From positions 470,834-534,833 of the forward strand of contig JAHIVW010000003.1 in the NCBI GenBank assembly GCA_018816245.1: a stretch of DNA of 64,000 nt, written 5' to 3'. The translations under genes and the position numbers were made by a program. Source of the DNA: Nanobdellota archaeon. GTDB taxonomy: Archaea; Aenigmatarchaeota; Aenigmatarchaeia; QMZP01. Shown piece after piece: positions 1 to 64,000 of the stretch. The notes beneath the pieces are model-generated. The model had not been told where the DNA came from. It saw only the letters and a list, made by a program, of their open reading frames with translations, and searched no databases. Positions within the stretch are counted from its first letter, which is position 1; the number at the start of each line of letters is the position of its first letter.

Positions 1-787
1 CCTGAAAACATGGTTGTCGCGCCTCCTTACGTGGTGTCAGCAAAACTATAAACCTCACCCTGGTAGGAAGATTGATGAGTTCCTGTTCTCGCGCATGCAG
101 GGCTATGTCGAACGGGCACAACAAGCGTATGAAACAGGCCGATTCCGAACAGCGCTGCAAGCAGCCTTCTTCAGTCCAGTAAACGACATCCGCTGGTATC
201 TCCGCCGCACGGACACGGTTGGCGAAGCGCTGCCGTATGCCCTTGATCTCGTTGTCCGCATGATTGCACCTGCAGTGCCGCATGTTGCTGAAGAATGCTG
301 GAACCGCCTCGGCAACACCGGCTTTGTCTCAACAGCAGTGTTCCCGACATTACAATCAGACCTGATCTCCGAGGTTGCTGAAGCCGCTGAAGCCCTTATT
401 CAGCAAACCGCTCAGGACATCACCGAGGTCCAGAAGATTGTCGGGAAGAAACCGAAGAAGATCGTTATCTACGTCGCAGACTTCTGGAAGTACGACGTCT
501 ATGCCACCATGGTCAAGGGAGCAAGCAAGGGTAGTATTGCGGATCTCATGAAAAACCCGGAGATCAAGAAACACGGCAACGACGTGATCAAGTTCGTGGA
601 GCGCCTCAAGAAGACCAAACTCACCCAGCTTCTCAACCACGACGAAGAGCTCGCCGCTCTTAAGGATGCGACACCATTCTTTAGGAAAGAATTTGATGCT
701 GAGGTCGAGGTCCGCAGTGCCCGGGATGTGGATGATCCCAAGGCGAAGCGAGCGGAACCCGGCAAGCCAGGGATTGTATTCACCTAA
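1..787 (+). CDS. leuS: Leucyl-tRNA synthetase, C-terminal part. 5' end lies outside the window; the reading frame is open from nt 2.
   Basis: Translation ...KIDEFLFSRMQGYVERAQQAYETGRFRTALQAAFFSPVNDIRWYLRR... matches the archaeal LeuRS anticodon-binding/C-terminal region. No stop codon upstream of the TTG at nt 14. Confidence 0.6.
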   Translation, partial: LKTWLSRLLTWCQQNYKPHPGRKIDEFLFSRMQGYVERAQQAYETGRFRTALQAAFFSPVNDIRWYLRRTDTVGEALPYALDLVVRMIAPAVPHVAEECWNRLGNTGFVSTAVFPTLQSDLISEVAEAAEALIQQTAQDITEVQKIVGKKPKKIVIYVADFWKYDVYATMVKGASKGSIADLMKNPEIKKHGNDVIKFVERLKKTKLTQLLNHDEELAALKDATPFFRKEFDAEVEVRSARDVDDPKAKRAEPGKPGIVFT

Positions 788-1114
788 GTGATTGTCATGT
801 CATTCATGCTTATCATACTCGGAGCAATCGATATCATTGCAGGCATCGTGCTCACCCTCACGGGTATTGTTTCCTTTGCTGACAATCAGCTTGTGTTCAT
901 CCTCGCTATAATCTTCATTCTCAAATCGCTCTATTCCCTGGTGACGGCCATGGCAGCCGGGTTCTTCTTTGATGTGCTCGGCTGGTTTGATTTGTTCGCT
1001 GGGTTCATTCTGCTGCTTGCAACCTGGGAGATCACCTTCGGGTTTGTCATCTGGATCGGGATCATCATGATCATCAAAGGGATCTATTCCATTGTCATGG
1101 GACTCGTCGCATAG
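788..1114 (+). CDS. Small hydrophobic membrane protein (about 3 TM helices), function unknown. GTG start immediately after the leuS stop.
   Basis: 108-aa ORF, strongly hydrophobic (ILGAIDIIAGIVLTLTGIV..., GFILLLATWEITFGFVIWIGIIMII). Confidence 0.4.
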   Translation: MIVMSFMLIILGAIDIIAGIVLTLTGIVSFADNQLVFILAIIFILKSLYSLVTAMAAGFFFDVLGWFDLFAGFILLLATWEITFGFVIWIGIIMIIKGIYSIVMGLVA

Positions 1115-1122
1115 CGTCCCAG

Positions 1123-4122
1123 TTACCGAGAACCACCCTTTTGCAGATCATACATTTTTTTTATTCTGTTGAGATCGTCAGCAGTATGGACGTCTTTATC
1201 TGTCCGTATCCTGACAACGCGCGGGAAACGGAGCGCGTAGCCAGAGGTATAGGTCGGACTTTTCTGGATTTCTTCATATGCCACCTCAACCACAACATCC
1301 GGCTTGATGACGACACGGTTTCCCGCTTCTTTCTGTATCAGTGGGGTAAGGAGTTTTGTCAGTTCCTGGAAGGTAACCCCTTCAACCGCTGCTTTCTCCT
1401 TGATACCGGTTCCGATCATGCCGCATTCGAGAAATCGTCCAGTTTCAGTGTCTCGCACACCTAACACATAACTTCCTAACCATCCTGTCCGCTTTCCCAT
1501 TCCCCAGGTTGCGCCGATGATCACGAGATCCAGATTCTCCATGGTTGGTTTGACTTTCAACCAGAAACCAACGCGCCTGCCAGGCTGGTAGTGCGCCTCC
1601 AAGTTCTTCACAATGAGCCCTTCCTGATGCGCCTGCAATGCTTCCTTGTAGAATGCGGTTGCGCGCTTGAGGTCCGTTGTCTCAAGATGTTTCGAGAGTT
1701 GGAACTTACCAGGAATCGGTCGAATGATTCGCTTAAGCGTTGCCCACCGCTCCTGTAACGATGTCATAAAGAGGTTCTTTCCTTCGAGGTAGACCACGTC
1801 GAACAAATTCACCTGCACCGGAATCTCTTTCGCAATCTTCTCGATGTCATACTTGCGCTTGATCCGTTGAGAGAGGAACTGAAAAGGCATGGGAATGTTT
1901 TTCCGGAACCCGAGCATCTCTCCTTCAACAATTGCTTTCTTTGCCGTGATTCCCTCTCGTGCCCACGAGACAACTTCAGGAAACTGCTTGGTCACGTTTT
2001 CCAGTCGGCGCGTAAAGAGCCAGATCTTCTTTCCATCCTTATGAATAGAACAATTGTGGAGAGAAACAAAATTCGAACAATAACTTTCATCTCCTTCTAC
2101 TTTGAAATTGAACACTCTTGCACGTGGATCAATCTCTCGAGGATTATGACGCCGAAGCTCCCTTTTTCGCAATATCTTTACAAAAAGTTTGTCCTTGATT
2201 ATCTTTGCATGTTTCTTGTTTTTGGGAATGATAAGTTTGAAATACGTTCCACCAGAGACGGTTATCCTTCTCACCCCCATAACAATACCAAATCGCAAAC
2301 CTATGAGTTGTGCGAACGTTGCAAGATTGCTTTCTTTTGTAATAATGCTTGTTCTCCCTAGCTTGTCAGTATGACCGTCAGCTTCTTTCCATCCTTGAAG
2401 GAAGGAAAGAAAATGTTCCTTTGAAATATTCCAAAACCAGCTGGGAAGTGTTTTTCCTCTCCAGCCCGTTTTCCTGCGATTTCTGAAATTCTTCGAAAGC
2501 CAAAGTAGGAAAGGTCTATCCGTCCAGTAGAGACATAAAGCACCACGAAGCGGGCTTTCTGAGATACGCGTAATTCCAAAATCGTTAGTAATTATCTTTT
2601 TATAATATTGACAGAGCTCCTTTTCTGTTTTCCGATTGAACATTAAATCTATTCGGTATGTTTTGTTTGTCGTATTTGTATAACCGTCACCGATCCAGAA
2701 TCCCAAGAATCTGAAAAAGTTTTTATTTAAGATAAATTCCTTTCGGTAGCCGTCAATTGTTTTCAAACTGATTTTCTTTGAAAGTCGCTTGACAGGAAAA
2801 CGAGGAACAGGAAAAACCACTTCAGCATCACGAGGGACAAATTCAATAGGCAACCAACAAATAGCACCTTTCACCGAGACGAGAATTCTGTGCTTCTCCG
2901 TAATTCTGAATTGATTGCCTAGAAATGTCTGAAATTCGAAAACTCGTTCTGCTTTATCGATATATCTCCTATTTTTTTTCATGATTTTTTTATATCTGCC
3001 CGTATGGGTCAGCACGAAATCACCAACAGTTACATATTTCGCAGAAACGAGTCCTCTATCCTTTACGAACAAAGGAGTATCTCCTGAAATGCATCGAACG
3101 CCATCATACTTAAATTCGAGAGCAGGATGTTTGTATGATTGTAATGCACTCTTCAGGGACGGAGCTTTCTCTGATAACAGGACGTGGTAGGGCTTGCCGA
3201 CTTCGAGGCTCACGTGCTGCAACCCAGCAATCCCTTCCTCCTTTGCAAGCCGTGCCACCTCTCCGTAATCAGGTTGCAGAAACCATGCCCGTTCAACAAC
3301 ATCGCTGAGTTGCTTCTTCAGATTCGATCCTATTGCTGCATCAGCAATAAGGACGTAATCCTGTCCCCGGTTTGCGTTCCACAGATCCGCAAGCTCGATC
3401 TTCTTTTTTGTCACGTGATTGTGTTTTTTGAATGTTTCCACTTCTCGTTCTGTGATGCGTTTCTTTGTGACGAGAACAGCAAGAACATCAGCGTCAATGA
3501 GAACATGTTTGTTCCGTTCCTTGGTAAGGAGAGAGACAAGGTGTTTGTCCTTCGGTTCCTTTCCCGGCCACAGAATTTCCGCGAAGAAGGCGTTGACAAT
3601 AGCATCCCGAATCATACCTTCAGCAACGCCGACGCGAAGATCGCCGAGCACGGTTCGCACAAGATATTTCGCTTCTCGGGGTGTTGCTGTACTGATCAGT
3701 TCGGATACCAATTGGGATTTCCGTTCCTGTGATCCCTTGCCCTCCACAACAACAAGTTTTTGGATGTTTGTTGTCACCTGTTCTATGGTCAGTGTTTTCC
3801 GAAAGAGGGTTGCCTGCTTCTTTTTCTTGATCAGCTCTTCGATGACGGAGCCGTAGTCACCGCTTTTTCTGAACTGGGCAACGACCTGTGTTTCAGTGAA
3901 TCCTGTTGTACTGGCAATAATCTTGACCATGACGTGGCTGGCAATTCCAAGTTCTGCCGCTTCCCAGGAAGGAAACACGGTCCCTTGGAGCAATCGTACC
4001 ACACGCGGTAATTCTACCGTGGATGTTTCCTGTAGGAACGTGGCAAGGAGATCTGTTTTTGCGAGCTTGCTGGAAACAGTACTCAGCTTCTCGTAGAGCT
4101 CGGCGAGCGGGGCGTAGTGCAT
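1123..4122 (-). CDS. lig: ATP-dependent DNA ligase interrupted by an intein. Likely start is the Met at 4122 (MHYAPLAELYEKL...); the six-frame ORF extends to 4188.
   Basis: N-terminal DNA-binding domain resembles archaeal Lig. Adenylation motif EFKYDGVR is followed directly by CISGDT (intein N-terminus). After ...FVSLHN the extein resumes as CSIHKDGKKIWLFTRR, a KYDG-xR-x-x-IHKDG ligase motif. TATA-like AT-rich elements lie inside the 4123-4188 extension. Confidence 0.85.
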   Translation of the reverse strand: MHYAPLAELYEKLSTVSSKLAKTDLLATFLQETSTVELPRVVRLLQGTVFPSWEAAELGIASHVMVKIIASTTGFTETQVVAQFRKSGDYGSVIEELIKKKKQATLFRKTLTIEQVTTNIQKLVVVEGKGSQERKSQLVSELISTATPREAKYLVRTVLGDLRVGVAEGMIRDAIVNAFFAEILWPGKEPKDKHLVSLLTKERNKHVLIDADVLAVLVTKKRITEREVETFKKHNHVTKKKIELADLWNANRGQDYVLIADAAIGSNLKKQLSDVVERAWFLQPDYGEVARLAKEEGIAGLQHVSLEVGKPYHVLLSEKAPSLKSALQSYKHPALEFKYDGVRCISGDTPLFVKDRGLVSAKYVTVGDFVLTHTGRYKKIMKKNRRYIDKAERVFEFQTFLGNQFRITEKHRILVSVKGAICWLPIEFVPRDAEVVFPVPRFPVKRLSKKISLKTIDGYRKEFILNKNFFRFLGFWIGDGYTNTTNKTYRIDLMFNRKTEKELCQYYKKIITNDFGITRISESPLRGALCLYWTDRPFLLWLSKNFRNRRKTGWRGKTLPSWFWNISKEHFLSFLQGWKEADGHTDKLGRTSIITKESNLATFAQLIGLRFGIVMGVRRITVSGGTYFKLIIPKNKKHAKIIKDKLFVKILRKRELRRHNPREIDPRARVFNFKVEGDESYCSNFVSLHNCSIHKDGKKIWLFTRRLENVTKQFPEVVSWAREGITAKKAIVEGEMLGFRKNIPMPFQFLSQRIKRKYDIEKIAKEIPVQVNLFDVVYLEGKNLFMTSLQERWATLKRIIRPIPGKFQLSKHLETTDLKRATAFYKEALQAHQEGLIVKNLEAHYQPGRRVGFWLKVKPTMENLDLVIIGATWGMGKRTGWLGSYVLGVRDTETGRFLECGMIGTGIKEKAAVEGVTFQELTKLLTPLIQKEAGNRVVIKPDVVVEVAYEEIQKSPTYTSGYALRFPRVVRIRTDKDVHTADDLNRIKKMYDLQKGGSR
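2053..3093 (-). mobile_element. Intein (347 aa) with a LAGLIDADG homing-endonuclease domain, inserted in the DNA ligase adenylation domain just after KYDGVR
   Basis: Starts with Cys (CISGDTPLFV), ends ...VSLHN with +1 Cys. Two LAGLIDADG-type blocks (FLGFWIGDGYTN and FLQGWKEADGHT). The segment is visibly more AT-rich than the flanking extein sequence. Confidence 0.75.
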
Positions 4123-4186
4123 ACTGATTCTTCGTTCTTGAGACATTAAAATTGGTGATTTAAGCAGGGAAGACCAACTCCTTTTC

Positions 4187-4924
4187 ATGACCTACCCGGT
4201 GACAAAACTGATCATTGCTATCAATGTGATCGTTTTTCTCCTCGTGTTTTCGTTCCCTGAAACCGCCCGGGAACTGATCTTCCTCTCCTTCAGCTTCTCC
4301 GCCGGCACCTCGGGAGAGATCTGGCGATGGATTACCAGCATGTTTCTCCATGTGAGCGCGAGCCATATCGTCCTCAACATGCTGGGACTCTGGTACTTCG
4401 GGAAGGTTCTCGAACGGTCAGTATCGCGGCAATGGTTCTTGGCCATCTACTTCATCTCCGGGCTGCTGGGGAACTTCGCGTTCATGATGACGTCAGGTGC
4501 ACCGGTTGTTGGGGCATCAGGAGCAGTCTTCGGTGTCCTTGGTGCAGCGATGCTCCTGAATCCGATGAAACCGGCAAAGATCTTCATCTTCCCGCTCCCG
4601 CTGGGTATTGTCGGGATCCTGTTTCTCTTGTTTGAAACCATGGTCATTTTCTTCCAACCTGTTGAATTCGGGCATGTTGCAACGATTGCACACATTGCCG
4701 GTGTGATTGCCGGCGGGATGTTCGGGGCCTTCTATAAACCGAAACAAGCGCTGAAAAGTAGTTTGTTTCTTGCGGTCTCGCTGATCCTGCTCATTGCACT
4801 GAATCCCATCTTCTCGCTCATCACGAGTGTTGGTGGGTTTATCCACTGGATCATCGAACAAGTTGCTGGTCTTGTCTTGTACACCTTAGCGGCACTCCTT
4901 TCCTATGTTTGGGCGGCTTTCTGA
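4187..4924 (+). CDS. Rhomboid-family intramembrane serine protease
   Basis: Polytopic membrane protein with the GxSG active-site motif (GASGAVFGVLGAAML) and the downstream catalytic His helix (HIAHIAGVIAGG). Confidence 0.8.
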   Translation: MTYPVTKLIIAINVIVFLLVFSFPETARELIFLSFSFSAGTSGEIWRWITSMFLHVSASHIVLNMLGLWYFGKVLERSVSRQWFLAIYFISGLLGNFAFMMTSGAPVVGASGAVFGVLGAAMLLNPMKPAKIFIFPLPLGIVGILFLLFETMVIFFQPVEFGHVATIAHIAGVIAGGMFGAFYKPKQALKSSLFLAVSLILLIALNPIFSLITSVGGFIHWIIEQVAGLVLYTLAALLSYVWAAF

Positions 4925-5224
4925 ATAGCGTTCTTCGAGTTTAGTCCAGGCATGCCGCCGCCGGCCCCAGTAAAAAATGACCAAGGCGAGGATGATCGCG
5001 CCAATGACCAAGGCGAGGATGAGCTGCGTTTCCTGGATTGTGGGAAAGAGGGAGAAATCAGTGGCAGGAACCTGAGCTCCGGAGGTACCGCAATCAGTGG
5101 AACAGATCCCCCGTTCCTGGTAGTGGCAGATGCCGTCGCCGCACACTGACACGGTTGGACCGCCGATGTCCGGTTGCACGGGCCCGAGGACCGCAAGTAT
5201 GAGGAGAATGGAAAACGCGATCAT
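4886..5224 (-). CDS. Small secreted Cys-rich protein with a CGDGxC...DCG module and a C-terminal TM anchor plus basic tail
   Basis: N-terminal hydrophobic signal (MIAFSILLILAVLGPVQP). VCGDGICHYQERGICSTDCG shares the motif of the three modules in the 1539-aa protein. C-terminal TM LILALVIGAIILALVIFYWG followed by RRRH. Confidence 0.5.
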   Translation of the reverse strand: MIAFSILLILAVLGPVQPDIGGPTVSVCGDGICHYQERGICSTDCGTSGAQVPATDFSLFPTIQETQLILALVIGAIILALVIFYWGRRRHAWTKLEERYSESRPNIGKECR

Positions 5225-5226
5225 GG

Positions 5227-7893
5227 CTACACCTGAAAGAAGTGCTCAGTAAAGGCAGGATAGAAATTATCCGGCTCGATTGTTTCGATGGTCAACACAT
5301 GGGTGAGTTGGTTGTTCCAGACCAGCTCGGTCTGGAGGTACTGGTTCCAGAGGGAAAGGGTTGCACTTGCTGTTGTATCCGGTTGAAGAGCATCAATAGT
5401 GATTTTACCCTGAACGGTTTCAAATAGTTGTCCTGGATCAATAACAAAGAACTTTTCTTCACCTTGTTGTTTGAACTGGATTTCATGGCATGTTTGTTTG
5501 CTAATGAATGTTTGGCATTCAGGATTGCCAGTAACCGTTAAGGTGCATGCAGGAGCAGGAGCAACATCGTACGAACATTGAATATCTGCTACAGTGGAAG
5601 GTTTCACAGTCGCCCTAAACGCGAGATCCAGCCCTATCACCTTTCTGTTCATGAGATTTTGGAGTTCTTCTCCGGGCTGGGTGTTTGCCGTAATGTCACA
5701 GGTGAGGGTGTCATCTACATTCATAAAGAATTGCGAGCAGTCAACCCGGTCTCCCCGGCGTTTATACAACGTGATATCATTGAGACGGTAGTCGAATGCA
5801 TTTTCATCAACAAGTGGATAGGTGTTCATCATTCTGATTTTCAATTTCAGATTTGCGTTCCCGCCGACGATAAATTCGATTTCAGGGATAATATAGACGG
5901 ATAAGATTTTTTCAGAGTCTGTTCGTTGGCTCGGAATCTCCAGCTGGGTGAGGTACATCTTTGACGTCCCGGGATAGATCATCCCGCTTCCGGCTTGCCA
6001 TTGTTTCTTGACAAGATTTGTTGCAGGATCAACAGCAAAAAGAAGGTCGCGAACTCCCAAGGCATAGGCATTTTCCGTTTCCGGACGGGCTGCTGATAAT
6101 ATTGAAGAAAAGGTGATCTTGTCGCCATCGCTAATCTTGCTGAAATCAGTTGCAAGATCAGTGAATTTCCAGTATATTGACTTCACACCAATAGCGCAAT
6201 ATCCTGAGATGTCGGCACTTTCTCCGCATACCTTGTCTGGACGGGATTGAATCGGTCCGATGCCGGTATTAAAGGCGATTAACGAATCACCCTGGAGATC
6301 AAAGGCAAACGGGATAAAGGACGCTCCTTCAACGGTTGTTGTTGTTCCAGCAGCAACTGCTGATACTCTTAGGATATAGGTTTTTTCTTGGTAGAAATCC
6401 TCTTCTTCGATACCGTATCTCTCTCGTAATGCGTCCTTGATATCGTCGAGTGAGAACTGAATGCTTGTTTGGATTGTTGTTTCATCTTCAACGAAATAAA
6501 CTGACTCATTCGTTATCGTGAACAGTTGATAAGGGATACATGCTCCTGTATCTGAAGTCTTAACGCAGCCGAGATAGGGATCTTCTGTGGTGGATTGAAA
6601 CATGAGTAAAACCTCTGCGTTCGTCTTGACAAAGGTTGGACTTGACCCTTTATTGTATATTTGAATCGGAACCGTAATGACCTGGTTGTTCGCATCGTAC
6701 AGGGGGTTTCCGGTCGTCTCCGGGGGAATAGTATCAATGTTAATACCGTCAATCCCGTCCGATGATTGTGGTGAATCAACAACAAGGTCTACCAATCCCT
6801 CTTTGCAGGGCGCTGTAATAACGTTGGGTGCGTTCTCCCCATCGTCTTTGCAGGAGAGCGTGAGTTTTTCTATCGACTCCGCAAGTTTCGCTCCTTCTTC
6901 GGTAGTGTAATTGACATGATAGGAGGTGCCGAACCAGTAATCATTTATATTGTATGAATCAAAAACATTTCTATTCTTTACCACGAGTTTCTGTGTTTGG
7001 TCAAACGAGAGCTCCGTTGGGGTAATCCCCCCATCTGACGGGACAATGTCCTTGTATCCATAGATCGCCGTCTGATTCGATAGTATGAGATAGGGATTTT
7101 GTGTCCCAACGATAAGCTCGTGTCCTCCATCAAAAATAGATGGGGTAATATATTTCGCCTGTGAAAATGGCTGGATGATTGTATCGCTTGTGGGTGTTTG
7201 AAGAGCGATCTCCGCTTCCCAGTATTGTCCCGGGTAGAGATTGCAGAACCCACCAGTTCTACATCCTTCTTCATCCCATGGTTGTGGTTCTGTTGTGAAT
7301 TCGCCGTTTTCATCTGTAAAAAGAGGATCTTCATCTGTTCCAAGTTCTATAATGGGCTCATCATCAAGATATGAGTCTTCTGGATAATTGTCAGGAACCT
7401 TGTAGACGGTAAACTTAATTCGTTTGTTTGTATACAGTTGCCCGCTTCCATCATTCAGCTCAACGTAGCCGGTGAATTCAATCGTCGGTAACGACCCAAG
7501 GGTAAAGATAGGCTCGTTGAGATGGATCACCCATCCCCGGTCAACATCGAACTGCATCTCATCAATCGCATTCCCAGTGAGCACCCGAATCACTCGGAGC
7601 TTATCATTTGGAAGAAAATGGAGCTGGTAATCCCGTGATTCGCCAACAGGAATAGACCGGTCGGTCTGGAAGGTTCCCACCGGCACACCGTTGATGGTTA
7701 CGGTAAATGTCGGAATGTCTTTTGAGCCGCAATTCTGCAGGGTCATCGCCCCTTCATCAAAGCCGACGATCTTGACGCATGAACTGTAGGGATCAAGAAC
7801 CTGCGGGAAATAAAGTGCCGCAAAGCTGCTGAGGACGATAAGGATAACCGCGAGTAAGACCACAGCGAGGATTGTTGACGATCCCTGTTTCAT
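5227..7893 (-). CDS. Large (888 aa) secreted or surface protein with a pilin-like (class III-like) N-terminus, function unknown
   Basis: N-terminus MKQG/SSTILAVVLLAVILIVLSSFAALYF (basic-x-Gly then hydrophobic helix). Rest is Thr/Ser/Asp-rich extracellular-type sequence. Co-directional with and immediately upstream of the small CGDG protein. Confidence 0.7.
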   Translation of the reverse strand: MKQGSSTILAVVLLAVILIVLSSFAALYFPQVLDPYSSCVKIVGFDEGAMTLQNCGSKDIPTFTVTINGVPVGTFQTDRSIPVGESRDYQLHFLPNDKLRVIRVLTGNAIDEMQFDVDRGWVIHLNEPIFTLGSLPTIEFTGYVELNDGSGQLYTNKRIKFTVYKVPDNYPEDSYLDDEPIIELGTDEDPLFTDENGEFTTEPQPWDEEGCRTGGFCNLYPGQYWEAEIALQTPTSDTIIQPFSQAKYITPSIFDGGHELIVGTQNPYLILSNQTAIYGYKDIVPSDGGITPTELSFDQTQKLVVKNRNVFDSYNINDYWFGTSYHVNYTTEEGAKLAESIEKLTLSCKDDGENAPNVITAPCKEGLVDLVVDSPQSSDGIDGINIDTIPPETTGNPLYDANNQVITVPIQIYNKGSSPTFVKTNAEVLLMFQSTTEDPYLGCVKTSDTGACIPYQLFTITNESVYFVEDETTIQTSIQFSLDDIKDALRERYGIEEEDFYQEKTYILRVSAVAAGTTTTVEGASFIPFAFDLQGDSLIAFNTGIGPIQSRPDKVCGESADISGYCAIGVKSIYWKFTDLATDFSKISDGDKITFSSILSAARPETENAYALGVRDLLFAVDPATNLVKKQWQAGSGMIYPGTSKMYLTQLEIPSQRTDSEKILSVYIIPEIEFIVGGNANLKLKIRMMNTYPLVDENAFDYRLNDITLYKRRGDRVDCSQFFMNVDDTLTCDITANTQPGEELQNLMNRKVIGLDLAFRATVKPSTVADIQCSYDVAPAPACTLTVTGNPECQTFISKQTCHEIQFKQQGEEKFFVIDPGQLFETVQGKITIDALQPDTTASATLSLWNQYLQTELVWNNQLTHVLTIETIEPDNFYPAFTEHFFQV

Positions 7894-7934
7894 TGGGTAT
7901 TTATTTTGTAAAGAGAGTTAAATGTGAGATAGTT

Positions 7935-9026
7935 ATGAATCCACCGATCCTGATTCGGATGAAGCTTGTTGAGGTGCTCCGCCGCCCAGGCCCAAAGCGG
8001 TTGTTTTACCACCGCGACACGGATGGGACAGCGAGCGCAGCCCAACTCCTTCGGCTCGACAAGACCTTTCGTCCTGTCCCCCTGGAAAGCGCAAACCTCA
8101 CAAAAGCACAGATCACCGAGCTTACTGAAGAAAAGCCACAGGCAGTGGTGTTCGTTGACCTGCCCGTTGACCAGATCAATGACGTGCTCCAAGGACTTGC
8201 CGCAGCACTTCCTGAAACCATATTCCTCATCCTTGATCACCATATCATGACCAATCAGCTCACTGGGAAGAACATCACCTCTTGGAATCCCCGGCAGCAG
8301 GACCCAGAGGCATATATCCCTTCCAGTGCGCAGGTCTACTATCTCCTCAAGGTAGCGGAGAAGCAAACGGTTCCGTGGATCGCCGGCATTGGGGTTATCG
8401 GCGACTACGGGCACACAACCTGTGCTGATATCCTGGACGATGTGAAGGAAACCGATCCCCAACTCCTGCAGCCAGCAGGAGAACTTGCTGACCTGACCCG
8501 TGATTCTGCGTTTCAAACCACCCTCGCCTTCGGTGCAGAACTCGTGAATGCTGCCATCACGGTCAAGGGGGCGGACGGCACCGAGGATGCGCTTGCGGCG
8601 CTGGTCACAGCACCAGCATTTGAGGTGTTTGTGAAAACACCGTCACTTCGTGCAGCGTACGATGCATTGAAACGAGAACTCAAGAACGTTATGACAGCAG
8701 CAGAAAAGAAAGCTGAAATCAACGAGGAGCTCAACGTCGCCTTCTATCCAATTGAATCAACGATGTCACTTGCAGCAACCGTTGCAACGCTCATTTCAGA
8801 AAAGTACCCAGACAGAACCATCCTCATCAGGAAACGTTCCGGGAATGGATTCAAGGTGTCACTCCGCAACCAGGCAGGGCGAATCAATGTTGGAGAACTT
8901 GCGAAGCGTGCAAGTATTGATATTGGTTCTGGCGGCGGTCATGAGAAAGCGGCTGGCGCATTTGTGGTTGACTGGGAAGAATTTCACGACCGGGTACTCG
9001 CGTTCCTTGAGGAATGGCAGCGCTAG
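7935..9026 (+). CDS. DHH-family phosphoesterase (DHH plus DHHA1; RecJ/NrnA-like nuclease)
   Basis: Motifs HRDTDG, ILDHH and GGGHEKAAG (DHHA1). Probable start MNPPILIRMKL at 7935, divergent from the 888-aa gene with about 40 bp between them. Confidence 0.75.
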   Translation: MNPPILIRMKLVEVLRRPGPKRLFYHRDTDGTASAAQLLRLDKTFRPVPLESANLTKAQITELTEEKPQAVVFVDLPVDQINDVLQGLAAALPETIFLILDHHIMTNQLTGKNITSWNPRQQDPEAYIPSSAQVYYLLKVAEKQTVPWIAGIGVIGDYGHTTCADILDDVKETDPQLLQPAGELADLTRDSAFQTTLAFGAELVNAAITVKGADGTEDALAALVTAPAFEVFVKTPSLRAAYDALKRELKNVMTAAEKKAEINEELNVAFYPIESTMSLAATVATLISEKYPDRTILIRKRSGNGFKVSLRNQAGRINVGELAKRASIDIGSGGGHEKAAGAFVVDWEEFHDRVLAFLEEWQR

Positions 9027-9676
9027 TCAAGCCTGAGGACCAGAAACAGGTGATCCTTTTCGTAAGGATCAAGGACAACTTCTTCAACGATGGTGAAAAC
9101 CCGCTGCAGTTTTTTCTTTTCCTGTGCGTACACCTCTCGCGGTTTTTTCACAACGTTGATACTCCGGGCCTTGATCACCATCATGGCCGTCCCTCCTGGT
9201 GCCAAAAACTTCTCGGCGTTTTTGATCATGATCTCGGCCTGATCGTCTGTTGCCACGTCCTGGAAGAGGAGATCAACTGGCTCAATCCAGCCGTACTCCT
9301 GCGGTTTCTTTGCGTTCGCGAGAATCGGGACAATATTCAACCGCTTTTCTGCAAGCCGGGTCAGATCGCGGATCGACCGCTCGGATACCTCAACACCGTA
9401 GATGGTGCCATCCAGACCGAAGATGTCAGAGAAGTAGGATGCAGTTGACCCAGAGGCGATTCCCAGGTAGAGCATGGTCTTTCCCGGTGCAACGGGAAAG
9501 GTTTTGAGGCCCTTTTTGATCGCTGCCGCTGGCTTGCTCTTGTTCGGATCCCAGACGCGGTATTCCTGCTTCCCGATCGTGAGGAGCTTCTCGGAGAGGG
9601 ACCGGTAGCCAGGGACAAGGTTCCTCGTGACCAAGAGCTTGTTGTGCTTCCACACTCCCGGGAAGAGAGGAATCAT
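9023..9676 (-). CDS. flpA: Fibrillarin-like rRNA/tRNA 2'-O-methyltransferase
   Basis: EYRVWDPNKSKPAAAIKKGL...MLYLGIASGSTASYFSDIFGLDGTIYGVEVS matches fibrillarin across its whole length. Confidence 0.9.
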   Translation of the reverse strand: MIPLFPGVWKHNKLLVTRNLVPGYRSLSEKLLTIGKQEYRVWDPNKSKPAAAIKKGLKTFPVAPGKTMLYLGIASGSTASYFSDIFGLDGTIYGVEVSERSIRDLTRLAEKRLNIVPILANAKKPQEYGWIEPVDLLFQDVATDDQAEIMIKNAEKFLAPGGTAMMVIKARSINVVKKPREVYAQEKKKLQRVFTIVEEVVLDPYEKDHLFLVLRLD

Positions 9677-9698
9677 GACACAGGTTAGTGGTTCTGCT

Positions 9699-10031
9699 TT
9701 AAGACGTCGAGCGAACGAGGGGCACGATCAGGGTTTTTGCCACAAGTCCGTAGATCGTTGCAGTGAAGTTCCCCCGCGGTTCTTTCCGGATCGGCTGAAT
9801 GATCCCAGCAGTATGGAGCTGTTTGATTGTGTAATAGACGGTCTGTTCATGGACTCCCAGGGAGCGGGCAAGATCAAGAGGGCACTGTGGGGTACTAGCG
9901 AGCTGAGCGAGAATCCTGCGAGCGAGGTTGTTCGAGAGAATCCGCAGCGACGCAGGGTCACGGCGAGCGGTTGGTACAGGACCGATCGAAGCGCTCATAG
10001 GGAGACCGGCACCGTCACAGGAGTATGTCAA
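9699..10031 (-). CDS. Winged-helix (ArsR-type) transcriptional regulator
   Basis: LARRILAQLASTPQCPLDLARSLGVHEQTVYYTIKQLHTAGII is a HTH_20/ArsR-like fold. TATA-like cttttaaaaag sits about 25 nt upstream of the start. Confidence 0.6.
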   Translation of the reverse strand: MTYSCDGAGLPMSASIGPVPTARRDPASLRILSNNLARRILAQLASTPQCPLDLARSLGVHEQTVYYTIKQLHTAGIIQPIRKEPRGNFTATIYGLVAKTLIVPLVRSTS

Positions 10032-10176
10032 TCTTGATCTTCACTTTTAAAAAGCCATATGATCATGATTCACTCCCTAACCGCAACAACGCTGGGAAAG
10101 CCATTTATACCCAAGATTGAATAGATTGTCTGCTCCGAGACGGGTGGAACCTTCATGATTGCGCGAGTAGCAGCAT

Positions 10177-11355
10177 ATGACAGCAAAGAAAAAGATCTCG
10201 ATTATTGCAACCGGAGGCACCATTGCAAGTAGCATTGGTGAGAAAGGACTTACCCCAACCTACAAACTTGTGAAACTTCTTGAACAGATTCCCGATATTT
10301 TCGAATTCGTAGAGATCCATCCTGTTCAACTCATGAACAAAGACAGTTCAGACATGCAACCTGAGGATTGGGTCACAATTGCAAAGCAGGTCTGGGAAGA
10401 ATTGGAAAAATGTGACGGTGTTGTGATTGTCCATGGAACCGATACCATGGCGTACTCCTCATCGATTCTCTCGTTCATGTTGGGAAATATCAAGAAACCG
10501 GTGATCCTAACAGGATCGCAACGACCGTGGACAGAACCCAACAGCGATGCGCGACAAAATCTGATCGATGCTGTCCGGACAGCATCATATGGAACAGAAC
10601 ATTCGTTGAAAGGCGTCTATGTGGTGTTCCATGGAAAAATCATCAAGGGGTGCCGAACCCGAAAATCGAAGTATCTCGAACGCTCTGAACTGGACGCCTT
10701 TGAGACCGTCAACTATCCGCTCGTCGGGATGGTGAGCAAGGAGCGGATCATGATCAATCCTATTCTATTACAGACGATGCAGCCCCACGAAACAAATGAA
10801 GCCGCGATGCTTGATACCAAGATCGGGCGTAATGTCCTCATGGTGACGTTGACACCGGGGCTGAACCCGCTCATCTTCGATTCGATCCGGAACAAGTGTG
10901 ATGCGATCATTATCCAGGCATACGGCCTTGGTGGCATGCCGATCCACGGCAAAGAAACCCTGCTTCCCATGGTCAAACAGTGGATCGATTCAGGGAAGAT
11001 TGTCGCGATTACGTCGCAAGCCTGTTACGAAACAGACCTCTCCCAGTACGAGGTTGGCCGACGGTTCCTTGAACTCGGTGTTATTCCGACACTGGACATG
11101 ACGTTGGAATCAGCATATACCAAGTTAATGTGGGTCCTAGGACACACCAAAGATCAGGAAGAAGTTAAGAAGATGTTGTGGAAGAATTATGTTGGTGAAA
11201 TCTGGCCGCTGAACGGTGAGAAAGGCAGACGGCAGGTTGATGTCATGAGTGAAATGGCGCGGTCACATGAACTGACCCGCATCTTGTATGAAAGCAACAA
11301 CCAACTGATGAATGTAATGGCGGATATCTACACAAAGACACAGCATCAAATCTAG
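10177..11355 (+). CDS. L-asparaginase family protein (type I asparaginase-like, with a C-terminal extension)
   Basis: IIATGGTIAS at residue 8, HGTDTMAYSS and TGSQRP motifs. No N-terminal GatD-specific domain. Confidence 0.75.
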   Translation: MTAKKKISIIATGGTIASSIGEKGLTPTYKLVKLLEQIPDIFEFVEIHPVQLMNKDSSDMQPEDWVTIAKQVWEELEKCDGVVIVHGTDTMAYSSSILSFMLGNIKKPVILTGSQRPWTEPNSDARQNLIDAVRTASYGTEHSLKGVYVVFHGKIIKGCRTRKSKYLERSELDAFETVNYPLVGMVSKERIMINPILLQTMQPHETNEAAMLDTKIGRNVLMVTLTPGLNPLIFDSIRNKCDAIIIQAYGLGGMPIHGKETLLPMVKQWIDSGKIVAITSQACYETDLSQYEVGRRFLELGVIPTLDMTLESAYTKLMWVLGHTKDQEEVKKMLWKNYVGEIWPLNGEKGRRQVDVMSEMARSHELTRILYESNNQLMNVMADIYTKTQHQI

Positions 11356-11822
11356 AGTTTCTTTTTCCCTTGCTGAGCTTCATTCGCTGACAGAACGATC
11401 ATGGTTTGGGAGTTCTCAACACCTTCAATGTTCCGGAGATCGTGGATCACGAATTGATTGAGTTCATCAATGTTCTTAACCCGGACCTTGATGATGATGT
11501 CCGTGCCTCCAGTGACAATGTAGATCTCTTCGACCGGCGGGAGGCGGGAGATGGTTCTTGCCAAATCTTCCTGGGAGATATGGTCTCCATCAGCAGTGTA
11601 GTACCGGACTGTGACGAGAATGAACGAGAGGATCTCCTTCCCGAGCTTTCGGTGATCGATCAACGCGACATAGCCTTTGATGTAGCCTTCTTTCTCCATC
11701 TTCTTGATGCGGTTATGAACTGTGGTGATGGGAACGAGGAGCTTCTTCGAGATCTGCCGGGACGTCAGCTTGGCATTCTTCTGAAGGAGATCGAGGATTT
11801 TCTGGCTTTTCTCGTCAAGCAT
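11352..11822 (-). CDS. lrp: Lrp/AsnC-family transcriptional regulator
   Basis: N-terminal HTH (KILDLLQKNAKLTSRQISKKLLVPITTVHNRIKKMEKEGYIKGY) plus a C-terminal RAM/AsnC domain. Confidence 0.85.
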   Translation of the reverse strand: MLDEKSQKILDLLQKNAKLTSRQISKKLLVPITTVHNRIKKMEKEGYIKGYVALIDHRKLGKEILSFILVTVRYYTADGDHISQEDLARTISRLPPVEEIYIVTGGTDIIIKVRVKNIDELNQFVIHDLRNIEGVENSQTMIVLSANEAQQGKKKL

Positions 11823-12126
11823 AGGCCTTTTTTGAATGGAATATTTTTAAAGATTTTCTGTTCCATGAGACGATTTTCCTTTTTCTCTTTTTTTGCTGTT
11901 TTTTCTCCCACTTTCCCCTAGGTATGACCCCCATTTCCCACTGGTGGTACAAATAATTTCCATAATTATGGTTGAACTTGGAAAATATTCTTTTAATTAA
12001 CAGTGTAATACAGTTATAAATTTTAAAAAAAGAATATTTTTCCAATTTTTTTACCACTTTCTTTATATGTCCGCGCTTCAATTGTCTTCCAGATCCTTCC
12101 GGAACTGAAGTCTATGAAGAAGACGG
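11823..12126. promoter_or_regulatory. AT-rich (roughly 30% GC) divergent intergenic/promoter island between lrp and the Cys-rich paralogue array. Contains short perfect palindromes, candidate Lrp operators.
   Basis: GC drops sharply relative to flanks. ccataattatgg (12-bp perfect palindrome) and ttttaattaa are present. The only ORF across it (11815-12081) is low complexity. Confidence 0.4.
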
Positions 12127-12618
12127 GTGCTGAAAATGGAACGAAATCATGTCCCGATGTGCAGCTTGTGCAGAGAACCGATCACCAACTTTGTCTGCCA
12201 GGACCATTTAGCCCGGAATATCGCTCGCTGGCTCCCTGACGACGTGGTTCAGAGCTTTGATCGGTTCCACACCCGTCTTTCTCGCATGTTTTTTACGGCC
12301 GATTCGGTCGAGCAGCTCCCACTTGGGAAACAGGGGTGTACGTGCCGCACGCACGATCCCGTGTTGTGTGTGCACTGTTATACCAGGGAGGTCAATTCCT
12401 GGCTGACGCAGCGAAACCCTGGTCTCGCAACACAGTTTCGAGGAATTTTCTCCTTTGGATTCGCCCATGACGGGTCACCGCGATTCAGGCGCAACAATTC
12501 GTTGCGCCTTGATCACGACCCACCTGAGCATGAGTTTGGCCTGTGTGATGTGTGTGGTGAGTACGGTGATGAACTGACCCAGCAGAATGGACAGTGGGTC
12601 TGCCAGTCGTGTGAATAA
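12127..12618 (+). CDS. Cys-rich multi-zinc-ribbon protein, paralogue 1 (163 aa), function unknown
   Basis: CSLCx8CxxH at the N-terminus, CTCx7CVHC in the middle, C-terminal ribbon CDVCGEYGDELTQQNGQWVCQSC. Clear paralogy with the following two ORFs. Confidence 0.6.
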   Translation: MLKMERNHVPMCSLCREPITNFVCQDHLARNIARWLPDDVVQSFDRFHTRLSRMFFTADSVEQLPLGKQGCTCRTHDPVLCVHCYTREVNSWLTQRNPGLATQFRGIFSFGFAHDGSPRFRRNNSLRLDHDPPEHEFGLCDVCGEYGDELTQQNGQWVCQSCE

Positions 12619-12630
12619 ACGAGGTGTCAA

Positions 12631-12972
12631 ATGCAACAAGAACCTTCAGTGTGTCGAAATTGTAAGGTACCGTTTCGGCAGTTCATGTGCACCAGCTGTC
12701 TTTCGAGTAATATCAAGATACGGCTCCCTGGAACCGTGCATGCCTCGTTTGATATGTTTATACAAACGATGAATAAAGCTTATTACCAACAGGGCGCCCA
12801 GCTTGAACATTGTGTCCACTGTACACGACTTGTTCAAGCGCCTGTCTGCCAATTCTGTTACCTTGTCGAGGCATCGCGATGGTTGAAGGAACATGAAACA
12901 CATTCGCCACGATTCCTCCGATCACCGATGTTGCAAGCACCGCAAACCCCTGGAATCCAGGAAGGTGGGTGA
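12631..12972 (+). CDS. Cys-rich zinc-ribbon protein, paralogue 2 (N-terminal and middle modules only)
   Basis: CRNCKVPFRQFMCTSCLSSNIKIRLPGTVHASFDMF aligns with CSLCREPITNFVCQDHLARNIARWLPDDVVQSFDRF of paralogue 1. SPRFLRSPML aligns with SPRFRRNNSL. Ends with TGA two nucleotides before the next ATG. Confidence 0.6.
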   Translation: MQQEPSVCRNCKVPFRQFMCTSCLSSNIKIRLPGTVHASFDMFIQTMNKAYYQQGAQLEHCVHCTRLVQAPVCQFCYLVEASRWLKEHETHSPRFLRSPMLQAPQTPGIQEGG

Positions 12973-12973
12973 T

Positions 12974-13075
12974 ATGGACGATGCAGAAATATGTGACGAG
13001 TGCGGCGGTCCAGCAGAGGAATTGTACGTCAAGAATGGTCGCTGGGTCTGTGATATCTGCTGGTTCGGCGGCTAG
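12974..13075 (+). CDS. Mini zinc-ribbon protein (33 aa) equivalent to the C-terminal ribbon of paralogue 1. Possibly the detached 3' part of paralogue 2.
   Basis: MDDAEICDECGGPAEELYVKNGRWVCDICWFGG versus CDVCGEYGDELTQQNGQWVCQSCE. ATG lies 2 nt after the stop of 12631-12972, in a different frame. Confidence 0.45.
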   Translation: MDDAEICDECGGPAEELYVKNGRWVCDICWFGG

Positions 13076-13109
13076 GTCTTAAAAAGGCCCCTTGCCCATA
13101 ATACTCTTC

Positions 13110-14945
13110 ATGCGCGGGGTGCTGCTTGCTGTTTTTCTTGCAAGTATTCTAACGATGGCAGGATCAGCAGCAGCACAAACGCCGCAACTCACGTTCATCC
13201 CGCAGCAATTTTCCGCAAACGCGAGTTTTCTGGTGTATGCCACAACCTCTGTTCAGGAACCAGCGCGCCTCACCTACTCTGTTGCTGGCTCCTATGGTGG
13301 CGGTGCAGCAGCGGCAACCGGGAGTATCCCGTTTGACGGAGACCGGTTCTTCTGCTATTTCTCCCACACTGATGCTGACGCAACCTGCGGCCCGAGCCCG
13401 TTCACGATCATCACAACTGAGTTCGGTCCTGACACCTTTTTCGACATGATTACCCTCTTCCAGACAACCGATGACCCTGGCACCGAGACCGCGTTCCAGG
13501 TTGCCACAGGATCCATTAGAATTGTTCCAACGATCTCAATCTCGGATAACGGTACGGTGAGCGTGCTGGCATCAACATTAACTATTATTGGCAATGCTGG
13601 TGCTCTGGTAAACGGGATGACAATTGAGATCTACCATGAGAACCTGACCCTAGTGAAGGTAATCGCTCCAACGTTCAACCAGATTACCGGGTTCTGGGCA
13701 ACAAACTTCCAACTCAAGCCGGGGAAGTACTACCTCTCCTTCTTCGCCCCGTCCCAAGCTGATCCAGATGATTTCGGTGGGGAAGTGTTCCCCATCACTG
13801 TGCCCGGGACAGAAGGAACGACCTGCACCTCCACTGCTGCAGTGGAAGGTAATCTCCCGCTTGTTGTTGAACCAGCAGTGTTTGATGCGGTTATTAGTGC
13901 GAACACACCGTTCACCAAAAAAGGATTCAAGATCACCAACCTCGGCGGGAGCACGCTTCCCAATATTTCAGTGACGATTCCAAGCGCGTTTGCGTCTTAT
14001 CTTTCCATTTCCCTTGGCAACAGCACGACACTGGCACCCAACGCGAGTATGCTCTACTCCGTGACGATTCTGAGTCTTCAGGACGCGGTGAGCATCAACG
14101 CATTCATCAACCTGACGAGCAACGGCACCTTGGTCGGGCAGATTCCTGTGACCATTGGAACGATCCTCCTTGATTCTGATACTGCCTCCTGTCCGGGGGT
14201 TGCTGGTGAATTCACCGTGACCCCGTCGACCTGGTTTGCCCAAGGCGTTGTTGGAGAAACACTCACCAAGGAATTCACCATCAAGAATAATGCCGACAAG
14301 GCCATGGAAGTCAAGGTCACCACGTCGACAAGCCTCACTGATGCGACGTACGAGCCCCTGACTGTGCAGGCAGGGAAGACTGACACACTTACAGTTACCC
14401 TTGAGCCAGACACCGCGAAGACCTACCAAGGAACCCTTTCGATTGGTGATGTCGCCGGGGTCATGGGAACACAGTCCATTGGGGTGAGTCTACAGGTGTT
14501 CGATGATGTGAGTTCGCAACTCGACGGGCTCCAGGAAGACCTTGATTATTTCGAGCTCTCCTTGTCTTCGACGACAGCGAATCAGTTGGCATCGGTCATC
14601 AGCGACATCCAGGACCTGATTGATGATGCACAGAACAATATTGCGATCAAGCAGTATGGTGTTGCAGCTGAGACCTACAGCATTGCCCAGGAGAAGTTCA
14701 ATTCTCTGGATGCCGTGAGTCCGTACCTTGGCACCGTGACACCAATCAATGGTGATACAGGTGAAGGCCTTGATCTCTTCACGTTCGTGATTCCTGCTGT
14801 TGTTGTTTTGGTCGTGCTTGCTGTTCTCATGATCTTCCTCAAGAAGCGGAAATCGAAGGTCTCCAAGGAAGAATCCATTCTTGAGGACGAGTTCCAGGAA
14901 GAGCCACAAGAAGAATCCAAGGACGATTTTGAAGAAGAGTTCTAA
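13110..14945 (+). CDS. Secreted surface protein (about 610 aa) with N-terminal signal peptide and C-terminal TM anchor plus acidic tail
   Basis: MRGVLLAVFLASILTMAGSAAAQ signal peptide. Thr/Ser-rich beta-type sequence. C-terminal FVIPAVVVLVVLAVLMIFLKKRKSK then an E/D-rich tail. Confidence 0.7.
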   Translation: MRGVLLAVFLASILTMAGSAAAQTPQLTFIPQQFSANASFLVYATTSVQEPARLTYSVAGSYGGGAAAATGSIPFDGDRFFCYFSHTDADATCGPSPFTIITTEFGPDTFFDMITLFQTTDDPGTETAFQVATGSIRIVPTISISDNGTVSVLASTLTIIGNAGALVNGMTIEIYHENLTLVKVIAPTFNQITGFWATNFQLKPGKYYLSFFAPSQADPDDFGGEVFPITVPGTEGTTCTSTAAVEGNLPLVVEPAVFDAVISANTPFTKKGFKITNLGGSTLPNISVTIPSAFASYLSISLGNSTTLAPNASMLYSVTILSLQDAVSINAFINLTSNGTLVGQIPVTIGTILLDSDTASCPGVAGEFTVTPSTWFAQGVVGETLTKEFTIKNNADKAMEVKVTTSTSLTDATYEPLTVQAGKTDTLTVTLEPDTAKTYQGTLSIGDVAGVMGTQSIGVSLQVFDDVSSQLDGLQEDLDYFELSLSSTTANQLASVISDIQDLIDDAQNNIAIKQYGVAAETYSIAQEKFNSLDAVSPYLGTVTPINGDTGEGLDLFTFVIPAVVVLVVLAVLMIFLKKRKSKVSKEESILEDEFQEEPQEESKDDFEEEF

Positions 14946-16372
14946 GCGAGCTCGTCCAGCGGCGTGTCCTTCGGTGATTTCTTTCTCAGGACGAAGACAA
15001 CCACAATGAGGAGAATAACCGCAATCGGGACAATGAAGGTGATAACAAAAGAGAAGATGATGTTGGATGCCCCCTTACCAGGTTCTTCCGCAGGAATTAC
15101 GTGTTGTTGGTCAACTGGTAATTTTTCCGTGGTTTCATTCTCCAAAGACGCCAGCTGGTTTTGGACAGCGCCGTACTGGTCGAGGTTTGATCCGTACTGA
15201 GCGTTTTCGTAACTCGTGTACCATGCATCTGCAATCTCGTTTGCCTGCTCTTTCTGATCAGCTGACAAATTGGGATCAGCTTGGAGTAAGGCAAGCTGAT
15301 GTTGAATGTCACTGACGAGCTCGTCAGTGGTGAGAGCAGCTGACGCCTTCTTGACCACATCGCCGCTTGTGCCGATCGCGGTAATACCATAGAATGCGTT
15401 CGGGTCATGTGGGGTGATCGTGAACGGCACGGAAACGAATTCCCCTGTACCGAGGGTCACGTTCTGCTCTGTCATAGAATAGGTCAAGCCAGGGAACTCG
15501 ACAAGCTTGATGGCGACCGTGAGTGGAGTCTGGCCGTTCTTGAGCTGCAATGAGAATTCAGCAGGCTGCTCGATCGGAACATCAAGGCTTTGCGGAAAAA
15601 GGGACATGGTGAAGGTTGGGGGAAGCTGTTGTTGTTCTGAAACGTGCAGGGTCGCGGTTGTTTGCTTGGTGCAGCTGGTTCCTGTGCACTCGGTCATGGT
15701 TGCCGTAACCGTGATCGAGTAATCGCCTTCTGTTGCTGGCGCCGTGACTGTGACAGGGATGCTGACGAGTGGATTGAAAAGGTCTGTTGTCACACGGGTT
15801 GTCTGCAGGGATGCATCGATTGCTGACGTGATACTCAGATCAAATGCTTGCTCTGCAAAAGACTCAAGGCGGAACTCAAGTGAGTGGGAGGTTCCTAGTT
15901 GTGCTGTAGGGTGGGAATCAAGGAACCCGATGGCAAACAGGTCGTTGTTCCCAAGCGGGTCGTTCGGTTCTTGGGGTGTGCCGATGTCAACATCGCCGAT
16001 GGTGGAAGAACACACCTGGAGAGTATAGGTTTTGGTGAATGCAAGCGCTGGTGCGGTTGCGGTGACCGTGAACGGGCCAGTGCAGGCAGTTTCATTGGCT
16101 TGGCCGAAGAAGCAGATCGGCACAATGACGGTGTTGTTGTCGTCGGTCCCGAAGTTGGCAGTGGTGAGGTCGTCCCACTCGGACGAGGCGCTGCTTTCGA
16201 GGGTGTAGTTGATCTTTTGGTCAGTGAAGACGCCGAGATCGTCGGGGAGGGTGATAGAGACACAGGAGACGTTCCCGGGCGGGACCGTGAAGACGAGGTT
16301 GTCGGTGAGGGGGAGGGCCTGGGCCACTGTTGGGAGAAGGAACACGAGGAAAAGGGAAATGATTTTTTTCAT
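14942..16372 (-). CDS. Secreted surface protein (476 aa) with signal peptide and C-terminal TM anchor. Last gene of the surface-protein operon.
   Basis: MKKIISLFLVFLLPTVAQA signal. C-terminal IIFSFVITFIVPIAVILLIVVVFVLRKKSPKD. Confidence 0.7.
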   Translation of the reverse strand: MKKIISLFLVFLLPTVAQALPLTDNLVFTVPPGNVSCVSITLPDDLGVFTDQKINYTLESSASSEWDDLTTANFGTDDNNTVIVPICFFGQANETACTGPFTVTATAPALAFTKTYTLQVCSSTIGDVDIGTPQEPNDPLGNNDLFAIGFLDSHPTAQLGTSHSLEFRLESFAEQAFDLSITSAIDASLQTTRVTTDLFNPLVSIPVTVTAPATEGDYSITVTATMTECTGTSCTKQTTATLHVSEQQQLPPTFTMSLFPQSLDVPIEQPAEFSLQLKNGQTPLTVAIKLVEFPGLTYSMTEQNVTLGTGEFVSVPFTITPHDPNAFYGITAIGTSGDVVKKASAALTTDELVSDIQHQLALLQADPNLSADQKEQANEIADAWYTSYENAQYGSNLDQYGAVQNQLASLENETTEKLPVDQQHVIPAEEPGKGASNIIFSFVITFIVPIAVILLIVVVFVLRKKSPKDTPLDELA

Positions 16373-16376
16373 GGGG

Positions 16377-19300
16377 TTAGGTAAACGTGACGGTTATTTC
16401 TTTTGGTTGTGCGGCAAAGGTGTCTGTTGTTTTATCATAAACGTCGACTGTAATGGTATATGTTTTAGCTTGATTAACAGGATAGCTACAAACATATTCA
16501 ATTATTTTTTGGGATTGAAAAGGCTCGAGAAGCGTATTGCCATGATTATCTTTTTCACAATCAATTTCCACTGCATATTCATGCGCTGTTTGGAAATTAT
16601 CAATTGTAAGGATGAAGGGAATGTCACGGTAGTTTGTAGAATCCGCTTCAGAAGCAAAGGTAAATGTTTCAGGAGAAAGGCTGAATTGGGGAACACAAAC
16701 GTCACCAGATGTCTCATTACATGGTTCACTAGAACTCGAGGTTCCGCTATCACCCGGCGACGTTCCCCCGCCGCTTGTTCCGCTCAGTTCTTCTATTTTT
16801 GCCGCAAGAAGATTGTCAATGACAGTTTGAAGTGTAGTGTCCGCGTTGGGTGGAGCCTGTCCAGCTTCAAGGAAGGCGATGAACTCCGTCATTGTCGGCA
16901 ACACGGCATTTAATTTATCCTTAACACTTGTCTTAGTTGTCTTCTCAATCGCGGCATTCACGGTTTGTTGCGCTGCTTTGAGGGCAGTTGCTGCATCAAC
17001 AGGTTTGGGAGAGGCAAGCTGCTTTGCCTTCCCAACAGCGAGGATCGCACTGTTGATCATCTCAGCAGCAGTCGTTGCCGTCACCGTCCCGTACCCGGAC
17101 GGAAGGCTGCTCCCACATTCTCCCCAAGCAGTAATACACTCGTCCTTTGGATCCGCAGTCCCGGTTTTTAAGCAGCCGCTCGTTGGGTCTCCGACACATA
17201 GGCAGACGGTGAGTGAGTCGACATACTCATTATTACAAATGAGCTTGAATGTTTTCGCGCTCTCCCCTTCAAATGCTGTAATTGCGTCAATATTTTTGTA
17301 CTCGCTAATCGGGATAAGCGATCCGTCCTCCTTCTGGATCATCGGGTTTTGGCACGGAACCGATGACTGATACTGGCTGACAAAGAGTGATAATTTCGAT
17401 CTTCCCAGGGTTGTGTAGCCCCCGCTTCCTCCAATAACAATCTGCTGTCCGACGTCGCCACCATACCCGCAGCACTTCGTCGCTCCTGGCACATCATTAC
17501 ATTTTGCGTACAAACTCGTCGTATCGCTCAGATCCTGAATAGATTCAATCGCATTCGCGAAGTTTCCGGCTGCCTGACCGAATTTCTGCGCCTCGGCTGA
17601 GATCACGTTCATGTTCGCCTGCATGTTCCCTATAATACCGTTGACCGACCCGAGGTTCACACACGCGAGCATGCCGTTGAAGCAGGAGAGATCCTTGCCA
17701 CAGTAGCCGGCGTCAAGCTGGTGCTGCTGGACCTGCAGGCAGGCTTCCATCTTCAGGAACTCGATCTCAATGTTCTCTGCATCAATCATGCTCTTCATCA
17801 TCGCAGACAGCATGTTGCAGATGCTGCCAATGGCAGTGAGCACAAAGGTCCCTGCGGCTGTATACGCGGTAATCGTGTTCTTGAATTCCCGGGAGCCGAG
17901 CTTGGACGTCATCTTCGAGATGCCGCTGTGCACTGCAGCATCATTGTTGCCGGCGATCTGGCCCTGGAATTCCGACGGCTTCAAGGCATCATAGAACGCG
18001 TATCCGATCCCTACGATCGTGAGCGCGGTTGCAGCAATCGATGCGTACAGGCAGAACTTCTGCAAACTGATGAGCTTCTGGGAAATTTCAAGGATGTCCT
18101 GGATTTTCTTCTGGATGTCTTGGATGAGTTCCTGGGTAATGTCAAACAAGGATGTGAACGTCTGCCGCACCTTGATGGCAGCATAGTCGTCGGTGAGCAG
18201 CAACAATTCCCGTTTTTGGGCGCCGTTGTTGTAGCTGATCAAAACCGAAATGTCGTTCGGCTCATAGGTGTTTGTATCACCCTTTGAACACTCAGGATCA
18301 GCAGGGATCGCAGCCGTACAGTTGAGGGTGAGGTTGCTCGTCCCGAACACGAGGACCTCCTGCTGGCAATAGATGTTCTGGGTCGATTCCCCGTCAAGGG
18401 TTCCGAAGATGTTCTCGATCTGGGTGCCTGACGGCTGATTCTTGATGTGTGCCTTGATGTTCACGAAGTGGGGGATCTCGCAGTTCTTGAAGCTGACCGG
18501 CTGGTTCGGATGATCAACAACAAGTTTGATGTCCCCTTTCTCCTGGCAGCTCCCAGCAATGTTGTCAACCCGATGGTAATCACAGTAGTATGCGTCTCCG
18601 TACATAGGATCCTTGGCACAGGGACAGTCAACGCAGGAGTTTGCTGCGCTTTCCCCGTACTGCGGCTCGCACACGCCGTTGTTCGGGTGGTATTGGGGAA
18701 CAAGGATGAGATCAGCAAAGGATGCGGTCAGATGCTGCTGGATGATTCCAGACGGATTGATATAGGAACCATCAGGATAGGAAATAGTAAGGTTCAGGGT
18801 ATTGGGACCAAGGGTTTCATAGGGCAGCGAACATTCAGGGATCGGAGGAAGGGTAAGTTGGCACGTCAAGAGGCCAGTCGGGCTGCCAACAACAACTTCC
18901 TTGCAGGTGATGGGATACGGTTGTGGTTCTCCATTCTTCATGTAGAAGACCGCAAGGATTTCTGATTCAGCGGGCTTGTTGATGATTTGGGTAGTGAGAT
19001 TGATCAGATGGGTCTGCGTACAGTCAGACACGTTCCGCGGGGACACGGAAAGGACAGTCAGGCCAACGTCATTGATGAGCTTGCATTGGGTAATTGCATC
19101 ACAATATTCACCAGCCCCAGCGCAGCCGCAGTCAACGCAACAGGTGGCGGCGCTTTCCCCCTTCTGGTTGTCACACAACCCGTCACCGCAGAGCGATGAA
19201 GGAACTGTGACATCGGAGAAGCCGCTCTTCAGATCCTTGGTAATCGTGATCGGGCCATCACTAAAGCTCGTCTTGAAGGTGATGCTGTTGCTTTGAATAA

Positions 19301-20930
19301 AGTAGGTGTTTTCTTTGCTGTAATCAGGAAGGAAGAGGGGGATGCTGCAATTGTACACATGATTTGGTGCCCCGCCAACACAGGTGATCGAGCCCGTAGT
19401 GGCCCCAACGGTTTCGTTCTTGTTCTCAATGATTTTCCCCAGTTGGTACTCAACATTCGTCACCGAAAGGTCCGTCGGCGGATTGTTGATTTTGGCAACA
19501 ATATCAATTGTGTCACCGGCGGGGTTGTAATCAGGAATAAAGGACGTGACCGAGAGCACGGACAATGAAATCGTTGCCTCTGATGAACAGACCTTGGTTC
19601 CGGCATTGCAGAAGAATCCTGACGGACAGCTGCAGTCGTAATTGACGGTGATATCAGGAATTACGGCAGTGAGTTCCTTGAGGATCGTGGTTGCCCCATC
19701 AGTGTAGGGGATGGTTGTACTTACCTTATTGGAATTGATAATGTAGCTTCCGAGCCCACATGACACCTTTGATGAGAGTTGTGTAACACAGGTGTAGGTG
19801 TTCCCGATGCCTTTTGGGCAGCTCACGGAGAACTGTTTCGCACCGAAGGAGAGGAGTGCAGTGATTTGTGCCGGGAGACTTGCTGGTGGATTGTTGATCT
19901 GGACGGTGACGTTGACTGGCACGGCCTGGTTACAATTAGTAACTGGGGAAACCAAGGCAGAGGTCACGGACATGGTGATGTCATTGGGGTTCTTGCAGCT
20001 GCCGGTTTCCGGATCACCGCCTGCAATATCACAGTAGGCGTTCAGCCCGCACCCGCAATCATAACAGCAACTGGTTGCGTCTTCACCGAGACTGCCTTCA
20101 CAGGTTCCGTCGCCGCAGGTGAAGGACGGGTTCTTGTTCAGGACAATAGGATTGCCGATTCCGCTTGTGGTTTTTGGAAATACGAAAAAGAAATCTTTAC
20201 TGATGGCCGTGATCGTGGTGCTGCTCGGTTGAGCAGTTTCAAAGCTGGGAAGTTCAATTTCGTTGGTGTCAGCGCCGATGCCAAACAAGGAGAGCGCACC
20301 GCTAAAGAGGACGCTCTCTGCCCAATTGAAGGGAAGCATCTGGAAATTGCTGATAAAGTTCTTTGTGGGGTTGAGGAACTGGGTATCAGCAACATAGAGA
20401 TTTGCATCCGGGAGTTCGTAGTTGAAGGTTTCAAATGCATTGTAGCTGATCCGGTTCACCGTGTCCCAGAACCCAAGCCAGGCAACCTGTCCTTCCTGAT
20501 CTTTCAATTTTACGAGCGTGAGAAGATTGGCTGTTTGGGGATAGGTTGGCCCTCCTACCTTTTGTGAAATATCATTCCAGAGGAGTTCAGTGTCGACGAA
20601 GGAATCGAAAATAATCGGCTCAGCTTGAACACATTGTGAAGGATTCAATGCCTTGCATTTGTAGAGGAAGATTTTCTCGATCGAGTGCGCCAAGCTGGCG
20701 CTGTTCACGGTGATGCCGACCTTGACCTTGCTCCATGAAATGTCCGAGGGGTCGTGGCTAACCGTAATCTGCCGGTTGATGAGTTTCGAGGGGGTGACGA
20801 TCAAGGAGTCCTCTTCATTCCCGTTAACAAAGAGATGGATGGTTGCGGCACTGGCCATGGGCATGGAGAGGACCAAGATGCTCGCTGCCACCGCAAAGGC
20901 AGGAATCAGGAAGAGGGAAACATTTTTCAT
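16377..20930 (-). CDS. Giant (about 1517 aa) secreted protein with three CGDGxC...CxDC(G/P)C Cys-rich modules. Probable start MKNVSLFLIPAFAVAASILVLSMPMASA at 20930.
   Basis: Signal peptide. Modules at roughly 20045-20125 (TCGDGTCEGSLGEDATSCCYDCGCG), 19110-19195 (LCGDGLCDNQKGESAATCCVDCGCAG) and 18615-18680 (GVCEPQYGESAANSCVDCPC). Long Thr/Ser-rich beta-like regions. Confidence 0.75.
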   Translation of the reverse strand: MKNVSLFLIPAFAVAASILVLSMPMASAATIHLFVNGNEEDSLIVTPSKLINRQITVSHDPSDISWSKVKVGITVNSASLAHSIEKIFLYKCKALNPSQCVQAEPIIFDSFVDTELLWNDISQKVGGPTYPQTANLLTLVKLKDQEGQVAWLGFWDTVNRISYNAFETFNYELPDANLYVADTQFLNPTKNFISNFQMLPFNWAESVLFSGALSLFGIGADTNEIELPSFETAQPSSTTITAISKDFFFVFPKTTSGIGNPIVLNKNPSFTCGDGTCEGSLGEDATSCCYDCGCGLNAYCDIAGGDPETGSCKNPNDITMSVTSALVSPVTNCNQAVPVNVTVQINNPPASLPAQITALLSFGAKQFSVSCPKGIGNTYTCVTQLSSKVSCGLGSYIINSNKVSTTIPYTDGATTILKELTAVIPDITVNYDCSCPSGFFCNAGTKVCSSEATISLSVLSVTSFIPDYNPAGDTIDIVAKINNPPTDLSVTNVEYQLGKIIENKNETVGATTGSITCVGGAPNHVYNCSIPLFLPDYSKENTYFIQSNSITFKTSFSDGPITITKDLKSGFSDVTVPSSLCGDGLCDNQKGESAATCCVDCGCAGAGEYCDAITQCKLINDVGLTVLSVSPRNVSDCTQTHLINLTTQIINKPAESEILAVFYMKNGEPQPYPITCKEVVVGSPTGLLTCQLTLPPIPECSLPYETLGPNTLNLTISYPDGSYINPSGIIQQHLTASFADLILVPQYHPNNGVCEPQYGESAANSCVDCPCAKDPMYGDAYYCDYHRVDNIAGSCQEKGDIKLVVDHPNQPVSFKNCEIPHFVNIKAHIKNQPSGTQIENIFGTLDGESTQNIYCQQEVLVFGTSNLTLNCTAAIPADPECSKGDTNTYEPNDISVLISYNNGAQKRELLLLTDDYAAIKVRQTFTSLFDITQELIQDIQKKIQDILEISQKLISLQKFCLYASIAATALTIVGIGYAFYDALKPSEFQGQIAGNNDAAVHSGISKMTSKLGSREFKNTITAYTAAGTFVLTAIGSICNMLSAMMKSMIDAENIEIEFLKMEACLQVQQHQLDAGYCGKDLSCFNGMLACVNLGSVNGIIGNMQANMNVISAEAQKFGQAAGNFANAIESIQDLSDTTSLYAKCNDVPGATKCCGYGGDVGQQIVIGGSGGYTTLGRSKLSLFVSQYQSSVPCQNPMIQKEDGSLIPISEYKNIDAITAFEGESAKTFKLICNNEYVDSLTVCLCVGDPTSGCLKTGTADPKDECITAWGECGSSLPSGYGTVTATTAAEMINSAILAVGKAKQLASPKPVDAATALKAAQQTVNAAIEKTTKTSVKDKLNAVLPTMTEFIAFLEAGQAPPNADTTLQTVIDNLLAAKIEELSGTSGGGTSPGDSGTSSSSEPCNETSGDVCVPQFSLSPETFTFASEADSTNYRDIPFILTIDNFQTAHEYAVEIDCEKDNHGNTLLEPFQSQKIIEYVCSYPVNQAKTYTITVDVYDKTTDTFAAQPKEITVTFT

Positions 20931-20934
20931 AGGA

Positions 20935-22788
20935 TCATGCGTCCAGTTCTGCCCACGTGACCGTGCAGGCCTTGTTTGCTGGGAACGGGGCCTCAAGGAC
21001 CGGACCGATACCGCAGCGCTTCAGGACTTCGGAGAGGATGATCATGCGGGCGACTGCTTCTTGTTCATTTCCGAAGCTGAACCCTAAATAATAGGGGAGA
21101 TACACGTAAAGGTCTTTGCCGTCCAGATCTTCGGTGATTTGGTAGTTTGTGGTCATGGCACCGTACATGGTGAAGTCCTCCTCGTCAAGGAGGAGGCCGT
21201 TGACGAAGTACTGACCAGGACTGATCTTGGGAACCGTGATCTGGGAGGTCAGACCGAACTCTTGGAGGAAATGCTTCCCGTTCTGGGACTCCAGGAACAG
21301 GTGCACTACTTCGGTGGGATACTTCGTCCGGATGGGATTGATATCATTCGTGAAGATCTGGTACGTCTCTGAAACGGTATTGTTCGTGATGAACACGTCA
21401 TAGAAGTTCAGGCGGATGCTTGGTTGCTTCTGAAGCGTCGCATGAACATCGACAATCTCAGCAGGATCTTTGTTCTGGAGGTAGTCTTCATAGTTTGCTG
21501 CAGTAATGCGCAACGGGCCGACACCACAGGGAACAAGGTTTGAGAATGTCCCGGTTGCATCTGTCTTACCCAAAGTGCAGCCAAGGTAGGTGACGGTTGC
21601 GTCCTTGATGGGAGAACCATCAGTTGTAGAAACGGTAATGGAACTGTAGCATAACGAGGAGGCACAGAGCGCCTGCTGTTCTTCAGGGATTGGTGACACG
21701 ATCGTTGCAGTGAGATCGGGTGTATTCTCCTTGATGGTGACATCCACAGCGAACTGGAAGATGTTGTCGGTCAAGGAATCCTTGACGCGGACAATGGCAG
21801 GATACGTCATACTATATTTCACGAGAATGGGATCACTGCGACACTTTCCTGTAAGCGGGACAAGTTCAGGAATGACCACCAAGGTGTTGGGATCAACCTG
21901 GAAGGTGCTGGGGTTCAGAGAGAACCCGTCCGGCAGGTGGAAGGAAACATCAAGCGCTTCGTAGATCTTGCCATTGATTTCAGGAAGCCCGTACTTTGGT
22001 GATGCAGAACTGGTGAACGTGTTCTGCGGAACCTTGTTTGGTAAATAGGTGTGGGCCAGGGTCACGGCAATTCGTTCCTCGACCGCTGTCCTGAACTCAT
22101 CATATGTCTTTGTGATATGATCACTACAATCGTACGTCGTCACCAGAAGTGGTGTGGTTTGGACTTTGTTTTCAAGTGGTGAAAGTGCCATGCTAATGAT
22201 GGTGAAATGTGCGAGGTAGGTCTTCTGCTTGTCACTCGTGACGTAGTGTTCAGCGAAGTCGAGTACTTCGCCAAAGGCTGTTGGAACCGTAACAGAGAAT
22301 GGTTTGTTGATGGCATACCCTTCGACACTCACGGGAAGCTGGACCGTGACCGCGATTTCCCCGCTTCTAATCGTGCTGTCAACAAGCGGCGAGCCAGTGA
22401 CCACGTTGGGAATGGTGAGTGACTCAATGGCACCGGGCAGGTTTGCTTCAAGATAGTCTGCCACGCCGACACGGAAGTTGCTTTCAACAGGCGGGATCGA
22501 GACAGCACCCTGCTTTGACCAATAGGTTACTTTCCTTCCAAGGAAGGAAACACCGTCTTGTGTTGGTGTCAGGAGTCCGCCGTTCCGGGAAAGTTTCTGG
22601 AGCGTGTCAATCACGGCACCATGGATCACGTTCTCGATGGTGGCTTCAACGGTTCGTTGCTTCTCAGCAACCCCAGAAGGAACTGGTGAGGGAGTCAGGT
22701 CGCCAGCGAGGAACGCATAGGCGATCACGACGACCGCAACAATGATGATACCGAGAATTGCAAAGAATTCGGTCTGCCCGACCCTCAT
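20935..22788 (-). CDS. 617-aa secreted or surface protein with a pilin-like (class III-like) N-terminus. First gene of the surface-protein operon.
   Basis: MRVG/QTEFFAILGIIIVAVVVIAYAFLAG (Arg-x-Gly followed by a long hydrophobic helix). TATA box tatatatat at 22811-22819, about 25 nt upstream. Confidence 0.7.
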   Translation of the reverse strand: MRVGQTEFFAILGIIIVAVVVIAYAFLAGDLTPSPVPSGVAEKQRTVEATIENVIHGAVIDTLQKLSRNGGLLTPTQDGVSFLGRKVTYWSKQGAVSIPPVESNFRVGVADYLEANLPGAIESLTIPNVVTGSPLVDSTIRSGEIAVTVQLPVSVEGYAINKPFSVTVPTAFGEVLDFAEHYVTSDKQKTYLAHFTIISMALSPLENKVQTTPLLVTTYDCSDHITKTYDEFRTAVEERIAVTLAHTYLPNKVPQNTFTSSASPKYGLPEINGKIYEALDVSFHLPDGFSLNPSTFQVDPNTLVVIPELVPLTGKCRSDPILVKYSMTYPAIVRVKDSLTDNIFQFAVDVTIKENTPDLTATIVSPIPEEQQALCASSLCYSSITVSTTDGSPIKDATVTYLGCTLGKTDATGTFSNLVPCGVGPLRITAANYEDYLQNKDPAEIVDVHATLQKQPSIRLNFYDVFITNNTVSETYQIFTNDINPIRTKYPTEVVHLFLESQNGKHFLQEFGLTSQITVPKISPGQYFVNGLLLDEEDFTMYGAMTTNYQITEDLDGKDLYVYLPYYLGFSFGNEQEAVARMIILSEVLKRCGIGPVLEAPFPANKACTVTWAELDA

Positions 22789-22810
22789 GGGTATAGAATT
22801 GCTTCGGCGC

Positions 22811-22819
22811 TATATATAT
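22811..22819 (-). promoter_or_regulatory. TATA box for the surface-protein operon (leaderless-type spacing to the start at 22788)
   Basis: ctatatatatt lies 23-31 nt upstream of the ATG of the 617-aa gene. Confidence 0.4.
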
Positions 22820-22822
22820 TCT

Positions 22823-24397
22823 CTAAGACGAGGAAAGCGCGTTTTTGAGGAGGGTTATGGCCCGTTTGACACCAAGCGCCTCGATGAGCGTGGTAAGACG
22901 GGGACCACGGGGTGCGCCGAGAAGTGCTTGGTAAACGAGCCCATAGAACTCCTTTGTCTCCATGCCATGTTTGTTTGCAAGCTCGCTGAACATGGTTGCG
23001 TCCGGGGTGCTTCGCTCGAGAAGGGTTATGAGGTCCGTGAGAACGGCCTTTTGTTCCTTGGTTAATGAGTGTTGTTCTTGTTTGGTGTCATCAACATCGT
23101 GGATCCAGGCAACGGCCTTTGCCGCAACATCCCGGACCGTGTCCGGGATGGGGATGTCTGCAAGTTTTGCCGCGATTGACACGACGGCGTCTTCGTCCTG
23201 GATGATTCGTGCAAGATTGATGAGTATTCGGAAGGGAACGTTCACTGGATATGAACTAGGCGGTTCCAGAAAATGTGCAAACTCGTAGAGGCGCTTTAGA
23301 TGGGCGCGCTCTTTCTCATTCGCCACCTTTTGCTTGTCGAAATACACAGCAGCAAGGTCGTCAAGTTCGTTCATGTACGCGGGAATGACGAGTGGATCGA
23401 CCACACGTGTTTTGGCGAGCTTTTTTAGGAATAGGAGACGGAGAGATTCAGGTGACCCGTACTGGAGCCAGAGTTGGGGGGTGAACACATTGCCGCGGCT
23501 CTTGGAAATTTTCATGCCGCTCCGTTCAGTGAATAATTCATAGAAGGAGTGCACCGGCGGTTCGAAGTGGAGGATCTTTTTGCAAAGAGCGTCATTGACC
23601 GCGACGGACTCAGCAATGTCCTTGCCATAGGCTTCATAGGTGATACCCAGTGATTGCCAGCGGGCAGCGAAATCAGATTTCCATACCAGCTTGCCGTCAC
23701 GAATGCCGCAGGTGCCGCTATGACCGCAGCCCTGTTTCACGATTTCTGTGCCAGCGGCATCCTTTCCGATGAATGTTCCAGAACAGGTATAGGTGATTTG
23801 GTTGGTTACAGGATCAAATGCAGTTGCTACGGTTGTGTTAACATTCCCACACGTGGCACAGATCGGCATGTAGGGAAGTTGTTGTTGGTATTTCGTCTGG
23901 CCTGTGAGCTTCTTGATAATGGTTCCCACGTGGGGTGCATGTGTCAGGAGGGTGATGATCGCTTTGTCCAGGGTGCCGTTCTTGTATTCCTCGCTTGCGC
24001 GCTTGAGGGTGAACCGGATGCCGAGCTGCTCAAACGCGTCCTGGAGGAGCGCGGTCATGTGATGCCCAAAGGATTGGTGACAGGAACCTTCGGGATCAGG
24101 GATCGTGGACACGGGCTTTCCGATGTGCTCGCTTAGTGCTGCAGGGAACCCGGTTGGCACCTTGCGCAACCCATCGAGATCGTCTGTGAATGCAATGAAC
24201 TCGCTCTGCTCGCCGAGCTGTTCCAATGTTTTGTGGACAACATAGCTCCGGACCCCGTCGCCTGTTGAGCCGATGTGGGGAATGCCTGAGGCACCAATCC
24301 CCATTTCGGTGCGGAGCTTCGGGAGGCCGCGGGCGAGTTTTGTTTCCCGGTCCTTGACCTGTCGCGCGATCTGGTCGACCCAGAAGAGGGACTCCAT
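22823..24397 (-). CDS. lysK: Class I lysyl-tRNA synthetase (LysRS-I)
   Basis: Class I aaRS: HIGH-like PHIGS, KMSKS as KISKSRGN. Length of about 524 aa and the N-terminus (LFWVDQIARQV) fit LysRS-I. Confidence 0.65.
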   Translation of the reverse strand: MESLFWVDQIARQVKDRETKLARGLPKLRTEMGIGASGIPHIGSTGDGVRSYVVHKTLEQLGEQSEFIAFTDDLDGLRKVPTGFPAALSEHIGKPVSTIPDPEGSCHQSFGHHMTALLQDAFEQLGIRFTLKRASEEYKNGTLDKAIITLLTHAPHVGTIIKKLTGQTKYQQQLPYMPICATCGNVNTTVATAFDPVTNQITYTCSGTFIGKDAAGTEIVKQGCGHSGTCGIRDGKLVWKSDFAARWQSLGITYEAYGKDIAESVAVNDALCKKILHFEPPVHSFYELFTERSGMKISKSRGNVFTPQLWLQYGSPESLRLLFLKKLAKTRVVDPLVIPAYMNELDDLAAVYFDKQKVANEKERAHLKRLYEFAHFLEPPSSYPVNVPFRILINLARIIQDEDAVVSIAAKLADIPIPDTVRDVAAKAVAWIHDVDDTKQEQHSLTKEQKAVLTDLITLLERSTPDATMFSELANKHGMETKEFYGLVYQALLGAPRGPRLTTLIEALGVKRAITLLKNALSSS

Positions 24398-24447
24398 GAG
24401 CTCTCATTGACTGGACGAATTATATAAGACAAGAAACGAAACAGATA

Positions 24448-24726
24448 GTGGGATTGTGGATGCGGATATTTGTCTTGCTCGGATTAATCGTGATTTTTCT
24501 GAGCAGCTACTTCACCTTCTTCGTATTTGACAATATTGTCAGCGGCTACATTGATTGCTTCAAAGAAGTCGACGCGATCACCTGTGACATCAAGGCAGCA
24601 GGGATCAATATGATCGGGGGCCTCTTCATCATCGGGTGCTTTGCCATGACTGCCATGACCGTGGTCTATGTCTTGATCAAACATGTGATCTTCCCCTCGA
24701 ATCCGTATGGCTCGCCAGGGCTCTGA
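24448..24726 (+). CDS. Small membrane protein (2 TM), hypothetical
   Basis: MGLWMRIFVLLGLIVIFLSSYFTFFVF... GGLFIIGCFAMTAMTVVYVLI. Only hydrophobicity supports it. Confidence 0.35.
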   Translation: MGLWMRIFVLLGLIVIFLSSYFTFFVFDNIVSGYIDCFKEVDAITCDIKAAGINMIGGLFIIGCFAMTAMTVVYVLIKHVIFPSNPYGSPGL

Positions 24727-24761
24727 ACGTTTAAAAATGCCATGGTATAATAGGAGCTCCT

Positions 24762-25181
24762 ATGCCAACGGTCAAAGACGTTGATCCGAACCTGTTGATC
24801 GCCGCAGCTGCTGCTGAGCTCGCCAAGAACGAGCACTGCAAGCCGCCTGCCTGGGCTGCGTTCACGAAGACTGGGACGTCGCGGCAGCGGCCGCCTGCCC
24901 AGAAAGACTGGTGGTATCTCCGGTCAGCAAGCATGCTCCAGAAGCTGGCCACGGGAAAGCCCATTGGGGTGTCCCGGCTTCGGACAGTCTATGGCGGCAG
25001 GAAGAACCGGGGCCATAAACCAGAGCGGCAACGGGATGCGTCCGGGAAGATCATCCGGACCGTGTTCCAGCAACTTGAGGCAGCCGGGTATGTCAAGACG
25101 GAGAAAGGCAAGGGGCGCGTGCTTACAAAGGATGGTCGTGCTGTCCTGAAGACCGCAATCCAGCTCGCAACAAAGGCGTAG
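24762..25181 (+). CDS. rps19e: Ribosomal protein eS19 (S19e)
   Basis: VKDVDPNLLIAAAAAELAKNEHCKPPAWAAFTKTGTSRQRPPAQKDWWYLRSASMLQKL matches the S19e family. Confidence 0.9.
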   Translation: MPTVKDVDPNLLIAAAAAELAKNEHCKPPAWAAFTKTGTSRQRPPAQKDWWYLRSASMLQKLATGKPIGVSRLRTVYGGRKNRGHKPERQRDASGKIIRTVFQQLEAAGYVKTEKGKGRVLTKDGRAVLKTAIQLATKA

Positions 25182-25182
25182 T

Positions 25183-26079
25183 ATGCTCGTCACAGTTGGG
25201 TCGCTCGCATTCGATGACATCACAACGCCGTTCGGCAAAGCAACCCGGGCCATTGGGGGAAGTGCAACCTACTTTTCACTCGCAGCATCGCTGTTTACCA
25301 AGGTCGGGGTGATCGCCAGTGTCGGGACTGATTTTCCGCAGGAGCAGTTGCAGGTCATGCGGCAACGCGGGATTGACACGAGCGGCGTCATCACCACAAG
25401 AGACAAGACGTTGCACTGGAGCGGATATTATGAGTACGACATGAACGAGGCACACACGAAGAGCATCGACCTCGGACCGTACGCGAACTTTGTGCCCACG
25501 GTTCCTGAAGCGTATGCGACTGCCGAGTATGTGTTCCTGGCAAACATTGATCCGAAAATGCAGCTCCAGGTGTTGGCAGGAATCAAGCATCCGAAGCTTG
25601 TTGCTGTGGACACAATGAACTTTTACATCGAGAAGGATCCGCAGGCAGTGAAAGATGTGATCAGGAAAGTTGATATTTTCTTTTGTAATGAGTGGGAGGC
25701 GCGCGAGTTGTTCCAGACCCCGAACCTGGTGAAAGCAGGAAAGGAAGCGCTTGCCCTTGGCGCGCGCTGGGCCGTGATCAAGAAAGGGGAGCACGGGGTG
25801 TTGCTGCTCTCCAAGGACTCGATTGTGTCGCTTCCTGGCTACCCGCTCGAGAACGTCGTTGATCCCACGGGCGCGGGTGACAGTTTTGCCGGCGGGTTCA
25901 TGGGCTACCTTGCGAGCACCGGTGATCTGAGCGAAGCTGGCATCCGGCGTGCTGCGGTCCACGGTACGGCGGTTGCGTCCTTTACTGCCGAGGGATTGGC
26001 AACGAAACGAATTAGTGAACTCACCAATGCAGAAGTGGACCAGCGAATTGCGGCGCTGAAACAGCTTGTGCACTTCTAA
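25183..26079 (+). CDS. PfkB-family carbohydrate or nucleoside kinase (ribokinase-like)
   Basis: Gly-rich N-terminal motif (GGSATYFSLAASLFTKVGVIASVG) and C-terminal DPTGAGDSFAGGF (PfkB signature 2). Confidence 0.8.
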   Translation: MLVTVGSLAFDDITTPFGKATRAIGGSATYFSLAASLFTKVGVIASVGTDFPQEQLQVMRQRGIDTSGVITTRDKTLHWSGYYEYDMNEAHTKSIDLGPYANFVPTVPEAYATAEYVFLANIDPKMQLQVLAGIKHPKLVAVDTMNFYIEKDPQAVKDVIRKVDIFFCNEWEARELFQTPNLVKAGKEALALGARWAVIKKGEHGVLLLSKDSIVSLPGYPLENVVDPTGAGDSFAGGFMGYLASTGDLSEAGIRRAAVHGTAVASFTAEGLATKRISELTNAEVDQRIAALKQLVHF

Positions 26080-27182
26080 GCGTCAACGCGGACGCCATCC
26101 CGGTCCAGGGTTGCATCAACCACGTAGATATTGTGTTCCTTCCAGCTGGTACGGACCTTGTTGGCGGTTTCTTCGTCAAAACAAACACCGATTCCGCAGT
26201 CGCCGCCGCCGGCACCGGAGAGCTTTCCGGCAGCACCCGCGGCGTTGGCAAGGTCGCTCATCTGTTTGAGCTCGGGGGTTTCGATGTTCACCCCGGAAAC
26301 GGTCCCGAGTTCACGGAGTGCGTCTTCATTGGTTTGGAGGGCGGCAAGGAACGCCTTAGTGTTATTGTTTTTCATTGCAGTTACCGCCTTTTTTGCAGCA
26401 GCAGCAACCGTTGTGATTGCATTGGTGTACGCGTCAGGTGTTGCTGCTTTGTATGCCTTCATTTGTTTCACCATGGTCGTGGTTGATGCGGACTCTTTCG
26501 TCCACCCAATGAGTAAATGGAAGGTGTCGGAAATAGAAAGTTCGTTCACAAGAAATCCTTCCCATTGTTTTGTCACAAGTTCATTTACTGATTGCCCAGA
26601 ATCGAGTTTTGCACTCAGCCACGTGGGATTGCTTTGGTATTCGAAAATACCTCCATACGTTGAGGCAGCAACATCGAATCCAGAACCGATTTTTCCTTGT
26701 GTCTTGAAGTGCGTCGCAAGGCTCAGTTTGTACACGAGATCCTTTGTTTCACGTTTTGAAATATCATGGCCGTGGAACTGGAGGATGGCACCGACAACAG
26801 CGACAACAGACGCTGCAGAGGAACCGAACCCGACTTTTCGTTTTTCACCGTCGATTTCAACAACAGTTTCATCGCCCCAGGTTCGAAGCCTGAACGGTTT
26901 ATCGTTTCCAAGATACGACGTGACGGTTTCAATGGCACCTTTCGTGAACATGAGTTTGTCACGTGTTGTTTGCTCTGTTGTATTCCATGTCAGGGTTCCG
27001 TTTTTTAGGGTGCCGGTTGCCTCAAGACCAAAGTCATCGAGTTTGACATGAATGGTTTCTGCTTCTTCAATTTCAACATACACTCGTTTTGAAATCGCCA
27101 TGACGAGTGCGGGGTTGCCGGGTTCGAGGATGGACCACTCACCAGACAACATGAGTTTGCCAGGAGCAGAAATGCTGGTCAT
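26076..27182 (-). CDS. Phosphomevalonate kinase, ERG8/bacterial type (GHMP kinase)
   Basis: Start MTSISAPGKLMLSGEWSILEPGNPALVMAI resembles the PMK N-terminus (GKLYWAGEYAILEPG type). GHMP Gly/Ser-rich loop further in. The ATG follows the stop of the upstream decarboxylase gene (verified on the reverse complement). Confidence 0.65.
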   Translation of the reverse strand: MTSISAPGKLMLSGEWSILEPGNPALVMAISKRVYVEIEEAETIHVKLDDFGLEATGTLKNGTLTWNTTEQTTRDKLMFTKGAIETVTSYLGNDKPFRLRTWGDETVVEIDGEKRKVGFGSSAASVVAVVGAILQFHGHDISKRETKDLVYKLSLATHFKTQGKIGSGFDVAASTYGGIFEYQSNPTWLSAKLDSGQSVNELVTKQWEGFLVNELSISDTFHLLIGWTKESASTTTMVKQMKAYKAATPDAYTNAITTVAAAAKKAVTAMKNNNTKAFLAALQTNEDALRELGTVSGVNIETPELKQMSDLANAAGAAGKLSGAGGGDCGIGVCFDEETANKVRTSWKEHNIYVVDATLDRDGVRVDA

Positions 27183-27183
27183 A

Positions 27184-28173
27184 CTAGAAGAGGTGCTCCT
27201 CCACCAACCGGGCCGCTTGTCCTGGTTTGCCGATGATTGTTTCCCTGACGCCGGGGATTTCTTGCAATCGTTTCTGGAGTTCTGGGACGTCTTTCTCAAG
27301 ACAGAACACTTTCACTTGCGGTCCAGCGTCCATAGTGAAGTAGGATTCAAGACCTTCGTCGCGCCAGTCCTGGATCGCGTGCATGATCGCGATTGTTGTT
27401 GGGTTCCAGTACAAAATAGTTGGGATAGTCGTAATCATGGTTGCGTGCATTTTCAATCCGTTTCGTTCTGCGGTTTCTCCAACTTTCGTGAAGTCTTTGT
27501 CGCGGATTCCTTGGCGAACGACGTCGAGATCTGCAGGAACCGTGTCAAGCCAGCCCTGATACATAGGCGACGTCTTGATGGTTTGTGACATGCCAGCTCG
27601 GCTCTTGATTTTTTTCTCACCTGTTGCGGTGATTGCAACGATCATGCGGAATGCTGGCCAGTGGTCCGGTGTGGCAACTTGTTTCCCGTAGGAATCGTCG
27701 CCATCTGCTTGTTCACCTTTCAACCATTCAATGAAGCCTGCGCCGACGGATCGTGATGCAGAACCAGAACCGCGTCGGGAAAGAATGGACAGTTGTTTTT
27801 CATCGAGGTCGAGGCCAGCTGCTTTTGCAGCTGCAACAGAGAGCGCGGCAAACCCGGATGCAGACGAGGCGAGGCCAGCTGCCGTCGGGAAGCTGTTTTC
27901 TGATGCGACCTTTGCTTTCTTGTTGATGTTCGCCATGCCGCGGACTAAATCGAGATGTTTGATAACTTGGTCAAGTTCCTTTCCTTCAACCGATTCTCCA
28001 TTCATGGTGAGTGTGTCGGCTTCAAAGTCGCCGAACTCGACAGTTGTTTTGGTGTGGAGGCCGTCCACGGTCATGGACAAGCTCCCGTTGTTGGGAAGCA
28101 TGAGATCTGCGTCTCGCTTTCCCCAGTACTTGATCAACGCAATATTCGCGTTTGCAATCGCCGTTGCTTTCAT
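27184..28173 (-). CDS. mvaD: Diphosphomevalonate decarboxylase family (MVD/PMD homologue)
   Basis: N-terminus ANANIALIKYWGKRDADLMLPNNGSLSMTVDG is the MVD family signature. Confidence 0.8.
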   Translation of the reverse strand: MKATAIANANIALIKYWGKRDADLMLPNNGSLSMTVDGLHTKTTVEFGDFEADTLTMNGESVEGKELDQVIKHLDLVRGMANINKKAKVASENSFPTAAGLASSASGFAALSVAAAKAAGLDLDEKQLSILSRRGSGSASRSVGAGFIEWLKGEQADGDDSYGKQVATPDHWPAFRMIVAITATGEKKIKSRAGMSQTIKTSPMYQGWLDTVPADLDVVRQGIRDKDFTKVGETAERNGLKMHATMITTIPTILYWNPTTIAIMHAIQDWRDEGLESYFTMDAGPQVKVFCLEKDVPELQKRLQEIPGVRETIIGKPGQAARLVEEHLF

Positions 28174-29198
28174 AGTTTCACTCCTTCGACCCCAAGGTCA
28201 ACTTCAATCGGCTCAAAGCCGAGGTTGGTGATCGTCTGTGCGAGCTTCACACGATCAGCATGATGACAGAGCATGATGCCCCCGCCGCCGGCACCGCAGA
28301 GCTTTGCTGCGCCGCCGATGTCGCGCACGGCTTCGGCGATTTTGTCAATCGTCGGTGTTGAGACGCCGAGTTCTGCGAGTGTTTTCTGCGTCAGGTTCAT
28401 CAGGGTGCGGACGGTGTTGTAGTCTTTGTTTTTTAACGCGGTTTTCATCTGCACGGTTGCTTCGCCGAGGGCTTTGACGCGAGGCGTGCGGAAGTCTTCT
28501 GGTTTGTCTTTGACTAATTGGACGAGTTCGCCGGTGTTCTTTTCTGGAGGGCCGGTGTAGACAAGGACGAAGTTTTCGAGTTTGTGGGGGATTTCGTCTT
28601 TGAGTGAGATGATGTCGTTTTTCGGTTGGTTCTTTCGGAACCAGATCAAGCCACCAAAGCAGCAGGCTGCATTGTCGCCGCCAGACGGCGTGCCGTGGAT
28701 GACTTGCTCGAGCTTGAATGCGATGTCATTGACGCGTTCAAGTGAGATGGACTTTTCGTAAACAGTTGCGATCGCCTTCACGAGCGCGACAGCCAAGGAT
28801 GACGAGGAACCGATACCGGCACCGACCATCCCAGCGCCGTCAATGGTGACAGAGACACCGCCGTGAATGCCAAGCTCGTGGAGGGTGATGCCGACGACGG
28901 CTTTGCGGTAGCCGCTGTAGCCGTCGCTCCGAACAAAAGCAAACAAGTCACTGAAAGTGCCCTTTTCCTTGCAGGAGTCCCAGAGTTTTTGAACCTGTTG
29001 TGTTGTTTCCACAACATCGTCGAGTGACCACTCCCGGGGGATTGGGCTAAATCGCTTGTCAAGGTAAGAAACGTTTTCTGCCTTCTCGGCCGTGACCGTG
29101 GTCTGGAGGCCGATGGCAGCGATGATCGCTGGTTCGCCGTAGACCACGCTGTGCTCGCCGATGAGGTGCACCTTTCCAGGGGCGGAAACCGTGACCAT
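28170..29198 (-). CDS. mvk: Mevalonate kinase (GHMP kinase). True start MVTVSAPGKVHLIGEHSVVYG at 29198; the six-frame ORF is over-extended to 29762.
   Basis: APGKVHLIGEHSVVYG (MVK motif 1), GSSSSLAVALVKAIA (GHMP motif 2). ATG verified on the reverse complement of 29187-29198. Confidence 0.8.
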   Translation of the reverse strand: MVTVSAPGKVHLIGEHSVVYGEPAIIAAIGLQTTVTAEKAENVSYLDKRFSPIPREWSLDDVVETTQQVQKLWDSCKEKGTFSDLFAFVRSDGYSGYRKAVVGITLHELGIHGGVSVTIDGAGMVGAGIGSSSSLAVALVKAIATVYEKSISLERVNDIAFKLEQVIHGTPSGGDNAACCFGGLIWFRKNQPKNDIISLKDEIPHKLENFVLVYTGPPEKNTGELVQLVKDKPEDFRTPRVKALGEATVQMKTALKNKDYNTVRTLMNLTQKTLAELGVSTPTIDKIAEAVRDIGGAAKLCGAGGGGIMLCHHADRVKLAQTITNLGFEPIEVDLGVEGVKL

Positions 29199-29210
29199 AC
29201 AACAGGGTAG

Positions 29211-29230
29211 ATATAAGTATTTAAATATTA
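29211..29230. promoter_or_regulatory. Bidirectional TATA element (atataagtatttaaatatta) between mvk (minus strand) and the divergent 329-aa gene (plus strand)
   Basis: TTTAAATA consensus at 29220-29227, about 23 nt upstream of both divergent start codons (29198 and 29247). Suggests leaderless transcripts. Confidence 0.5.
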
Positions 29231-29246
29231 GCCCGTAGATGGGGGT

Positions 29247-30236
29247 ATGTCTGAGCTGTATGTTCCTCGGCCGGTTGTTGGTGTTGCCTCCAGTTTTGAT
29301 GGGATTATCAACAACGCAGTTGACGAGTGTGCTGCAGTTTCTTTCGGGGCGTATGATGTTTTGAGCCCGGGAAAACTCAAATCTATTGGATTGGGTCGCC
29401 TTGCTCATCCAGCTGATCTGACACCCGACCACCGTGACCATCGTGGGTATGAGGCGTTCCGACGGCTTCGTCCGTTGGTTGCAAAAGCCGGTGACTATCT
29501 TCCTGTTGTGGAAATAATTCATGAGGAACCTGGAGCTATCGATCGCATGCTCGCTGATCCAAACAACCGCGAGGCCTATCAGGATGCAATTCAGGTATAC
29601 AAGACGAGATTGGAAGCAGCAAAAGCAGACGGCCGTTGGGAGAAGTTTGGACAAAAGAAAGTTGGTGTATTCTATATTGAACGTAACCGCCTGAAAACAC
29701 TTGATGAACAAGCATGGAACGGAATGCAGAGTCCTATGGCTCAAACAGTCCGTGAATTTCATACACTTGTTGATGCAGCTGAAGTTACTTCTGATGGGAA
29801 ATTTATTGATGGATACGCTCCTTTCTTTGCGTCATCAAAAGATCCAGTTTCTATTTTTGATCTGTGCCTTCTCTATTCCCGGGAAGACCGTCTCGAAACC
29901 GGTATGGTTGGTCCAGGAGCACAATGTGTTATCTCACGTGACCGAATCTATGGAAACGATGTAGGTGAAGGTGACAAGGTCATCCAACTCAGTAAGGTTG
30001 CATCTACGCTTCGTTCGTCACATGATAGGATCGTTCGTGTTGATGATCGGTTTGATAGAGAAGAAGTCGATGCACTAAGAGCTGCAGGCTTTGACCATGT
30101 TGTGGTTATGGAAGGCGGCTATGTGTTCCCATGGGATCTTGATGAAGCCCGGGAAGAAGGAAGCGGTGTGACCGTGCTTCCACGAGAAGGATTTGCACAA
30201 GCATTTTCTGACTATGCTAAAGCAGAAGGCTTCTGA
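29247..30236 (+). CDS. Hypothetical cytoplasmic protein (329 aa) divergent from the mevalonate operon. No family recognised.
   Basis: Good coding character, no overlap, own TATA box. No recognisable catalytic motif. Confidence 0.5.
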   Translation: MSELYVPRPVVGVASSFDGIINNAVDECAAVSFGAYDVLSPGKLKSIGLGRLAHPADLTPDHRDHRGYEAFRRLRPLVAKAGDYLPVVEIIHEEPGAIDRMLADPNNREAYQDAIQVYKTRLEAAKADGRWEKFGQKKVGVFYIERNRLKTLDEQAWNGMQSPMAQTVREFHTLVDAAEVTSDGKFIDGYAPFFASSKDPVSIFDLCLLYSREDRLETGMVGPGAQCVISRDRIYGNDVGEGDKVIQLSKVASTLRSSHDRIVRVDDRFDREEVDALRAAGFDHVVVMEGGYVFPWDLDEAREEGSGVTVLPREGFAQAFSDYAKAEGF

Positions 30237-30749
30237 TTAATCCAAATTTTCCAGAAACACCTTAAACGCTACCCGGCACGCTGGTGTAAATGCTTCTGGT
30301 TCCTTTTTCATCTTCATTTTTGCTTCGTCGAGCGTCATGATGACAAATTCCGTCGCTTCTTTACTCTTCACAAAGGGGCCATCAGACTGTGCGGAAAACA
30401 CCATCAGGTTCTGCATATGTTCCGGTTCGTAGCTTTTTGCTGGACCAAGTTTTTTCAGCGACACGGAAAGACCGGTTTCTTCTTTGAGTTCGCGTGCTGC
30501 TGCAGTTTCGTAAGTCTCGCCAGAATCAACGTGACCTGCGCCAGCTGCTGTCAGAAGATTTGGAAACGTATCAACCCAGGCAGCGCGTTTCTGAAGCACA
30601 ATCGAGCCGTCTGACTTGACAACGTAGATTTGAACAAGCCGGTGGATCAGCTGCTTTTCATGGCACTCCTTTCTCGTTGCCTTGCCAATGACCTCGTCGT
30701 TTTCGTTCACCACATCGTAGATTTCGGGCATGAAATTCCTTGTAGACAT
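30237..30749 (-). CDS. Nudix hydrolase
   Basis: Nudix box GHVDSGETYETAAARELKEETGL (Gx5Ex7REUxEExGU). Confidence 0.75.
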   Translation of the reverse strand: MSTRNFMPEIYDVVNENDEVIGKATRKECHEKQLIHRLVQIYVVKSDGSIVLQKRAAWVDTFPNLLTAAGAGHVDSGETYETAAARELKEETGLSVSLKKLGPAKSYEPEHMQNLMVFSAQSDGPFVKSKEATEFVIMTLDEAKMKMKKEPEAFTPACRVAFKVFLENLD

Positions 30750-30772
30750 TTTTTAAATATGAGACATCAGGT

Positions 30773-31414
30773 GTGATGATGAAACTTGCAATCTTTGACT
30801 ATAATGGCTTGCTCGTCAACGATCTTCCTGTCCACGAACAGGCGTATGTGGAACTCGCAAAACGGCACGGAAAATCATTCTCCCTCGATGACCTGAAACA
30901 GCTCATGCACACCCCAACAAGGAAGAAAGTAGAGTGGATCATTGGCTCGCCAGACGAGGAGAAGATTGCCGCTGCCCTGAAAGAGAAGCAAGACATTTAC
31001 ATCAACCTTGCGAAGAAGGGCGTCCTCTTCCCCGACACGCGAACCGTGATTGAATCGCTCTCTCAGAAATACAAGCTCGCCATTGTAAGTAATTCAACCC
31101 GCTACCAGATTGTTGAAGTGTTTCCAAAGGAGTTGCTGGAACACTTTTCAGTTGTTATGACCTACGAAGACATTACCAAACCAAAGCCAGCGCCCGATTC
31201 CATTCTCGACGTGCTCACGAAACTCAGTCTCCCGAACACCGAGGCGTGCTATGTTGGTGACGAGCTTTCTGACATCAAGGCAGGGAAGGCGGCGCAGGTC
31301 CTTGCAATCGGGGTTCCAAGCGGGTATCACTCAGCGGAAAAACTCAAAGCAGCAGGCGCTGATGTCGTCATTGGTTCGCTCTCGGAACTCGAAGCGGTGC
31401 TGGAAAAACACTAG
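30773..31414 (+). CDS. HAD-superfamily hydrolase (phosphatase or phosphoglucomutase-like subfamily)
   Basis: Motif I LAIFDYNGLLV, motif III VGDELSDIKAGKAAQ. Confidence 0.7.
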   Translation: MMMKLAIFDYNGLLVNDLPVHEQAYVELAKRHGKSFSLDDLKQLMHTPTRKKVEWIIGSPDEEKIAAALKEKQDIYINLAKKGVLFPDTRTVIESLSQKYKLAIVSNSTRYQIVEVFPKELLEHFSVVMTYEDITKPKPAPDSILDVLTKLSLPNTEACYVGDELSDIKAGKAAQVLAIGVPSGYHSAEKLKAAGADVVIGSLSELEAVLEKH

Positions 31415-32163
31415 TGAACAAACTGTTTGGCCATTTCTCGAATGTCTTCAAAATAGAAGTCTGCGCCTTCTCGTTTGAGGATTTCCCGGTCAGGAACTTC
31501 TGAAAGCGTTACAATCGAAACAACACCCGCGGCTTTCGCAGCTTGCACATCAACCGCAGCGTCGCCAACGTACGCGGTTTTCGCACGCTCGATGCTGAGA
31601 TCGTCACAGATTTTGAGAATGCCGTCCGGGCTCGGTTTCTTGATGTTCATGTCCTCTCCTCCCAACAAATACGAAAACCGGTCCAGATACGGACCAAGGT
31701 CACGATCAAGCGTCGAGGATGCGGCGTTGCTCCAGATAGCAAGCGTGTAGCGGTTCTTGAGTTCGTCAAGGACTTCAGGAATACCAGGAAGGACTCGAAC
31801 AAACTGCCCAGCAGCCTGGGAATAGAAGAATTCTTTGTAGACGTTTCGGGCATCTTTCATCTTTTCGTAATCTGCTTCTGTAACGTATCGTTCAAGAAGT
31901 GCGTCGCACGCTGCTTCTGGTGCTTCGGTTGCAACAAGCTTTTCAATTGTTGTTCCTGCCCTCTGGAGCGCGTACATCAAAGTGAGGCACTGCTGGCTGT
32001 TGTTGTATTTGCCAAGGGACCGCATCAAGCGATACTCTCGTTTGGTGTATGATGTGGGGACGCCGATTGCCTTCAGCCCACGGAGCATTCCTTCGAGTCC
32101 TGCAGGGGCGGAATCCCGGAGGACACCGTCCACATCAAAAATGAAGAGTTCAAGATCGGGCAT
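31411..32163 (-). CDS. HAD-superfamily hydrolase
   Basis: Motif I LFIFDVDGVLRDS, motif III YVGDAAVDVQAAKAAG. Confidence 0.75.
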   Translation of the reverse strand: MPDLELFIFDVDGVLRDSAPAGLEGMLRGLKAIGVPTSYTKREYRLMRSLGKYNNSQQCLTLMYALQRAGTTIEKLVATEAPEAACDALLERYVTEADYEKMKDARNVYKEFFYSQAAGQFVRVLPGIPEVLDELKNRYTLAIWSNAASSTLDRDLGPYLDRFSYLLGGEDMNIKKPSPDGILKICDDLSIERAKTAYVGDAAVDVQAAKAAGVVSIVTLSEVPDREILKREGADFYFEDIREMAKQFVH

Positions 32164-32265
32164 GCAAACGTACTGCAGGAAAGATAGATAAAAGATTCAT
32201 AACAGTGTTATACTCCCCTTTTAATAATCTTCTGACTAAACACCTCCGCCTGAGGTGAATATTGT

Positions 32266-33513
32266 ATGAGTAAGGTCAAAGACCCGTCGCTCGCCCCCCA
32301 AGGGCGGCTCCAGATCGAATGGGCAGCCAAGCAGATGCCCGTGGTCTCTGCGCTCCGCGAGGAGTTCGCGAAAACCAAGCCCTTCAAAGGCCTCGTGATC
32401 GGGGGCGCGATCCACGTCACGAAGGAGACTGCCAACCTGATCCTGGCCCTCCGGGACGGAGGCGCTGAGGTGGCCTGGGCAGCCTGTAATCCCCTTTCCA
32501 CACAAGATGACGTCGCAGCAGCCCTCGCCGAAGAAGAAAACGTCCACATCTACGCCTGGAAGGGTCTCACGAACGAGGACTACTACAAGAACATGGACAA
32601 GGTCCTCGAGCACAAGCCTGTGATCACCATGGACGACGGCGGCGACCTAGTCTTCCGGCTTCATGAAAAGCATCGTGAGTTGATCCCGTCAATAAAGTTC
32701 GGGACCGAGGAAACCACCACTGGTGTGGTCCGCCTGAGGAACATGGCAGCGGACAAGAAACTCGGCTACCCCGTCATCTCAATCAACGATGCAATCACAA
32801 AGCAGGATTTTGATAATATTTACGGTACAGCCCAAGGCACCTTCGACGCGATCATGCGCGCCACCAGTGTGCTGATCGCCGGCCGGACCGTTGTCGTCGC
32901 TGGCTTCGGGCACTGCGGCAAGGGCGTTGCGCTGCGCGCGCGGGGCATGAACGCGAACGTCATTGTCACCGAAGTGTCACCAGTCAACGCGCTCCGCGCA
33001 GTCATGGAAGGCTTCCGAGTCATGCCCATGAAAGAAGCCGCCAAAGTCGGCGACATCTTCGTCACGGCAACTGGTGTCAAGGACATTCTTACGAACGAAC
33101 ACTTCGAGCTCCTGAAAGACGGTGTCATTCTCTCGAATGTCGGCCACTTCAACCTGGAGATCCGGACTGACCAGCTCCAAGAAGCGAGCACGAGCAAGCG
33201 CACTATCCGTTCAGGAACCGAGGAATACACGTTGAAGAGTGGGAAGAAGGTCTTCCTGCTTGGCGAAGGCCGCTTGGCAAACCTCGCGTGTGCAGAAGGC
33301 CACCCATCTGCGGTCATGGACCTGTCCTTCGCGAACCAGCTCCTTTCGATCAAGTACTATCTCGACAAGAAACTGGAACCAGGCGTCTACTCGATTCCCA
33401 AAGGACAGGATGACGAAGTCGCCAGGAGAAAACTTCAGAGCATGGGATGTACTGTTGATGCTTTGACCAAATCACAGGAAGACTACATCACCTCCTGGTC
33501 AGAAGGAACGTAG
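32266..33513 (+). CDS. ahcY: S-adenosyl-L-homocysteine hydrolase
   Basis: FGTEETTTGVVRL, NAD-binding AGFGHCGKGVALRARGMNANVIVTEV. Archaeal-size protein of 415 aa. Confidence 0.9.
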   Translation: MSKVKDPSLAPQGRLQIEWAAKQMPVVSALREEFAKTKPFKGLVIGGAIHVTKETANLILALRDGGAEVAWAACNPLSTQDDVAAALAEEENVHIYAWKGLTNEDYYKNMDKVLEHKPVITMDDGGDLVFRLHEKHRELIPSIKFGTEETTTGVVRLRNMAADKKLGYPVISINDAITKQDFDNIYGTAQGTFDAIMRATSVLIAGRTVVVAGFGHCGKGVALRARGMNANVIVTEVSPVNALRAVMEGFRVMPMKEAAKVGDIFVTATGVKDILTNEHFELLKDGVILSNVGHFNLEIRTDQLQEASTSKRTIRSGTEEYTLKSGKKVFLLGEGRLANLACAEGHPSAVMDLSFANQLLSIKYYLDKKLEPGVYSIPKGQDDEVARRKLQSMGCTVDALTKSQEDYITSWSEGT

Positions 33514-33514
33514 T

Positions 33515-33781
33515 ATGGACCCCACTGAGCAACAGCAAGCTGCACTGCAGCTGGAACAACAGAAACGGGTCATCATGCTCAGGATTCTGTCGAAGGAGGC
33601 ATACGAACGGCTGGCGCGAATTAAGCTCGTGAACCCAGAACTGGCAGGGCAACTGGAACTGTACATCATGCAACTCGTCCAAGCCGGTCGGCTGACAGAC
33701 ATGGTCACTGACCAGAAACTCAAGGAGATTCTCAAGATTTTGAGTTCGCCTGTACGGAAGACCTCGATCAAGCGGCGATAG
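33515..33781 (+). CDS. PDCD5/TFAR19-like small DNA-binding protein (COG2118 family)
   Basis: QQKRVIMLRILSKEAYERLARIKLVNPELAGQLELYIMQLVQAGRL, typical of the archaeal PDCD5 homologue found next to rpl39e/rpl31e. Confidence 0.7.
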   Translation: MDPTEQQQAALQLEQQKRVIMLRILSKEAYERLARIKLVNPELAGQLELYIMQLVQAGRLTDMVTDQKLKEILKILSSPVRKTSIKRR

Positions 33782-33813
33782 TTTATAAAGAGAAACCCTC
33801 AACAAGGAGTCCT

Positions 33814-33981
33814 ATGTCACGGAACAAGGCATCCGGCCGCAAGCGTCGCCTCATCAATCGCGCAACCAAGCGGGACGCGCCGCGCTGGGCAGACATCAAG
33901 AAATTCGGTCTCAAGCGGGCTCGAACGCGACGAATCCGTGCCAGCCGCAGGAACTGGCGCCGTGACCATCTGAAGGTGTAA
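33814..33981 (+). CDS. rpl39e: Ribosomal protein eL39 (55 aa). Absent from the ORF track because it is under 60 aa.
   Basis: Translation MSRNKASGRKRRLINRATKRDAPRWADIKKFGLKRARTRRIRASRRNWRRDHLKV. Confidence 0.8.
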   Translation: MSRNKASGRKRRLINRATKRDAPRWADIKKFGLKRARTRRIRASRRNWRRDHLKV

Positions 33982-33983
33982 CT

Positions 33984-34487
33984 ATGGCCGACAAAGATAC
34001 CCGCGTGTACACTATTCCGCTTCGCGCTGACTGGCTCAAACAGTCCCGGAATTACCGGGCACCGCGCGCGATTTCGTTTATCCGCGGCTTTGTCCAGAAG
34101 CACACCCATGTCCAGAATGTTCTGCTCTCCGAACGCCTGAACAAGGAGATCTGGGCACATACTGTTTCTCGGCCACCAGCGAAAATCAAAGTCAGTGTGA
34201 AGGTTGTTGATGATGTTGCCCACGTCAAGCTGCCCTTTGAACCAGACTTCACGAAGAAGGAAGAGAAGAAAGGTGGTTTGAAGGAACGACTCTTAGAAAA
34301 AGCAGGTGCAACACCGTCAGGACCGACGCCGAAGGAACAGAAGAAAGAAGCAAAGAAGGCGAAGACTGAAATAAAGAAAACTGAAGAAAAACCAAACACC
34401 GCACCAACTGAGAAGAAAGAAACAGCACCTGAAGAGAAGAAAGAACAACCGAAAACAGAAAAACAACCAGAAACGAAACCCGCCTGA
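33984..34487 (+). CDS. rpl31e: Ribosomal protein eL31 with an unusually long Lys/Glu-rich C-terminal extension
   Basis: RVYTIPLRADWLKQSRNYRAPRAISFIRGFVQKH...LNKEIWAHTVSRPPAKIKVSV is the L31e core (about 90 aa), followed by about 75 aa of KKEEKK/EKKE low-complexity tail. Confidence 0.8.
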   Translation: MADKDTRVYTIPLRADWLKQSRNYRAPRAISFIRGFVQKHTHVQNVLLSERLNKEIWAHTVSRPPAKIKVSVKVVDDVAHVKLPFEPDFTKKEEKKGGLKERLLEKAGATPSGPTPKEQKKEAKKAKTEIKKTEEKPNTAPTEKKETAPEEKKEQPKTEKQPETKPA

Positions 34488-34489
34488 TT

Positions 34490-35296
34490 ATGTCCTTTCG
34501 CGACCAGCTTCTCGCGACCGTCCCTGAACAGCTGCAGGAACACCTTCCCAATACCTACCAACAGCTAGGATCGATTTGTATTTTTTCACTTCCTGCTGCA
34601 GTGAAATCATACAAACAGGCGATTGGTGATGCTGTTCTCAAAGTCTATCCGCGGTTCACAACCGTTTGTGTGCAGCGCGGTCCTATTTCTGGTGAACTGC
34701 GACAACCGACAATTGAACGCATTGCCGGGAACGGGACAGAGACCGTGCACAAGGAACATGGGATTCTCTTTCACCTTGATGTCACGAAGGTAATGTTTTC
34801 AAAGGGGAACCTTGCAGAACGGAAGCTATTGATTCCACTAGTGCAGCCGAACGAGGTTGTTATTGACATGTTTGCTGGCATCGGCTACTTCAGCCTGGGG
34901 ATTGCCAAGCAGGTTCCGGTGACGCTGTTTGCAATCGAGAAGAATCCGGACGCTGTGTTCTATCTCAAGAAGAACATTGTCGCAAACAAGATCACGAACG
35001 TCACGGTTGTCGAAGGGGACTGCCGGACGGTTTCGATTCCGCAAAAGGCTGACCGGATTCTCATGGGATACTTCCCGAATACAGCGCAGTTCTTGCCAAC
35101 GGCGTTCAGGATGGCGAAGGACACAGCAACCATCCACTACCATGATGTTGGCAAGCATTTGAGAGAGACCATTGAACGTCACGCGAAGAACGCGGGATTC
35201 ACGGTCACTGCGTTCTCTGAGCACATTGTCAAGAGTGTTGGCCCTCGGACGAATCATGTGGTGTGCGACGTGGTAGTGGAGAAAGGTTTACGTTAA
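34490..35296 (+). CDS. taw2: Trm5/TYW2-family SAM-dependent tRNA methyltransferase or aminocarboxypropyltransferase (Taw2-like)
   Basis: Met-10+ like core VIDMFAGIGYFSLGIAKQ. Size of 268 aa fits Taw2/Trm5 paralogues. Confidence 0.7.
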   Translation: MSFRDQLLATVPEQLQEHLPNTYQQLGSICIFSLPAAVKSYKQAIGDAVLKVYPRFTTVCVQRGPISGELRQPTIERIAGNGTETVHKEHGILFHLDVTKVMFSKGNLAERKLLIPLVQPNEVVIDMFAGIGYFSLGIAKQVPVTLFAIEKNPDAVFYLKKNIVANKITNVTVVEGDCRTVSIPQKADRILMGYFPNTAQFLPTAFRMAKDTATIHYHDVGKHLRETIERHAKNAGFTVTAFSEHIVKSVGPRTNHVVCDVVVEKGLR

Positions 35297-35482
35297 AACG
35301 CGGGGTCTCAGAAGTTTATTCCAAGTTTCATCTTCTTTGTTATCCCAAAGGACTTTGAGAGATGTTTCCGAAAACGTGAGGAAGTCGGCGAACTCGTCTT
35401 TAATATCCTTCGCGGAGTCGGTCATCCTTTCTGATCGTTTGCTTGTTTTGGGGTCCATATGAAAAGAAACGTCTTCTTCCAT
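35288..35482 (-). CDS. Small acidic hypothetical protein (64 aa), weakly supported
   Basis: ORF only. Convergent 9-nt overlap with the Taw2-like gene. Lies downstream of the ACP gene on the same strand. Confidence 0.25.
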   Translation of the reverse strand: MEEDVSFHMDPKTSKRSERMTDSAKDIKDEFADFLTFSETSLKVLWDNKEDETWNKLLRPRVLT

Positions 35483-35644
35483 AAATGGACATGGGTAGGT
35501 TGGTTTCTAAATTCCTTTTTATTCTAGCTAAAACCCGCTGGCTGATAGGATAACACTGTTATAAAGGGCAAGCCACAAGCAACGTCTTGGGGGGGGACGC
35601 TGCCTGTGGACCAAGGAGAACGAAACCGACTGCTAGCGTGGGGG

Positions 35645-35896
35645 TTACGCTAAAAGCTTGCTGACACAGACGACAGCATCGTTGACCGTCCGGATTCTCT
35701 CTCTATCCTCGTCAAGGATGTTGACGTTGAATTCGTCCTCGAGCTCCATCATCAGCTCGACGTGATCGAGCGAGTCGGCGCCGAGATCGTTGATGAAGTC
35801 TGTCTTGGAGTTGACGTTGTCGCGTGATACGCCCAACTGCTCGCAGACGCAGTTGATGACTCTGTCCTGAATATCCTGAACCGATTGCTTTGCCAT
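35645..35896 (-). CDS. acpP: Acyl carrier protein, bacterial AcpP type
   Basis: VCEQLGVSRDNVNSKTDFINDLGADSLDHVELMMELEDEFNVNILDEDRERIRTVNDAV carries the DLGADSLD phosphopantetheine-attachment Ser motif and aligns along its full length with E. coli ACP. Confidence 0.8.
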   Translation of the reverse strand: MAKQSVQDIQDRVINCVCEQLGVSRDNVNSKTDFINDLGADSLDHVELMMELEDEFNVNILDEDRERIRTVNDAVVCVSKLLA

Positions 35897-36099
35897 CGTA
35901 ACCCTTCCTTTCCATCAAAGACTGCAAAAGACGTCCAAAGAACCCGGTTTTCCATCAGCAACCGTCCTGCTGCTCCCCATGTCGAAACCTGTTCCGTGTC
36001 TTGGCTTCGGCCTGTGAATGATCACACCAGAGCAGGCATGACCGGACGATGCAATGATGGATAACCATGAACTATATCGTCAAGATATGACGGTAACGT

Positions 36100-37113
36100 T
36101 TATAACTGTTTCCTGCAGCAAGCGGCCTTGCACCAGTTCGGTTGCACAGTCCCTTCCCGTGCCAAGAGCACGCATCTCGACGGTACCATGCTGTCACGGA
36201 TCTTGTAGGAACTTGTTTTCTCGATTTCTTTTGCAAACGACACAATTTCTCGGTGATAGGGCATGTGGTCCTGCGTCAGCCGGTACTGCGACCCGCCGAC
36301 ATGCACGTAGCCCTTTGCTTCAAGGAAGCGTGGTGAAAACTGATCAGCAAGCTGCGCATATAGGTCAGGATGGAGGAGATTCAGTTTTCGTACCAGCGTG
36401 AGCCTCATTGTGGTTGTCGGGAACTTCTTAAACAATGATAATGATTCCATCAGAAGATCCCACGTATTCGGCAGAATGGGTTTTGTCACCTTCTTGAGAA
36501 TCTCGGGCGTTGGTCCGGCAACGGTCACGTACAGCTGCGTCGGTGGTGTCTTGACCAGTTTCCGTAGCATCGCTGGACTGGTGCCGTTGGTCACGAGGAA
36601 TGTTGTCATACCTCGCTTGTGAATTTCCTGGATCAGTTCAGGGAGGTGCGGATACAATGTTGGTTCACCAGAAAGGGAAATCGCGACATGCTTTGGCTGT
36701 TGCGCTTCTTTGTAAAGTTTTGTTGGTGTTTCTTCGTTGCCACCAAAGCCGCGCAACATCTTGACGTGTTCCTTGATCATGCCGTCGACGATGAATGCTG
36801 GTTCGTCCCAATCGTCCGCTGGGTTGTTATGGAATCGAAGTGTGCGCCAGCAAAAAGAACAGTTCTCGGTGCAGAACTGGACCGTCGGCGTGAACTGAAT
36901 GCACCGCCAGGAATCGATCCCGTAGAATTGTTTTTTGTAGCAAACGTTTTTTCCCCGCAACGACTGCTTGGTCCAGTTGCAGACCTTGATTGCGGAATGC
37001 TTACCGATCAAGCGGTACTGCTGCTTCTCGAGGTTCTTGATCTGGGATGTGGTGAGGGCGTTGGAGGCCATAGGAAGACGTGGCGACTTGGGTTTATGAG
37101 TGGTGTATAACAA
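36100..37113 (-). CDS. taw1: tRNA 4-demethylwyosine synthase Taw1/TYW1 (radical SAM)
   Basis: GKHSAIKVCNWTKQSLRGKNVCYKKQFYGIDSWRCIQFTPTVQFCTENCSFCWR is the TYW1 signature. Confidence 0.85.
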   Translation of the reverse strand: MLYTTHKPKSPRLPMASNALTTSQIKNLEKQQYRLIGKHSAIKVCNWTKQSLRGKNVCYKKQFYGIDSWRCIQFTPTVQFCTENCSFCWRTLRFHNNPADDWDEPAFIVDGMIKEHVKMLRGFGGNEETPTKLYKEAQQPKHVAISLSGEPTLYPHLPELIQEIHKRGMTTFLVTNGTSPAMLRKLVKTPPTQLYVTVAGPTPEILKKVTKPILPNTWDLLMESLSLFKKFPTTTMRLTLVRKLNLLHPDLYAQLADQFSPRFLEAKGYVHVGGSQYRLTQDHMPYHREIVSFAKEIEKTSSYKIRDSMVPSRCVLLAREGTVQPNWCKAACCRKQL

Positions 37114-37115
37114 TG

Positions 37116-37715
37116 TTATACGTCAACACGAATCGAGAATTGTACAAGATTATCACTGAACTGCTCAATCCCCCTATAGACAACTGCGTGCATCCCAACC
37201 TGCTTCGCCCCTTCCACAAACGTCTCACGATCGTCAACAAAGACGCATTCATCTGGCTTTAGGCCTGTCTCAAACACCTTCTGATAAAACCGCGGGTCCG
37301 GCTTCAGCAACCTTTCTTGGCACGAAAAGAGAATCGTGTCAAAGAGTGTATCAAACCCAAGCTTGGTGATTCGTTCAAAGAAGAAGGGATTGTTGTTCGA
37401 GAGAATGATCATTTTGTATCGCGGCTTCAGTTTTTTGATGATCCCAAGAAGCTCGGTGTTCGGTTTCAAATGGGAAAAATAAGTCTTCACATACTTTTTT
37501 TGGTCGATTGAAATTCCAAATTCCTTGTTCAAGCGTTCAAAATACTCGTCAATCGAAATCAATCCGCCATCGAACTTTTTTTCCCGCAGAGACAATTCGA
37601 AGTATGCAAACCGGTCGCGGTCAAGTTGATACTGTTCAGCAAGTGCCGTCCACATTCCTTCAGCATCGAAGAACTCCAGCACGTTTCCCCAGTCAAACAC
37701 GAGCGCCTTTATCAT
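37116..37715 (-). CDS. HAD-like hydrolase
   Basis: MIKALVFDWGNVL (motif I variant), FVDDRETFVEGAKQVGM (motif III). Confidence 0.6.
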   Translation of the reverse strand: MIKALVFDWGNVLEFFDAEGMWTALAEQYQLDRDRFAYFELSLREKKFDGGLISIDEYFERLNKEFGISIDQKKYVKTYFSHLKPNTELLGIIKKLKPRYKMIILSNNNPFFFERITKLGFDTLFDTILFSCQERLLKPDPRFYQKVFETGLKPDECVFVDDRETFVEGAKQVGMHAVVYRGIEQFSDNLVQFSIRVDV

Positions 37716-38220
37716 GGTCGATCTTCTTTCCTCGTTCCTGTGGAATAATCTTCCGCTTCGCATTTGAAAACGATGTCTGCAGCGATCGCTTCCCCAGCGT
37801 CAGATACAAAAACAATGACAGCGCTCCCACTTCCGAATGCGGCTGACTCGTCACTGCAATGTTTTTTGTTGCAAGTTGGTACACCTCAGGCTGCACCTTC
37901 TCTCCACCAACAACAACCAATAAGTCTTTCGTTGAAACGGTTTTTGCAACCTGTTCCACCGGCAACCCGTACACTGTCAGGTGCACGATCTCGCCCTTCC
38001 AGTCCTTGATGAACCGGATCGGATTCTTAACATGCTCCACCGTGAACGTCCCGCCGAACTCTGTTGCAATCCGTTTCGTTGATTGTTCGAGCCCGGTGTC
38101 TCGTTCCCCGGAATAAAAGCCGTTGACCACACCCATAGCGCGCGCAACGAGGAACACGTGCGTGCTCATCCGCTGGTCACGGAACACCCGGTGTCCCAGC
38201 CGCAAAATTGTGACAGTCAT
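37693..38220 (-). CDS. tRNA (cytidine56-2'-O)-methyltransferase aTrm56 (SPOUT)
   Basis: MTVTILRLGHRVFRDQRMSTHVFLVARAMG matches the aTrm56 N-terminus. Length about 175 aa. Confidence 0.7.
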   Translation of the reverse strand: MTVTILRLGHRVFRDQRMSTHVFLVARAMGVVNGFYSGERDTGLEQSTKRIATEFGGTFTVEHVKNPIRFIKDWKGEIVHLTVYGLPVEQVAKTVSTKDLLVVVGGEKVQPEVYQLATKNIAVTSQPHSEVGALSLFLYLTLGKRSLQTSFSNAKRKIIPQERGKKIDHDKGARV

Positions 38221-38555
38221 AACGTTGTGTGCAACAACGCGACAACCTTTTTTTCTTTCGCAAACGCGTTAAAGATGGCTGCTGCTTTTTTTGTCTGTTC
38301 AATGTAGAACTCAATATGTTTGTGCTCGAGCAACTCCTTTGCCCGTTCCTCAATGACAACACTCCCGTTCAATCCAATTCCGAGAATGAATGTGTCACAT
38401 AATGGATAGGTTTGCAGGATGGCAACAAGGTGTTCAATCGTAATCCGGTGCTGTTTCGACCGCATGGCGTATGATCCGTCCCACGCCACTAAGACGTCTC
38501 CCTCGATGATCGTTTCCCCGATCGTGGCTTCTCCGTACGAAACGTCGACATGCAT
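38217..38555 (-). CDS. Hypothetical protein (112 aa), possibly an Mth938-like domain
   Basis: ORF with coding character and an ATGA overlap with aTrm56. No diagnostic motif. Confidence 0.45.
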   Translation of the reverse strand: MHVDVSYGEATIGETIIEGDVLVAWDGSYAMRSKQHRITIEHLVAILQTYPLCDTFILGIGLNGSVVIEERAKELLEHKHIEFYIEQTKKAAAIFNAFAKEKKVVALLHTTL

Positions 38556-38557
38556 AA

Positions 38558-39175
38558 TTGTTCTTGGTCTGCAAAGCCTTAAGGCTTTTCTACTCTCAAG
38601 TCCAAAGACGTTCTATGCGCAGTGATCCGATCCTCTTCCTTGGCGTCTTTGGAATGGTCATTCCGTATGTCATGGGCATCATCTTCATCACCGGCACCAA
38701 AATCTTCCTTGCCGGTGAAACGCTTACCTCCCTACTGACAGTTTTTCTTATTGCAGCAGTTCTGCTCGGCCAACTCCTTGCCTTTTCCGGCTTCCAGCAA
38801 CTCGGCCGGCGGCGCCAAAGTCCGCTGCTGATCTTCGGGTCCGGGCTCGCCATGGTCTTGCTCTTCCTCTCTTTTGTCGCGACGTCGGTCTACAACGAAA
38901 CGTATAACCTCGCCTGGTTGGCAACCGGCTGGGAAGCAGCCTATATGGTTCTTGGGCTCTCGATTCTCGGAGCCCGCAACCGCCTTGACCGGTCCACGCA
39001 ACTCGCTGGCCTGCTCACGGTCATCTTTGTTGTGTTCTTGTTCCTGTCTCCACCGCTCGCGGCGCTCCTTGGCCTCTTCGCGATTCTGGCACAGTTCTGG
39101 GCACTCCTCAAAGCGTACCAACGCACGCTTACACGAGAACGCGCGCATCAACACAAATCGCACGCTTGTCGTTAA
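38558..39175 (+). CDS. Polytopic membrane protein, hypothetical
   Basis: Five or more hydrophobic helices. Start may be the internal Met (MRSDPILFLGVFGMVIPYV). Confidence 0.4.
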   Translation: MFLVCKALRLFYSQVQRRSMRSDPILFLGVFGMVIPYVMGIIFITGTKIFLAGETLTSLLTVFLIAAVLLGQLLAFSGFQQLGRRRQSPLLIFGSGLAMVLLFLSFVATSVYNETYNLAWLATGWEAAYMVLGLSILGARNRLDRSTQLAGLLTVIFVVFLFLSPPLAALLGLFAILAQFWALLKAYQRTLTRERAHQHKSHACR

Positions 39176-39779
39176 TCAGCACGGGGTTCAAATCAAGCTG
39201 CTTGATGTTCGATTTCTCAACCATCTTGGAAACCGTAAGAAGCAAATCTTCGAGGACCCGCAGGTTCACGGGCTTCTGTCCTCGGAAACCAGTCAGCAAT
39301 GCATTCCCTTTGATCTCCGCAATCATGGCCTGTGCATCCTCTCGCTCAATGGGGATCAACCGGAAGGACACATCCTTCAAAACTTCCACAAAGATGCCCC
39401 CGAGACCGAACATGAGCACGGGTCCGAACTGAGGATCCTGGATTGCCCCAATGACCACTTCCCTGAAATTGGTTCCCTTCACCTGCTCCTGCACAATCGC
39501 TCCGGTGATCTTTGCTCGAGGATGGTGCCGCCGGGCCCCTTTTGTGACCTGCTCGAAGCCGTCCTTGACCTCCTGCTCGTTTTTGAGGTCAAGGAGGACG
39601 CCCTCGGCATCAGTCTTGTGGATGATATCAGGAGAAGCCACCTTCAGCACCACTGGAAAGCGCAGGGTCTTGGCGTAGGTCACTGCCTCCCTGGCATTCT
39701 TCGCGTGAAAGAGTGCTGGGGTGGGGATTTTCCACTTTTTGAGGAGACGAGTCGTCTGGGCAGGGTCTTGCAGGTTCAT
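39129..39779 (-). CDS. ADP-forming acetyl-CoA synthetase beta-like ATP-grasp domain protein
   Basis: FPVVLKVASPDIIHKTDAEGVLLDL ... QLDLNPVLINDKRAICVDARVLV resembles the ACD beta / ATP-grasp_5 domain. No alpha subunit adjacent. Confidence 0.6.
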   Translation of the reverse strand: MNLQDPAQTTRLLKKWKIPTPALFHAKNAREAVTYAKTLRFPVVLKVASPDIIHKTDAEGVLLDLKNEQEVKDGFEQVTKGARRHHPRAKITGAIVQEQVKGTNFREVVIGAIQDPQFGPVLMFGLGGIFVEVLKDVSFRLIPIEREDAQAMIAEIKGNALLTGFRGQKPVNLRVLEDLLLTVSKMVEKSNIKQLDLNPVLINDKRAICVDARVLV

Positions 39780-39815
39780 TGAATTATACCTTGATCAATG
39801 ATATTAAAAAGCTGA

Positions 39816-39897
39816 CGCCGGCGGCAGGAGTCGAACCTGCATGTCCAGAGGACACTCGTTTTCGAGACGAGCGCGTTAGCCATTCCGCCACGCCGGC
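39816..39897 (-). tRNA. tRNA-Ser (anticodon CGA), class II with long variable arm
   Basis: Reverse complement GCCGGCG-UG-GCG..CGC-G-CUCGU-CUCGAAA-ACGAG-(14-nt variable arm UGUCCUCUGGACAU)-GCAGG-UUCGACU-CCUGC-CGCCGGC-G. All stems pair. 82 nt. CCA not encoded. Confidence 0.85.
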
Positions 39898-39937
39898 CTG
39901 TTGTTGATTTTAATAGTCTTCTATTAATGGTTTTGCT

Positions 39938-40138
39938 ATGCGTGTTATCCTTATTGTTAACAAGGAGAAGCGGGAATTGGACCTCCCCACAGGGAGCACG
40001 GCTGCCCAGGCCCTTGCCGCAGCCGGCCTGATCCCCCAATCCTACCTTGTTGCCAGGGGCAAGGCGATCATCCCGGACACCGCCGAGCTCCTCGAGCAGG
40101 ACCAGCTCACGGCAATCAAGATTGTTTCTGGTGGGTGA
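39938..40138 (+). CDS. ThiS/MoaD/SAMP-like ubiquitin-fold sulfur-carrier protein ending in Gly-Gly (TtuB-like)
   Basis: 66 aa, beta-grasp-like, C-terminal ...AIKIVSGG followed by stop. Confidence 0.75.
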   Translation: MRVILIVNKEKRELDLPTGSTAAQALAAAGLIPQSYLVARGKAIIPDTAELLEQDQLTAIKIVSGG

Positions 40139-40144
40139 GATAGT

Positions 40145-41053
40145 ATGGCATCCTGTTCCTGCGGCAAGCCCGCTGTATACTATAAGGCGTATGAGGCGCG
40201 GCTGTACTGCAAAGGTTGTTTCTGCAGAAGCATTGAAAAACGTGTGAAGAAAACGATCACCAAATACAAGCTGCTTCAGTCAAACGACACGGTCGCTGTG
40301 GGATTTTCCAGTGGCAAGGATTCCACATCACTGCTCCATCTCCTCCATGAAATCACCGGGCCCCGGCGCGACATGAAGCTCGTTGCCATCTCCATTGACG
40401 AGGGGATCACCGGCTACCGGGACACGAGCTTGAAGCTCGCAAAGCAGGTCTGTGCGGGGCTTGGTATCGACCATAAGATCGTTTCTTTCAAAGAGGCCTA
40501 CGGCAAGACCCTTGACGATCAGATACCAAAGATCGAACAGGGCAAGGCGTGTACGTATTGCGGGGTTGCACGACGGCAGCTCCTGAACTGGGCAGCCCGC
40601 GAAGCAGGAGCAACCAAACTTGCTGTTGGCCATAATCTCGATGATGAGGTGCAGGCAATTCTCATGAACTGGATCCGCGGTGATCTTGTCCGCGCCAGCC
40701 GTCTGGGAACGCGCACCGAAGGGAATGATCCAAATTTCATTCCCCGCATCAAACCGCTCCGCTTCATTCCTGAACGGGAAACCGCACTTTACGCGTCCCT
40801 GAAAGGGTTTCCTGTTCATCAAGGAGAATGCCCGCACGCAACTGGAATCCGCTTTGATATCCGCGACTTCCTCAACCAGCTTGAAACAACGTATCCCGGG
40901 ACGAAATTTTCCCTTATCGAAGGATTTGAAAAGATCCAACCGTTCCTCACAACAGCCGTTGCGAAAACAACACACCCGATCACACGTTGTGCTTCATGCA
41001 AGGAACCCTCGTCACAGGAACGCTGTAAGGCCTGTGAACTCTGGTCGTATTAA
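40145..41053 (+). CDS. tRNA 2-thiolation PP-loop ATPase, TtuA/NcsA (Ncs6/Ctu1) family
   Basis: N-terminal CxxC...CxxC zinc finger, PP-loop GFSSGKDST, Fe-S ligands CTYCGVARRQ, C-terminal CASCx9CKAC. Confidence 0.8.
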   Translation: MASCSCGKPAVYYKAYEARLYCKGCFCRSIEKRVKKTITKYKLLQSNDTVAVGFSSGKDSTSLLHLLHEITGPRRDMKLVAISIDEGITGYRDTSLKLAKQVCAGLGIDHKIVSFKEAYGKTLDDQIPKIEQGKACTYCGVARRQLLNWAAREAGATKLAVGHNLDDEVQAILMNWIRGDLVRASRLGTRTEGNDPNFIPRIKPLRFIPERETALYASLKGFPVHQGECPHATGIRFDIRDFLNQLETTYPGTKFSLIEGFEKIQPFLTTAVAKTTHPITRCASCKEPSSQERCKACELWSY

Positions 41054-41103
41054 TATACTTTATATAGCGAGCCTCACCAACTAGTATTTGGGGTTGTTGT
41101 GTC

Positions 41104-44100
41104 ATGAGGCTTGTGTGGGCAAGTTTCGTTCTTTTCGTCGTCCTTCTGAGTGTACCGGGGGTGAGTGCTGCATCACAGCTTTCATGCCGATTTACAACAC
41201 AAGGCGAAGTGTGCCAGAGCGCTCAGGGCGAGATCACCGTCTATCATTTGTTTGATGTAATGAATTCACATATCGAGATGCCATCGCAAACGAAATTCGC
41301 TCAAAACATCTCCTTTTGTTGTAAGGTCAACGACAACTCCAATGTTATTCTCCAAGGCGGCGCTTGTGCTGCCGGGCCCATCATGGGACAAGACAAGATG
41401 ATTCTCATGCGCCTTGCACAAGCAACGGACAGCCATGCACAAAAAACGACCTATACTGGTACCCCTTATACTACTGACCTCTGTCTCGGGATTGCCAATA
41501 CCGGAAAGGGAACCGGGGCCTCCTGTTCGTACAAAACAACCTGTTCGGGAGACGAACTGTGTTTTGGATCAATCAAACAGGATACCAACTCCCATGTTGG
41601 CGATTGTAGCAGCAGCGCCTATGCAACCAAGATCTGTTGTGACCTTGGGTGGGATGTCACTGGTCCGACGGTCCAGTTGGATCCTGTTTCCAGTCCGACC
41701 AGCAACACAGAACCAATCATCACTGGAACAGCAACCGATACCTCGCTTCCCATCTTCCAAGTCTGGGTCAAGATCAATTCAACAGTCACTGGTGACACGA
41801 TCATTGCTGGAAACGCAACGTTGAATACTCCAGGATCGCTGGTGACGAATTTTGTGTTTGCCCCGGAACTCACTACAGTCGATCATTCCTATCTCGTTAC
41901 AATCTATGCAGTTGATAACGGACAAAACAAGGGAGCCGCCAAGACAGCTCCTCTTGTCGTTGATGTAACACCCCCTGTGGTCACACTGAGTACAGCAGCG
42001 AGCGCGACTGCTGACACCACACCCGTATTCTCGTACACCGCCACTGATGCCACGACCCAGATCAAAACGCTCAAATACCAAGTCAAGAAAGCGACAGGAG
42101 GCACGGTTGTTATTGATTGGACAACGATCCAGACACCGAACACCTTCGAAACAGGAACCCTCACTGACGAGACGTATGTGGTCACGCTCCGAGCTACTGA
42201 CTCGGTCGATCTAAGTGCCACCGATGAAGAAATTATTATTATTGACACCAAAGCGCCCACGACCACAGACAATGTTGATGGCAGTGTTACCTATTCGCCG
42301 TCTGGTGTTACTTTTGATCTTAGCTGTAACGATGATTATGGAGGCGTTGCCGGAAGCGGCTGTGCGACCATCAAATGGTGCCTTGCCCCTGGCGATGCTC
42401 AAACACCCTGCACTGTTCAAGAACAGGGGAGCATCGTCGACGGAAAAGTTCTTGTCGCTCCCCCTGAATGTGTCAGTGGTGTCTGTACTTGGAAAATCTT
42501 CTATCGGTCCATTGATGGAGTGGGAAATACAGAAGCGATTAAACAATCAGCTATTATTGTCTTGGATGCCGAGAGTCCGACTTGTACTCTCACAGCGCTC
42601 CCCGCCTACACACCTACAAACACTGTTTCCTTGATATGGACAACAGAAACCGGCTCGTCGGGAACCCCGATTGAAAGTGTTGTGATCCGCTACAAGAAAA
42701 CAGGTGACACGAGTGAAACTGAAGTCCCAGCAACAATATCGCCAACAGCAATCGGGAATCTCGCAACCAACACGGAATACCAGTTTCGCTGTTTGGCAAC
42801 AAGCGGGACCGGGCAGACAGGTTCCAGCACTGCAGTCAAAACATATATCGACACGGTCCCGCCGCGCATCACCGTTTATCCTGTTCCATCGTTCTTGAAT
42901 ACGACCGAGGTTCCCATCTTCTGGCTCGCGAATGATACGAACACAAGTGTCTCCCCGCCAATCGGTTCTGGTGTTGTTTCTTTGACCTTCCAATACCGCG
43001 TGAATGGCGGGACATGGGCAACTTGGAAGGTATTGGAAAAAACAGATCCTGGCTTTTCGACCAACCCAACAACACCACAGAAATTTGGAAAGGATAACAT
43101 TCCTGTTTCACTCACTAGTGGAGCAACCTATGACATTCGTGTTCTTGCAACCGATGCAGCCGGTCATAACAGTCCTGTACCACCGCCAGCAACAGTGCTG
43201 ATTGATTTTGGCAAACCAGTGTGTTCCCTTGACGATCTCCCACCATTCGCGCCGCTTGACGGCGACGCCACGGTTTCGTGGACATCAATTGATACCGGCG
43301 GTTCTGGTGTGGCCTTTGCAACAATCAAGAAGAGTGCGAATCCTCCCAACTGGCAGGACATCCCTCCGGTTGAAAATGACCCAACAGGATCAGAGGTCAT
43401 CGACCTTGCGAACGGGCAAACGGTATTCTTCCAGTGCCGCGCTTTCGATTTTGCGGGAAACAAGGGGGACGCATCGGAGATTGTGTCGCTTTCTGCTGAT
43501 TATGCCGGCCCAACAATCGGCGTTACCACGGCAACGAGTGTAAAGCTGCTCGAAAACCTTTCCGTAGCAGCAACGATTCTTGATCACTTCAATGAAATTG
43601 AAAGTGTCTCATTAACCTTTAACGGGTCGACGGTTGTGACAACGTCAATAACCGCATCGTCTGATAACCAAACCTGGAACGTGACCTGGACAGTTCCGTC
43701 TGCAGGGAAGGGAAAGGGCATCTACTCCTTTTCAATCACGGCAACAGACGCTCTCGGGAACGAGAACACGACAACAAAAACCTTCTCAATCGTCACCTGT
43801 GTTGAAGGATCGACAAAATCATGCGGAAGTAATGTCGGCGTCTGTGAAGCAGGCATCCAACTTTGTGTGGATAACGAGTGGGAGGATTGTCAAAACCAGA
43901 CGTTGCCGACAGTAGAAGTCTGCAATAACAAGGATGATGATTGTGATGGCAGCGCTGATGAAAATCTCACAAAGTCGTGCGGTGGACCGAATATCGGTGT
44001 CTGCAAAGTCGGAATGCAGACATGCTTGGGTGGGGTATGGACCAACTGTATCGGAGCAGTCTACCCTGAAACAAGCGAATTCTGTGGCGACGATCTCGAC

Positions 44101-44541
44101 AATGATTGTGATGGGTCAACGGACGAGCTCTGTGCTTGTTCCCAGGGCGATACCCAAGCATGTGGGAGCGATGTTGGTGTCTGTTCCAAGGGAACCCAAA
44201 CTTGCACGAGTTCCGGTGTCTGGGGAGATTGTGAAGATTCTGTTGATCCTATTCAGGAAATTTGTGGAAACGGAAAGGACGACGACTGTGACGATAGTGT
44301 TGATAATGGTTGTGACGTCGTTGGAACCTGTTCCAACGGGTTTCAAGACGCCAACGAAGCTGGTGTTGACTGCGGTGGGGTGTGTCCAACCAGTTGCGAA
44401 ACCTCGCTCATCGACTCCCCATATTTCATTTTCACCTTGATCGGTGTTGTCATGCTTGTTGCGCTTCTTGGTGTTGTGTTGTTCCTTCGATCACGAGGGA
44501 AAGAATTAACGTGGGATGAAGTCCTGAGCCGCTGGTCGTAA
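41104..44541 (+). CDS. Giant (1145 aa) secreted surface protein with Ig-like beta regions, C-terminal MopE-like Cys-rich repeats and a C-terminal TM anchor
   Basis: Signal MRLVWASFVLFVVLLSVPGVSAAS. Repeats of CxxxxGxCxxGxQxCxxGxWxxC...ExCnnkDDDCDGxxDE at about 43800-44400. TM FIFTLIGVVMLVALLGVVLFLRSRGK. Confidence 0.75.
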   Translation: MRLVWASFVLFVVLLSVPGVSAASQLSCRFTTQGEVCQSAQGEITVYHLFDVMNSHIEMPSQTKFAQNISFCCKVNDNSNVILQGGACAAGPIMGQDKMILMRLAQATDSHAQKTTYTGTPYTTDLCLGIANTGKGTGASCSYKTTCSGDELCFGSIKQDTNSHVGDCSSSAYATKICCDLGWDVTGPTVQLDPVSSPTSNTEPIITGTATDTSLPIFQVWVKINSTVTGDTIIAGNATLNTPGSLVTNFVFAPELTTVDHSYLVTIYAVDNGQNKGAAKTAPLVVDVTPPVVTLSTAASATADTTPVFSYTATDATTQIKTLKYQVKKATGGTVVIDWTTIQTPNTFETGTLTDETYVVTLRATDSVDLSATDEEIIIIDTKAPTTTDNVDGSVTYSPSGVTFDLSCNDDYGGVAGSGCATIKWCLAPGDAQTPCTVQEQGSIVDGKVLVAPPECVSGVCTWKIFYRSIDGVGNTEAIKQSAIIVLDAESPTCTLTALPAYTPTNTVSLIWTTETGSSGTPIESVVIRYKKTGDTSETEVPATISPTAIGNLATNTEYQFRCLATSGTGQTGSSTAVKTYIDTVPPRITVYPVPSFLNTTEVPIFWLANDTNTSVSPPIGSGVVSLTFQYRVNGGTWATWKVLEKTDPGFSTNPTTPQKFGKDNIPVSLTSGATYDIRVLATDAAGHNSPVPPPATVLIDFGKPVCSLDDLPPFAPLDGDATVSWTSIDTGGSGVAFATIKKSANPPNWQDIPPVENDPTGSEVIDLANGQTVFFQCRAFDFAGNKGDASEIVSLSADYAGPTIGVTTATSVKLLENLSVAATILDHFNEIESVSLTFNGSTVVTTSITASSDNQTWNVTWTVPSAGKGKGIYSFSITATDALGNENTTTKTFSIVTCVEGSTKSCGSNVGVCEAGIQLCVDNEWEDCQNQTLPTVEVCNNKDDDCDGSADENLTKSCGGPNIGVCKVGMQTCLGGVWTNCIGAVYPETSEFCGDDLDNDCDGSTDELCACSQGDTQACGSDVGVCSKGTQTCTSSGVWGDCEDSVDPIQEICGNGKDDDCDDSVDNGCDVVGTCSNGFQDANEAGVDCGGVCPTSCETSLIDSPYFIFTLIGVVMLVALLGVVLFLRSRGKELTWDEVLSRWS

Positions 44542-45753
44542 CTACACTTTATAGCGAAGCACTGCCCCGATACCACCAAGTGCCGCAAGCTGTTCGCCTC
44601 TTGGGGTATCGGTTGATATAACCTCAACTGCTGTCCCCATCTGTTCTGCAATCTTGATGAGCTCTTCCGTGACCTCATGTTCGCTTGTGACAGTCATGGT
44701 AATACCACATTGTTCGCATTTTTGTTCAGGGAGCTTCTGTCTCGTGAGGGTCTTGGTCTCCTTCTTCTTGCACGTCGGACAGGTGAGGTCAACCGTTACC
44801 CAGTCGAATTTCTCGGATAGCAGAAGCAGGTCAACAGCACCTGCTTCAAGGATCTTCTTCACTTCTCGGAAGCCGTAGATCGCAAGCCCGGTGTCTTTTG
44901 CAAGCTCCTCGAAATAGCGTTCAAGGATCTGCCTTTCGTGAACTGCAGATGCTTGTTTGATGAGATCTTCACCCCGTTCAACGAGCTCGCGCAGACCGAT
45001 CTCACCGGTATAGGAGGTGCTCACAATCCCGAGGATTTGCTTCTGCAAGCGGTAATCGAGGAACTCCCCGTCAACGAACTGTTCTTTTACGGGCCCAGGC
45101 CCGCCGACGATGATGCCTTTCAAATCTTTCTCTTCCATGAATTTTTCCGAGGCAATAGCACCGACCTTTTTGATGAATTCATGCAACGCCTGTTCCCGAA
45201 TCCGTTCATACCGGTGCTGCGACCACCCACCTGCCTGTGTCTTTCCTGGAACTGTTGAGGTCAGGGTTTTGATTTTCTTGATGCGTTTGCCCCGGAGCAT
45301 GCCAATGGTCGCATCGCTCTTGTCAACAATAATCAGCCCGTAGATCTCGCGCTCCCGGATCATGTCCAGCAACGGGTCCACGATAAATGTCTGGTCGCAT
45401 CGGTACAAGCGAACCTGCAAGGGCTCTGGGGGTTCGAACGACCAGAGTTGGATATCATCCACCCCTTCCTTGTCAGATACGTTCCCGCACAGGACAACAA
45501 GCCCGTTTGGTGGTGTCTGGGAATGGGTCTTCAGATGCTGGAGGATCTTTTCCAGTGCACTGACAACATTCTTTCTGGTTGCCTTGCTCTTGATATTGGT
45601 TGCTGTGGACTGTTCAGAGCGCAATTGGTCCACGACCTTCGTCATTTGGTAGCCTGCAGGAATGTACACACTGACCAGTTCCGTGTGCCTTCCTCGCAGG
45701 ACTGCGAGCTCCTTTACTAAAGCTGTGAATTGGCGCTTTTTGGTGTCGTCCAT
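44542..45753 (-). CDS. prf1: Peptide chain release factor aRF1 (eRF1 family). The GGQ position reads GGW. True start MDDTKKRQ at 45753; the six-frame ORF is over-extended to 46068.
   Basis: NIKS motif (TATNIKSKATRKNV), YxCxxxF (YRCDQTF), domain-2 motif GKTQAGGWSQHRYERIR, C-terminal domain 3 with a zinc-ribbon insert (CPTCx14CEQC). Confidence 0.8.
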   Translation of the reverse strand: MDDTKKRQFTALVKELAVLRGRHTELVSVYIPAGYQMTKVVDQLRSEQSTATNIKSKATRKNVVSALEKILQHLKTHSQTPPNGLVVLCGNVSDKEGVDDIQLWSFEPPEPLQVRLYRCDQTFIVDPLLDMIREREIYGLIIVDKSDATIGMLRGKRIKKIKTLTSTVPGKTQAGGWSQHRYERIREQALHEFIKKVGAIASEKFMEEKDLKGIIVGGPGPVKEQFVDGEFLDYRLQKQILGIVSTSYTGEIGLRELVERGEDLIKQASAVHERQILERYFEELAKDTGLAIYGFREVKKILEAGAVDLLLLSEKFDWVTVDLTCPTCKKKETKTLTRQKLPEQKCEQCGITMTVTSEHEVTEELIKIAEQMGTAVEVISTDTPRGEQLAALGGIGAVLRYKV

Positions 45754-45786
45754 ACTCGTGTTGGTTGCTCTATGTTTAAGAAGAAC

Positions 45787-45794
45787 ATTTAATA
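45787..45794 (+). promoter_or_regulatory. TATA box upstream of the KaiC/FlaH-like gene
   Basis: atttaata lies 32-39 nt upstream of ATG 45826. Confidence 0.35.
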
Positions 45795-45819
45795 CCTCGC
45801 TCCCAATTAGTTCGCAAGG

Positions 45820-46515
45820 GTGTTCATGGACCGGGTGAAAACATACATTGAAGGACTTGATACGATTCTTAGTGGCGGCATCCCGGAAAATCAAGTCGTC
45901 CTCCTCACTGGAACGAGCGGTACTGGCAAAACTATCCTGTCCTCCCAGTACATGTACAACGGCGCCATGAAGAACCAGCCAGGCGTCTACCTCTCGTTTG
46001 AAGAGCCAGCCTCCATGATCCGGGAGAACATGAAGGAGTTTGGCATGGACTTCGCCAAACTTGAGCACGCCAAAAAGTTCGCCTTCATGAAATACGAGCC
46101 TTATCGTATTGAGGATATCAATGAAATGTTGGAATCAACTATTCGTGAGATTGGTGCCCGCCGGGTGGTTATTGATTCCGTTTCAGCACTCGGCCTTCAC
46201 ATCCGTGATCAGGCGGCACTCCGAGAATTGATCTTCAAACTATCGATCACACTCCGTAATTTAAATTGCACGACAATTATGGTCTCGGAAATTGTCCAGG
46301 GAAAAAGCCCTCGCCTCTCCCGTTATGGTGTTGAGGAATTCGTTGCTGATGGTGTGATTGTCCTTTATTACGAACGCTTCCAGAGCACCTTCAACCGCGG
46401 GATCCAGGTTTGGAAGCTCCGGGGAAGCAGCCATTCCATGAAGATTCATCCCTATGTTATTGACAAGAAGGGTATAACCGTCAACCCTGAAGATGATATG
46501 TTCATTCGAACGTGA
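45820..46515 (+). CDS. KaiC/RecA-superfamily ATPase, FlaH-like
   Basis: Walker A LLTGTSGTGKT, Walker B RVVIDSVSAL. Size of 231 aa and position directly upstream of a FlaI-like ATPase. Confidence 0.7.
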   Translation: MFMDRVKTYIEGLDTILSGGIPENQVVLLTGTSGTGKTILSSQYMYNGAMKNQPGVYLSFEEPASMIRENMKEFGMDFAKLEHAKKFAFMKYEPYRIEDINEMLESTIREIGARRVVIDSVSALGLHIRDQAALRELIFKLSITLRNLNCTTIMVSEIVQGKSPRLSRYGVEEFVADGVIVLYYERFQSTFNRGIQVWKLRGSSHSMKIHPYVIDKKGITVNPEDDMFIRT

Positions 46516-46548
46516 AAGGCCTTTTAAGGCCTCGTTTGCTCATTACAT

Positions 46549-48255
46549 ATGAGTATGCCTTCAATGAAGTTTTCAAAATTTCGGGGGTCACTTCGTAATA
46601 AAATCAAGCGTGTCACCACAACGAAGCAGTATCCTCCGTTCCAGGTCCGGGAAACCCGCCATCTCATCATTCTTCCCGCCTACACTGATTGTAAGAAGAT
46701 TGATGTTCGCTATCCGTTACTCGAGCCGTTCGCGCATGCCCACGTCTACTGGATGCCCGAGGAAAAGCGTATCCAGTATGATGTTGTGCAACCCGAACTG
46801 ACCGATGAAGACGAATTGAACCTTGATAAAATCGAAAAGGCGCTCCTTGAACTGATTGATGTCAAGATTTCCGTGGTCAAGGAAGAAACCGCGACAATTG
46901 AGTACCTTGAACAGAAAGTGACGAGCATTATCGACGAACTCGATATCACCCTGCCGCTCGATCGCTATGCGCGCATTATGTATTACATTTATCGCGACTT
47001 CTTCGGGATCAATGAACTCGAACCATTGATGCACGACCCGTACATCGAAGACATCGACTGTTCTGGTCTGAACAGCCCGGTGTTCATTACCCACCGCCGG
47101 TTCGGCAATATCCAGACCAATGTCATCTTTCAGGATGCTGATGTATTTTCCAAGTTCATTATTAAACTCTCCGAGCGCGCTGGCCGCTACATCTCCTATG
47201 CAAGCCCACTTTTGGATGGGAGCCTCCCCGATGGCAGCCGTATCCAGGCGTCCCTTGCCCGCGATGTCACAACGCGCGGTCCCACCTTTTCCATCCGCCG
47301 CTTCCGAAGGAATCCATTTTCCCCGATTGATATCATGAACATGAAGACTGCGTCTTCGCTTGTCATGGCATACATGTGGTTTGTCGTCCAATATAGTGCG
47401 AGCATCCTCATCACGGGCGGTGTTTCCACAGGGAAAACAACCCTGCTTAACACACTTTCGATGTTCATTCCTCCCGAAGACAGGATCATCTCTATCGAAG
47501 ATACTCGCGAAATCAACCTCCCTCACGAGAACTGGGTCCCGTCTGTGTCACGAACAGGGTTCGGTGTCCCACAAGCGTCAGGAAAAAAATACGGCGAAGT
47601 CGATCTGTTTGATTTGCTCAAGGAATCCTTCCGGCAGAACCCCGATTACGTGATTGTCGGAGAGGTCCGGGGAAAAGAAGCCTATGTCCTCTTCCAAGGG
47701 ATGTCCAGCGGGCACCCGTCAATTGGCACCATCCACGCCGGAAGTGCTGATGATGTTATCAAGCGTCTGGAAACCCCTCCCATTGAATTATCAACATCGC
47801 TCATCGAAGCGCTTGATGTGTTGGTAGTGATGACGTCTGCGCGCGAGAAAGGTGAATCTGCCCGCCGGATCAAAGAAGTTGTTGAAATCCAATCAATTGA
47901 CGCGAAAACAGGAAGGGCGCACACCATCAAGAGCTTTGGGTGGATCCCGTCAACTGATGCTTTCAAGGAAAATCTTATTGACTCCGAAGTGCTGAAGCGG
48001 ATTTCATTTGAGCGTGGCATGTCGTTCGCAACGATCCTCGAAGAAATCACCCGCCGGCAGCATATTTTGGAATGGATGCAGAAATTTAATGTTGTTCAGT
48101 TTGGTGACGTGGCTCAGCTGATCAATTTGTACTATAAGGATCCAGCGACTATCCTGAAATGGGTTTCAAGTGGAGAACCGCCAGTTCAGCGGACAACCAA
48201 GAAAGGGGTGCTTGAAACTACAACAACTGGTCTCAGGGTCCTGAGGAACCCATGA
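46549..48255 (+). CDS. Type II/IV secretion-system ATPase, archaeal FlaI/PilB (VirB11/TadA) family
   Basis: Walker A ITGGVSTGKTTLLNTLS, Asp box RIISIEDTREI, Walker B DYVIVGEVRGKEA, His box. 568 aa as for FlaI. Confidence 0.8.
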   Translation: MSMPSMKFSKFRGSLRNKIKRVTTTKQYPPFQVRETRHLIILPAYTDCKKIDVRYPLLEPFAHAHVYWMPEEKRIQYDVVQPELTDEDELNLDKIEKALLELIDVKISVVKEETATIEYLEQKVTSIIDELDITLPLDRYARIMYYIYRDFFGINELEPLMHDPYIEDIDCSGLNSPVFITHRRFGNIQTNVIFQDADVFSKFIIKLSERAGRYISYASPLLDGSLPDGSRIQASLARDVTTRGPTFSIRRFRRNPFSPIDIMNMKTASSLVMAYMWFVVQYSASILITGGVSTGKTTLLNTLSMFIPPEDRIISIEDTREINLPHENWVPSVSRTGFGVPQASGKKYGEVDLFDLLKESFRQNPDYVIVGEVRGKEAYVLFQGMSSGHPSIGTIHAGSADDVIKRLETPPIELSTSLIEALDVLVVMTSAREKGESARRIKEVVEIQSIDAKTGRAHTIKSFGWIPSTDAFKENLIDSEVLKRISFERGMSFATILEEITRRQHILEWMQKFNVVQFGDVAQLINLYYKDPATILKWVSSGEPPVQRTTKKGVLETTTTGLRVLRNP

Positions 48256-48398
48256 AGCGCTGCCCGGTGTGCAAAGGCACGGATATCACCCTCATGATTG
48301 GGGGCATCACTGGTAAGTTCCAGTGCCGCTGCGGCTATCAGGGCCCGCTCGTGATCGAAGACGAGAAGGGTGTTTATAAAAAGAAAGGCCATCATTAA
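48252..48398 (+). CDS. Small zinc-ribbon protein (48 aa), start overlapping the FlaI-like stop (ATGA)
   Basis: MKRCPVCKGTDITLMIGGITGKFQCRCGYQGPLVIEDEKGVYKKKGHH (CxxC ... CxC). Under 60 aa, so absent from the ORF track. Confidence 0.35.
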   Translation: MKRCPVCKGTDITLMIGGITGKFQCRCGYQGPLVIEDEKGVYKKKGHH

Positions 48399-48417
48399 TC
48401 TCAACCTTTGTGATCTC

Positions 48418-49953
48418 ATGGCACTCAAGGAATCCTATCTGCGGGTCTTAGAGCTCTTGCCTTCTATCCGGGACCCAGAACAAAAGCAATCTCTCCGCAC
48501 GCGGCTGAAGTGGACCGGGCTCATCCTGATCCTCTTCTTCATTATGGGGCAGACCTTTGTCTACGGGGTCGATCCAGGGAGTGCCCAGCAGCTCCGGTTC
48601 CTGGAGATTCTTTTGGGATCATCCTTTGGGTCGCTCATGAGTCTTGGCATCGGCCCGGTCGTGACCGCCAGTATCATCTTGCAGCTGCTCGTGGGATCAA
48701 AAATCATTCCGATTAACGTGACGTCGCCTGATGGGCGGCGGCTCTTCCAGGGAACACAGAAACTCTTGGCAATCCTCCTTTCCTTCATCGAAGGAGCGGT
48801 CTATGTGCTCTTTGGTGCTGTCCCTGCATCTGACCCGTCTTTCGTCTGGCTTGTGATCCTCCAACTCGCCGCCGGTGGTATTATTGTCGTCTACATGGAC
48901 GAGATCATCCAGAAATGGGGATTCGGCAGCGGGATCTCTCTCTTTATCGTTGCCGGTGTCGCCAAAACAATCATTGTCCGAACCTTTAATCCATTGACCC
49001 AAGCAGGAGGCTTCCCGGGACCAGGAAACCCACCATCAGGCATCATTCCCTTCATGATTACAACCATTATTGAGGGTCAACCTCTCCAGGCGCTCTTTGC
49101 AGCATTACCGCTTCTGGCAACCATTATCGTCTTCCTGATTGCGGTGTATGCCAACGAGATCAAAGTTGAAGTCCCGCTCGCATACGGCAACCTCCGCGGA
49201 TTCGGCCGCCGCTGGCCACTGAAGTTCCTCTACACGTCGAACATTCCTGTCATCCTGATTGCAGCGCTTTTGGCGAACATCCTCCTCTTCGGGAGAATGA
49301 TGGCAAACAGCGGCCAGGAATGGATCGGCCAGTTCGATGCCAATGGCAACCCTATTGGCGGCCTCATCTACCTCCTTACCCCACCCAGCACGATTGAGGT
49401 CACGGGTGTGATGATCACAATTGGGTTGTTCGCGCTCCTCGGTGCGTTTGTCGCGAACACGATCAAGCAGTCAGCCCTCAAGATCACCGCAGGGTTCGGG
49501 GTCCTTGGTATTGTTGTCTGGTATGCGCTAATATTTTCCCTCAATCTTTCGTCTCTTGCCGTCATCCCACTGATCGACTTCGCCCGGCTCGGGTTGTATG
49601 CCGCTGTCCTTATTGGCGGGTCAATGCTCTTCTCGTACTTCTGGATGACCACTGCGGGAATGGATCCAAAATCAGTCGCAAACCAGATCGACAACATTGG
49701 GATGCAGATTCCTGGCTACCGACGTGATGTGCGCATCATTGAAGGGGTCTTGCAGCGGTACATTCCTGCACTTACCATCCTTGGAGGTGCAGCAATCGGG
49801 ATGCTTGCCTCGTATGCAGATTTCACGAATGCGATTGGAACAGGCACGGGGATTCTCCTGGCAGCCTTGATCATTTACCAGTTCTACGAACAGCTTGCAG
49901 CGCAGCAACTCGAAGATCTGAACCCAGCGCTGCGGAAGTTCCTCGGGCAGTAG
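48418..49953 (+). CDS. secY: Preprotein translocase subunit SecY (Sec61 alpha)
   Basis: SecY signature SLMSLGIGPVVTASIILQLL, second signature region GSGISLFIVAGVAKTII, 10-TM topology, N-terminus like archaeal SecY. Start MALKESYLRVLELLPSIR at 48418. Confidence 0.9.
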   Translation: MALKESYLRVLELLPSIRDPEQKQSLRTRLKWTGLILILFFIMGQTFVYGVDPGSAQQLRFLEILLGSSFGSLMSLGIGPVVTASIILQLLVGSKIIPINVTSPDGRRLFQGTQKLLAILLSFIEGAVYVLFGAVPASDPSFVWLVILQLAAGGIIVVYMDEIIQKWGFGSGISLFIVAGVAKTIIVRTFNPLTQAGGFPGPGNPPSGIIPFMITTIIEGQPLQALFAALPLLATIIVFLIAVYANEIKVEVPLAYGNLRGFGRRWPLKFLYTSNIPVILIAALLANILLFGRMMANSGQEWIGQFDANGNPIGGLIYLLTPPSTIEVTGVMITIGLFALLGAFVANTIKQSALKITAGFGVLGIVVWYALIFSLNLSSLAVIPLIDFARLGLYAAVLIGGSMLFSYFWMTTAGMDPKSVANQIDNIGMQIPGYRRDVRIIEGVLQRYIPALTILGGAAIGMLASYADFTNAIGTGTGILLAALIIYQFYEQLAAQQLEDLNPALRKFLGQ

Positions 49954-49985
49954 GTTATTAAGATCCCTGCCAAATACAACCTTGG

Positions 49986-50576
49986 ATGGCAACGATTCTG
50001 TTGTTTGGTCTCCCTGATGTTGGAACAGAGGCACTCCTCCACTTGACTGTTTCCCATCCACGGGCGAACGGCCCGCAGTTCATGGTGCACCATCTGCTTG
50101 ATGCGGTCCCTCCACGGAAACGTATTACCCCGGAAAAGCTGCCGCTCATTGTTCGGTCGGTGACCGACAAATTCGAGCGGTTGCTCCACGCTGCAGCGAA
50201 CACCAACGAGAAACATATCCTGATTACCAGTCCAATCATCCTTCCCACACAACTCGGCTACAGCCCGCTCTTTCCAACAAAGATCTTCACCGGGCACAAG
50301 ATCGATCTGATTGTCCTTACTGAAGCGAAGACAACATTCATCAGGACACCAAGCGTCACCATGCTTCCAAAAGGATTTATCTCCTTTAAACAACTCGAGC
50401 AGCTTGAGGAGTTGCAGCACATTCAGCGCTCGCTTGCGGCCCATATCGCTGCACAATGTGGTGCGCCACTTGCTGTGGTGACGATTGACCGGAACAATAT
50501 GAAGCCAAGTGTTCACACTCTCCTTGATCTTCTGGATCTCGTGGCAAAACCATTTAAACCTTCCCGCGGAGGGTGA
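49986..50576 (+). CDS. Archaeal-type adenylate kinase (AdkA) homologue with a degenerate P-loop
   Basis: Occupies the canonical adk slot after secY. Aligns with AdkA (ILLFGLPDVGTEALL versus GxPGxGK/S-T-T; PTQLGYSPLFP versus PxGYLPGLP), but the P-loop Gly4 is replaced by Asp and the Lys/Ser-Thr positions by Thr-Glu-Ala. Confidence 0.55.
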   Translation: MATILLFGLPDVGTEALLHLTVSHPRANGPQFMVHHLLDAVPPRKRITPEKLPLIVRSVTDKFERLLHAAANTNEKHILITSPIILPTQLGYSPLFPTKIFTGHKIDLIVLTEAKTTFIRTPSVTMLPKGFISFKQLEQLEELQHIQRSLAAHIAAQCGAPLAVVTIDRNNMKPSVHTLLDLLDLVAKPFKPSRGG

Positions 50577-50580
50577 TGCT

Positions 50581-51207
50581 ATGGCACCGCTCCTCGAACT
50601 TGTCCTCTATTCACTCTTGCTTTCCTTTGTCCTCTCGCTCGCCTACCGGTTCCTCACGAATCCAGAGCACCTCCGCCAGTCAAAAGCGAACGTGAAGATT
50701 TTCCGAGAGAAGATGAACGACGCAAAGAAGGCAGGCAACACCCAAGAAATGAACAAGTACCTGAGCGAGATGATGAAGGCGAACCAAGTGCAGATGAAAG
50801 CGAACATGAAGCCGATGATTGCATCTATGATCATCTTTTTTATTGCCCTCGGTTTCCTTGCCTCGTTTGGGCCAAGCGTTGTTGCGGAACCACAAGACAA
50901 CATGCTCCAGTTCGGGGAACCGTTCAATGCCTCAGGAAGCCTTGAAGACGGTGTCCTGGCCCTTGACCAGAACGGGAACGGGGATGTGCATGACGATCCC
51001 CTCCTGATGAATGGTGAGGTGTTCCAGCGCGGCGAGTATTACTGGCAGGTCGAGCTTGGCGAGACAACGACGAAACTGAACGCGCAGCTTGCCCGGTCGC
51101 CGATCGAATTCCCCTGGCTCGGCCACTACCTGAACTGGTTCTGGATATATCTCCTGGTGACCATCCCGTTCACGATCGTCTTCCGGAAGTTGCTGGGCGC
51201 GGAGTAG
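50581..51207 (+). CDS. DUF106 (archaeal YidC/Oxa1/EMC3-like) membrane protein
   Basis: MAPLLELVLYSLLLSFVLSLAYRFLT... K/E/M-rich coiled hairpin (MKANQVQMKANMKPM) then TM. Conserved position after adk in the archaeal secY operon. Confidence 0.65.
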   Translation: MAPLLELVLYSLLLSFVLSLAYRFLTNPEHLRQSKANVKIFREKMNDAKKAGNTQEMNKYLSEMMKANQVQMKANMKPMIASMIIFFIALGFLASFGPSVVAEPQDNMLQFGEPFNASGSLEDGVLALDQNGNGDVHDDPLLMNGEVFQRGEYYWQVELGETTTKLNAQLARSPIEFPWLGHYLNWFWIYLLVTIPFTIVFRKLLGAE

Positions 51208-51239
51208 GATAAATCTTTGCTGTCCCAACAAAAGGGTGT

Positions 51240-51776
51240 ATGCGCTATCGTGCTTTTGTTGAACCAGAAGTCCGATTTGAAGGTATCCAGCTTCGCGTTC
51301 CGGAGATCAAGCTTCTTGACCAATCCCTGTATGAAGATCCTCGCCTCTATATTGAGCAAGGCGGTGGGGCGTATACAGCAGATATCTCGGCACGGAGCGA
51401 CGACTGTCCTCTTCCATGTGCTCTTTTACGAGAAAAATGCGTTCCGTATCTCGATGAGATTCAGGTATGGCGTCCCGAAACCCATCCATCTCGTAAGGAT
51501 TTCTTTCTTGCCTTTCCTCAAGAGAATGGTGTTGGGCCAATCGTGGAAGCGCTTGAGGAAGCGTATACCGGTCGTATCTTTGTCGCCTGTTTCCCGAGAC
51601 TCGTGGGGAAACGAAGAAACGGACGTGGAAGCCCACCGAAAGGAAAGATCCTGGTCATGGAAGGGTCCGCTGTTGATGCGTACCGCATTCAGTATGCTGT
51701 TCGAGAAGATTTTACCTTGACAAGCGGCGGCAACGCCATTGCGATCGAGAATGATCAATACGTTGCTTCGTTCTGA
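51240..51776 (+). CDS. Hypothetical protein (178 aa), weakly supported. Lies where cmk is usually found, but has no P-loop.
   Basis: Longest ORF with acceptable composition in a region where several frames are open. No motif. Confidence 0.3.
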   Translation: MRYRAFVEPEVRFEGIQLRVPEIKLLDQSLYEDPRLYIEQGGGAYTADISARSDDCPLPCALLREKCVPYLDEIQVWRPETHPSRKDFFLAFPQENGVGPIVEALEEAYTGRIFVACFPRLVGKRRNGRGSPPKGKILVMEGSAVDAYRIQYAVREDFTLTSGGNAIAIENDQYVASF

Positions 51777-51893
51777 GATCATAATGGACACTGCCACGCG
51801 GTATTCCCATCTGGTTGCCGCTGCTTTGGGGGATGATGGCACTGATGCTGCACCGGTTTGCCCGTTCGTTGCTGGTCGTGCTGCGCTGGAGTA

Positions 51894-51901
51894 CTTAAAT
51901 A
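51894..51901 (+). promoter_or_regulatory. TATA box for tRNA-Tyr
   Basis: cttaaata lies 25-32 nt upstream of the tRNA 5' end at 51926. Confidence 0.55.
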
Positions 51902-51925
51902 GTCACCGACCACACTATTCCTACA

Positions 51926-51997
51926 CCCGGGGTAGCTCAATGGTAGAGCAGTCGGCTGTAGACCGACGTGTTGGGAGTTCGATTCTCCTCCCCGGGA
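51926..51997 (+). tRNA. tRNA-Tyr (anticodon GUA), intronless, with the archaeal/eukaryal C1-G72 pair
   Basis: CCCGGGG-UA-GCUC-AAUGGUA-GAGC-A-GUCGG-CUGUAGA-CCGAC-GUGUU-GGGAG-UUCGAUU-CUCCU-CCCCGGG-A. All stems pair. 72 nt. Confidence 0.85.
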
Positions 51998-51998
51998 T

Positions 51999-52400
51999 AT
52001 GGATACTCCTTCACTCGATGAGATCATTGCAAAGAGTCCTGTTGTTGTTCATTCAGAGCGATTTGCGTATCTTCAGACAGACAACCCTCCTTCCGATGGA
52101 TGTTTTGCAGTTGTTACGGACGCCGACGAAACAACGGTGATCGCGCCGGAGAAACGAGTTCCTGACATCCCGCATCAGAAGGTAGAAAAATGGTTCCGAC
52201 TCTTGGAATTCCAGATTATTGTCCCGTTCAAGGGTGTCGGGTTCCTGGCAACGATCGCGAAAACGCTCGCTGACCAAGAAATGAACATTCTTATCTGTTC
52301 AACGTTCTCGAAAGATTTCTTCCTTGTTCACGAAGAAGATCTTGAAACAGCGGTCCGTGCCTTAATTGAACGCGGCTTTACGATCCATCAAGAAAATTAG
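51999..52400 (+). CDS. Hypothetical small cytoplasmic protein (133 aa), possibly an ACT-like regulatory domain
   Basis: ORF starts 2 nt after tRNA-Tyr. Beta-alpha-beta style pattern (IIVPFKGVGFLATIAKTLADQEMNILICSTFSKDFFLV). Confidence 0.45.
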   Translation: MDTPSLDEIIAKSPVVVHSERFAYLQTDNPPSDGCFAVVTDADETTVIAPEKRVPDIPHQKVEKWFRLLEFQIIVPFKGVGFLATIAKTLADQEMNILICSTFSKDFFLVHEEDLETAVRALIERGFTIHQEN

Positions 52401-53758
52401 CGAACAACAACCCGCTGGCTCTTCAGGTACTTCTTCTCGTCGCGGCTGTCAACGTAGCGCATCCGGGCAGGCGGCATCTTGAGCGCCCCGCCAACAAGCG
52501 TGTTCACTTTGTAGGAGAGCAAGCGCGTCTCGCGGGGTGCCATATCCCCGAGGTTCCACACCAGCTCGGTGCCATCCGGTGTCTTCCGAACAACCGGCTT
52601 CACGGACTCGTAGGCTGTATCATCGAGCTCAGCGAGCGGCGAGACCGTGTCGCGCACCATGACGTTCTTGATCCTGCGGCCAATTGGATTCCGCACCTCG
52701 ATTACGATGTGGTGGCGGTTCTTTCCCTTTCGCCGTGAGCCCTTCCGCATCCGCGGCCTGGTTTGGTGATAGATAAGCAAGGTCCCGGCAAGCACGATCA
52801 TGATCCCTCCAAGGGTCGCCTGGAGTACTGATGGCCATTTCTGGATGGCGTAGGTAAAGACAACTTCCTGACCAGGTCGCACATCGTTCTGTGCACTGAC
52901 GCAATCACGTTCACCCTGTGCATTGGTTGCAGTACAGACTGTTGGATTAACAGCAAAGCCACTGATAAGGTCCCGATCATGCACTGTTTGTTCAACGACA
53001 ACATCAGCCGGAACGTTCCCAACGTTTTCGTATCGGTAGATCACTTTTTTCTCCAGTGGTGTGTTCACTTCTTCAACGGTCCGGATGATTTTCTCAACAA
53101 CCGGAACGTCAAAGAATTCTTTTTTGAAGGTGTTTGGTGCAGACACGCGGATCGAATACCTGCCTGGAGAAGCATAGGGATCAAATGAAAATGTTGTTGC
53201 AACTGGTGTGTCTCCGTGTGCCGTGACTTGCGGGACAATCACATCCTCAAGCACAACGCCGTCTGGGGACATGAGTTCGATAAGGACATCTTCGGTTCGG
53301 GGATCAGTGGAGGCGATCACGGTGGTGACCTTCAATGTTGTTCCTTCCCGGACCATATCAATGGAATCAACCGCAAACCGCTTGAAGACGTCAATAGTGA
53401 ACGTGTCTCCTTTCTTCAATGCCGGATTCGTGAAAGACGTTGCTCTGATTGTGAACGGGAAGGTCCCAACCTCATCACCGCTGACATACACGCCGAGATT
53501 TATTTTTCTCGTTTCCTGGGACTTCATATTCAGGAGAATGTAACTCTGCGTCAACCATTCCTTATGCTTTCCTTCAATGTTGATGAGGTACTTATCAGCA
53601 CCATTCCCGGAGATCGTGGCCACAAATGTTCCGAAATCTCCAATCGCCATTGTTGCCTGGCGGGGAGCGACAACCACATCAAGCGCACTCGCGAACGGGA
53701 GGGCTACCAAGCTCAGAACCAATGCTGTCAAAAAGACCCCCACCACTCGCATACGCAA
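52397..53758 (-). CDS. Secreted, membrane-anchored protein (453 aa): signal peptide, Ig-like extracellular region, one TM, then a cytoplasmic domain of about 140 aa
   Basis: MRMRVVGVFLTALVLSLVALPFASA signal. TM LGGIMIVLAGTLLIY followed by a basic stretch and a structured C-terminal domain. Confidence 0.65.
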   Translation of the reverse strand: MRMRVVGVFLTALVLSLVALPFASALDVVVAPRQATMAIGDFGTFVATISGNGADKYLINIEGKHKEWLTQSYILLNMKSQETRKINLGVYVSGDEVGTFPFTIRATSFTNPALKKGDTFTIDVFKRFAVDSIDMVREGTTLKVTTVIASTDPRTEDVLIELMSPDGVVLEDVIVPQVTAHGDTPVATTFSFDPYASPGRYSIRVSAPNTFKKEFFDVPVVEKIIRTVEEVNTPLEKKVIYRYENVGNVPADVVVEQTVHDRDLISGFAVNPTVCTATNAQGERDCVSAQNDVRPGQEVVFTYAIQKWPSVLQATLGGIMIVLAGTLLIYHQTRPRMRKGSRRKGKNRHHIVIEVRNPIGRRIKNVMVRDTVSPLAELDDTAYESVKPVVRKTPDGTELVWNLGDMAPRETRLLSYKVNTLVGGALKMPPARMRYVDSRDEKKYLKSQRVVVR

Positions 53759-53860
53759 ACGCCCAAGACTGGTTTCTAATTAGCTGCGAGCTATTTAAAG
53801 GTTGTTTTATTACTCACCAACGAAAACCATGCTTAAAAGAGCAAGGAGCAAAGATACGAT

Positions 53861-54916
53861 ATGGCTCCTGAAACAAACTTCAGCGGAAAACAAACCAAGG
53901 CGCGGAAAGCCGATCATATCCGGATCTGCCTGACCAAGGACGTGAACTTCAAAAAAGGGGCAGGCTTTGACCAGTTCACCTTTGACGCGGTCTCCCTGCA
54001 ACATAATGCGCTCCCTGAAGTGAAACGTGCTGAGATCGACACGAGCACATCCTTTCTGAACAAACCGTTCCGTGCGCCACTGCTGATCAGCCCCATGGTT
54101 GGAGGAACCGAGGAAGCAGAACGGCTGAATAAGCACCTTGCAACAGCAGCTGAGCGGCTCGGTCTTGGAATGGGAGTAGGATCCCAGCGGGCAATGCTCA
54201 AGGATCCGAGTCTTGTCAAGACCTATCTCATCCGGGACGTGGCTCCCTCGATCTTCCTTGCCGGGAATATCGGCGGCGCCCAGCTCCTTGAGTCAACGCC
54301 AAAGGAGATCATTAACCTGGCAACGCAGATCGAGGCTGATGCCCTGTACGTGCACCTGAACCCCGCCCAGGAGCTGGCGCAGCCAGAAGGGGACACGGAC
54401 TGGCGGCAAGTAACCGAACGGATTCGCGTGTTAGCCAAGGCAGCCCCGTTCCCGATTCTCATCAAAGAAGTGGGGAACGGCATCTCTGGTGCTGTTGCCT
54501 CCCGGCTCGTGAAGAACGGTGTTGCGGCCATTGATGTCGCTGGTGCCGGAGGGACGAACTGGGTGAAGGTAGAGCATCACCGCCAGTCTGAAGGATCAGC
54601 ACGGGCAAAACCGTTTTTTGAATGGGGGGTGCCGACGAGCGACTGCATTATCCAAGTCCGGCAGGCAGAACCATTGATTCCCTTGATCGCGTCCGGCGGG
54701 ATCCGGACCGGGAGTGATGTTGCAAAGGCGATTGCACTGGGAGCAAACCTCGCAGGGATTGCAAAACCCTTGCTGCAACCAGCAACGGAAAGCGCGGATG
54801 CAGTGCAGAAAACCCTTGAAACCATTATTGAAGAACTCAAGGATGTGATGTTCTTGGTTGGGGTGAAGTGTATTGCGGATCTTGGAAGCGCAACAATTAG
54901 TGAGAAAGGGAAATAA
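53861..54916 (+). CDS. fni: Isopentenyl-diphosphate delta-isomerase type 2 (FMN-dependent IDI-2)
   Basis: KADHIRICL, ALPEVKRAEIDTSTSFLNKPFRAPLLISPMVGGTEEAERLNKHLATAAERLGLGMGVGSQR, and the glycine-rich FMN-binding C-terminal half. Confidence 0.85.
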   Translation: MAPETNFSGKQTKARKADHIRICLTKDVNFKKGAGFDQFTFDAVSLQHNALPEVKRAEIDTSTSFLNKPFRAPLLISPMVGGTEEAERLNKHLATAAERLGLGMGVGSQRAMLKDPSLVKTYLIRDVAPSIFLAGNIGGAQLLESTPKEIINLATQIEADALYVHLNPAQELAQPEGDTDWRQVTERIRVLAKAAPFPILIKEVGNGISGAVASRLVKNGVAAIDVAGAGGTNWVKVEHHRQSEGSARAKPFFEWGVPTSDCIIQVRQAEPLIPLIASGGIRTGSDVAKAIALGANLAGIAKPLLQPATESADAVQKTLETIIEELKDVMFLVGVKCIADLGSATISEKGK

Positions 54917-57296
54917 CAACGTCTTCTGGTTTCATCTTCTTGTATCGAATCTCCCCTTCAATCGAATGGGCTGCTCGGAAATCTGCTTCGATTGGTTTGA
55001 TTTCCTGTGGAAGCTCCTTAATTGTCACGGGCGTCCGCAGACTCTTTCCCGCCTGCTTCTTTGCTTGCCAGATCACGCTGTCAAGAGTTGTCAGCAGCAC
55101 GGTTGAAAGGGTAGATTGCGTTGTCCCTTGCTTCGGGAACGGTTCCTCGTGCACATCCTTCCCGCACCGATCCTTCATAATCTTCGCGGTAATGAATGGC
55201 AACACCGGCGCGAACGCGGTGAGTGCCGTGTCAAGGACGTGGTTCAAGGTGTACAATGCTGCTTCCTGTTCTTTCTTCGAAAATGTTCCTTCCTTATTGT
55301 AGGCCCGGCTCTTCACCAGCTCGATGTAATGGTCGGCAAAGATGTTCCACATGAACTCCCGGAGCGACATAATCGGTTGGTGGAAGTTGTAGTTCAAGAA
55401 TTCCTTGTTCGCCTCTGCAATGCGCTTGTCAAGTTCAGTAAGAATCCATGTATCGATGTCGAGCAGCGCCGGCTTCTTCGTAGGAGGATCAGGAAACATG
55501 CTGATGAACCGCGCGATGTTCCAGAGCTTGGTCAGGAACTTCCCAGCCCCGGCAATCCGTTCCGAGGAGCATCGCAGGTCGCCTTCCGTGATGTTCCCCT
55601 CGGTCGCAATCCATAGCCGGAAGACTTCAGCGCCGTATTGCTTGATGATGTCGTGCGGATCGATCACGTTCCCCACAGACTTGGACATCTTCTTGCCGTT
55701 CTCGTCAAGAATGTGGTAGTTGATCCAGACGCCGTCGAACGGGAGCTGGTCGGTCAGCTGATAGCAGCGCAGCAGGCTGTAGAACAGCCACGTCCGCACG
55801 ATCTCTTTCCCCTGGGGACGTAAACTTACCGGATACGCCTTCTTGAAGAACGTGGGCTTGTCCGTGTAGTGGAGAATATACAACGGGGAAACTGAGGAAT
55901 CAAACCACGTGTCAAAGACGCGCATCTCTGGCTCGAATTCCTTCCCCTTACATTTCGGGCAGGCCTTCACTGGCGGATCCTCTGCCCAAGGCCGGTAGTA
56001 CTTGCCCGGCGGCGGCACAATGGATGTTGAACAGGCTTTGCAGTACCAGAGCGGGATCTCTGTTGCATAGACCCTGCGACGTGAAATCGCCCAGTCCATG
56101 GTAACAGAATCAATCCAATCATTCAGGATCTGCTTGCTGTGCGGCGCATAGAATGGCGTAGCTTTTGATAATTTCTTGATGGTGTTCTTGAACTCGACCT
56201 GTTTGAGGTAATACTCTTTCATGGCAATGAACTCGATCTCGTGCTTCGACCGCTCGCAGATCGGCACACTATGCCGGATCTTTTCTTGTTTTACCAATAG
56301 TCCCTGCTCCTTGAGCAGCTCGATGATCTTTGCCCGCGCTTGCTTTGTGGTCAGACCTTCCAATGATCCGGTGATCGGCAGCATCTTTCCGTCTTCACCA
56401 ACTGACTGGACTGCTTTGATGTTCCGCTTGCGCAGGAATCGGACAGCGTCCTGGTCACCGGCTGACGCGCTCATGTAGGCGATGCCTGTGCCGAAGTCCT
56501 TGGCTGCCTCGCGGTCAGCAACGATCGGAACTTCGTGTCCATAGATTGGGGTAATCGCGGTCTTCCCATCAAGGTGCCGGTAGCGTTTGTCTGTTGGATT
56601 GAAGATGAGGATCGCGTTCGTGGACAAGAGCTCTGGCCGTGTTGTTGCGATCACGACGTCTTCGCCGGTTTCCTTGACCCTGACTTTGACATGGTTGAAG
56701 AATGCATCTTTTTCTTTTCGCTCGATCTCGGAATCAGCGATGGTTGTCTGGCAGCCGGGACAGAAGTTGTTCAGCCGCTTCTCTTCATACACCAGCCCCT
56801 TGTTCCAGAGATCGATAAACGTTGCCTGTGTCAACGCACGGTAAGTGTCGGAGTCAGTGTAGTACGCATCACCAAGCTTGGTTCCAAAGGACCATGAAGA
56901 GAAGCTGATGCCGAGCTTGGCAAAGCTGTCGATTGACTCCTCGGAGGATTCCTCGAGGACCTGGTTGCACATCTGGACGAACTTCTTCCGGGGCACCTCA
57001 TTTGCACCCATGTTGAATTTCTTTTCAGCTGCCATCTCAATCGGGAGGCCGTTCCGGTCAAGCCCAAGCGGGAAAAGCACGTGATGACCGGTCATGCGCT
57101 TGAACCGGGCAAAGAAATCCATCATGGCGTACGTCACGGCGTGCCCGATATGGATGGGCGAATTCACGTACGGTGGCGGGGTGTCAATCGAATAGATGGG
57201 GAGTGTTGTTTTCTCGTCGAACGGGTACTTGTTCCGCCAGCCTTTGTATAGGGGTTCCTCAAACGCTTTGTCCCAGCGCTTTTCATTTAGGGGCAT
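54897..57296 (-). CDS. valS: Class I aminoacyl-tRNA synthetase, most likely valyl-tRNA synthetase
   Basis: DTPPPYVNSPIHIGHA (HIGH), KMSKSVGNVIDP (KMSKS). 799 aa, with editing-domain-sized insert. LeuRS is separately present at the window start. Confidence 0.6.
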   Translation of the reverse strand: MPLNEKRWDKAFEEPLYKGWRNKYPFDEKTTLPIYSIDTPPPYVNSPIHIGHAVTYAMMDFFARFKRMTGHHVLFPLGLDRNGLPIEMAAEKKFNMGANEVPRKKFVQMCNQVLEESSEESIDSFAKLGISFSSWSFGTKLGDAYYTDSDTYRALTQATFIDLWNKGLVYEEKRLNNFCPGCQTTIADSEIERKEKDAFFNHVKVRVKETGEDVVIATTRPELLSTNAILIFNPTDKRYRHLDGKTAITPIYGHEVPIVADREAAKDFGTGIAYMSASAGDQDAVRFLRKRNIKAVQSVGEDGKMLPITGSLEGLTTKQARAKIIELLKEQGLLVKQEKIRHSVPICERSKHEIEFIAMKEYYLKQVEFKNTIKKLSKATPFYAPHSKQILNDWIDSVTMDWAISRRRVYATEIPLWYCKACSTSIVPPPGKYYRPWAEDPPVKACPKCKGKEFEPEMRVFDTWFDSSVSPLYILHYTDKPTFFKKAYPVSLRPQGKEIVRTWLFYSLLRCYQLTDQLPFDGVWINYHILDENGKKMSKSVGNVIDPHDIIKQYGAEVFRLWIATEGNITEGDLRCSSERIAGAGKFLTKLWNIARFISMFPDPPTKKPALLDIDTWILTELDKRIAEANKEFLNYNFHQPIMSLREFMWNIFADHYIELVKSRAYNKEGTFSKKEQEAALYTLNHVLDTALTAFAPVLPFITAKIMKDRCGKDVHEEPFPKQGTTQSTLSTVLLTTLDSVIWQAKKQAGKSLRTPVTIKELPQEIKPIEADFRAAHSIEGEIRYKKMKPEDVVISLSH

Positions 57297-57334
57297 GAAA
57301 TCACGTGTCCTAGAGCGAGTTGGTTGTTAGAACC

Positions 57335-58087
57335 TTAAATATTCCGGACGAGTTTCAGGATCTCGACCGCCTTTTTCGGGTCACCTCGTCCAACAGGAAA
57401 ATAGCAGGGAATCACATCCCCTGACGCGCAAGGATAGGTGCGGAGACGTTTTGTCTTCATCGCTTCGGTGTAGTAGTCCCGCAGTCTGATCGTCTTGTTT
57501 GTCAATGCCTCGAATGGAATGAGCCCAAAGGTCACGATGTATTCCGGCTGGACAAGTTCAATTTCCCGTTTCAAGATCGGAAGAAACAAGGCAATCTTTT
57601 CCTTTTCCGGAAGAGATCCGTCATGACCGGTCCACTTGACTATGTTTGTTGTGTAAATGTTCTGCCGTTCCATTTCCTTTCCGACTGCTTCTGCAAACGT
57701 CGGTGACCATGTTGTCGCGTGCTCGATGTGTTCCATGATCTTGTCGTCAAGAAATCCTGCCTGGTGCATGACCCGCCAGTGGTGTTTCCTTCCGATGAAC
57801 GGAAAGCGGGGACCAGTCCAGGTGGGATGAGAACTGATGTTTCCGATTGTCGGGTTGATCAGGACGAACATGATCTTTGGGTTCTTCGTTTTCCCGGCCC
57901 CGAGGATCGGCCGGAGTTCGTTTTCAGGGAAGTGCTTGGCATTCACGTCATCAACATATTTCCAAAGCTCAGCAAGGGTATTGCACTTGATCACGCTACC
58001 ACCCAAATTCGCTGTACAGTTCCTTCTTAAGGATCGACTGTATTCCCGACCGGACGTACGGAACCATGTTCTCCGGAAGCTTGTCAA
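57335..58087 (-). CDS. Uracil-DNA glycosylase superfamily protein (family 4/5-like). Start uncertain.
   Basis: ILGAGKTKNPKIMFVLINPT...FIGRKHHW resembles the UDG family-4 motifs GEGPxxAxIMFVGEAPG...FVGKAG. The ORF N-terminus overlaps the upstream Nudix gene by about 90 nt, so the true start is probably internal. Confidence 0.45.
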   Translation of the reverse strand: MTSFRRTWFRTSGREYSRSLRRNCTANLGGSVIKCNTLAELWKYVDDVNAKHFPENELRPILGAGKTKNPKIMFVLINPTIGNISSHPTWTGPRFPFIGRKHHWRVMHQAGFLDDKIMEHIEHATTWSPTFAEAVGKEMERQNIYTTNIVKWTGHDGSLPEKEKIALFLPILKREIELVQPEYIVTFGLIPFEALTNKTIRLRDYYTEAMKTKRLRTYPCASGDVIPCYFPVGRGDPKKAVEILKLVRNI

Positions 58088-58445
58088 CAGGAAACCACGA
58101 AATATCGTCGCACTTGCTCGGCTCCTTGTTCTGGATTTCCCCTGACCAGGTAGCTGTCGTCACAAAGAAATCAACGCGCTCGACAAGGTCTTTGTCTTTC
58201 TGTTCCTCTTTCCGGTGCATGACATGAACGATCACGAGATCTTCCTCGTTGATCTCGATTCCCGCTTCCTCCTTTGCTTCCCTGATCATCGCCTTCCGCA
58301 CGGTCTCGTTGCCATCGAGATGGCCAGCGATCACACTGTAGTCACCGTCGTACCAGCCCGTCTGGAATCGCCGGAGCAGCAGAACCTTTCCTTCTCTGAA
58401 AAGAACAAGATGTGTTGACGGGACAAGGCGGAACCGGGTCATGCT
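57996..58445 (-). CDS. Nudix hydrolase (start MTRFRLVPSTHLVLFREG at 58445)
   Basis: Nudix box GHLDGNETVRKAMIREAKEEAGI. The ATG overlaps the proS stop. Confidence 0.7.
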   Translation of the reverse strand, partial: SMTRFRLVPSTHLVLFREGKVLLLRRFQTGWYDGDYSVIAGHLDGNETVRKAMIREAKEEAGIEINEEDLVIVHVMHRKEEQKDKDLVERVDFFVTTATWSGEIQNKEPSKCDDISWFPVDKLPENMVPYVRSGIQSILKKELYSEFGW

Positions 58446-59874
58446 AGTACGCTTTCCCCACCAGAGCAACGGTTGTCGCCTTCTTGCCACACAAGACGCA
58501 CGATCCTGTTGCGTGCTCCCCTTCAGGCAGCACGCGGATGTCGGCTGCGAGCGGCTCGAGCTTCGTCTCACACTCGCCACCACACCAGTTCACCTTGGCC
58601 CACGAGAGTTTTTCAATCGCCTGCTTGATGTCCTCAACTGTTTTTGCAACAACCGTGTGCTCGTCCTGCCAGATTTTCGCCTTCTCGAATAATGACTTCT
58701 GAATCACCGTGAGCAAGCCAGCGATATGCGTTTCCAAATCTTTCAGTGAGAGTGCTGCTTTCTTTCCGGTATCCCGTCGAACTACAACAACCTGGTTCTT
58801 CTCGAGGTCTTTTGGTCCGATTTCGATGCGAAGCGGAACGCCTTCCAGTTCCCATTGATTGAACTTCCACCCGGAAGAATACTGGTCACGATCGTCCAGC
58901 ACAACCCGGAATTGTTTCTGCAATCGTGTTTCCAGTTCTTTTGCTGCCTTCAAGACAGCGGCTTTCGATTGCTCAAAAATAATCGGCACGATCACCAGCT
59001 GCGTCGGGGCAATTGCCGGAGGAAGCACCATTCCTTTGTCATCACCGTGCACCATCACGACCGCACCAAGCAATCGCGTGCTGATGCCCCAGCTGTTCTG
59101 ATGCGGAATCGCTTCTTTCTCGTTCCGATCAACGAAACGGACAGCAAACGGCTTGGAGAAGTTCGTGCCAAGGTAGTGGCTGGTTCCCATTTGCAATGCC
59201 CGTCCGGAGGGCATCAGTGCTTCAAGGCTTGTGGTGTACTCTGCACCGGCAAATGTTTCCTTCTTTGTTTTCTTTCCACCAACAACCGGGATCGCGAGCT
59301 GGGTTTCCATCAACTCTTTGTAGAGGTGGAGGATGTCCCAGACTTCCTTTTCTGCTTCTTTCTGGGTTTCGTAGAGGGTGTGCCCTTCCTGCCAGAGGAA
59401 TTCCCGTGTTCGCAAGAACAGTTTCGTTGCCTTGGTTTCCCAGCGGACAATGTTGCACCACTGGTTATATTTCAGAGGAAGGTCACGCCAGGAACGGATC
59501 CGTTTCGCAAACTCCTCGGTAATGATTGTTTCAGAAGACGGACGGAGTGCGTACTTCTCTTTCTCCCCGCCTTCTCCTGTTTCCTGAATGAACGCAACCT
59601 CAGGCACAAAGCCGGTGAAATGCTCGGCTTCCTTTTTCAGAAGCCGCTCAGGAATGAAGAGTGGAAAGTAGACGTTCTTGACACCCTGTTTCTTGATCCT
59701 GGTATCAAACCAGCTTTTCACAGCTTCCCAAAGAGCATAGCCCTGGGGCAGGATGACCATGCATCCAGCGACCGGCGCATAGTCAGCGAGCCCTGCCCGC
59801 TGGACAACCTCGTTGTACCACTCGGAAAAATCACCGCTCTTGGTCTGTTTCAGGGCCTGTTCGTCCTTGTCCAT
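58444..59874 (-). CDS. proS: Prolyl-tRNA synthetase, archaeal/eukaryotic type (class II)
   Basis: N-terminus FSEWYNEVVQRAGLADYAPVAGCMVILPQGYALWE, class II motifs, C-terminal zinc-binding domain ending ...VALVGKAY. Confidence 0.85.
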   Translation of the reverse strand: MDKDEQALKQTKSGDFSEWYNEVVQRAGLADYAPVAGCMVILPQGYALWEAVKSWFDTRIKKQGVKNVYFPLFIPERLLKKEAEHFTGFVPEVAFIQETGEGGEKEKYALRPSSETIITEEFAKRIRSWRDLPLKYNQWCNIVRWETKATKLFLRTREFLWQEGHTLYETQKEAEKEVWDILHLYKELMETQLAIPVVGGKKTKKETFAGAEYTTSLEALMPSGRALQMGTSHYLGTNFSKPFAVRFVDRNEKEAIPHQNSWGISTRLLGAVVMVHGDDKGMVLPPAIAPTQLVIVPIIFEQSKAAVLKAAKELETRLQKQFRVVLDDRDQYSSGWKFNQWELEGVPLRIEIGPKDLEKNQVVVVRRDTGKKAALSLKDLETHIAGLLTVIQKSLFEKAKIWQDEHTVVAKTVEDIKQAIEKLSWAKVNWCGGECETKLEPLAADIRVLPEGEHATGSCVLCGKKATTVALVGKAY

Positions 59875-59911
59875 AGGGCCTACTTTAATGCCATTGTCTT
59901 AAATTGCTGTC

Positions 59912-60511
59912 ATGGAGATCCGCGGCGCTGAGGCTGTCCTCACCGAGGAAACGTACGAAGGCAAGCCTGCAATCAGGAAGAACAGGATCAAGAAAGCCTA
60001 CCGGCTTCCTAAGCTTGACCAGACGATCCGGGGCGAGCGGACGCTTGCAGAGGAACGGCTCCTGGTCAGGGCGCGGCGAGCTGGTGTCCGCGTGCCAACG
60101 GTGTGGACACGGGACAAGACATCTCTGATTCTTGAGAAGCTTCCTGGAACACGGGTGAAGGAGCTCTTGGAGACAACGACCCGGCAGCGGGCGGTGGCAG
60201 CAGCAATTGGACGGGCTGTTGGCAAACTCCATCGAGCAGGGATCATCCACGGGGATCTCACCACGAGCAACATGATCTGGGACAAGGATATTGCCTTCAT
60301 TGATTTTGGTCTGGGAAAGATGTCTCGATCGGCAGAGAGTCAGGCAACGGATTTGTATGTACTGAAAGAGGCGCTGAACGCAGCACATTCAGCACACGCT
60401 GCTTCGCTGTGGGAAGCAATTGTCCATGAATATGAGAAGGAATATCCTGATGCGGCTCGGGTACTGAAACAATTTGCCATAATCGAGCGCAGGCGACGCT
60501 ATCGAGGTTAA
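59912..60511 (+). CDS. bud32: KEOPS subunit Bud32 (Kae1-associated kinase, RIO-like)
   Basis: Catalytic loop IIHGDLTTSNMIW, DFGLG. Size about 199 aa. Confidence 0.8.
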   Translation: MEIRGAEAVLTEETYEGKPAIRKNRIKKAYRLPKLDQTIRGERTLAEERLLVRARRAGVRVPTVWTRDKTSLILEKLPGTRVKELLETTTRQRAVAAAIGRAVGKLHRAGIIHGDLTTSNMIWDKDIAFIDFGLGKMSRSAESQATDLYVLKEALNAAHSAHAASLWEAIVHEYEKEYPDAARVLKQFAIIERRRRYRG

Positions 60512-60561
60512 TATATTATTATTTCAAAAAGGCCTATGGAGTACCTAATGGATTCATCCAT

Positions 60562-61869
60562 ATGGAGGCGGGAGCCAGTAATATGGTAACGTATCCAACC
60601 GGCTACGGAAACTTGAACATTCCAACCTTCAACACTTCTGATTTTGGTGCTGTTGAGATTGAGGCAACGGTCGCCTTGATCCAGAAGGCAAAGATCAATC
60701 CTATCTGGTTCGTTGATGTTGGCGGGAGTATCTTCAACGTTCCCCTTGCGTGGAAAGGGAAGATCTACGTGGGGGCGTGCGACAAGAACTTCTACTGCAT
60801 CTCGGAATGTGGGAAACTCGCCTGGAAATTCCAGACCAAAGATATTATCATATCATGTCCTGTGATTGCCGATGCTATCGTGTACTTCGGTTCATATGAC
60901 GGGAATCTCTACGCTCTTGACGCAACAACAGGTGAAGAGCGATGGCGATTCAAAACGAAGGGAAAAGTGTTCTCTACACCATATATCGACAATGGTGTCC
61001 TCTACTTTGGTTCAGAAGACAAGAATCTCTACGCTGTTAACGCCAAGACAGGAGAACGACTTTGGGCATTTCAGTCACAGAACTCGATCTGTTCATCACC
61101 AATTGTCTTTGGTGATACAATTTACTTTGGGGCAGACAATGACAATTTCTATGCGTTGCGGAAAGATGGTACCGTGAAATGGAAATTCGACGGAAAGAGC
61201 AGCCGTTACCTGAAAGCCGCCTGTGACGGTCGTTTGGTGTATATCGGTTCCATGGACAATAATCTTTATGCACTGAGTGCGGAAACCGGAGAGCTTGTTT
61301 GGAAATATACGACACGCGACAGCATCGCGACCGATGTCGTGTATGCAGACGAAGTCATTTATGTCGGATCGCGCGACTATGACATGTATGCATTCAAACC
61401 TGATGGAACGCTTCTCTGGAAGTTCCAGACACACAACGTGCTTGGCTGGGGAAGCACGGTCAAGAACGACATTGTCTATTTCGGGAGTTGTGATAATTAT
61501 TTCTACGCTGTTGGTGCAAAAACAGGACAACTTCTTTGGAAAGTCAAGACTAACGGGATTGTGAATTCTTATCCTGCGGTCACAGAGAAGGGAGTTTATT
61601 TCGGCTCCTGGGACTGCAATCTCTACGCCGTAGATCATCAAGGGCACATTCGCTGGCGTTTCCAGACTGCACTCTCGAACCAGTCCGCTTTTGAGACGCC
61701 GCCAGACCTTCTCCAGAAAACCGCCACGGTGACGGTCCACACAGAAGAAATAGGAGAATCCATCAACCGCTACAAGGACTCCTTCGCTGAGGAAGGAGGC
61801 CGCTCCTCAGTCTACACCTTCAAGTCCCAGTATACCAAGAAGCACCGCTATGGGGGCGGGAGCCAGTAG
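60562..61869 (+). CDS. PQQ-like beta-propeller repeat protein
   Basis: Eight tandem repeats of about 40 aa of the type YFGSxDxNLYAxxAxTGExxWxFxT (PQQ enzyme repeat / BamB-like). Confidence 0.75.
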   Translation: MEAGASNMVTYPTGYGNLNIPTFNTSDFGAVEIEATVALIQKAKINPIWFVDVGGSIFNVPLAWKGKIYVGACDKNFYCISECGKLAWKFQTKDIIISCPVIADAIVYFGSYDGNLYALDATTGEERWRFKTKGKVFSTPYIDNGVLYFGSEDKNLYAVNAKTGERLWAFQSQNSICSSPIVFGDTIYFGADNDNFYALRKDGTVKWKFDGKSSRYLKAACDGRLVYIGSMDNNLYALSAETGELVWKYTTRDSIATDVVYADEVIYVGSRDYDMYAFKPDGTLLWKFQTHNVLGWGSTVKNDIVYFGSCDNYFYAVGAKTGQLLWKVKTNGIVNSYPAVTEKGVYFGSWDCNLYAVDHQGHIRWRFQTALSNQSAFETPPDLLQKTATVTVHTEEIGESINRYKDSFAEEGGRSSVYTFKSQYTKKHRYGGGSQ

Positions 61870-61872
61870 GCA

Positions 61873-61880
61873 TTTAAATA
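61873..61880 (+). promoter_or_regulatory. TATA box for the rps5-rpl30-rpl15 mini-operon
   Basis: catttaaatact lies 36-43 nt upstream of ATG 61916. Confidence 0.5.
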
Positions 61881-61909
61881 CTGTATCGTGAAATAGGTAC
61901 GCCTCACGA

Positions 61910-62575
61910 TTGCGTATGAGACAACAAGAACAGCCCGAATGGTTCCCCAAGACTCATCTGGGGAAGCAGGTCCTTGCAGGGGCCTTCGCCAGTATCGACG
62001 ATCTCCTCCAGACGGGAGGCGTGATTCTCGAGCCCCAAATCGTGGACACCCTGATCCCTGACATCAAGCAGGATGTGGTCTACATTGGAGGCAGCCCTGG
62101 GAAGGGCGGTGGTATCCGACGGACCGCGACACGCCGAACGGTCCGCATGCACAAGAGCGGCCGGCGGTACAAACTCTCGGCAGTTGTCGTTGTCGGCAAC
62201 GAGAACGGTATCGTTGGGATGGGCTCAGCAAGTTCTCGAGAACACCGGGTTGCGCTGGACAAGGCAACTCAGCAGGCCAAGCTGAACGTCATCCGCGTCC
62301 GCCGCGGCTGCGGGAGCTGGGAATGCCGATGCGATGTCGGTCATTCGATTCCTTTTGCAACGAGCGCGAAGCTCGGCTCGATCACCGTCACGTTGTTGCC
62401 AGCACCAAAGGGTGTCGGCCTTGTGGCAAACGACACAGTCAAGAAGGTACTGGGACTTGCCGGCATCAAGGACATCTGGGTGAAGACGAGCGGCACCACT
62501 GCAACGCGAACGAACCTTGTGTTTGCTGTATTGAAAGCACTCGAAAATATGAACCGGACCCGAGGTGCATTATAA
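61910..62575 (+). CDS. rps5: Ribosomal protein uS5 (S5P). Start TTG 61910 or ATG 61916.
   Basis: RRYKLSAVVVVGNENGIVGMGSASSREHRVALDKATQQAKLNVIRV ... GVGLVANDTVKKVLGLAGIKDIW. Confidence 0.85.
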   Translation: MRMRQQEQPEWFPKTHLGKQVLAGAFASIDDLLQTGGVILEPQIVDTLIPDIKQDVVYIGGSPGKGGGIRRTATRRTVRMHKSGRRYKLSAVVVVGNENGIVGMGSASSREHRVALDKATQQAKLNVIRVRRGCGSWECRCDVGHSIPFATSAKLGSITVTLLPAPKGVGLVANDTVKKVLGLAGIKDIWVKTSGTTATRTNLVFAVLKALENMNRTRGAL

Positions 62576-62997
62576 TGTTCGCGATTGTTCGCATCCGGAA
62601 GGGATCGAAACCAAGCAAGCCGATGCAGGATACGCTCACGATGTTGCGGATCACGCGCATCAATCATTGTTCCATCATGCCAGAAACAGCAACGATCAAC
62701 GGTATGCTCAAGAAGGTTCAGAATTTTGTCACTTGGGGACCGATTACCGAGAAAACACTGACGGCCTTGATCGCGAAGCGCGGCCGTCTGGTTGGTGACA
62801 AGCGAATTCCTAAGAACGAGGCAGAACCCCTCGCAAAGCAGGTCCTTGAGAAAGGATTTGCCGCTGTTCCTCTCAAACCAGTCTTCCGGCTGAGCCCGCC
62901 CTCTAAAGGATACAAGAGCATCAAGTCTCTTTATCCAAAAGGTGATGCTGGCTTCCGGGGAGAGAAGATCGAGGAACTCCTCGAGAAGATGATGTGA
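62575..62997 (+). CDS. rpl30: Ribosomal protein uL30 (L30P)
   Basis: MFAIVRIRKGSKPSKPMQDTLTMLRITRINHCSIMPETATINGMLKKVQNFVTWGPI. The ATG overlaps the rps5 stop (TAATG). Confidence 0.85.
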   Translation: MFAIVRIRKGSKPSKPMQDTLTMLRITRINHCSIMPETATINGMLKKVQNFVTWGPITEKTLTALIAKRGRLVGDKRIPKNEAEPLAKQVLEKGFAAVPLKPVFRLSPPSKGYKSIKSLYPKGDAGFRGEKIEELLEKMM

Positions 62998-62998
62998 T

Positions 62999-63445
62999 AT
63001 GACCCAGAAACGCACCCGGAAAATGGTAAACAAACGGCGTGGGAGCCATACCCATGGCTGGGGATCCAAGAAGAAGCACCGAGGATCAGGAAGCCGTGGT
63101 GGCTGCGGCTATGCCGGTGTCCAGAAACACAAGAAGGTCTGGCTCCAGGTGAACGATCCAGGCCATCTTGGGAAGCTGGGCTTCAAGTCGCTTCGAAAAC
63201 GAAATCTCGCTCATCGACCAAAGGTCATCAACCTCCGCGACGTCATGCTCCTTGCTGAAGGGAAGGATGCAATCGATCTCGGAAAACTCGGCTACACAAA
63301 GGTCATTGGTACGGGCTTGGTGACGCGGAAACTTTCTGTGACTGCTCCTCAGTTTTCTACAAAAGCAAAAACAAAGATTGAACAGGCCGGCGGCAAGGCA
63401 GTCGGCCCTGTTGAAGAACCTCCTGCTACGCCCCCGGATACGTAA
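62999..63445 (+). CDS. rpl15: Ribosomal protein uL15 (L15P)
   Basis: MTQKRTRKMVNKRRGSHTHGWGSKKKHRGSGSRGGCGYAGVQKHKK. Confidence 0.85.
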   Translation: MTQKRTRKMVNKRRGSHTHGWGSKKKHRGSGSRGGCGYAGVQKHKKVWLQVNDPGHLGKLGFKSLRKRNLAHRPKVINLRDVMLLAEGKDAIDLGKLGYTKVIGTGLVTRKLSVTAPQFSTKAKTKIEQAGGKAVGPVEEPPATPPDT

Positions 63446-64000
63446 TGTGGATGAATGCCAGGAACAATATATTCAAGACCGGTAGCCCGATGAACGTAAT
63501 CACGGTAATCAACTCGTTAATCGTCAGGCCGAGAACCGTCCCGCCAATGATAGACATGATTCCCAGCACCGCGAGCAGCATGAGCGGTGCGGCAACAAGA
63601 AGCGCTGTATAAATGTCTGCGTACGTCGACAAGGTTTTCAGGTATTTCTCACGCTTGATCCGGTAGTCGAACAATGCTGTGTCTGCCATTTGCCGGAGAT
63701 AGTCGGTGAGGTTTCCTCCTTTTTCAATGGTCGCAGAAATCCCTGTCAGCAATTGGCGAAATTCTGGAGACGGGGTCCGTTTTGCAATGTTGTTGATCGC
63801 AGAGATGGAACTCATCCCGAAGGTTTTCATGTTCCGGACAATGAGTTCTGCTTGCCGAGAAATTATTCCATATTCTTTGTAATTCGCAAGCAAACCAAAC
63901 ATGAATTCCGGAGGAATGCCGCTGGAAACGATCGCGCTCATGTGGGTTGTCGCAAAAGGGAGGTCGTTTTCGATCTGACGGCGAATGGTATTCGCTCGCT
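63426..64000 (-). CDS. FlaJ/TadC-like (type II secretion system F domain) membrane protein. The C-terminal portion is in the window; the gene continues beyond the 3' edge of the window.
   Basis: ...SSGIPPEFMFGLLANYKE...FRQLLTGISATIEKGGNLTDYLRQMADTAL...YADIYTALLVAAPLMLLAVLGIM is a T2SS-F/FlaJ C-terminal repeat. The frame is open to nt 64000. Confidence 0.65.
   Translation of the reverse strand, partial: RANTIRRQIENDLPFATTHMSAIVSSGIPPEFMFGLLANYKEYGIISRQAELIVRNMKTFGMSSISAINNIAKRTPSPEFRQLLTGISATIEKGGNLTDYLRQMADTALFDYRIKREKYLKTLSTYADIYTALLVAAPLMLLAVLGIMSIIGGTVLGLTINELITVITFIGLPVLNILFLAFIHITYPGA

Follow-up and report, generated by a model that had tools for sequence, protein, structure and literature searches.

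Comparative sequence analysis identifies the product of an open reading frame at 35645-35896 on the (-) strand of a 64,000-nucleotide stretch of archaeal DNA (the whole stretch is called the window below) as an intact acyl carrier protein (ACP) of the bacterial AcpP type. Comparison with related loci places its gene, as a lineage-specific insertion of a single gene, where taw1 and taw2 converge within a conserved block of housekeeping genes. By the affinities of its product, the gene is bacterial in type, and it was probably acquired horizontally from bacteria. We consider it somewhat probable that this inserted gene provides a holo acyl carrier for enzymes that are encoded elsewhere in the genome.

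An acyl carrier protein of the AcpP type

The reading frame starts with ATG, ends with TAA, and encodes 83 amino acids (MAKQSVQDIQDRVINCVCEQLGVSRDNVNSKTDFINDLGADSLDHVELMMELEDEFNVNILDEDRERIRTVNDAVVCVSKLLA); its NCBI record is MBU0953505.1, "MAG: acyl carrier protein [Nanoarchaeota archaeon]", on a contig of 555 kb. The product matched the Pfam PP-binding family (PF00550) with E = 1.2e-11 and 45.2 bits (cut-off 20.8). It also passed the curated cut-offs of two housekeeping ACP models, NCBIfam NF002148 (93.9 bits, cut-off 71) and TIGR00517 acyl_carrier (84.9 bits, cut-off 70.45), and missed those of the narrower equivalogs NF002151 (88.3 versus 92) and NF002149 (87.1 versus 106). When the PDB was searched with the sequence, 108 sequences matched; all 60 of those listed are acyl carrier proteins, and the best match among them is Aquifex ACP 2ehs (3e-17). 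The original prediction, made from the letters of the window, had described a full-length 83-aa AcpP homologue with a DLGADSLD motif and ∼45-50% identity to E. coli ACP. The family matches and the position of the motif (residues 37-44) bear out this description, and the identity to E. coli AcpP is 45% in a global alignment and 50.7% in a local alignment of 67 aa.

Models of specialized carriers scored far lower, with 21.4 and 17.2 bits for DltC (cut-offs 68 and 52), 53.6 bits for AcpM (cut-off 146), and 32.5 bits for AmcB (cut-off 80). Because no such family cut-off was passed and no adenylation, PKS, or NRPS gene is nearby, the protein does not qualify as a specialized carrier. A family of phage-encoded ACPs, PHROG 5934, also matched (E = 1.3e-19).

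The phosphopantetheine-attachment serine within DLGADSLD is Ser42, and residues 37-56 (DLGADSLDHVELMMELEDEF) contain both the D-S-L motif and the acidic recognition helix. The protein is acidic (pI = 4.2) and has three cysteines. When its positions were scored against the consensus of 253 related ACP domains, the consensus was found to be kept in the motif and helix II at D37, L38, G39, D41, S42, L43, D44, V46, E47, L48, E53, and F56, and also at T70 and V71, at the beginning of helix IV. Rare residues occupy six usually conserved positions in the same comparison (C16, L61, R65, N72, V76, and C77); the usual residues are Ile at 16, Pro at 61, Ala at 65, Gly at 72, and Tyr or Phe at 77. Judged by these positions, the protein is divergent, not degraded.

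An AlphaFold2 model of the protein (mean pLDDT 89.8) has four helices (residues 6-21, 42-56, 62-67, and 71-82), and Ser42 is the first residue of predicted helix II. In a Foldseek search with this model, the top-ranked structures were type II FAS ACPs, with TM scores of 0.81-0.93 and rmsd values of 0.5-1.2 A for the best ten, and the PDB neighbors included ACP in the MukBEF and NFS1-ISD11 complexes. The predicted structure thus has the four-helix-bundle fold of ACPs.

A single-gene insertion in an archaeal housekeeping block

Family matches indicate that the surroundings of the ACP gene are archaeal throughout. A local map, drawn from precomputed Pfam matches on a matching 114-kb Logan contig and from direct scans, places genes for DUF498, Trm56, a HAD hydrolase, and Taw1/TYW1 in this order on the (-) strand, followed by a 203-bp gap and the ACP gene. 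On the (+) strand, convergent with the ACP gene, are those for AdoHcyase, a dsDNA-binding protein, L39e, L31e, and a Taw2/Trm5-family protein. The upstream boundary of the insertion is taw1 (TYW1, 4-demethylwyosine synthase; 36100..37071, (-)), which matches Radical_SAM and Wyosine_form, and the downstream boundary is the taw2/trm5-family methyltransferase gene (34490..35296, (+)), which matches Taw2 models best, below their cut-offs. The gene for L31e lies at 33984-34487 and that for L39e at 33814-33981, the latter with a weak but full-length match to NF002316 (E = 0.004). These matches confirm that, as had been proposed, the ACP gene lies between taw1 and a taw2-like gene, beside rpl39e and rpl31e. 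Other genes of the window encode translation proteins (eRF1, S5, L30, L15, S19e, class I LysRS, LeuRS, ValRS, and ProRS) and SecY, fibrillarin, an ATP-dependent DNA ligase, and a RIO kinase.

The nearest sequenced relatives were recognized by Taw1 homologues of 70%, 59%, and 57% identity, and the taw1/taw2 junction is readable in two of them, the contig of the 70% relative (GCA_964373515.1) ending 39 bp past taw1. In the 59% relative (loci L009/L010), Trm56-Taw1 is convergent with Taw2-L31e-L39e-dsDNA_bind-AdoHcyase-PfkB-S19e, and the 3' ends of taw1 and taw2 overlap, with no intervening gene. In the 57% relative (loci L011/L012), a gene for a 252-aa methyltransferase occupies the junction, and a VapBC pair lies between Trm56 and Taw1. 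A tblastn search with the ACP across the syntenic loci of the relatives gave no match, and neither ACP nor AcpS was found in 60 related archaeal loci (∼0.64 Mb) that were reached through a neighboring helicase. Neither Taw1 by itself nor an alignment of Taw1 sequences picked up a close relative among the GTDB representative genomes. Because the relatives keep the taw1/taw2 block without the ACP gene, we read no function into its position beside tRNA-modification and ribosomal genes, and a functional link to the wyosine and tRNA-modification genes is rejected.

The block from Trm56-Taw1 through Taw2-L31e-L39e-dsDNA_bind-AdoHcyase-PfkB-S19e (30237-38555) has different insertions in each lineage when the window is compared with L009 and L011. 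The window has the HAD gene between Trm56 and Taw1, the ACP gene, and, between AdoHcyase and PfkB, two HAD genes, a NUDIX gene, and mevalonate-pathway (MVA) genes; L011 has the VapBC pair and the methyltransferase gene. The G+C content of the syntenic loci of the nearest relatives (L008-L012) is 57-69%, versus 51% in the window, which is a large compositional shift inside one clade.

The MVA genes are three adjacent genes of the mevalonate-pathway type at 26076-29762 (-), two of them for GHMP kinases (358 and 530 aa) and one for an MVD-like decarboxylase, and a gene resembling that for an FMN-dependent type 2 IPP isomerase (IDI2) is found at 53861-54916 (+). Judging from these genes, the DPANN genome appears able to make its own isoprenoid precursors, and since they are present in the window, a need of the ACP host for fatty acids is not obvious, a point that we count against the reading favored below.

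Other features of the window were recorded in their own right. At 39938-41053 (+), a 66-aa ThiS/SAMP-like protein ending ...SGG (TIGR01683, E = 4.7e-4; SAMP2, E = 2.8e-3) is encoded directly upstream of a TtuA/Ncs6-like ATP_bind_3 gene, and by these matches the pair looks like a ubiquitin-like sulfur carrier and a tRNA thiolase. A stand-alone 216-aa ATP-grasp_5 protein is encoded at 39129-39779 (-); this domain occurs in the beta part of ADP-forming acetyl-CoA synthetases, and no matching CoA-binding alpha part is present in the window. A run of large genes at 13110-22788 (products of 611, 476, 1517, and 617 aa) and another large gene, lying apart at 5227-7893 (888 aa), presumably encode lineage-specific surface or host-interaction proteins; four of the five are without any Pfam match, and the 611-aa product has faint Ig-like matches only. 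The gene at 41104-44541 (+) encodes a secreted or membrane-anchored protein of 1145 aa with Ig/FN3-like repeats, at the C terminus of which Cys-rich repeats (a weak MopE-like match) are followed by a transmembrane tail.

The stop codons of taw1 and taw2 are 803 bp apart in the window, and the ACP gene is the sole convincing gene between them. It is flanked by an upstream spacer of 203 bp (35897..36099, (-)) and by a downstream stretch of 348 bp that reaches to the taw2 stop codon (35297..35644, (-)). Direct reading of the upstream spacer shows an SD-like GGAAGG at -14 to -9 before the start codon, similar to the signals of leadered genes elsewhere in the window, no A/T box near -30, and a TTATAAA box that overlaps the taw1 stop codon. 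This box is a possible promoter for the ACP gene, whose transcript may arise by read-through from taw1 or from a start of its own at the box. Most genes of the window have an A/T box (TTTAAA, TTATAA, and TTAAAT types) 25-32 nt before ATG, a spacing that points to mostly leaderless transcripts. In a smaller set, to which the ACP gene belongs, the start codon is preceded by an SD-like GGAG or GAAGG at -8 to -14 in place of the box.

The stretches around the gene were also searched for other elements. No hidden non-coding RNA was found in the spacers, where Rfam gave no match at E <= 1, and their six-frame translations show no recognizable remnant of a fab gene. An ORF for an acidic 64-aa product lies downstream of the ACP gene (35288-35482, (-)), with a 9-bp overlap at the taw2 stop codon. 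It is called in the JGI/GEM annotation only, its GC3 is 0.48 compared with a gene mean of 0.60, and its product has no family match and matched only itself among 5.8e9 proteins. From this sequence evidence, its coding status is doubtful, and the self-match and weak coding signal led us to reject it as a partner of the ACP.

A word-indexed search of 5.8 billion proteins found no orthologue of the ACP above 54% identity, and none of its matches is identifiably archaeal. These matches lie in contexts of bacterial appearance (GC 36-40%), with NorB/COX1 or with a PlsC-type acyltransferase and glycosyltransferases; one member of the closest family (54% identity) has the PlsC-type acyltransferase on one side and two glycosyltransferases on the other. 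When 1.8 billion cluster representatives were searched exhaustively with HMMER, 21,788 matched, and the best single-domain matches are typical bacterial AcpPs with 55-62% identity; many of these carry spurious N-terminal extensions, which we attribute to over-long ORF calls. Of the 20 top clusters looked up, only two carry organism names, in both cases Pirellulales/Planctomycetota, and a Planctomycetota-like donor is our best guess from these sequences; with only 83 residues, the donor is not resolvable further. Transfer as viral or mobile-element cargo is not supported: no relative was found on viral contigs, phage ACPs have at most 52% identity, repeats at the site are at chance level only, no viral gene or integrase is present there, and PADLOC gave no hit.

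The composition of the gene was compared with that of the 38 other genes of the window, as the original prediction had called for. The ACP gene proved native to its neighborhood in GC (0.52, z = 0) and codon adaptation (CAI 0.787, z = +0.14). Its GC3 (0.738, z = +2.1) is the highest among the 39 genes, near those of the S19e, L39e, and AdoHcyase genes and within sampling noise at 83 codons. Its native composition implies that the transfer was not recent or that the donor had a similar composition. The exact protein is present on five contigs from different assemblies, of up to 555 kb, and a 1,027-bp contig from run SRR10598177 has 100% identity over positions 35452-36478 of the window, which take in the ACP gene, the spacer, and the 3' end of taw1.

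Two relatives have no ACP gene at the syntenic site, the closest homologues come from bacteria, and the word-indexed search gave no orthologue above 54% identity, results that uphold the proposal of horizontal acquisition. Together with the assembly and composition data, they point to a horizontal acquisition that is not very recent rather than to a chimera.

Partner genes and the role of the carrier

The window was searched for partner genes with precomputed Pfam matches for the called genes and a permissive Pfam rescan of ten unannotated proteins. No PPTase (PF01648), fab, PKS, or NRPS gene was found, which agrees with what had been reported from the letters, and the rescan found no cryptic PPTase among the ten proteins. 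The ∼78 kb that are annotated (window -4.8 kb to +73.4 kb, on a contig of at least 555 kb) hold no ketosynthase, FabD/G/Z/I, acyl-ACP synthetase, PlsX/Y/C, PKS, NRPS, or PPTase gene. The ACP gene thus does not co-occur with the FAS II set (FabD, FabH/F, FabG, FabZ, and FabI) in the window or its flanks.

On the reading that we favor with modest confidence, a bacterial AcpP-type gene would have entered the convergent taw1/taw2 junction in one DPANN ('Nanoarchaeota') lineage, and its location among tRNA-modification and ribosomal genes would be an accident of insertion. The protein would be produced, a PPTase encoded elsewhere in the genome would add 4'-phosphopantetheine to Ser42, as is typical of the family, and the resulting holo-ACP would bear acyl thioesters on which enzymes encoded beyond the examined region would act, in fatty-acid synthesis of the bacterial type or in acyl transfer. 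A working carrier is favored because the ACP is intact and has native codon usage in a compact genome, because those few archaea in which an ACP occurs were found to encode ACP synthase and MCAT too, gained by horizontal transfer (PMC3533463), and because several DPANN lineages are described as having bacterial genes for fatty-acid synthesis (PMC8204110, PMC10936187). Features of the sequence that we count against this reading are the lack of a partner gene in the ∼78 kb, the six rare residues, the lack of an orthologue elsewhere, and the lack of an A/T box near -30.

The same features would be accounted for if the genome contained no PPTase or ACP-dependent enzyme and the gene were an orphan acquisition whose product is an unused or slowly decaying apo-ACP, which we regard as unlikely. 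The insertion is of a single gene without the usual fab neighbors, partner genes are absent from the ∼78 kb, the ACP is a singleton with no orthologue above 54% identity, the six rare residues include changes of Pro to Leu at 61 and of Tyr to Cys at 77, and the gene is without the A/T box near -30 that most genes of the window have. However, the frame is intact, none of the residues in the motif and helix II that a PPTase and other enzymes need for recognition has been lost, and the ACP fold is predicted confidently. In addition, the fully native codon usage implies a long residence without decay, and gene-dense, small DPANN genomes would tend to shed useless genes.

A functional holo-carrier could also act outside membrane fatty-acid synthesis, for instance in acylation of a glycolipid or surface polymer, in the use of host-scavenged fatty acids by an acyl-ACP synthetase and an acyltransferase, or in making octanoyl or pimeloyl cofactor precursors. 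The 54%-identity family member that lies between a PlsC-type acyltransferase and two glycosyltransferases fits such a role, the archaeon's own isoprenoid precursor pathway means that its membrane lipids may not need fatty acids, and DPANN are thought to depend on their hosts for lipids (PMC8204110, as context). We nevertheless hold this to be quite improbable, as the ACP fits housekeeping AcpP models, with DltC, AcpM, and AmcB far below their cut-offs, and no acyltransferase, AMP-binding ligase, or glycolipid gene is nearby.

The occurrence of MukBEF and NFS1-ISD11 complexes among the PDB neighbors indicates that the fold is used elsewhere without acyl transfer, and no enzymatic partner is seen locally; a structural or regulatory moonlighting role, like that of ACP-MukB, ACP-IscS, or mitochondrial ACP-LYR, could be derived from this. 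Such a role is very improbable given that the window encodes no MukB, LYR, or ISD11-like partner and that the ACP sequence holds no specific pointer to it. The known moonlighting ACPs, moreover, all double as the FAS carrier of the organism.

It is equally hard to credit that the ACP was retained in the reduced genome of an episymbiont that has no PPTase or FAS II and is used with the machinery of a bacterial partner. One version of this idea, offered as a possibility, is that a Planctomycetota-like ACP mimic receives its load from host enzymes or captures acyl chains of the host; if true, it would mark a DPANN-bacterium association and a new lipid-scavenging route.

Finally, an assembly chimera or bacterial contamination in an archaeal contig, which the original prediction had named as an outcome that would refute it and which the bacterial affinity of the closest relatives and the top-ranking GC3 (0.74 among 39 genes) might suggest, is discarded as next to impossible, because different assemblies yield five contigs, the longest of 555 kb, with one and the same ACP sequence, the 1,027-bp contig of an independent run has 100% identity across the taw1-ACP junction, GC and CAI are native, and archaeal genes lie on both sides within ∼350 bp.

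Comparison with known acyl carrier proteins

The favored reading, a horizontally acquired working carrier, can be set against systems already described. Like bacterial housekeeping AcpP, the protein is acidic and 83 aa long, has a DLGADSLD motif with a serine that starts helix II, and is predicted to have a four-helix fold; its identity is 45-51% to E. coli AcpP and 55-62% to Planctomycetota-type ACPs. Unlike bacterial AcpP, with its plsX-fabHDG-acpP-fabF cluster, it comes from an isolated gene of an archaeal genome, it has rare residues at C16, L61, R65, N72, V76, and C77 and three cysteines, and no PPTase or Fab partner is encoded in the ∼78 kb. Among the sharper markers that set the fatty-acid metabolism of bacteria and eukaryotes apart from the archaeal route, which does without ACP, are ACP and holo-ACP synthase.

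The protein shares with the archaeal ACPs ascribed to horizontal transfer by Lombard, Lopez-Garcia and Moreira in 2012, in the account given in the review PMC3533463, its bacterial type, sporadic occurrence, and origin by transfer, most archaea being without ACP. It differs from the ACPs described there in that those came with ACP synthase and MCAT, which are absent here from the 78 kb, and in that its host is a small-genome DPANN lineage. Bacterial genes for fatty-acid synthesis are also reported from DPANN (Woesearchaeota and others); the enzymes named there are FabG, FabI, and FabZ, and the genes are described as lying in clusters with MEP-pathway or nosZ-like genes (PMC8204110, PMC10936187). 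The ACP gene resembles these as a bacterial lipid gene in the same broad group and differs from them in being isolated in a housekeeping block, in a genome with MVA genes. Like the phage-encoded ACPs of PHROG 5934, it is a small, stand-alone ACP gene outside a fab cluster; it is set apart from them in that no phage or viral-contig ACP is closer than 52% identity and that its site has no viral genes, integrase, or repeats.

The original prediction had presented the ACP as unusual for an archaeon. That a bacterial-type ACP is encoded in an archaeon stands, but it is less unusual than was implied, as precedents have been published (PMC3533463, PMC8204110, PMC10936187). Scattered archaeal ACPs derived by horizontal transfer have been on record since 2012, according to the review cited above, as have bacterial lipid genes in DPANN. 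What is distinctive in the present case is the clean insertion of a single gene, with matching loci that are without the insertion and with no orthologue above 54% identity.

Every ACP found in an archaeon bears on the 'lipid divide' and on the flow of bacterial genes into DPANN. Alone, the ACP case adds an example, not a principle, and its value would rise if the full genome held a complete imported FAS II and PPTase set, or none.

What the first reader, a model, noticed from the sequence alone, without database searches (positions are those of the whole stretch)
45223..45231. aRF1 reads GGW at the position of the universal catalytic GGQ motif
The minus-strand gene 44542-45753 is unmistakably aRF1: NIKS loop TATNIKSKATRKNV, YxCxxxF as YRCDQTF, and C-terminal domain 3. 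Its domain-2 motif reads GKTQAGGWSQHRYERIR. The reverse complement of 45223-45231 is ggt ggg tgg, so the glutamine that positions the hydrolytic water in every class-I release factor is a tryptophan here. TGG differs from CAA/CAG at two positions, so this is not a one-base miscall. Three readings follow. First, the sole aRF1 has an unprecedented catalytic variant. Second, it is a paralogue that still recognises stop codons but cannot release the peptide, which would make it a candidate readthrough or recoding factor or a ribosome-rescue decoy. Third, it is an assembly artefact.
Basis: partly seen in the sequence, partly recalled or inferred. Interest (0 to 1): 0.7.

Follow-up and report, generated by a model that had tools for sequence, protein, structure and literature searches.

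The report
Archaeal release factor with GGW motif
The protein that ends translation in this archaeon has tryptophan where every textbook release factor has its "catalytic" glutamine; the change is real, is conserved across a whole lineage of tiny DPANN archaea (relatives carry methionine or phenylalanine instead), and sits in what looks like their normal, working release factor.

Summary
The minus-strand gene 44542-45753 is a full-length aRF1 (TIGR03676, 499 bits against a cutoff of 235). It has NIKS, YxCxxxF and a GILRY-like C-terminus. GGT GGG TGG (GGW) aligns exactly with the GGQ of solved aRF1 and eRF1 structures.

It is not an artefact. 117 of the 120 closest database homologues (54-65% identical, from many independent metagenomes) also read GGW. 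Sister branches read GGM or GGF. The rest of the catalytic loop (V-P-x-K...G-G-x-S..R..R) is invariant in all 132 W/M/F sequences.

It is probably not an extra paralogue:
- In 80 species genomes, no assembly shows two aRF1 loci.
- GGW, GGM and GGQ genes of Aenigmatarchaeota-type genomes occupy the same position, directly downstream of valyl-tRNA synthetase. A remnant of this arrangement survives in the window.

All three stop codons are in use.

Best reading: this is the lineage's orthologous, working release factor. A bulky hydrophobic side chain takes over the packing role of (methyl-)glutamine in the peptidyl-transferase centre, and catalysis rests on the Gly-Gly backbone. I found no paper describing this. 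Release activity, single-copy status in whole genomes and the fate of the Gln methyltransferase Mtq2 remain untested.

The parts
44542..45753 (-). aRF1 gene (403 aa, ATG 45753, TAG stop 44542-44544), the only aRF1/Pelota-family ORF in the 64-kb window
   Evidence: Pfam eRF1_1/2/3. TIGR03676 scores 499 bits against a cutoff of 234.7. 100% identical to the NCBI MAG protein P0001. The AF2 model has TM 0.79 to 4af1 and to ribosome-bound eRF1. It is the only hit of an aRF1 HMM in six-frame ORFs of the window.
45223..45231 (-). GGW tripeptide (G175 G176 W177). The W codon TGG is at 45223-45225, in the column of the GGQ glutamine.
   Evidence: Sequence, alignment to 4af1, 3agk and human eRF1, and the family-wide column count.
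45202..45252 (-). Catalytic-loop segment V168-R184 (VPGKTQAGGWSQHRYER). V168, P169, K171, G175, G176, S178, R181 and R184 are invariant in all 132 W/M/F-type sequences, as in GGQ-type aRF1.
   Evidence: Per-column counts.
45586..45597 (-). NIKS stop-codon recognition motif (residues 53-56)
   Evidence: Sequence. N 132/132, I 130/132, K 132/132 and S 130/132 in the W/M/F group.
45385..45405 (-). YxCxxxF motif (Y117-F123, YRCDQTF)
   Evidence: Sequence. Y, C and F are invariant in 132/132.
44707..44781 (-). CxxC...CxxC zinc-ribbon-like insert in domain 3 (C325, C328, C346, C349)
   Evidence: These columns are invariant in alignment A1. They align to the equivalent insert of Halobacterium aRF1 4af1.
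44545..44574 (-). C-terminal GILRY-like motif (GGIGAVLRYKV), the region that contacts the class-II factor in eRF1/aRF1
   Evidence: Sequence. R and Y/F are conserved across the group. The functional role is taken from Atkinson et al. 2008 (PMC2613156).
54897..57296 (-). Valine-tRNA ligase gene, on the same strand and 9.1 kb upstream of aRF1. It is a remnant of the ValRS-to-aRF1 gene pair that is adjacent in related GGW, GGM and GGQ genomes.
   Evidence: NF009687 scores 815 bits against a cutoff of 738. 51% identical to the gene directly upstream of the GGW aRF1 in L023. Synteny table.

Best explanation
This is the organism's ordinary, orthologous class-I release factor (aRF1). It belongs to a large DPANN clade, labelled mostly Candidatus Aenigmatarchaeota, in which the glutamine of the 'universal' GGQ motif has been replaced by tryptophan; sister branches carry Met or Phe. 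It most likely still recognises UAA, UAG and UGA through NIKS/YxCxxxF and inserts the Gly-Gly loop into the peptidyl-transferase centre to trigger peptidyl-tRNA hydrolysis. In this reading, catalysis depends on the glycine-enabled backbone conformation and the main-chain amide at position 3. The bulky hydrophobic side chain performs the packing and water-selecting role that N5-methyl-glutamine plays elsewhere.

Shown here: the residue is real, conserved and under selection; the gene is a positional orthologue of GGQ aRF1; the loop and the decoding motifs are intact; three stop codons are in use.

Inferred: retained release activity; the packing mechanism; that methylation by Mtq2 has become unnecessary.
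For: (1) The protein is a full aRF1: TIGR03676 at 499 bits (cutoff 234.7), three eRF1 domains, and a fold matching 4af1 and accommodated eRF1 at TM 0.79-0.80.
(2) GGW is a clade trait. 117 of the 120 nearest 90%-identity clusters, from NCBI, JGI, ENA and Logan, read GGW. After intein excision, the 268 aRF1s collected (a set biased towards relatives of the query) read W 129, Q 119, M 7, F 3.
(3) The W/M/F sequences form essentially one group in an NJ tree. One GGQ sequence (P0116) is nested inside it, and W or F arises separately in P0156, P0159 and P0150.
(4) The loop is under strong constraint. V168, P169, K171, G175, G176, S178, R181 and R184 are 132/132 invariant, and NIK, Y-C-F and the C-terminal R-Y/F are conserved.
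(5) Orthology by position. ValRS lies directly upstream on the same strand in GGW loci (L023, and partly L003), in GGM loci (L015, L031, L042) and in 12 GGQ loci. TatD lies downstream in both GGM and GGQ loci. The window keeps ValRS on the same strand.
(6) None of the 80 GTDB-species loci (14 GGW, 4 GGM, 62 GGQ) come from the same assembly, and the nearest GGQ sister sequences map to other genomes.
(7) The 51 window ORFs end in TAA 21, TAG 20 and TGA 10.
(8) Published mechanism. The glycines are indispensable because of their backbone torsions, and the Gln side chain has a 'packing role' enhanced by methylation (PMC5799190). The Gln backbone amide catalyses hydrolysis (PMC6742477). A Gln mutation in human eRF1 does not abolish activity (title of Seit-Nebi 2000, cited in PMC2613156).
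Against: No biochemical data exist for any GGW, GGM or GGF factor. I could not scan a complete GGW genome, so a second, more divergent GGQ-bearing aRF1 or another peptidyl-tRNA hydrolase cannot be excluded. Reviews and experiments treat the GGQ glutamine as universally conserved and methylated, including in archaea (PMC6144793; PMC2613156), and from my own recollection Gln substitutions are lethal in yeast. A Trp is much larger than methyl-Gln and cannot offer the side-chain carbonyl thought to orient the water. No specific compensating substitutions stood out in the protein, and the rRNA could not be examined.
Confidence: 0.72

Rival explanations
1. The GGW protein is an additional paralogue that binds stop codons but cannot hydrolyse (a decoy, readthrough or recoding factor, or rescue factor). 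A canonical GGQ aRF1 elsewhere in the genome would do the real termination.
For: The side-chain chemistry of the canonical catalytic residue is lost. Both GGQ and GGW aRF1s are found under the label Aenigmatarchaeota. Only 64 kb of a contig of at least 555 kb was visible, so the rest of the genome is unchecked.
Against: GGW/GGM and GGQ genes occupy the same ValRS-adjacent position in different genomes. No assembly appears twice among the 80 loci, although Aenigmatarchaeota-type GGQ copies score well inside the reported range. The protein scores as the aRF1 equivalog. Branch lengths are not elevated. The GG loop, S178, R181 and R184 are 132/132 invariant, whereas non-hydrolysing relatives such as Pelota have lost the loop (PMC2613156). 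DPANN genomes are small and rarely keep redundant translation factors (own knowledge).
Confidence: 0.08
2. The GGW aRF1 is the sole stop-codon reader but no longer catalyses hydrolysis. It recruits ABCE1 to split the ribosome, and the peptidyl-tRNA is cleaved by another enzyme such as Pth2 or a Vms1-like aVLRF1.
For: The glutamine is absent. aeRF1-superfamily hydrolases acting on split subunits are known (PMC6514570). Nothing here measures activity.
Against: If the loop no longer had to enter the peptidyl-transferase centre, the absolute conservation of G175, G176, S178, R181 and R184, and of W itself across sequences as little as 35% identical, would be unexplained. Published work assigns catalysis to backbone groups and a packing role to the side chain. 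No candidate partner gene lies near aRF1 in the window or in the 80 loci.
Confidence: 0.1
3. The W is only apparent: an assembly or sequencing error, or TGG is decoded as (or edited to) glutamine in this organism.
For: TGG differs from CAG at only two bases. Read data were not available.
Against: A second assembler gives the identical 21-kb sequence. 129 homologues from many samples carry W, and others carry M (ATG) or F (TTC) at the same column. Other Trp positions of the protein align with W/F/Y in GGQ-type homologues (position 103), so TGG behaves as Trp.
Confidence: 0.01

Closest known systems
Canonical archaeal aRF1 (e.g. Halobacterium salinarum 4AF1, Aeropyrum pernix 3AGK) and eukaryotic eRF1
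   Same: Same three-domain architecture and fold (TM 0.79). Same NIKS, YxCxxxF and GILRY-like motifs, the same Zn-ribbon insert in domain 3 as 4AF1, and the same invariant loop residues K171, G175, G176, S178, R181 and R184. 38% identity to 4AF1.
   Different: The third residue of the GGQ motif is Trp (Met or Phe in sister lineages). It therefore cannot be N5-methylated by Mtq2 as shown for Haloferax aRF1 (PMC6144793). The clade also prefers GKT over GKH before the motif and RY-A over RF-E after it.
Engineered or mutant release factors altered in GGQ (eRF1 AAQ used for cryo-EM; Gln substitutions in eRF1 and bacterial RF1/RF2)
   Same: They show that the motif can be separated into parts. Gly changes kill activity, whereas Gln changes leave partial activity, consistent with backbone catalysis plus side-chain packing (PMC5799190, PMC6742477, and the Seit-Nebi 2000 title via PMC2613156).
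   Different: Those are laboratory mutants with reduced fitness or activity. Here a non-Gln residue is the naturally fixed, conserved state of a whole lineage.
Pelota/Dom34 (aRF1 paralogue for ribosome rescue)
   Same: Homologous domains 2 and 3 (TIGR00111 partial match over residues 140-403). Both lack the catalytic glutamine.
   Different: Pelota lacks NIKS, YxCxxxF and the entire GGQ loop (PMC2613156). The window protein keeps all of these, and its Pelota score is 99 bits against a cutoff of 177.65.
Balon / Rv2629-type aeRF1-like ribosome hibernation factors and bacterial baeRF/VLRF1 families
   Same: They are aeRF1-superfamily proteins that enter the A site, and some lack GGQ. They give weak matches to the window protein.
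   Different: The scores are far below the cutoffs (50.9 against 320; 49.7 against 125). Those families lack the stop-codon motifs, and they are bacterial or have a GxuQ or GGxSQ loop (PMC6514570).

Membership tests
aRF1/eRF1 orthologous family (TIGR03676) | Full-length match to the equivalog model above its curated cutoff, with eRF1_1, eRF1_2 and eRF1_3 domains in order | tested here: met
   499.1 bits against a cutoff of 234.7, covering model positions 2-403. Pfam E-values are 4e-16, 5e-42 and 1.6e-27.
aRF1/eRF1 orthologous family (TIGR03676) | Stop-codon recognition motifs NIKS and YxCxxxF in domain 1 | tested here: met
   TATNIKSK and YRCDQTF are present and conserved in 130-132 of 132 clade members.
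aRF1/eRF1 orthologous family (TIGR03676) | Gly-Gly at the tip of domain 2, with the conserved flanks K...GG.S..R..R | tested here: met
   K171, G175, G176, S178, R181 and R184 are invariant in 132/132.
aRF1/eRF1 orthologous family (TIGR03676) | Glutamine as the third residue of GGQ, described as universally conserved and N5-methylated | tested here: not met
   W177 aligns to the Q of 4af1, 3agk and human eRF1. This is why I file the gene as a variant of the family (an orthologue by homology and position) and not as a typical member.
aRF1/eRF1 orthologous family (TIGR03676) | Three-dimensional fold of aRF1/eRF1 | tested here: met
   AF2 pLDDT 85.2. Foldseek gives 4af1 at E 7e-42 and TM 0.79, and 3jag/5lzv eRF1 at TM 0.79-0.80.
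aRF1/eRF1 orthologous family (TIGR03676) | Orthology: same genomic position as canonical aRF1 in related genomes | tested here: met
   The ValRS-aRF1 pair occurs in GGW (L023, L003), GGM (L015, L031, L042) and 12 GGQ loci. The window's ValRS is 51% identical and on the same strand.
aRF1/eRF1 orthologous family (TIGR03676) | Single aRF1 per genome | tested here: inconclusive
   There are no duplicate assemblies among the 80 loci, and only one family member in the 64-kb window.
aRF1/eRF1 orthologous family (TIGR03676) | Stop-codon-dependent peptidyl-tRNA hydrolysis | not testable with these tools
   Requires biochemistry or genetics.
Pelota/Dom34 (TIGR00111) | Match above the curated cutoff, and absence of the NIKS and GGQ loops | tested here: not met
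   99.3 bits against a cutoff of 177.65, over domains 2-3 only. The NIKS and GG loops are present.
aeRF1-like hibernation factors (Rv2629/Balon, NF052289/NF052288) | Match above the curated cutoff | tested here: not met
   50.9 against 320, and 31.3 against 480.

The most novel reading that the evidence does not exclude
An entire archaeal lineage terminates all its proteins with a release factor that has no catalytic glutamine. A hydrophobic residue (Trp, Met or Phe) fills the peptidyl-transferase-centre pocket in place of N5-methyl-Gln. That would make the Mtq2 methylation system dispensable, and it would show in vivo that the 'universal' Gln side chain is not required for peptide release. 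A further, more speculative twist concerns the intein that sits exactly between this residue and Ser178 in many relatives. Because residue 177 is the intein's -1 position, splicing efficiency may have helped drive or permit the Q-to-W/M/F switches.
Probability: 0.55. Interest if true: 0.85.

Novelty: new variant of a known kind. Interest (0 to 1): 0.77.

Why it matters
GGQ is the one motif shared by all class-I release factors in bacteria, archaea, eukaryotes and organelles. It is called universally conserved, and dedicated enzymes in all three domains methylate its glutamine. What that side chain does has been debated for 25 years: orienting the water, excluding other nucleophiles, or merely packing. 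A natural, widely conserved GGW/GGM/GGF release factor that appears to be the only one in its genomes is a ready-made experiment. If it is active, the glutamine side chain and its methylation are not mechanistically essential, and backbone catalysis plus packing suffices. It would also give a lineage marker for part of the Aenigmatarchaeota. It predicts loss or retargeting of Mtq2. It offers new release-factor scaffolds for engineering termination. Annotation pipelines currently name these proteins 'aRF-1' without flagging the change.

Tried and rejected
(1) Assembly artefact: rejected (identical second assembly, clade-wide conservation).

(2) A shifted alignment hiding a true GGQ elsewhere in domain 2: rejected. 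Three PDB alignments and an HMM alignment put W on Q, and there is no other GGQ.

(3) Search for compensating substitutions. Columns that differ most between the W/M/F and Q groups are scattered and confounded by phylogeny. Only the RY-A versus RF-E preference lies near the loop, so this was uninformative.

(4) Synteny using the window's immediate neighbours (KaiC-like ATPase, T2SSE ATPase, 1145-aa surface protein). These are shared only with the three closest relatives. An unbiased clustering of flanking ORFs was needed to reveal the ValRS/TatD synteny, and several 'families' in that clustering were antisense shadow ORFs that I discarded.

(5) Looking for Mtq2 (NPPY methyltransferase): none in the window ORFs or in the 83 fetched loci. 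This says nothing about the whole genome.

(6) The codon of the GGQ sequence nested in the GGW clade (P0116): its DNA was not retrievable.

(7) Key primary papers (Shaw and Green 2007; Seit-Nebi 2001) are not held. Statements about them rest on citing papers or on my own knowledge and are marked as such.

(8) Five full-text searches (GGW / GGM motif / GGQ with DPANN, Aenigmarchaeota or other DPANN phyla / intein with aRF1) found no description of the variant. A sixth search (aRF1 with DPANN) returned only unrelated vesicle papers.

(9) I ran no further search on a contig-length cross-check for second copies, because only 120 hits are listed and the power would be low.
Full report
**Observation.** The minus-strand ORF from ATG 45753 to TAG 44542 encodes 403 aa. 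Codons 175-177, the reverse complement of 45223-45231, are GGT GGG TGG, and the local peptide is VPGKTQAGGWSQHRYERIR. The ORF listing extends the frame to a GTG at 46068. That extension overlaps the divergent KaiC-like gene, and no homologue has it. The exact 403-aa protein is in NCBI as 'MAG: peptide chain release factor aRF-1 [Nanoarchaeota archaeon]', on a contig of 555,152 bp.

**Identity of the gene.**
- Pfam finds eRF1 domains 1, 2 and 3 in order.
- The NCBIfam aRF1/eRF1 equivalog TIGR03676 scores 499 bits against a cutoff of 234.7 over its full length. Pelota (99 against 178) and the aeRF1-like hibernation factors (51 against 320) fall far short.
- phmmer against PDB sequences aligns the protein end to end with Halobacterium aRF1 4af1 (E 2e-87), Aeropyrum aRF1 3agk and human eRF1. 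In all three, W177 sits on the Q of GGQ, with both glycines, Ser+1 and the two arginines in register.
- An AlphaFold model built from a 27-sequence alignment has mean pLDDT 85. It matches 4af1 and ribosome-bound, accommodated eRF1 (3jag, 5lzv) at TM 0.79-0.80. The GGW tip is the least confident block, as expected for this flexible loop.

The column assignment is therefore secure, and there is no alternative GGQ in domain 2.

**Not an artefact, and not a singleton.**
- Of the 120 best 90%-identity clusters in a 5.8-billion-protein collection (54-65% identical to the query; from NCBI, JGI, ENA and Logan assemblies), 117 read GGW and one reads GGQ. Two carry an intein at the motif, and these also read GGW.
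- An exhaustive HMMER search of 50%-identity representatives gave a broader sample. I aligned all 268 sequences to an aRF1 HMM and corrected for inteins. The residue in the Q column was then W 129, Q 119, M 7, F 3, E 2, with single occurrences of S, A and others. These counts are biased towards relatives of the query and are not a census of archaea.
- A second assembler's contig (Logan, SRR6514274) is identical to the window over 21,212 bp.
- Among 126 full-length GGW sequences, mean pairwise identity is 63% (minimum 35%), yet W never varies. Trp has a single codon, so this is direct evidence of purifying selection.

**Where it occurs.** A neighbour-joining tree places the main GGW clade, and a sub-clade that reads GGW, GGF or GGM, in one large group. 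One GGQ sequence (P0116) is nested among GGW sequences; its best matches are GGW loci at 59-62% identity. W or F appears independently in three other lineages: P0156, P0159 (nearest to Micrarchaeota-like loci) and P0150.

A pattern scan of one genome per GTDB species returned 80 loci:
- 14 read GGW (L002-L010, L014, L017, L021-L023). Ten of these are labelled Candidatus Aenigmatarchaeota, the rest 'uncultured archaeon'.
- 4 read GGM (L015, L024, L031, L042).
- 62 read GGQ. These include other Aenigmatarchaeota (among them the complete chromosome CP066684), Woesearchaeota, Nanohaloarchaeota, Thermococci and others.

The trait therefore marks part of the Aenigmatarchaeota-type DPANN radiation, not DPANN as a whole. 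The window's closest named relatives are Aenigmatarchaeota, despite the NCBI label 'Nanoarchaeota archaeon'.

**Orthologue or paralogue?** This is the main rival reading, and I could not scan a complete GGW genome. Five lines of evidence bear on it.

1. All 80 loci come from different assemblies. Aenigmatarchaeota-type GGQ aRF1s score 44-49% identity to the query, well inside the reported range, and match the scan patterns. A regular second copy should therefore have shown up. The caveat is that the scan stopped at 600 rows and used two peptide patterns.
2. Synteny supports orthology. Clustering the flanking ORFs showed a roughly 790-aa class-I aminoacyl-tRNA synthetase directly upstream of aRF1 on the same strand. 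It occurs in GGW loci (L023, and partly L003), in GGM loci (L015, L031, L042) and in 12 GGQ loci (L027, L028, L029, L030, L032, L034, L035, L037, L040, L043, L045, L078). A TatD hydrolase lies downstream in both GGM and GGQ loci.
3. The window keeps a remnant of this arrangement. Its 799-aa gene at 54897-57296 is valine-tRNA ligase (815 bits against a cutoff of 738). It is 51% identical to the L023 neighbour and lies on the same strand as aRF1, now 9.1 kb away. The GGW and GGM genes thus occupy the ancestral aRF1 position.
4. The nearest GGQ sister sequences (P0132, P0147) map to separate Aenigmatarchaeota genomes with the same synteny. The Q/W split therefore looks like speciation, not duplication.
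5. Nothing else of the aRF1/Pelota family is present in the 64-kb window.

**Is it still a release factor?** Within the 132 W/M/F sequences, V168, P169, K171, G175, G176, S178, R181 and R184 are invariant. So are N, K of NIKS and Y, C, F of YxCxxxF, and the C-terminal R-Y/F is kept. This is the conservation pattern of canonical aRF1. It is the opposite of Pelota, which does not hydrolyse and has lost the whole loop (PMC2613156). The 51 main ORFs of the window end in TAA (21), TAG (20) and TGA (10), and ORFs of 1000-1500 aa are uninterrupted. The organism therefore uses the standard three stops.

**Mechanism (inference).** Published structures and kinetics attribute the absolute requirement for the two glycines to backbone torsions that only Gly can adopt. 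They assign catalysis to the main-chain amide of the third residue. They give the Gln side chain a packing role that N5-methylation enhances (PMC5799190; PMC6742477). A Russian-language paper cited by Atkinson et al. reports in its title that mutating this Gln in human eRF1 does not abolish activity. From my own knowledge, Shaw and Green (2007) found that most Gln substitutions in RF1 slow hydrolysis only modestly but relax discrimination against nucleophiles other than water; that paper is not held.

A large hydrophobic side chain could supply the packing and the exclusion of other nucleophiles without methylation. The residues that replace Q here are W, M and F, never small or charged ones within the main clade, which fits a packing role. 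I therefore commit to the following: GGW aRF1 is the working release factor, the indole replaces methyl-Gln in the peptidyl-transferase centre, and the backbone does the chemistry. My confidence is about 0.7. The prediction that Mtq2 is lost or retargeted is untested. No NPPY methyltransferase lies in the window or in the fetched loci, which is uninformative for whole genomes.

**Evolutionary notes.** Every switch between CAR (Gln), TGG (Trp), ATG (Met) and TTY (Phe) needs at least two substitutions, passing through Arg, Leu, Lys, Cys or a stop codon. In the fetched loci the codons are Q = CAG 37 and CAA 25, W = TGG 16, M = ATG 4 and F = TTC 1. Several such switches, plus the nested GGQ, suggest that this position is more tolerant in this lineage than the textbook view allows.

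About 60 of the 150 representatives from the 50%-identity search carry an intein (about 130-570 aa) inserted exactly between residue 177 and Ser178 (GGx|C...HN|S). This occurs in GGQ, GGW, GGM and GGF types alike. Residue 177 is thus the intein's -1 residue, and selection for splicing may have interacted with selection for release. This is speculation. The count is also inflated, because fast-evolving inteins split sequences into many clusters.

**Comparison with the literature.** Full-text searches for GGW or GGM motifs with release factors, for GGQ with DPANN, Aenigmarchaeota or other DPANN phyla, and for inteins with aRF1 found no description of this variant. A search for aRF1 with DPANN returned only unrelated vesicle papers. 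Burroughs and Aravind's survey of the aeRF1 superfamily does not mention it. Atkinson et al. 2008 and van Tran et al. 2018 both call GGQ universally conserved in a/eRF1, and the latter proposes Gln methylation for archaea in general. The library is incomplete, so prior mention elsewhere cannot be excluded.

**Verdict.** The paralogue reading is disfavoured, and the artefact reading is refuted. This is a new variant of a known kind (aRF1). It is of high interest to the translation field because it challenges the universality of GGQ and makes the role of the Gln side chain and its methylation directly testable. The remaining uncertainty is functional (no assay) and genomic (no complete GGW genome scanned).

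Noticed in passing
Protein ids P0058, P0060, P0121-P0124, P0126, P0128-P0130, P0132, P0134, P0135, P0137-P0139, P0146-P0148 and about 40 more; not in the window: About 60 of the 150 aRF1 representatives carry an intein (about 130-570 aa, Cys1 ... His-Asn | Ser+1) inserted exactly between the third residue of GGQ/GGW/GGM/GGF and the following Ser, i.e. in the catalytic tip. A full-text search for intein with aRF1 found no paper describing this.
   Followed up: partly
Loci L015, L024, L031, L042 (GGM); proteins P0150, P0123, P0153 (GGF); P0252, P0260 (GGE); P0268 (GGA); P0197 (GGS before an intein): Other non-Gln residues occur at the GGQ position in archaeal aRF1 homologues. GGM forms a coherent sub-clade with the context PSK(S/T)VKGGMSQ.RYDR. 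The GGE, GGA and GGS cases are isolated and were not checked for paralogy or sequence quality.
   Followed up: partly
L044, L053, L057, L072, L077 (Woesearchaeota-labelled genomes); L021-L023, L034, L054: Woesearchaeota aRF1s read NIKD instead of NIKS (with GGQ intact). One Aenigmatarchaeota-type sub-group reads NVKS. Atkinson et al. 2008 already note that the S of NIKS can be D, L or N.
   Followed up: no
window 1123-4188 (-): An ATP-dependent DNA ligase of 1021 aa. The N-terminal domain (residues 25-197) and the adenylation domain (714-880) are separated by about 500 aa containing a LAGLIDADG_3 match, which is most likely an intein in the ligase. So this genome hosts an intein, but not in its aRF1.
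   Followed up: partly
window 41104-44541 (+), 16377-20996 (-), 5227-7893 (-), 20935-22788 (-), 14942-16372 (-): Several very large ORFs (1145, 1539, 888, 617 and 476 aa) have no family match or only faint ones. The 1145-aa protein has a signal-like N-terminus, Ig/FN3-like repeats, Cys-rich MopE-like motifs and a C-terminal transmembrane segment, and it ends exactly where the aRF1 gene ends (convergent, abutting stops at 44541/44542). These are probably DPANN surface or adhesion proteins.
   Followed up: no
window 45820-49953 (+) and 63426-63941 (-): A KaiC-like ATPase (45820-46515), a T2SSE/FlaI-type ATPase (46549-48255) and SecY (48370-49953) lie between ValRS and aRF1 on the opposite strand, and a T2SSF-like fragment lies at the window end. 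The KaiC + T2SSE pair next to aRF1 is shared only with the three closest relatives (L002, L005, L009), so it is a recent rearrangement of the ValRS-aRF1 pair.
   Followed up: partly
window 26076-29762 (-), 53861-54916 (+): Mevalonate-pathway kinases (a phosphomevalonate kinase of the Gram-positive type, 219 bits against a cutoff of 166, and a 530-aa mevalonate kinase with an N-terminal extension of about 190 aa), plus an FMN-dependent dehydrogenase (possibly type-2 IPP isomerase). The bacterial-type PMK in a DPANN archaeon may reflect gene transfer.
   Followed up: no
window 34490-38220: A cluster of tRNA-modification genes: TRM5/TYW2-type methyltransferase (34490-35296), radical-SAM wyosine-formation enzyme (36100-37113) and aTrm56 (37693-38220), with tRNA-Ser(CGA) at 39816-39897 and a PP-loop tRNA thiolase-like gene at 40145-41053.
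   Followed up: no
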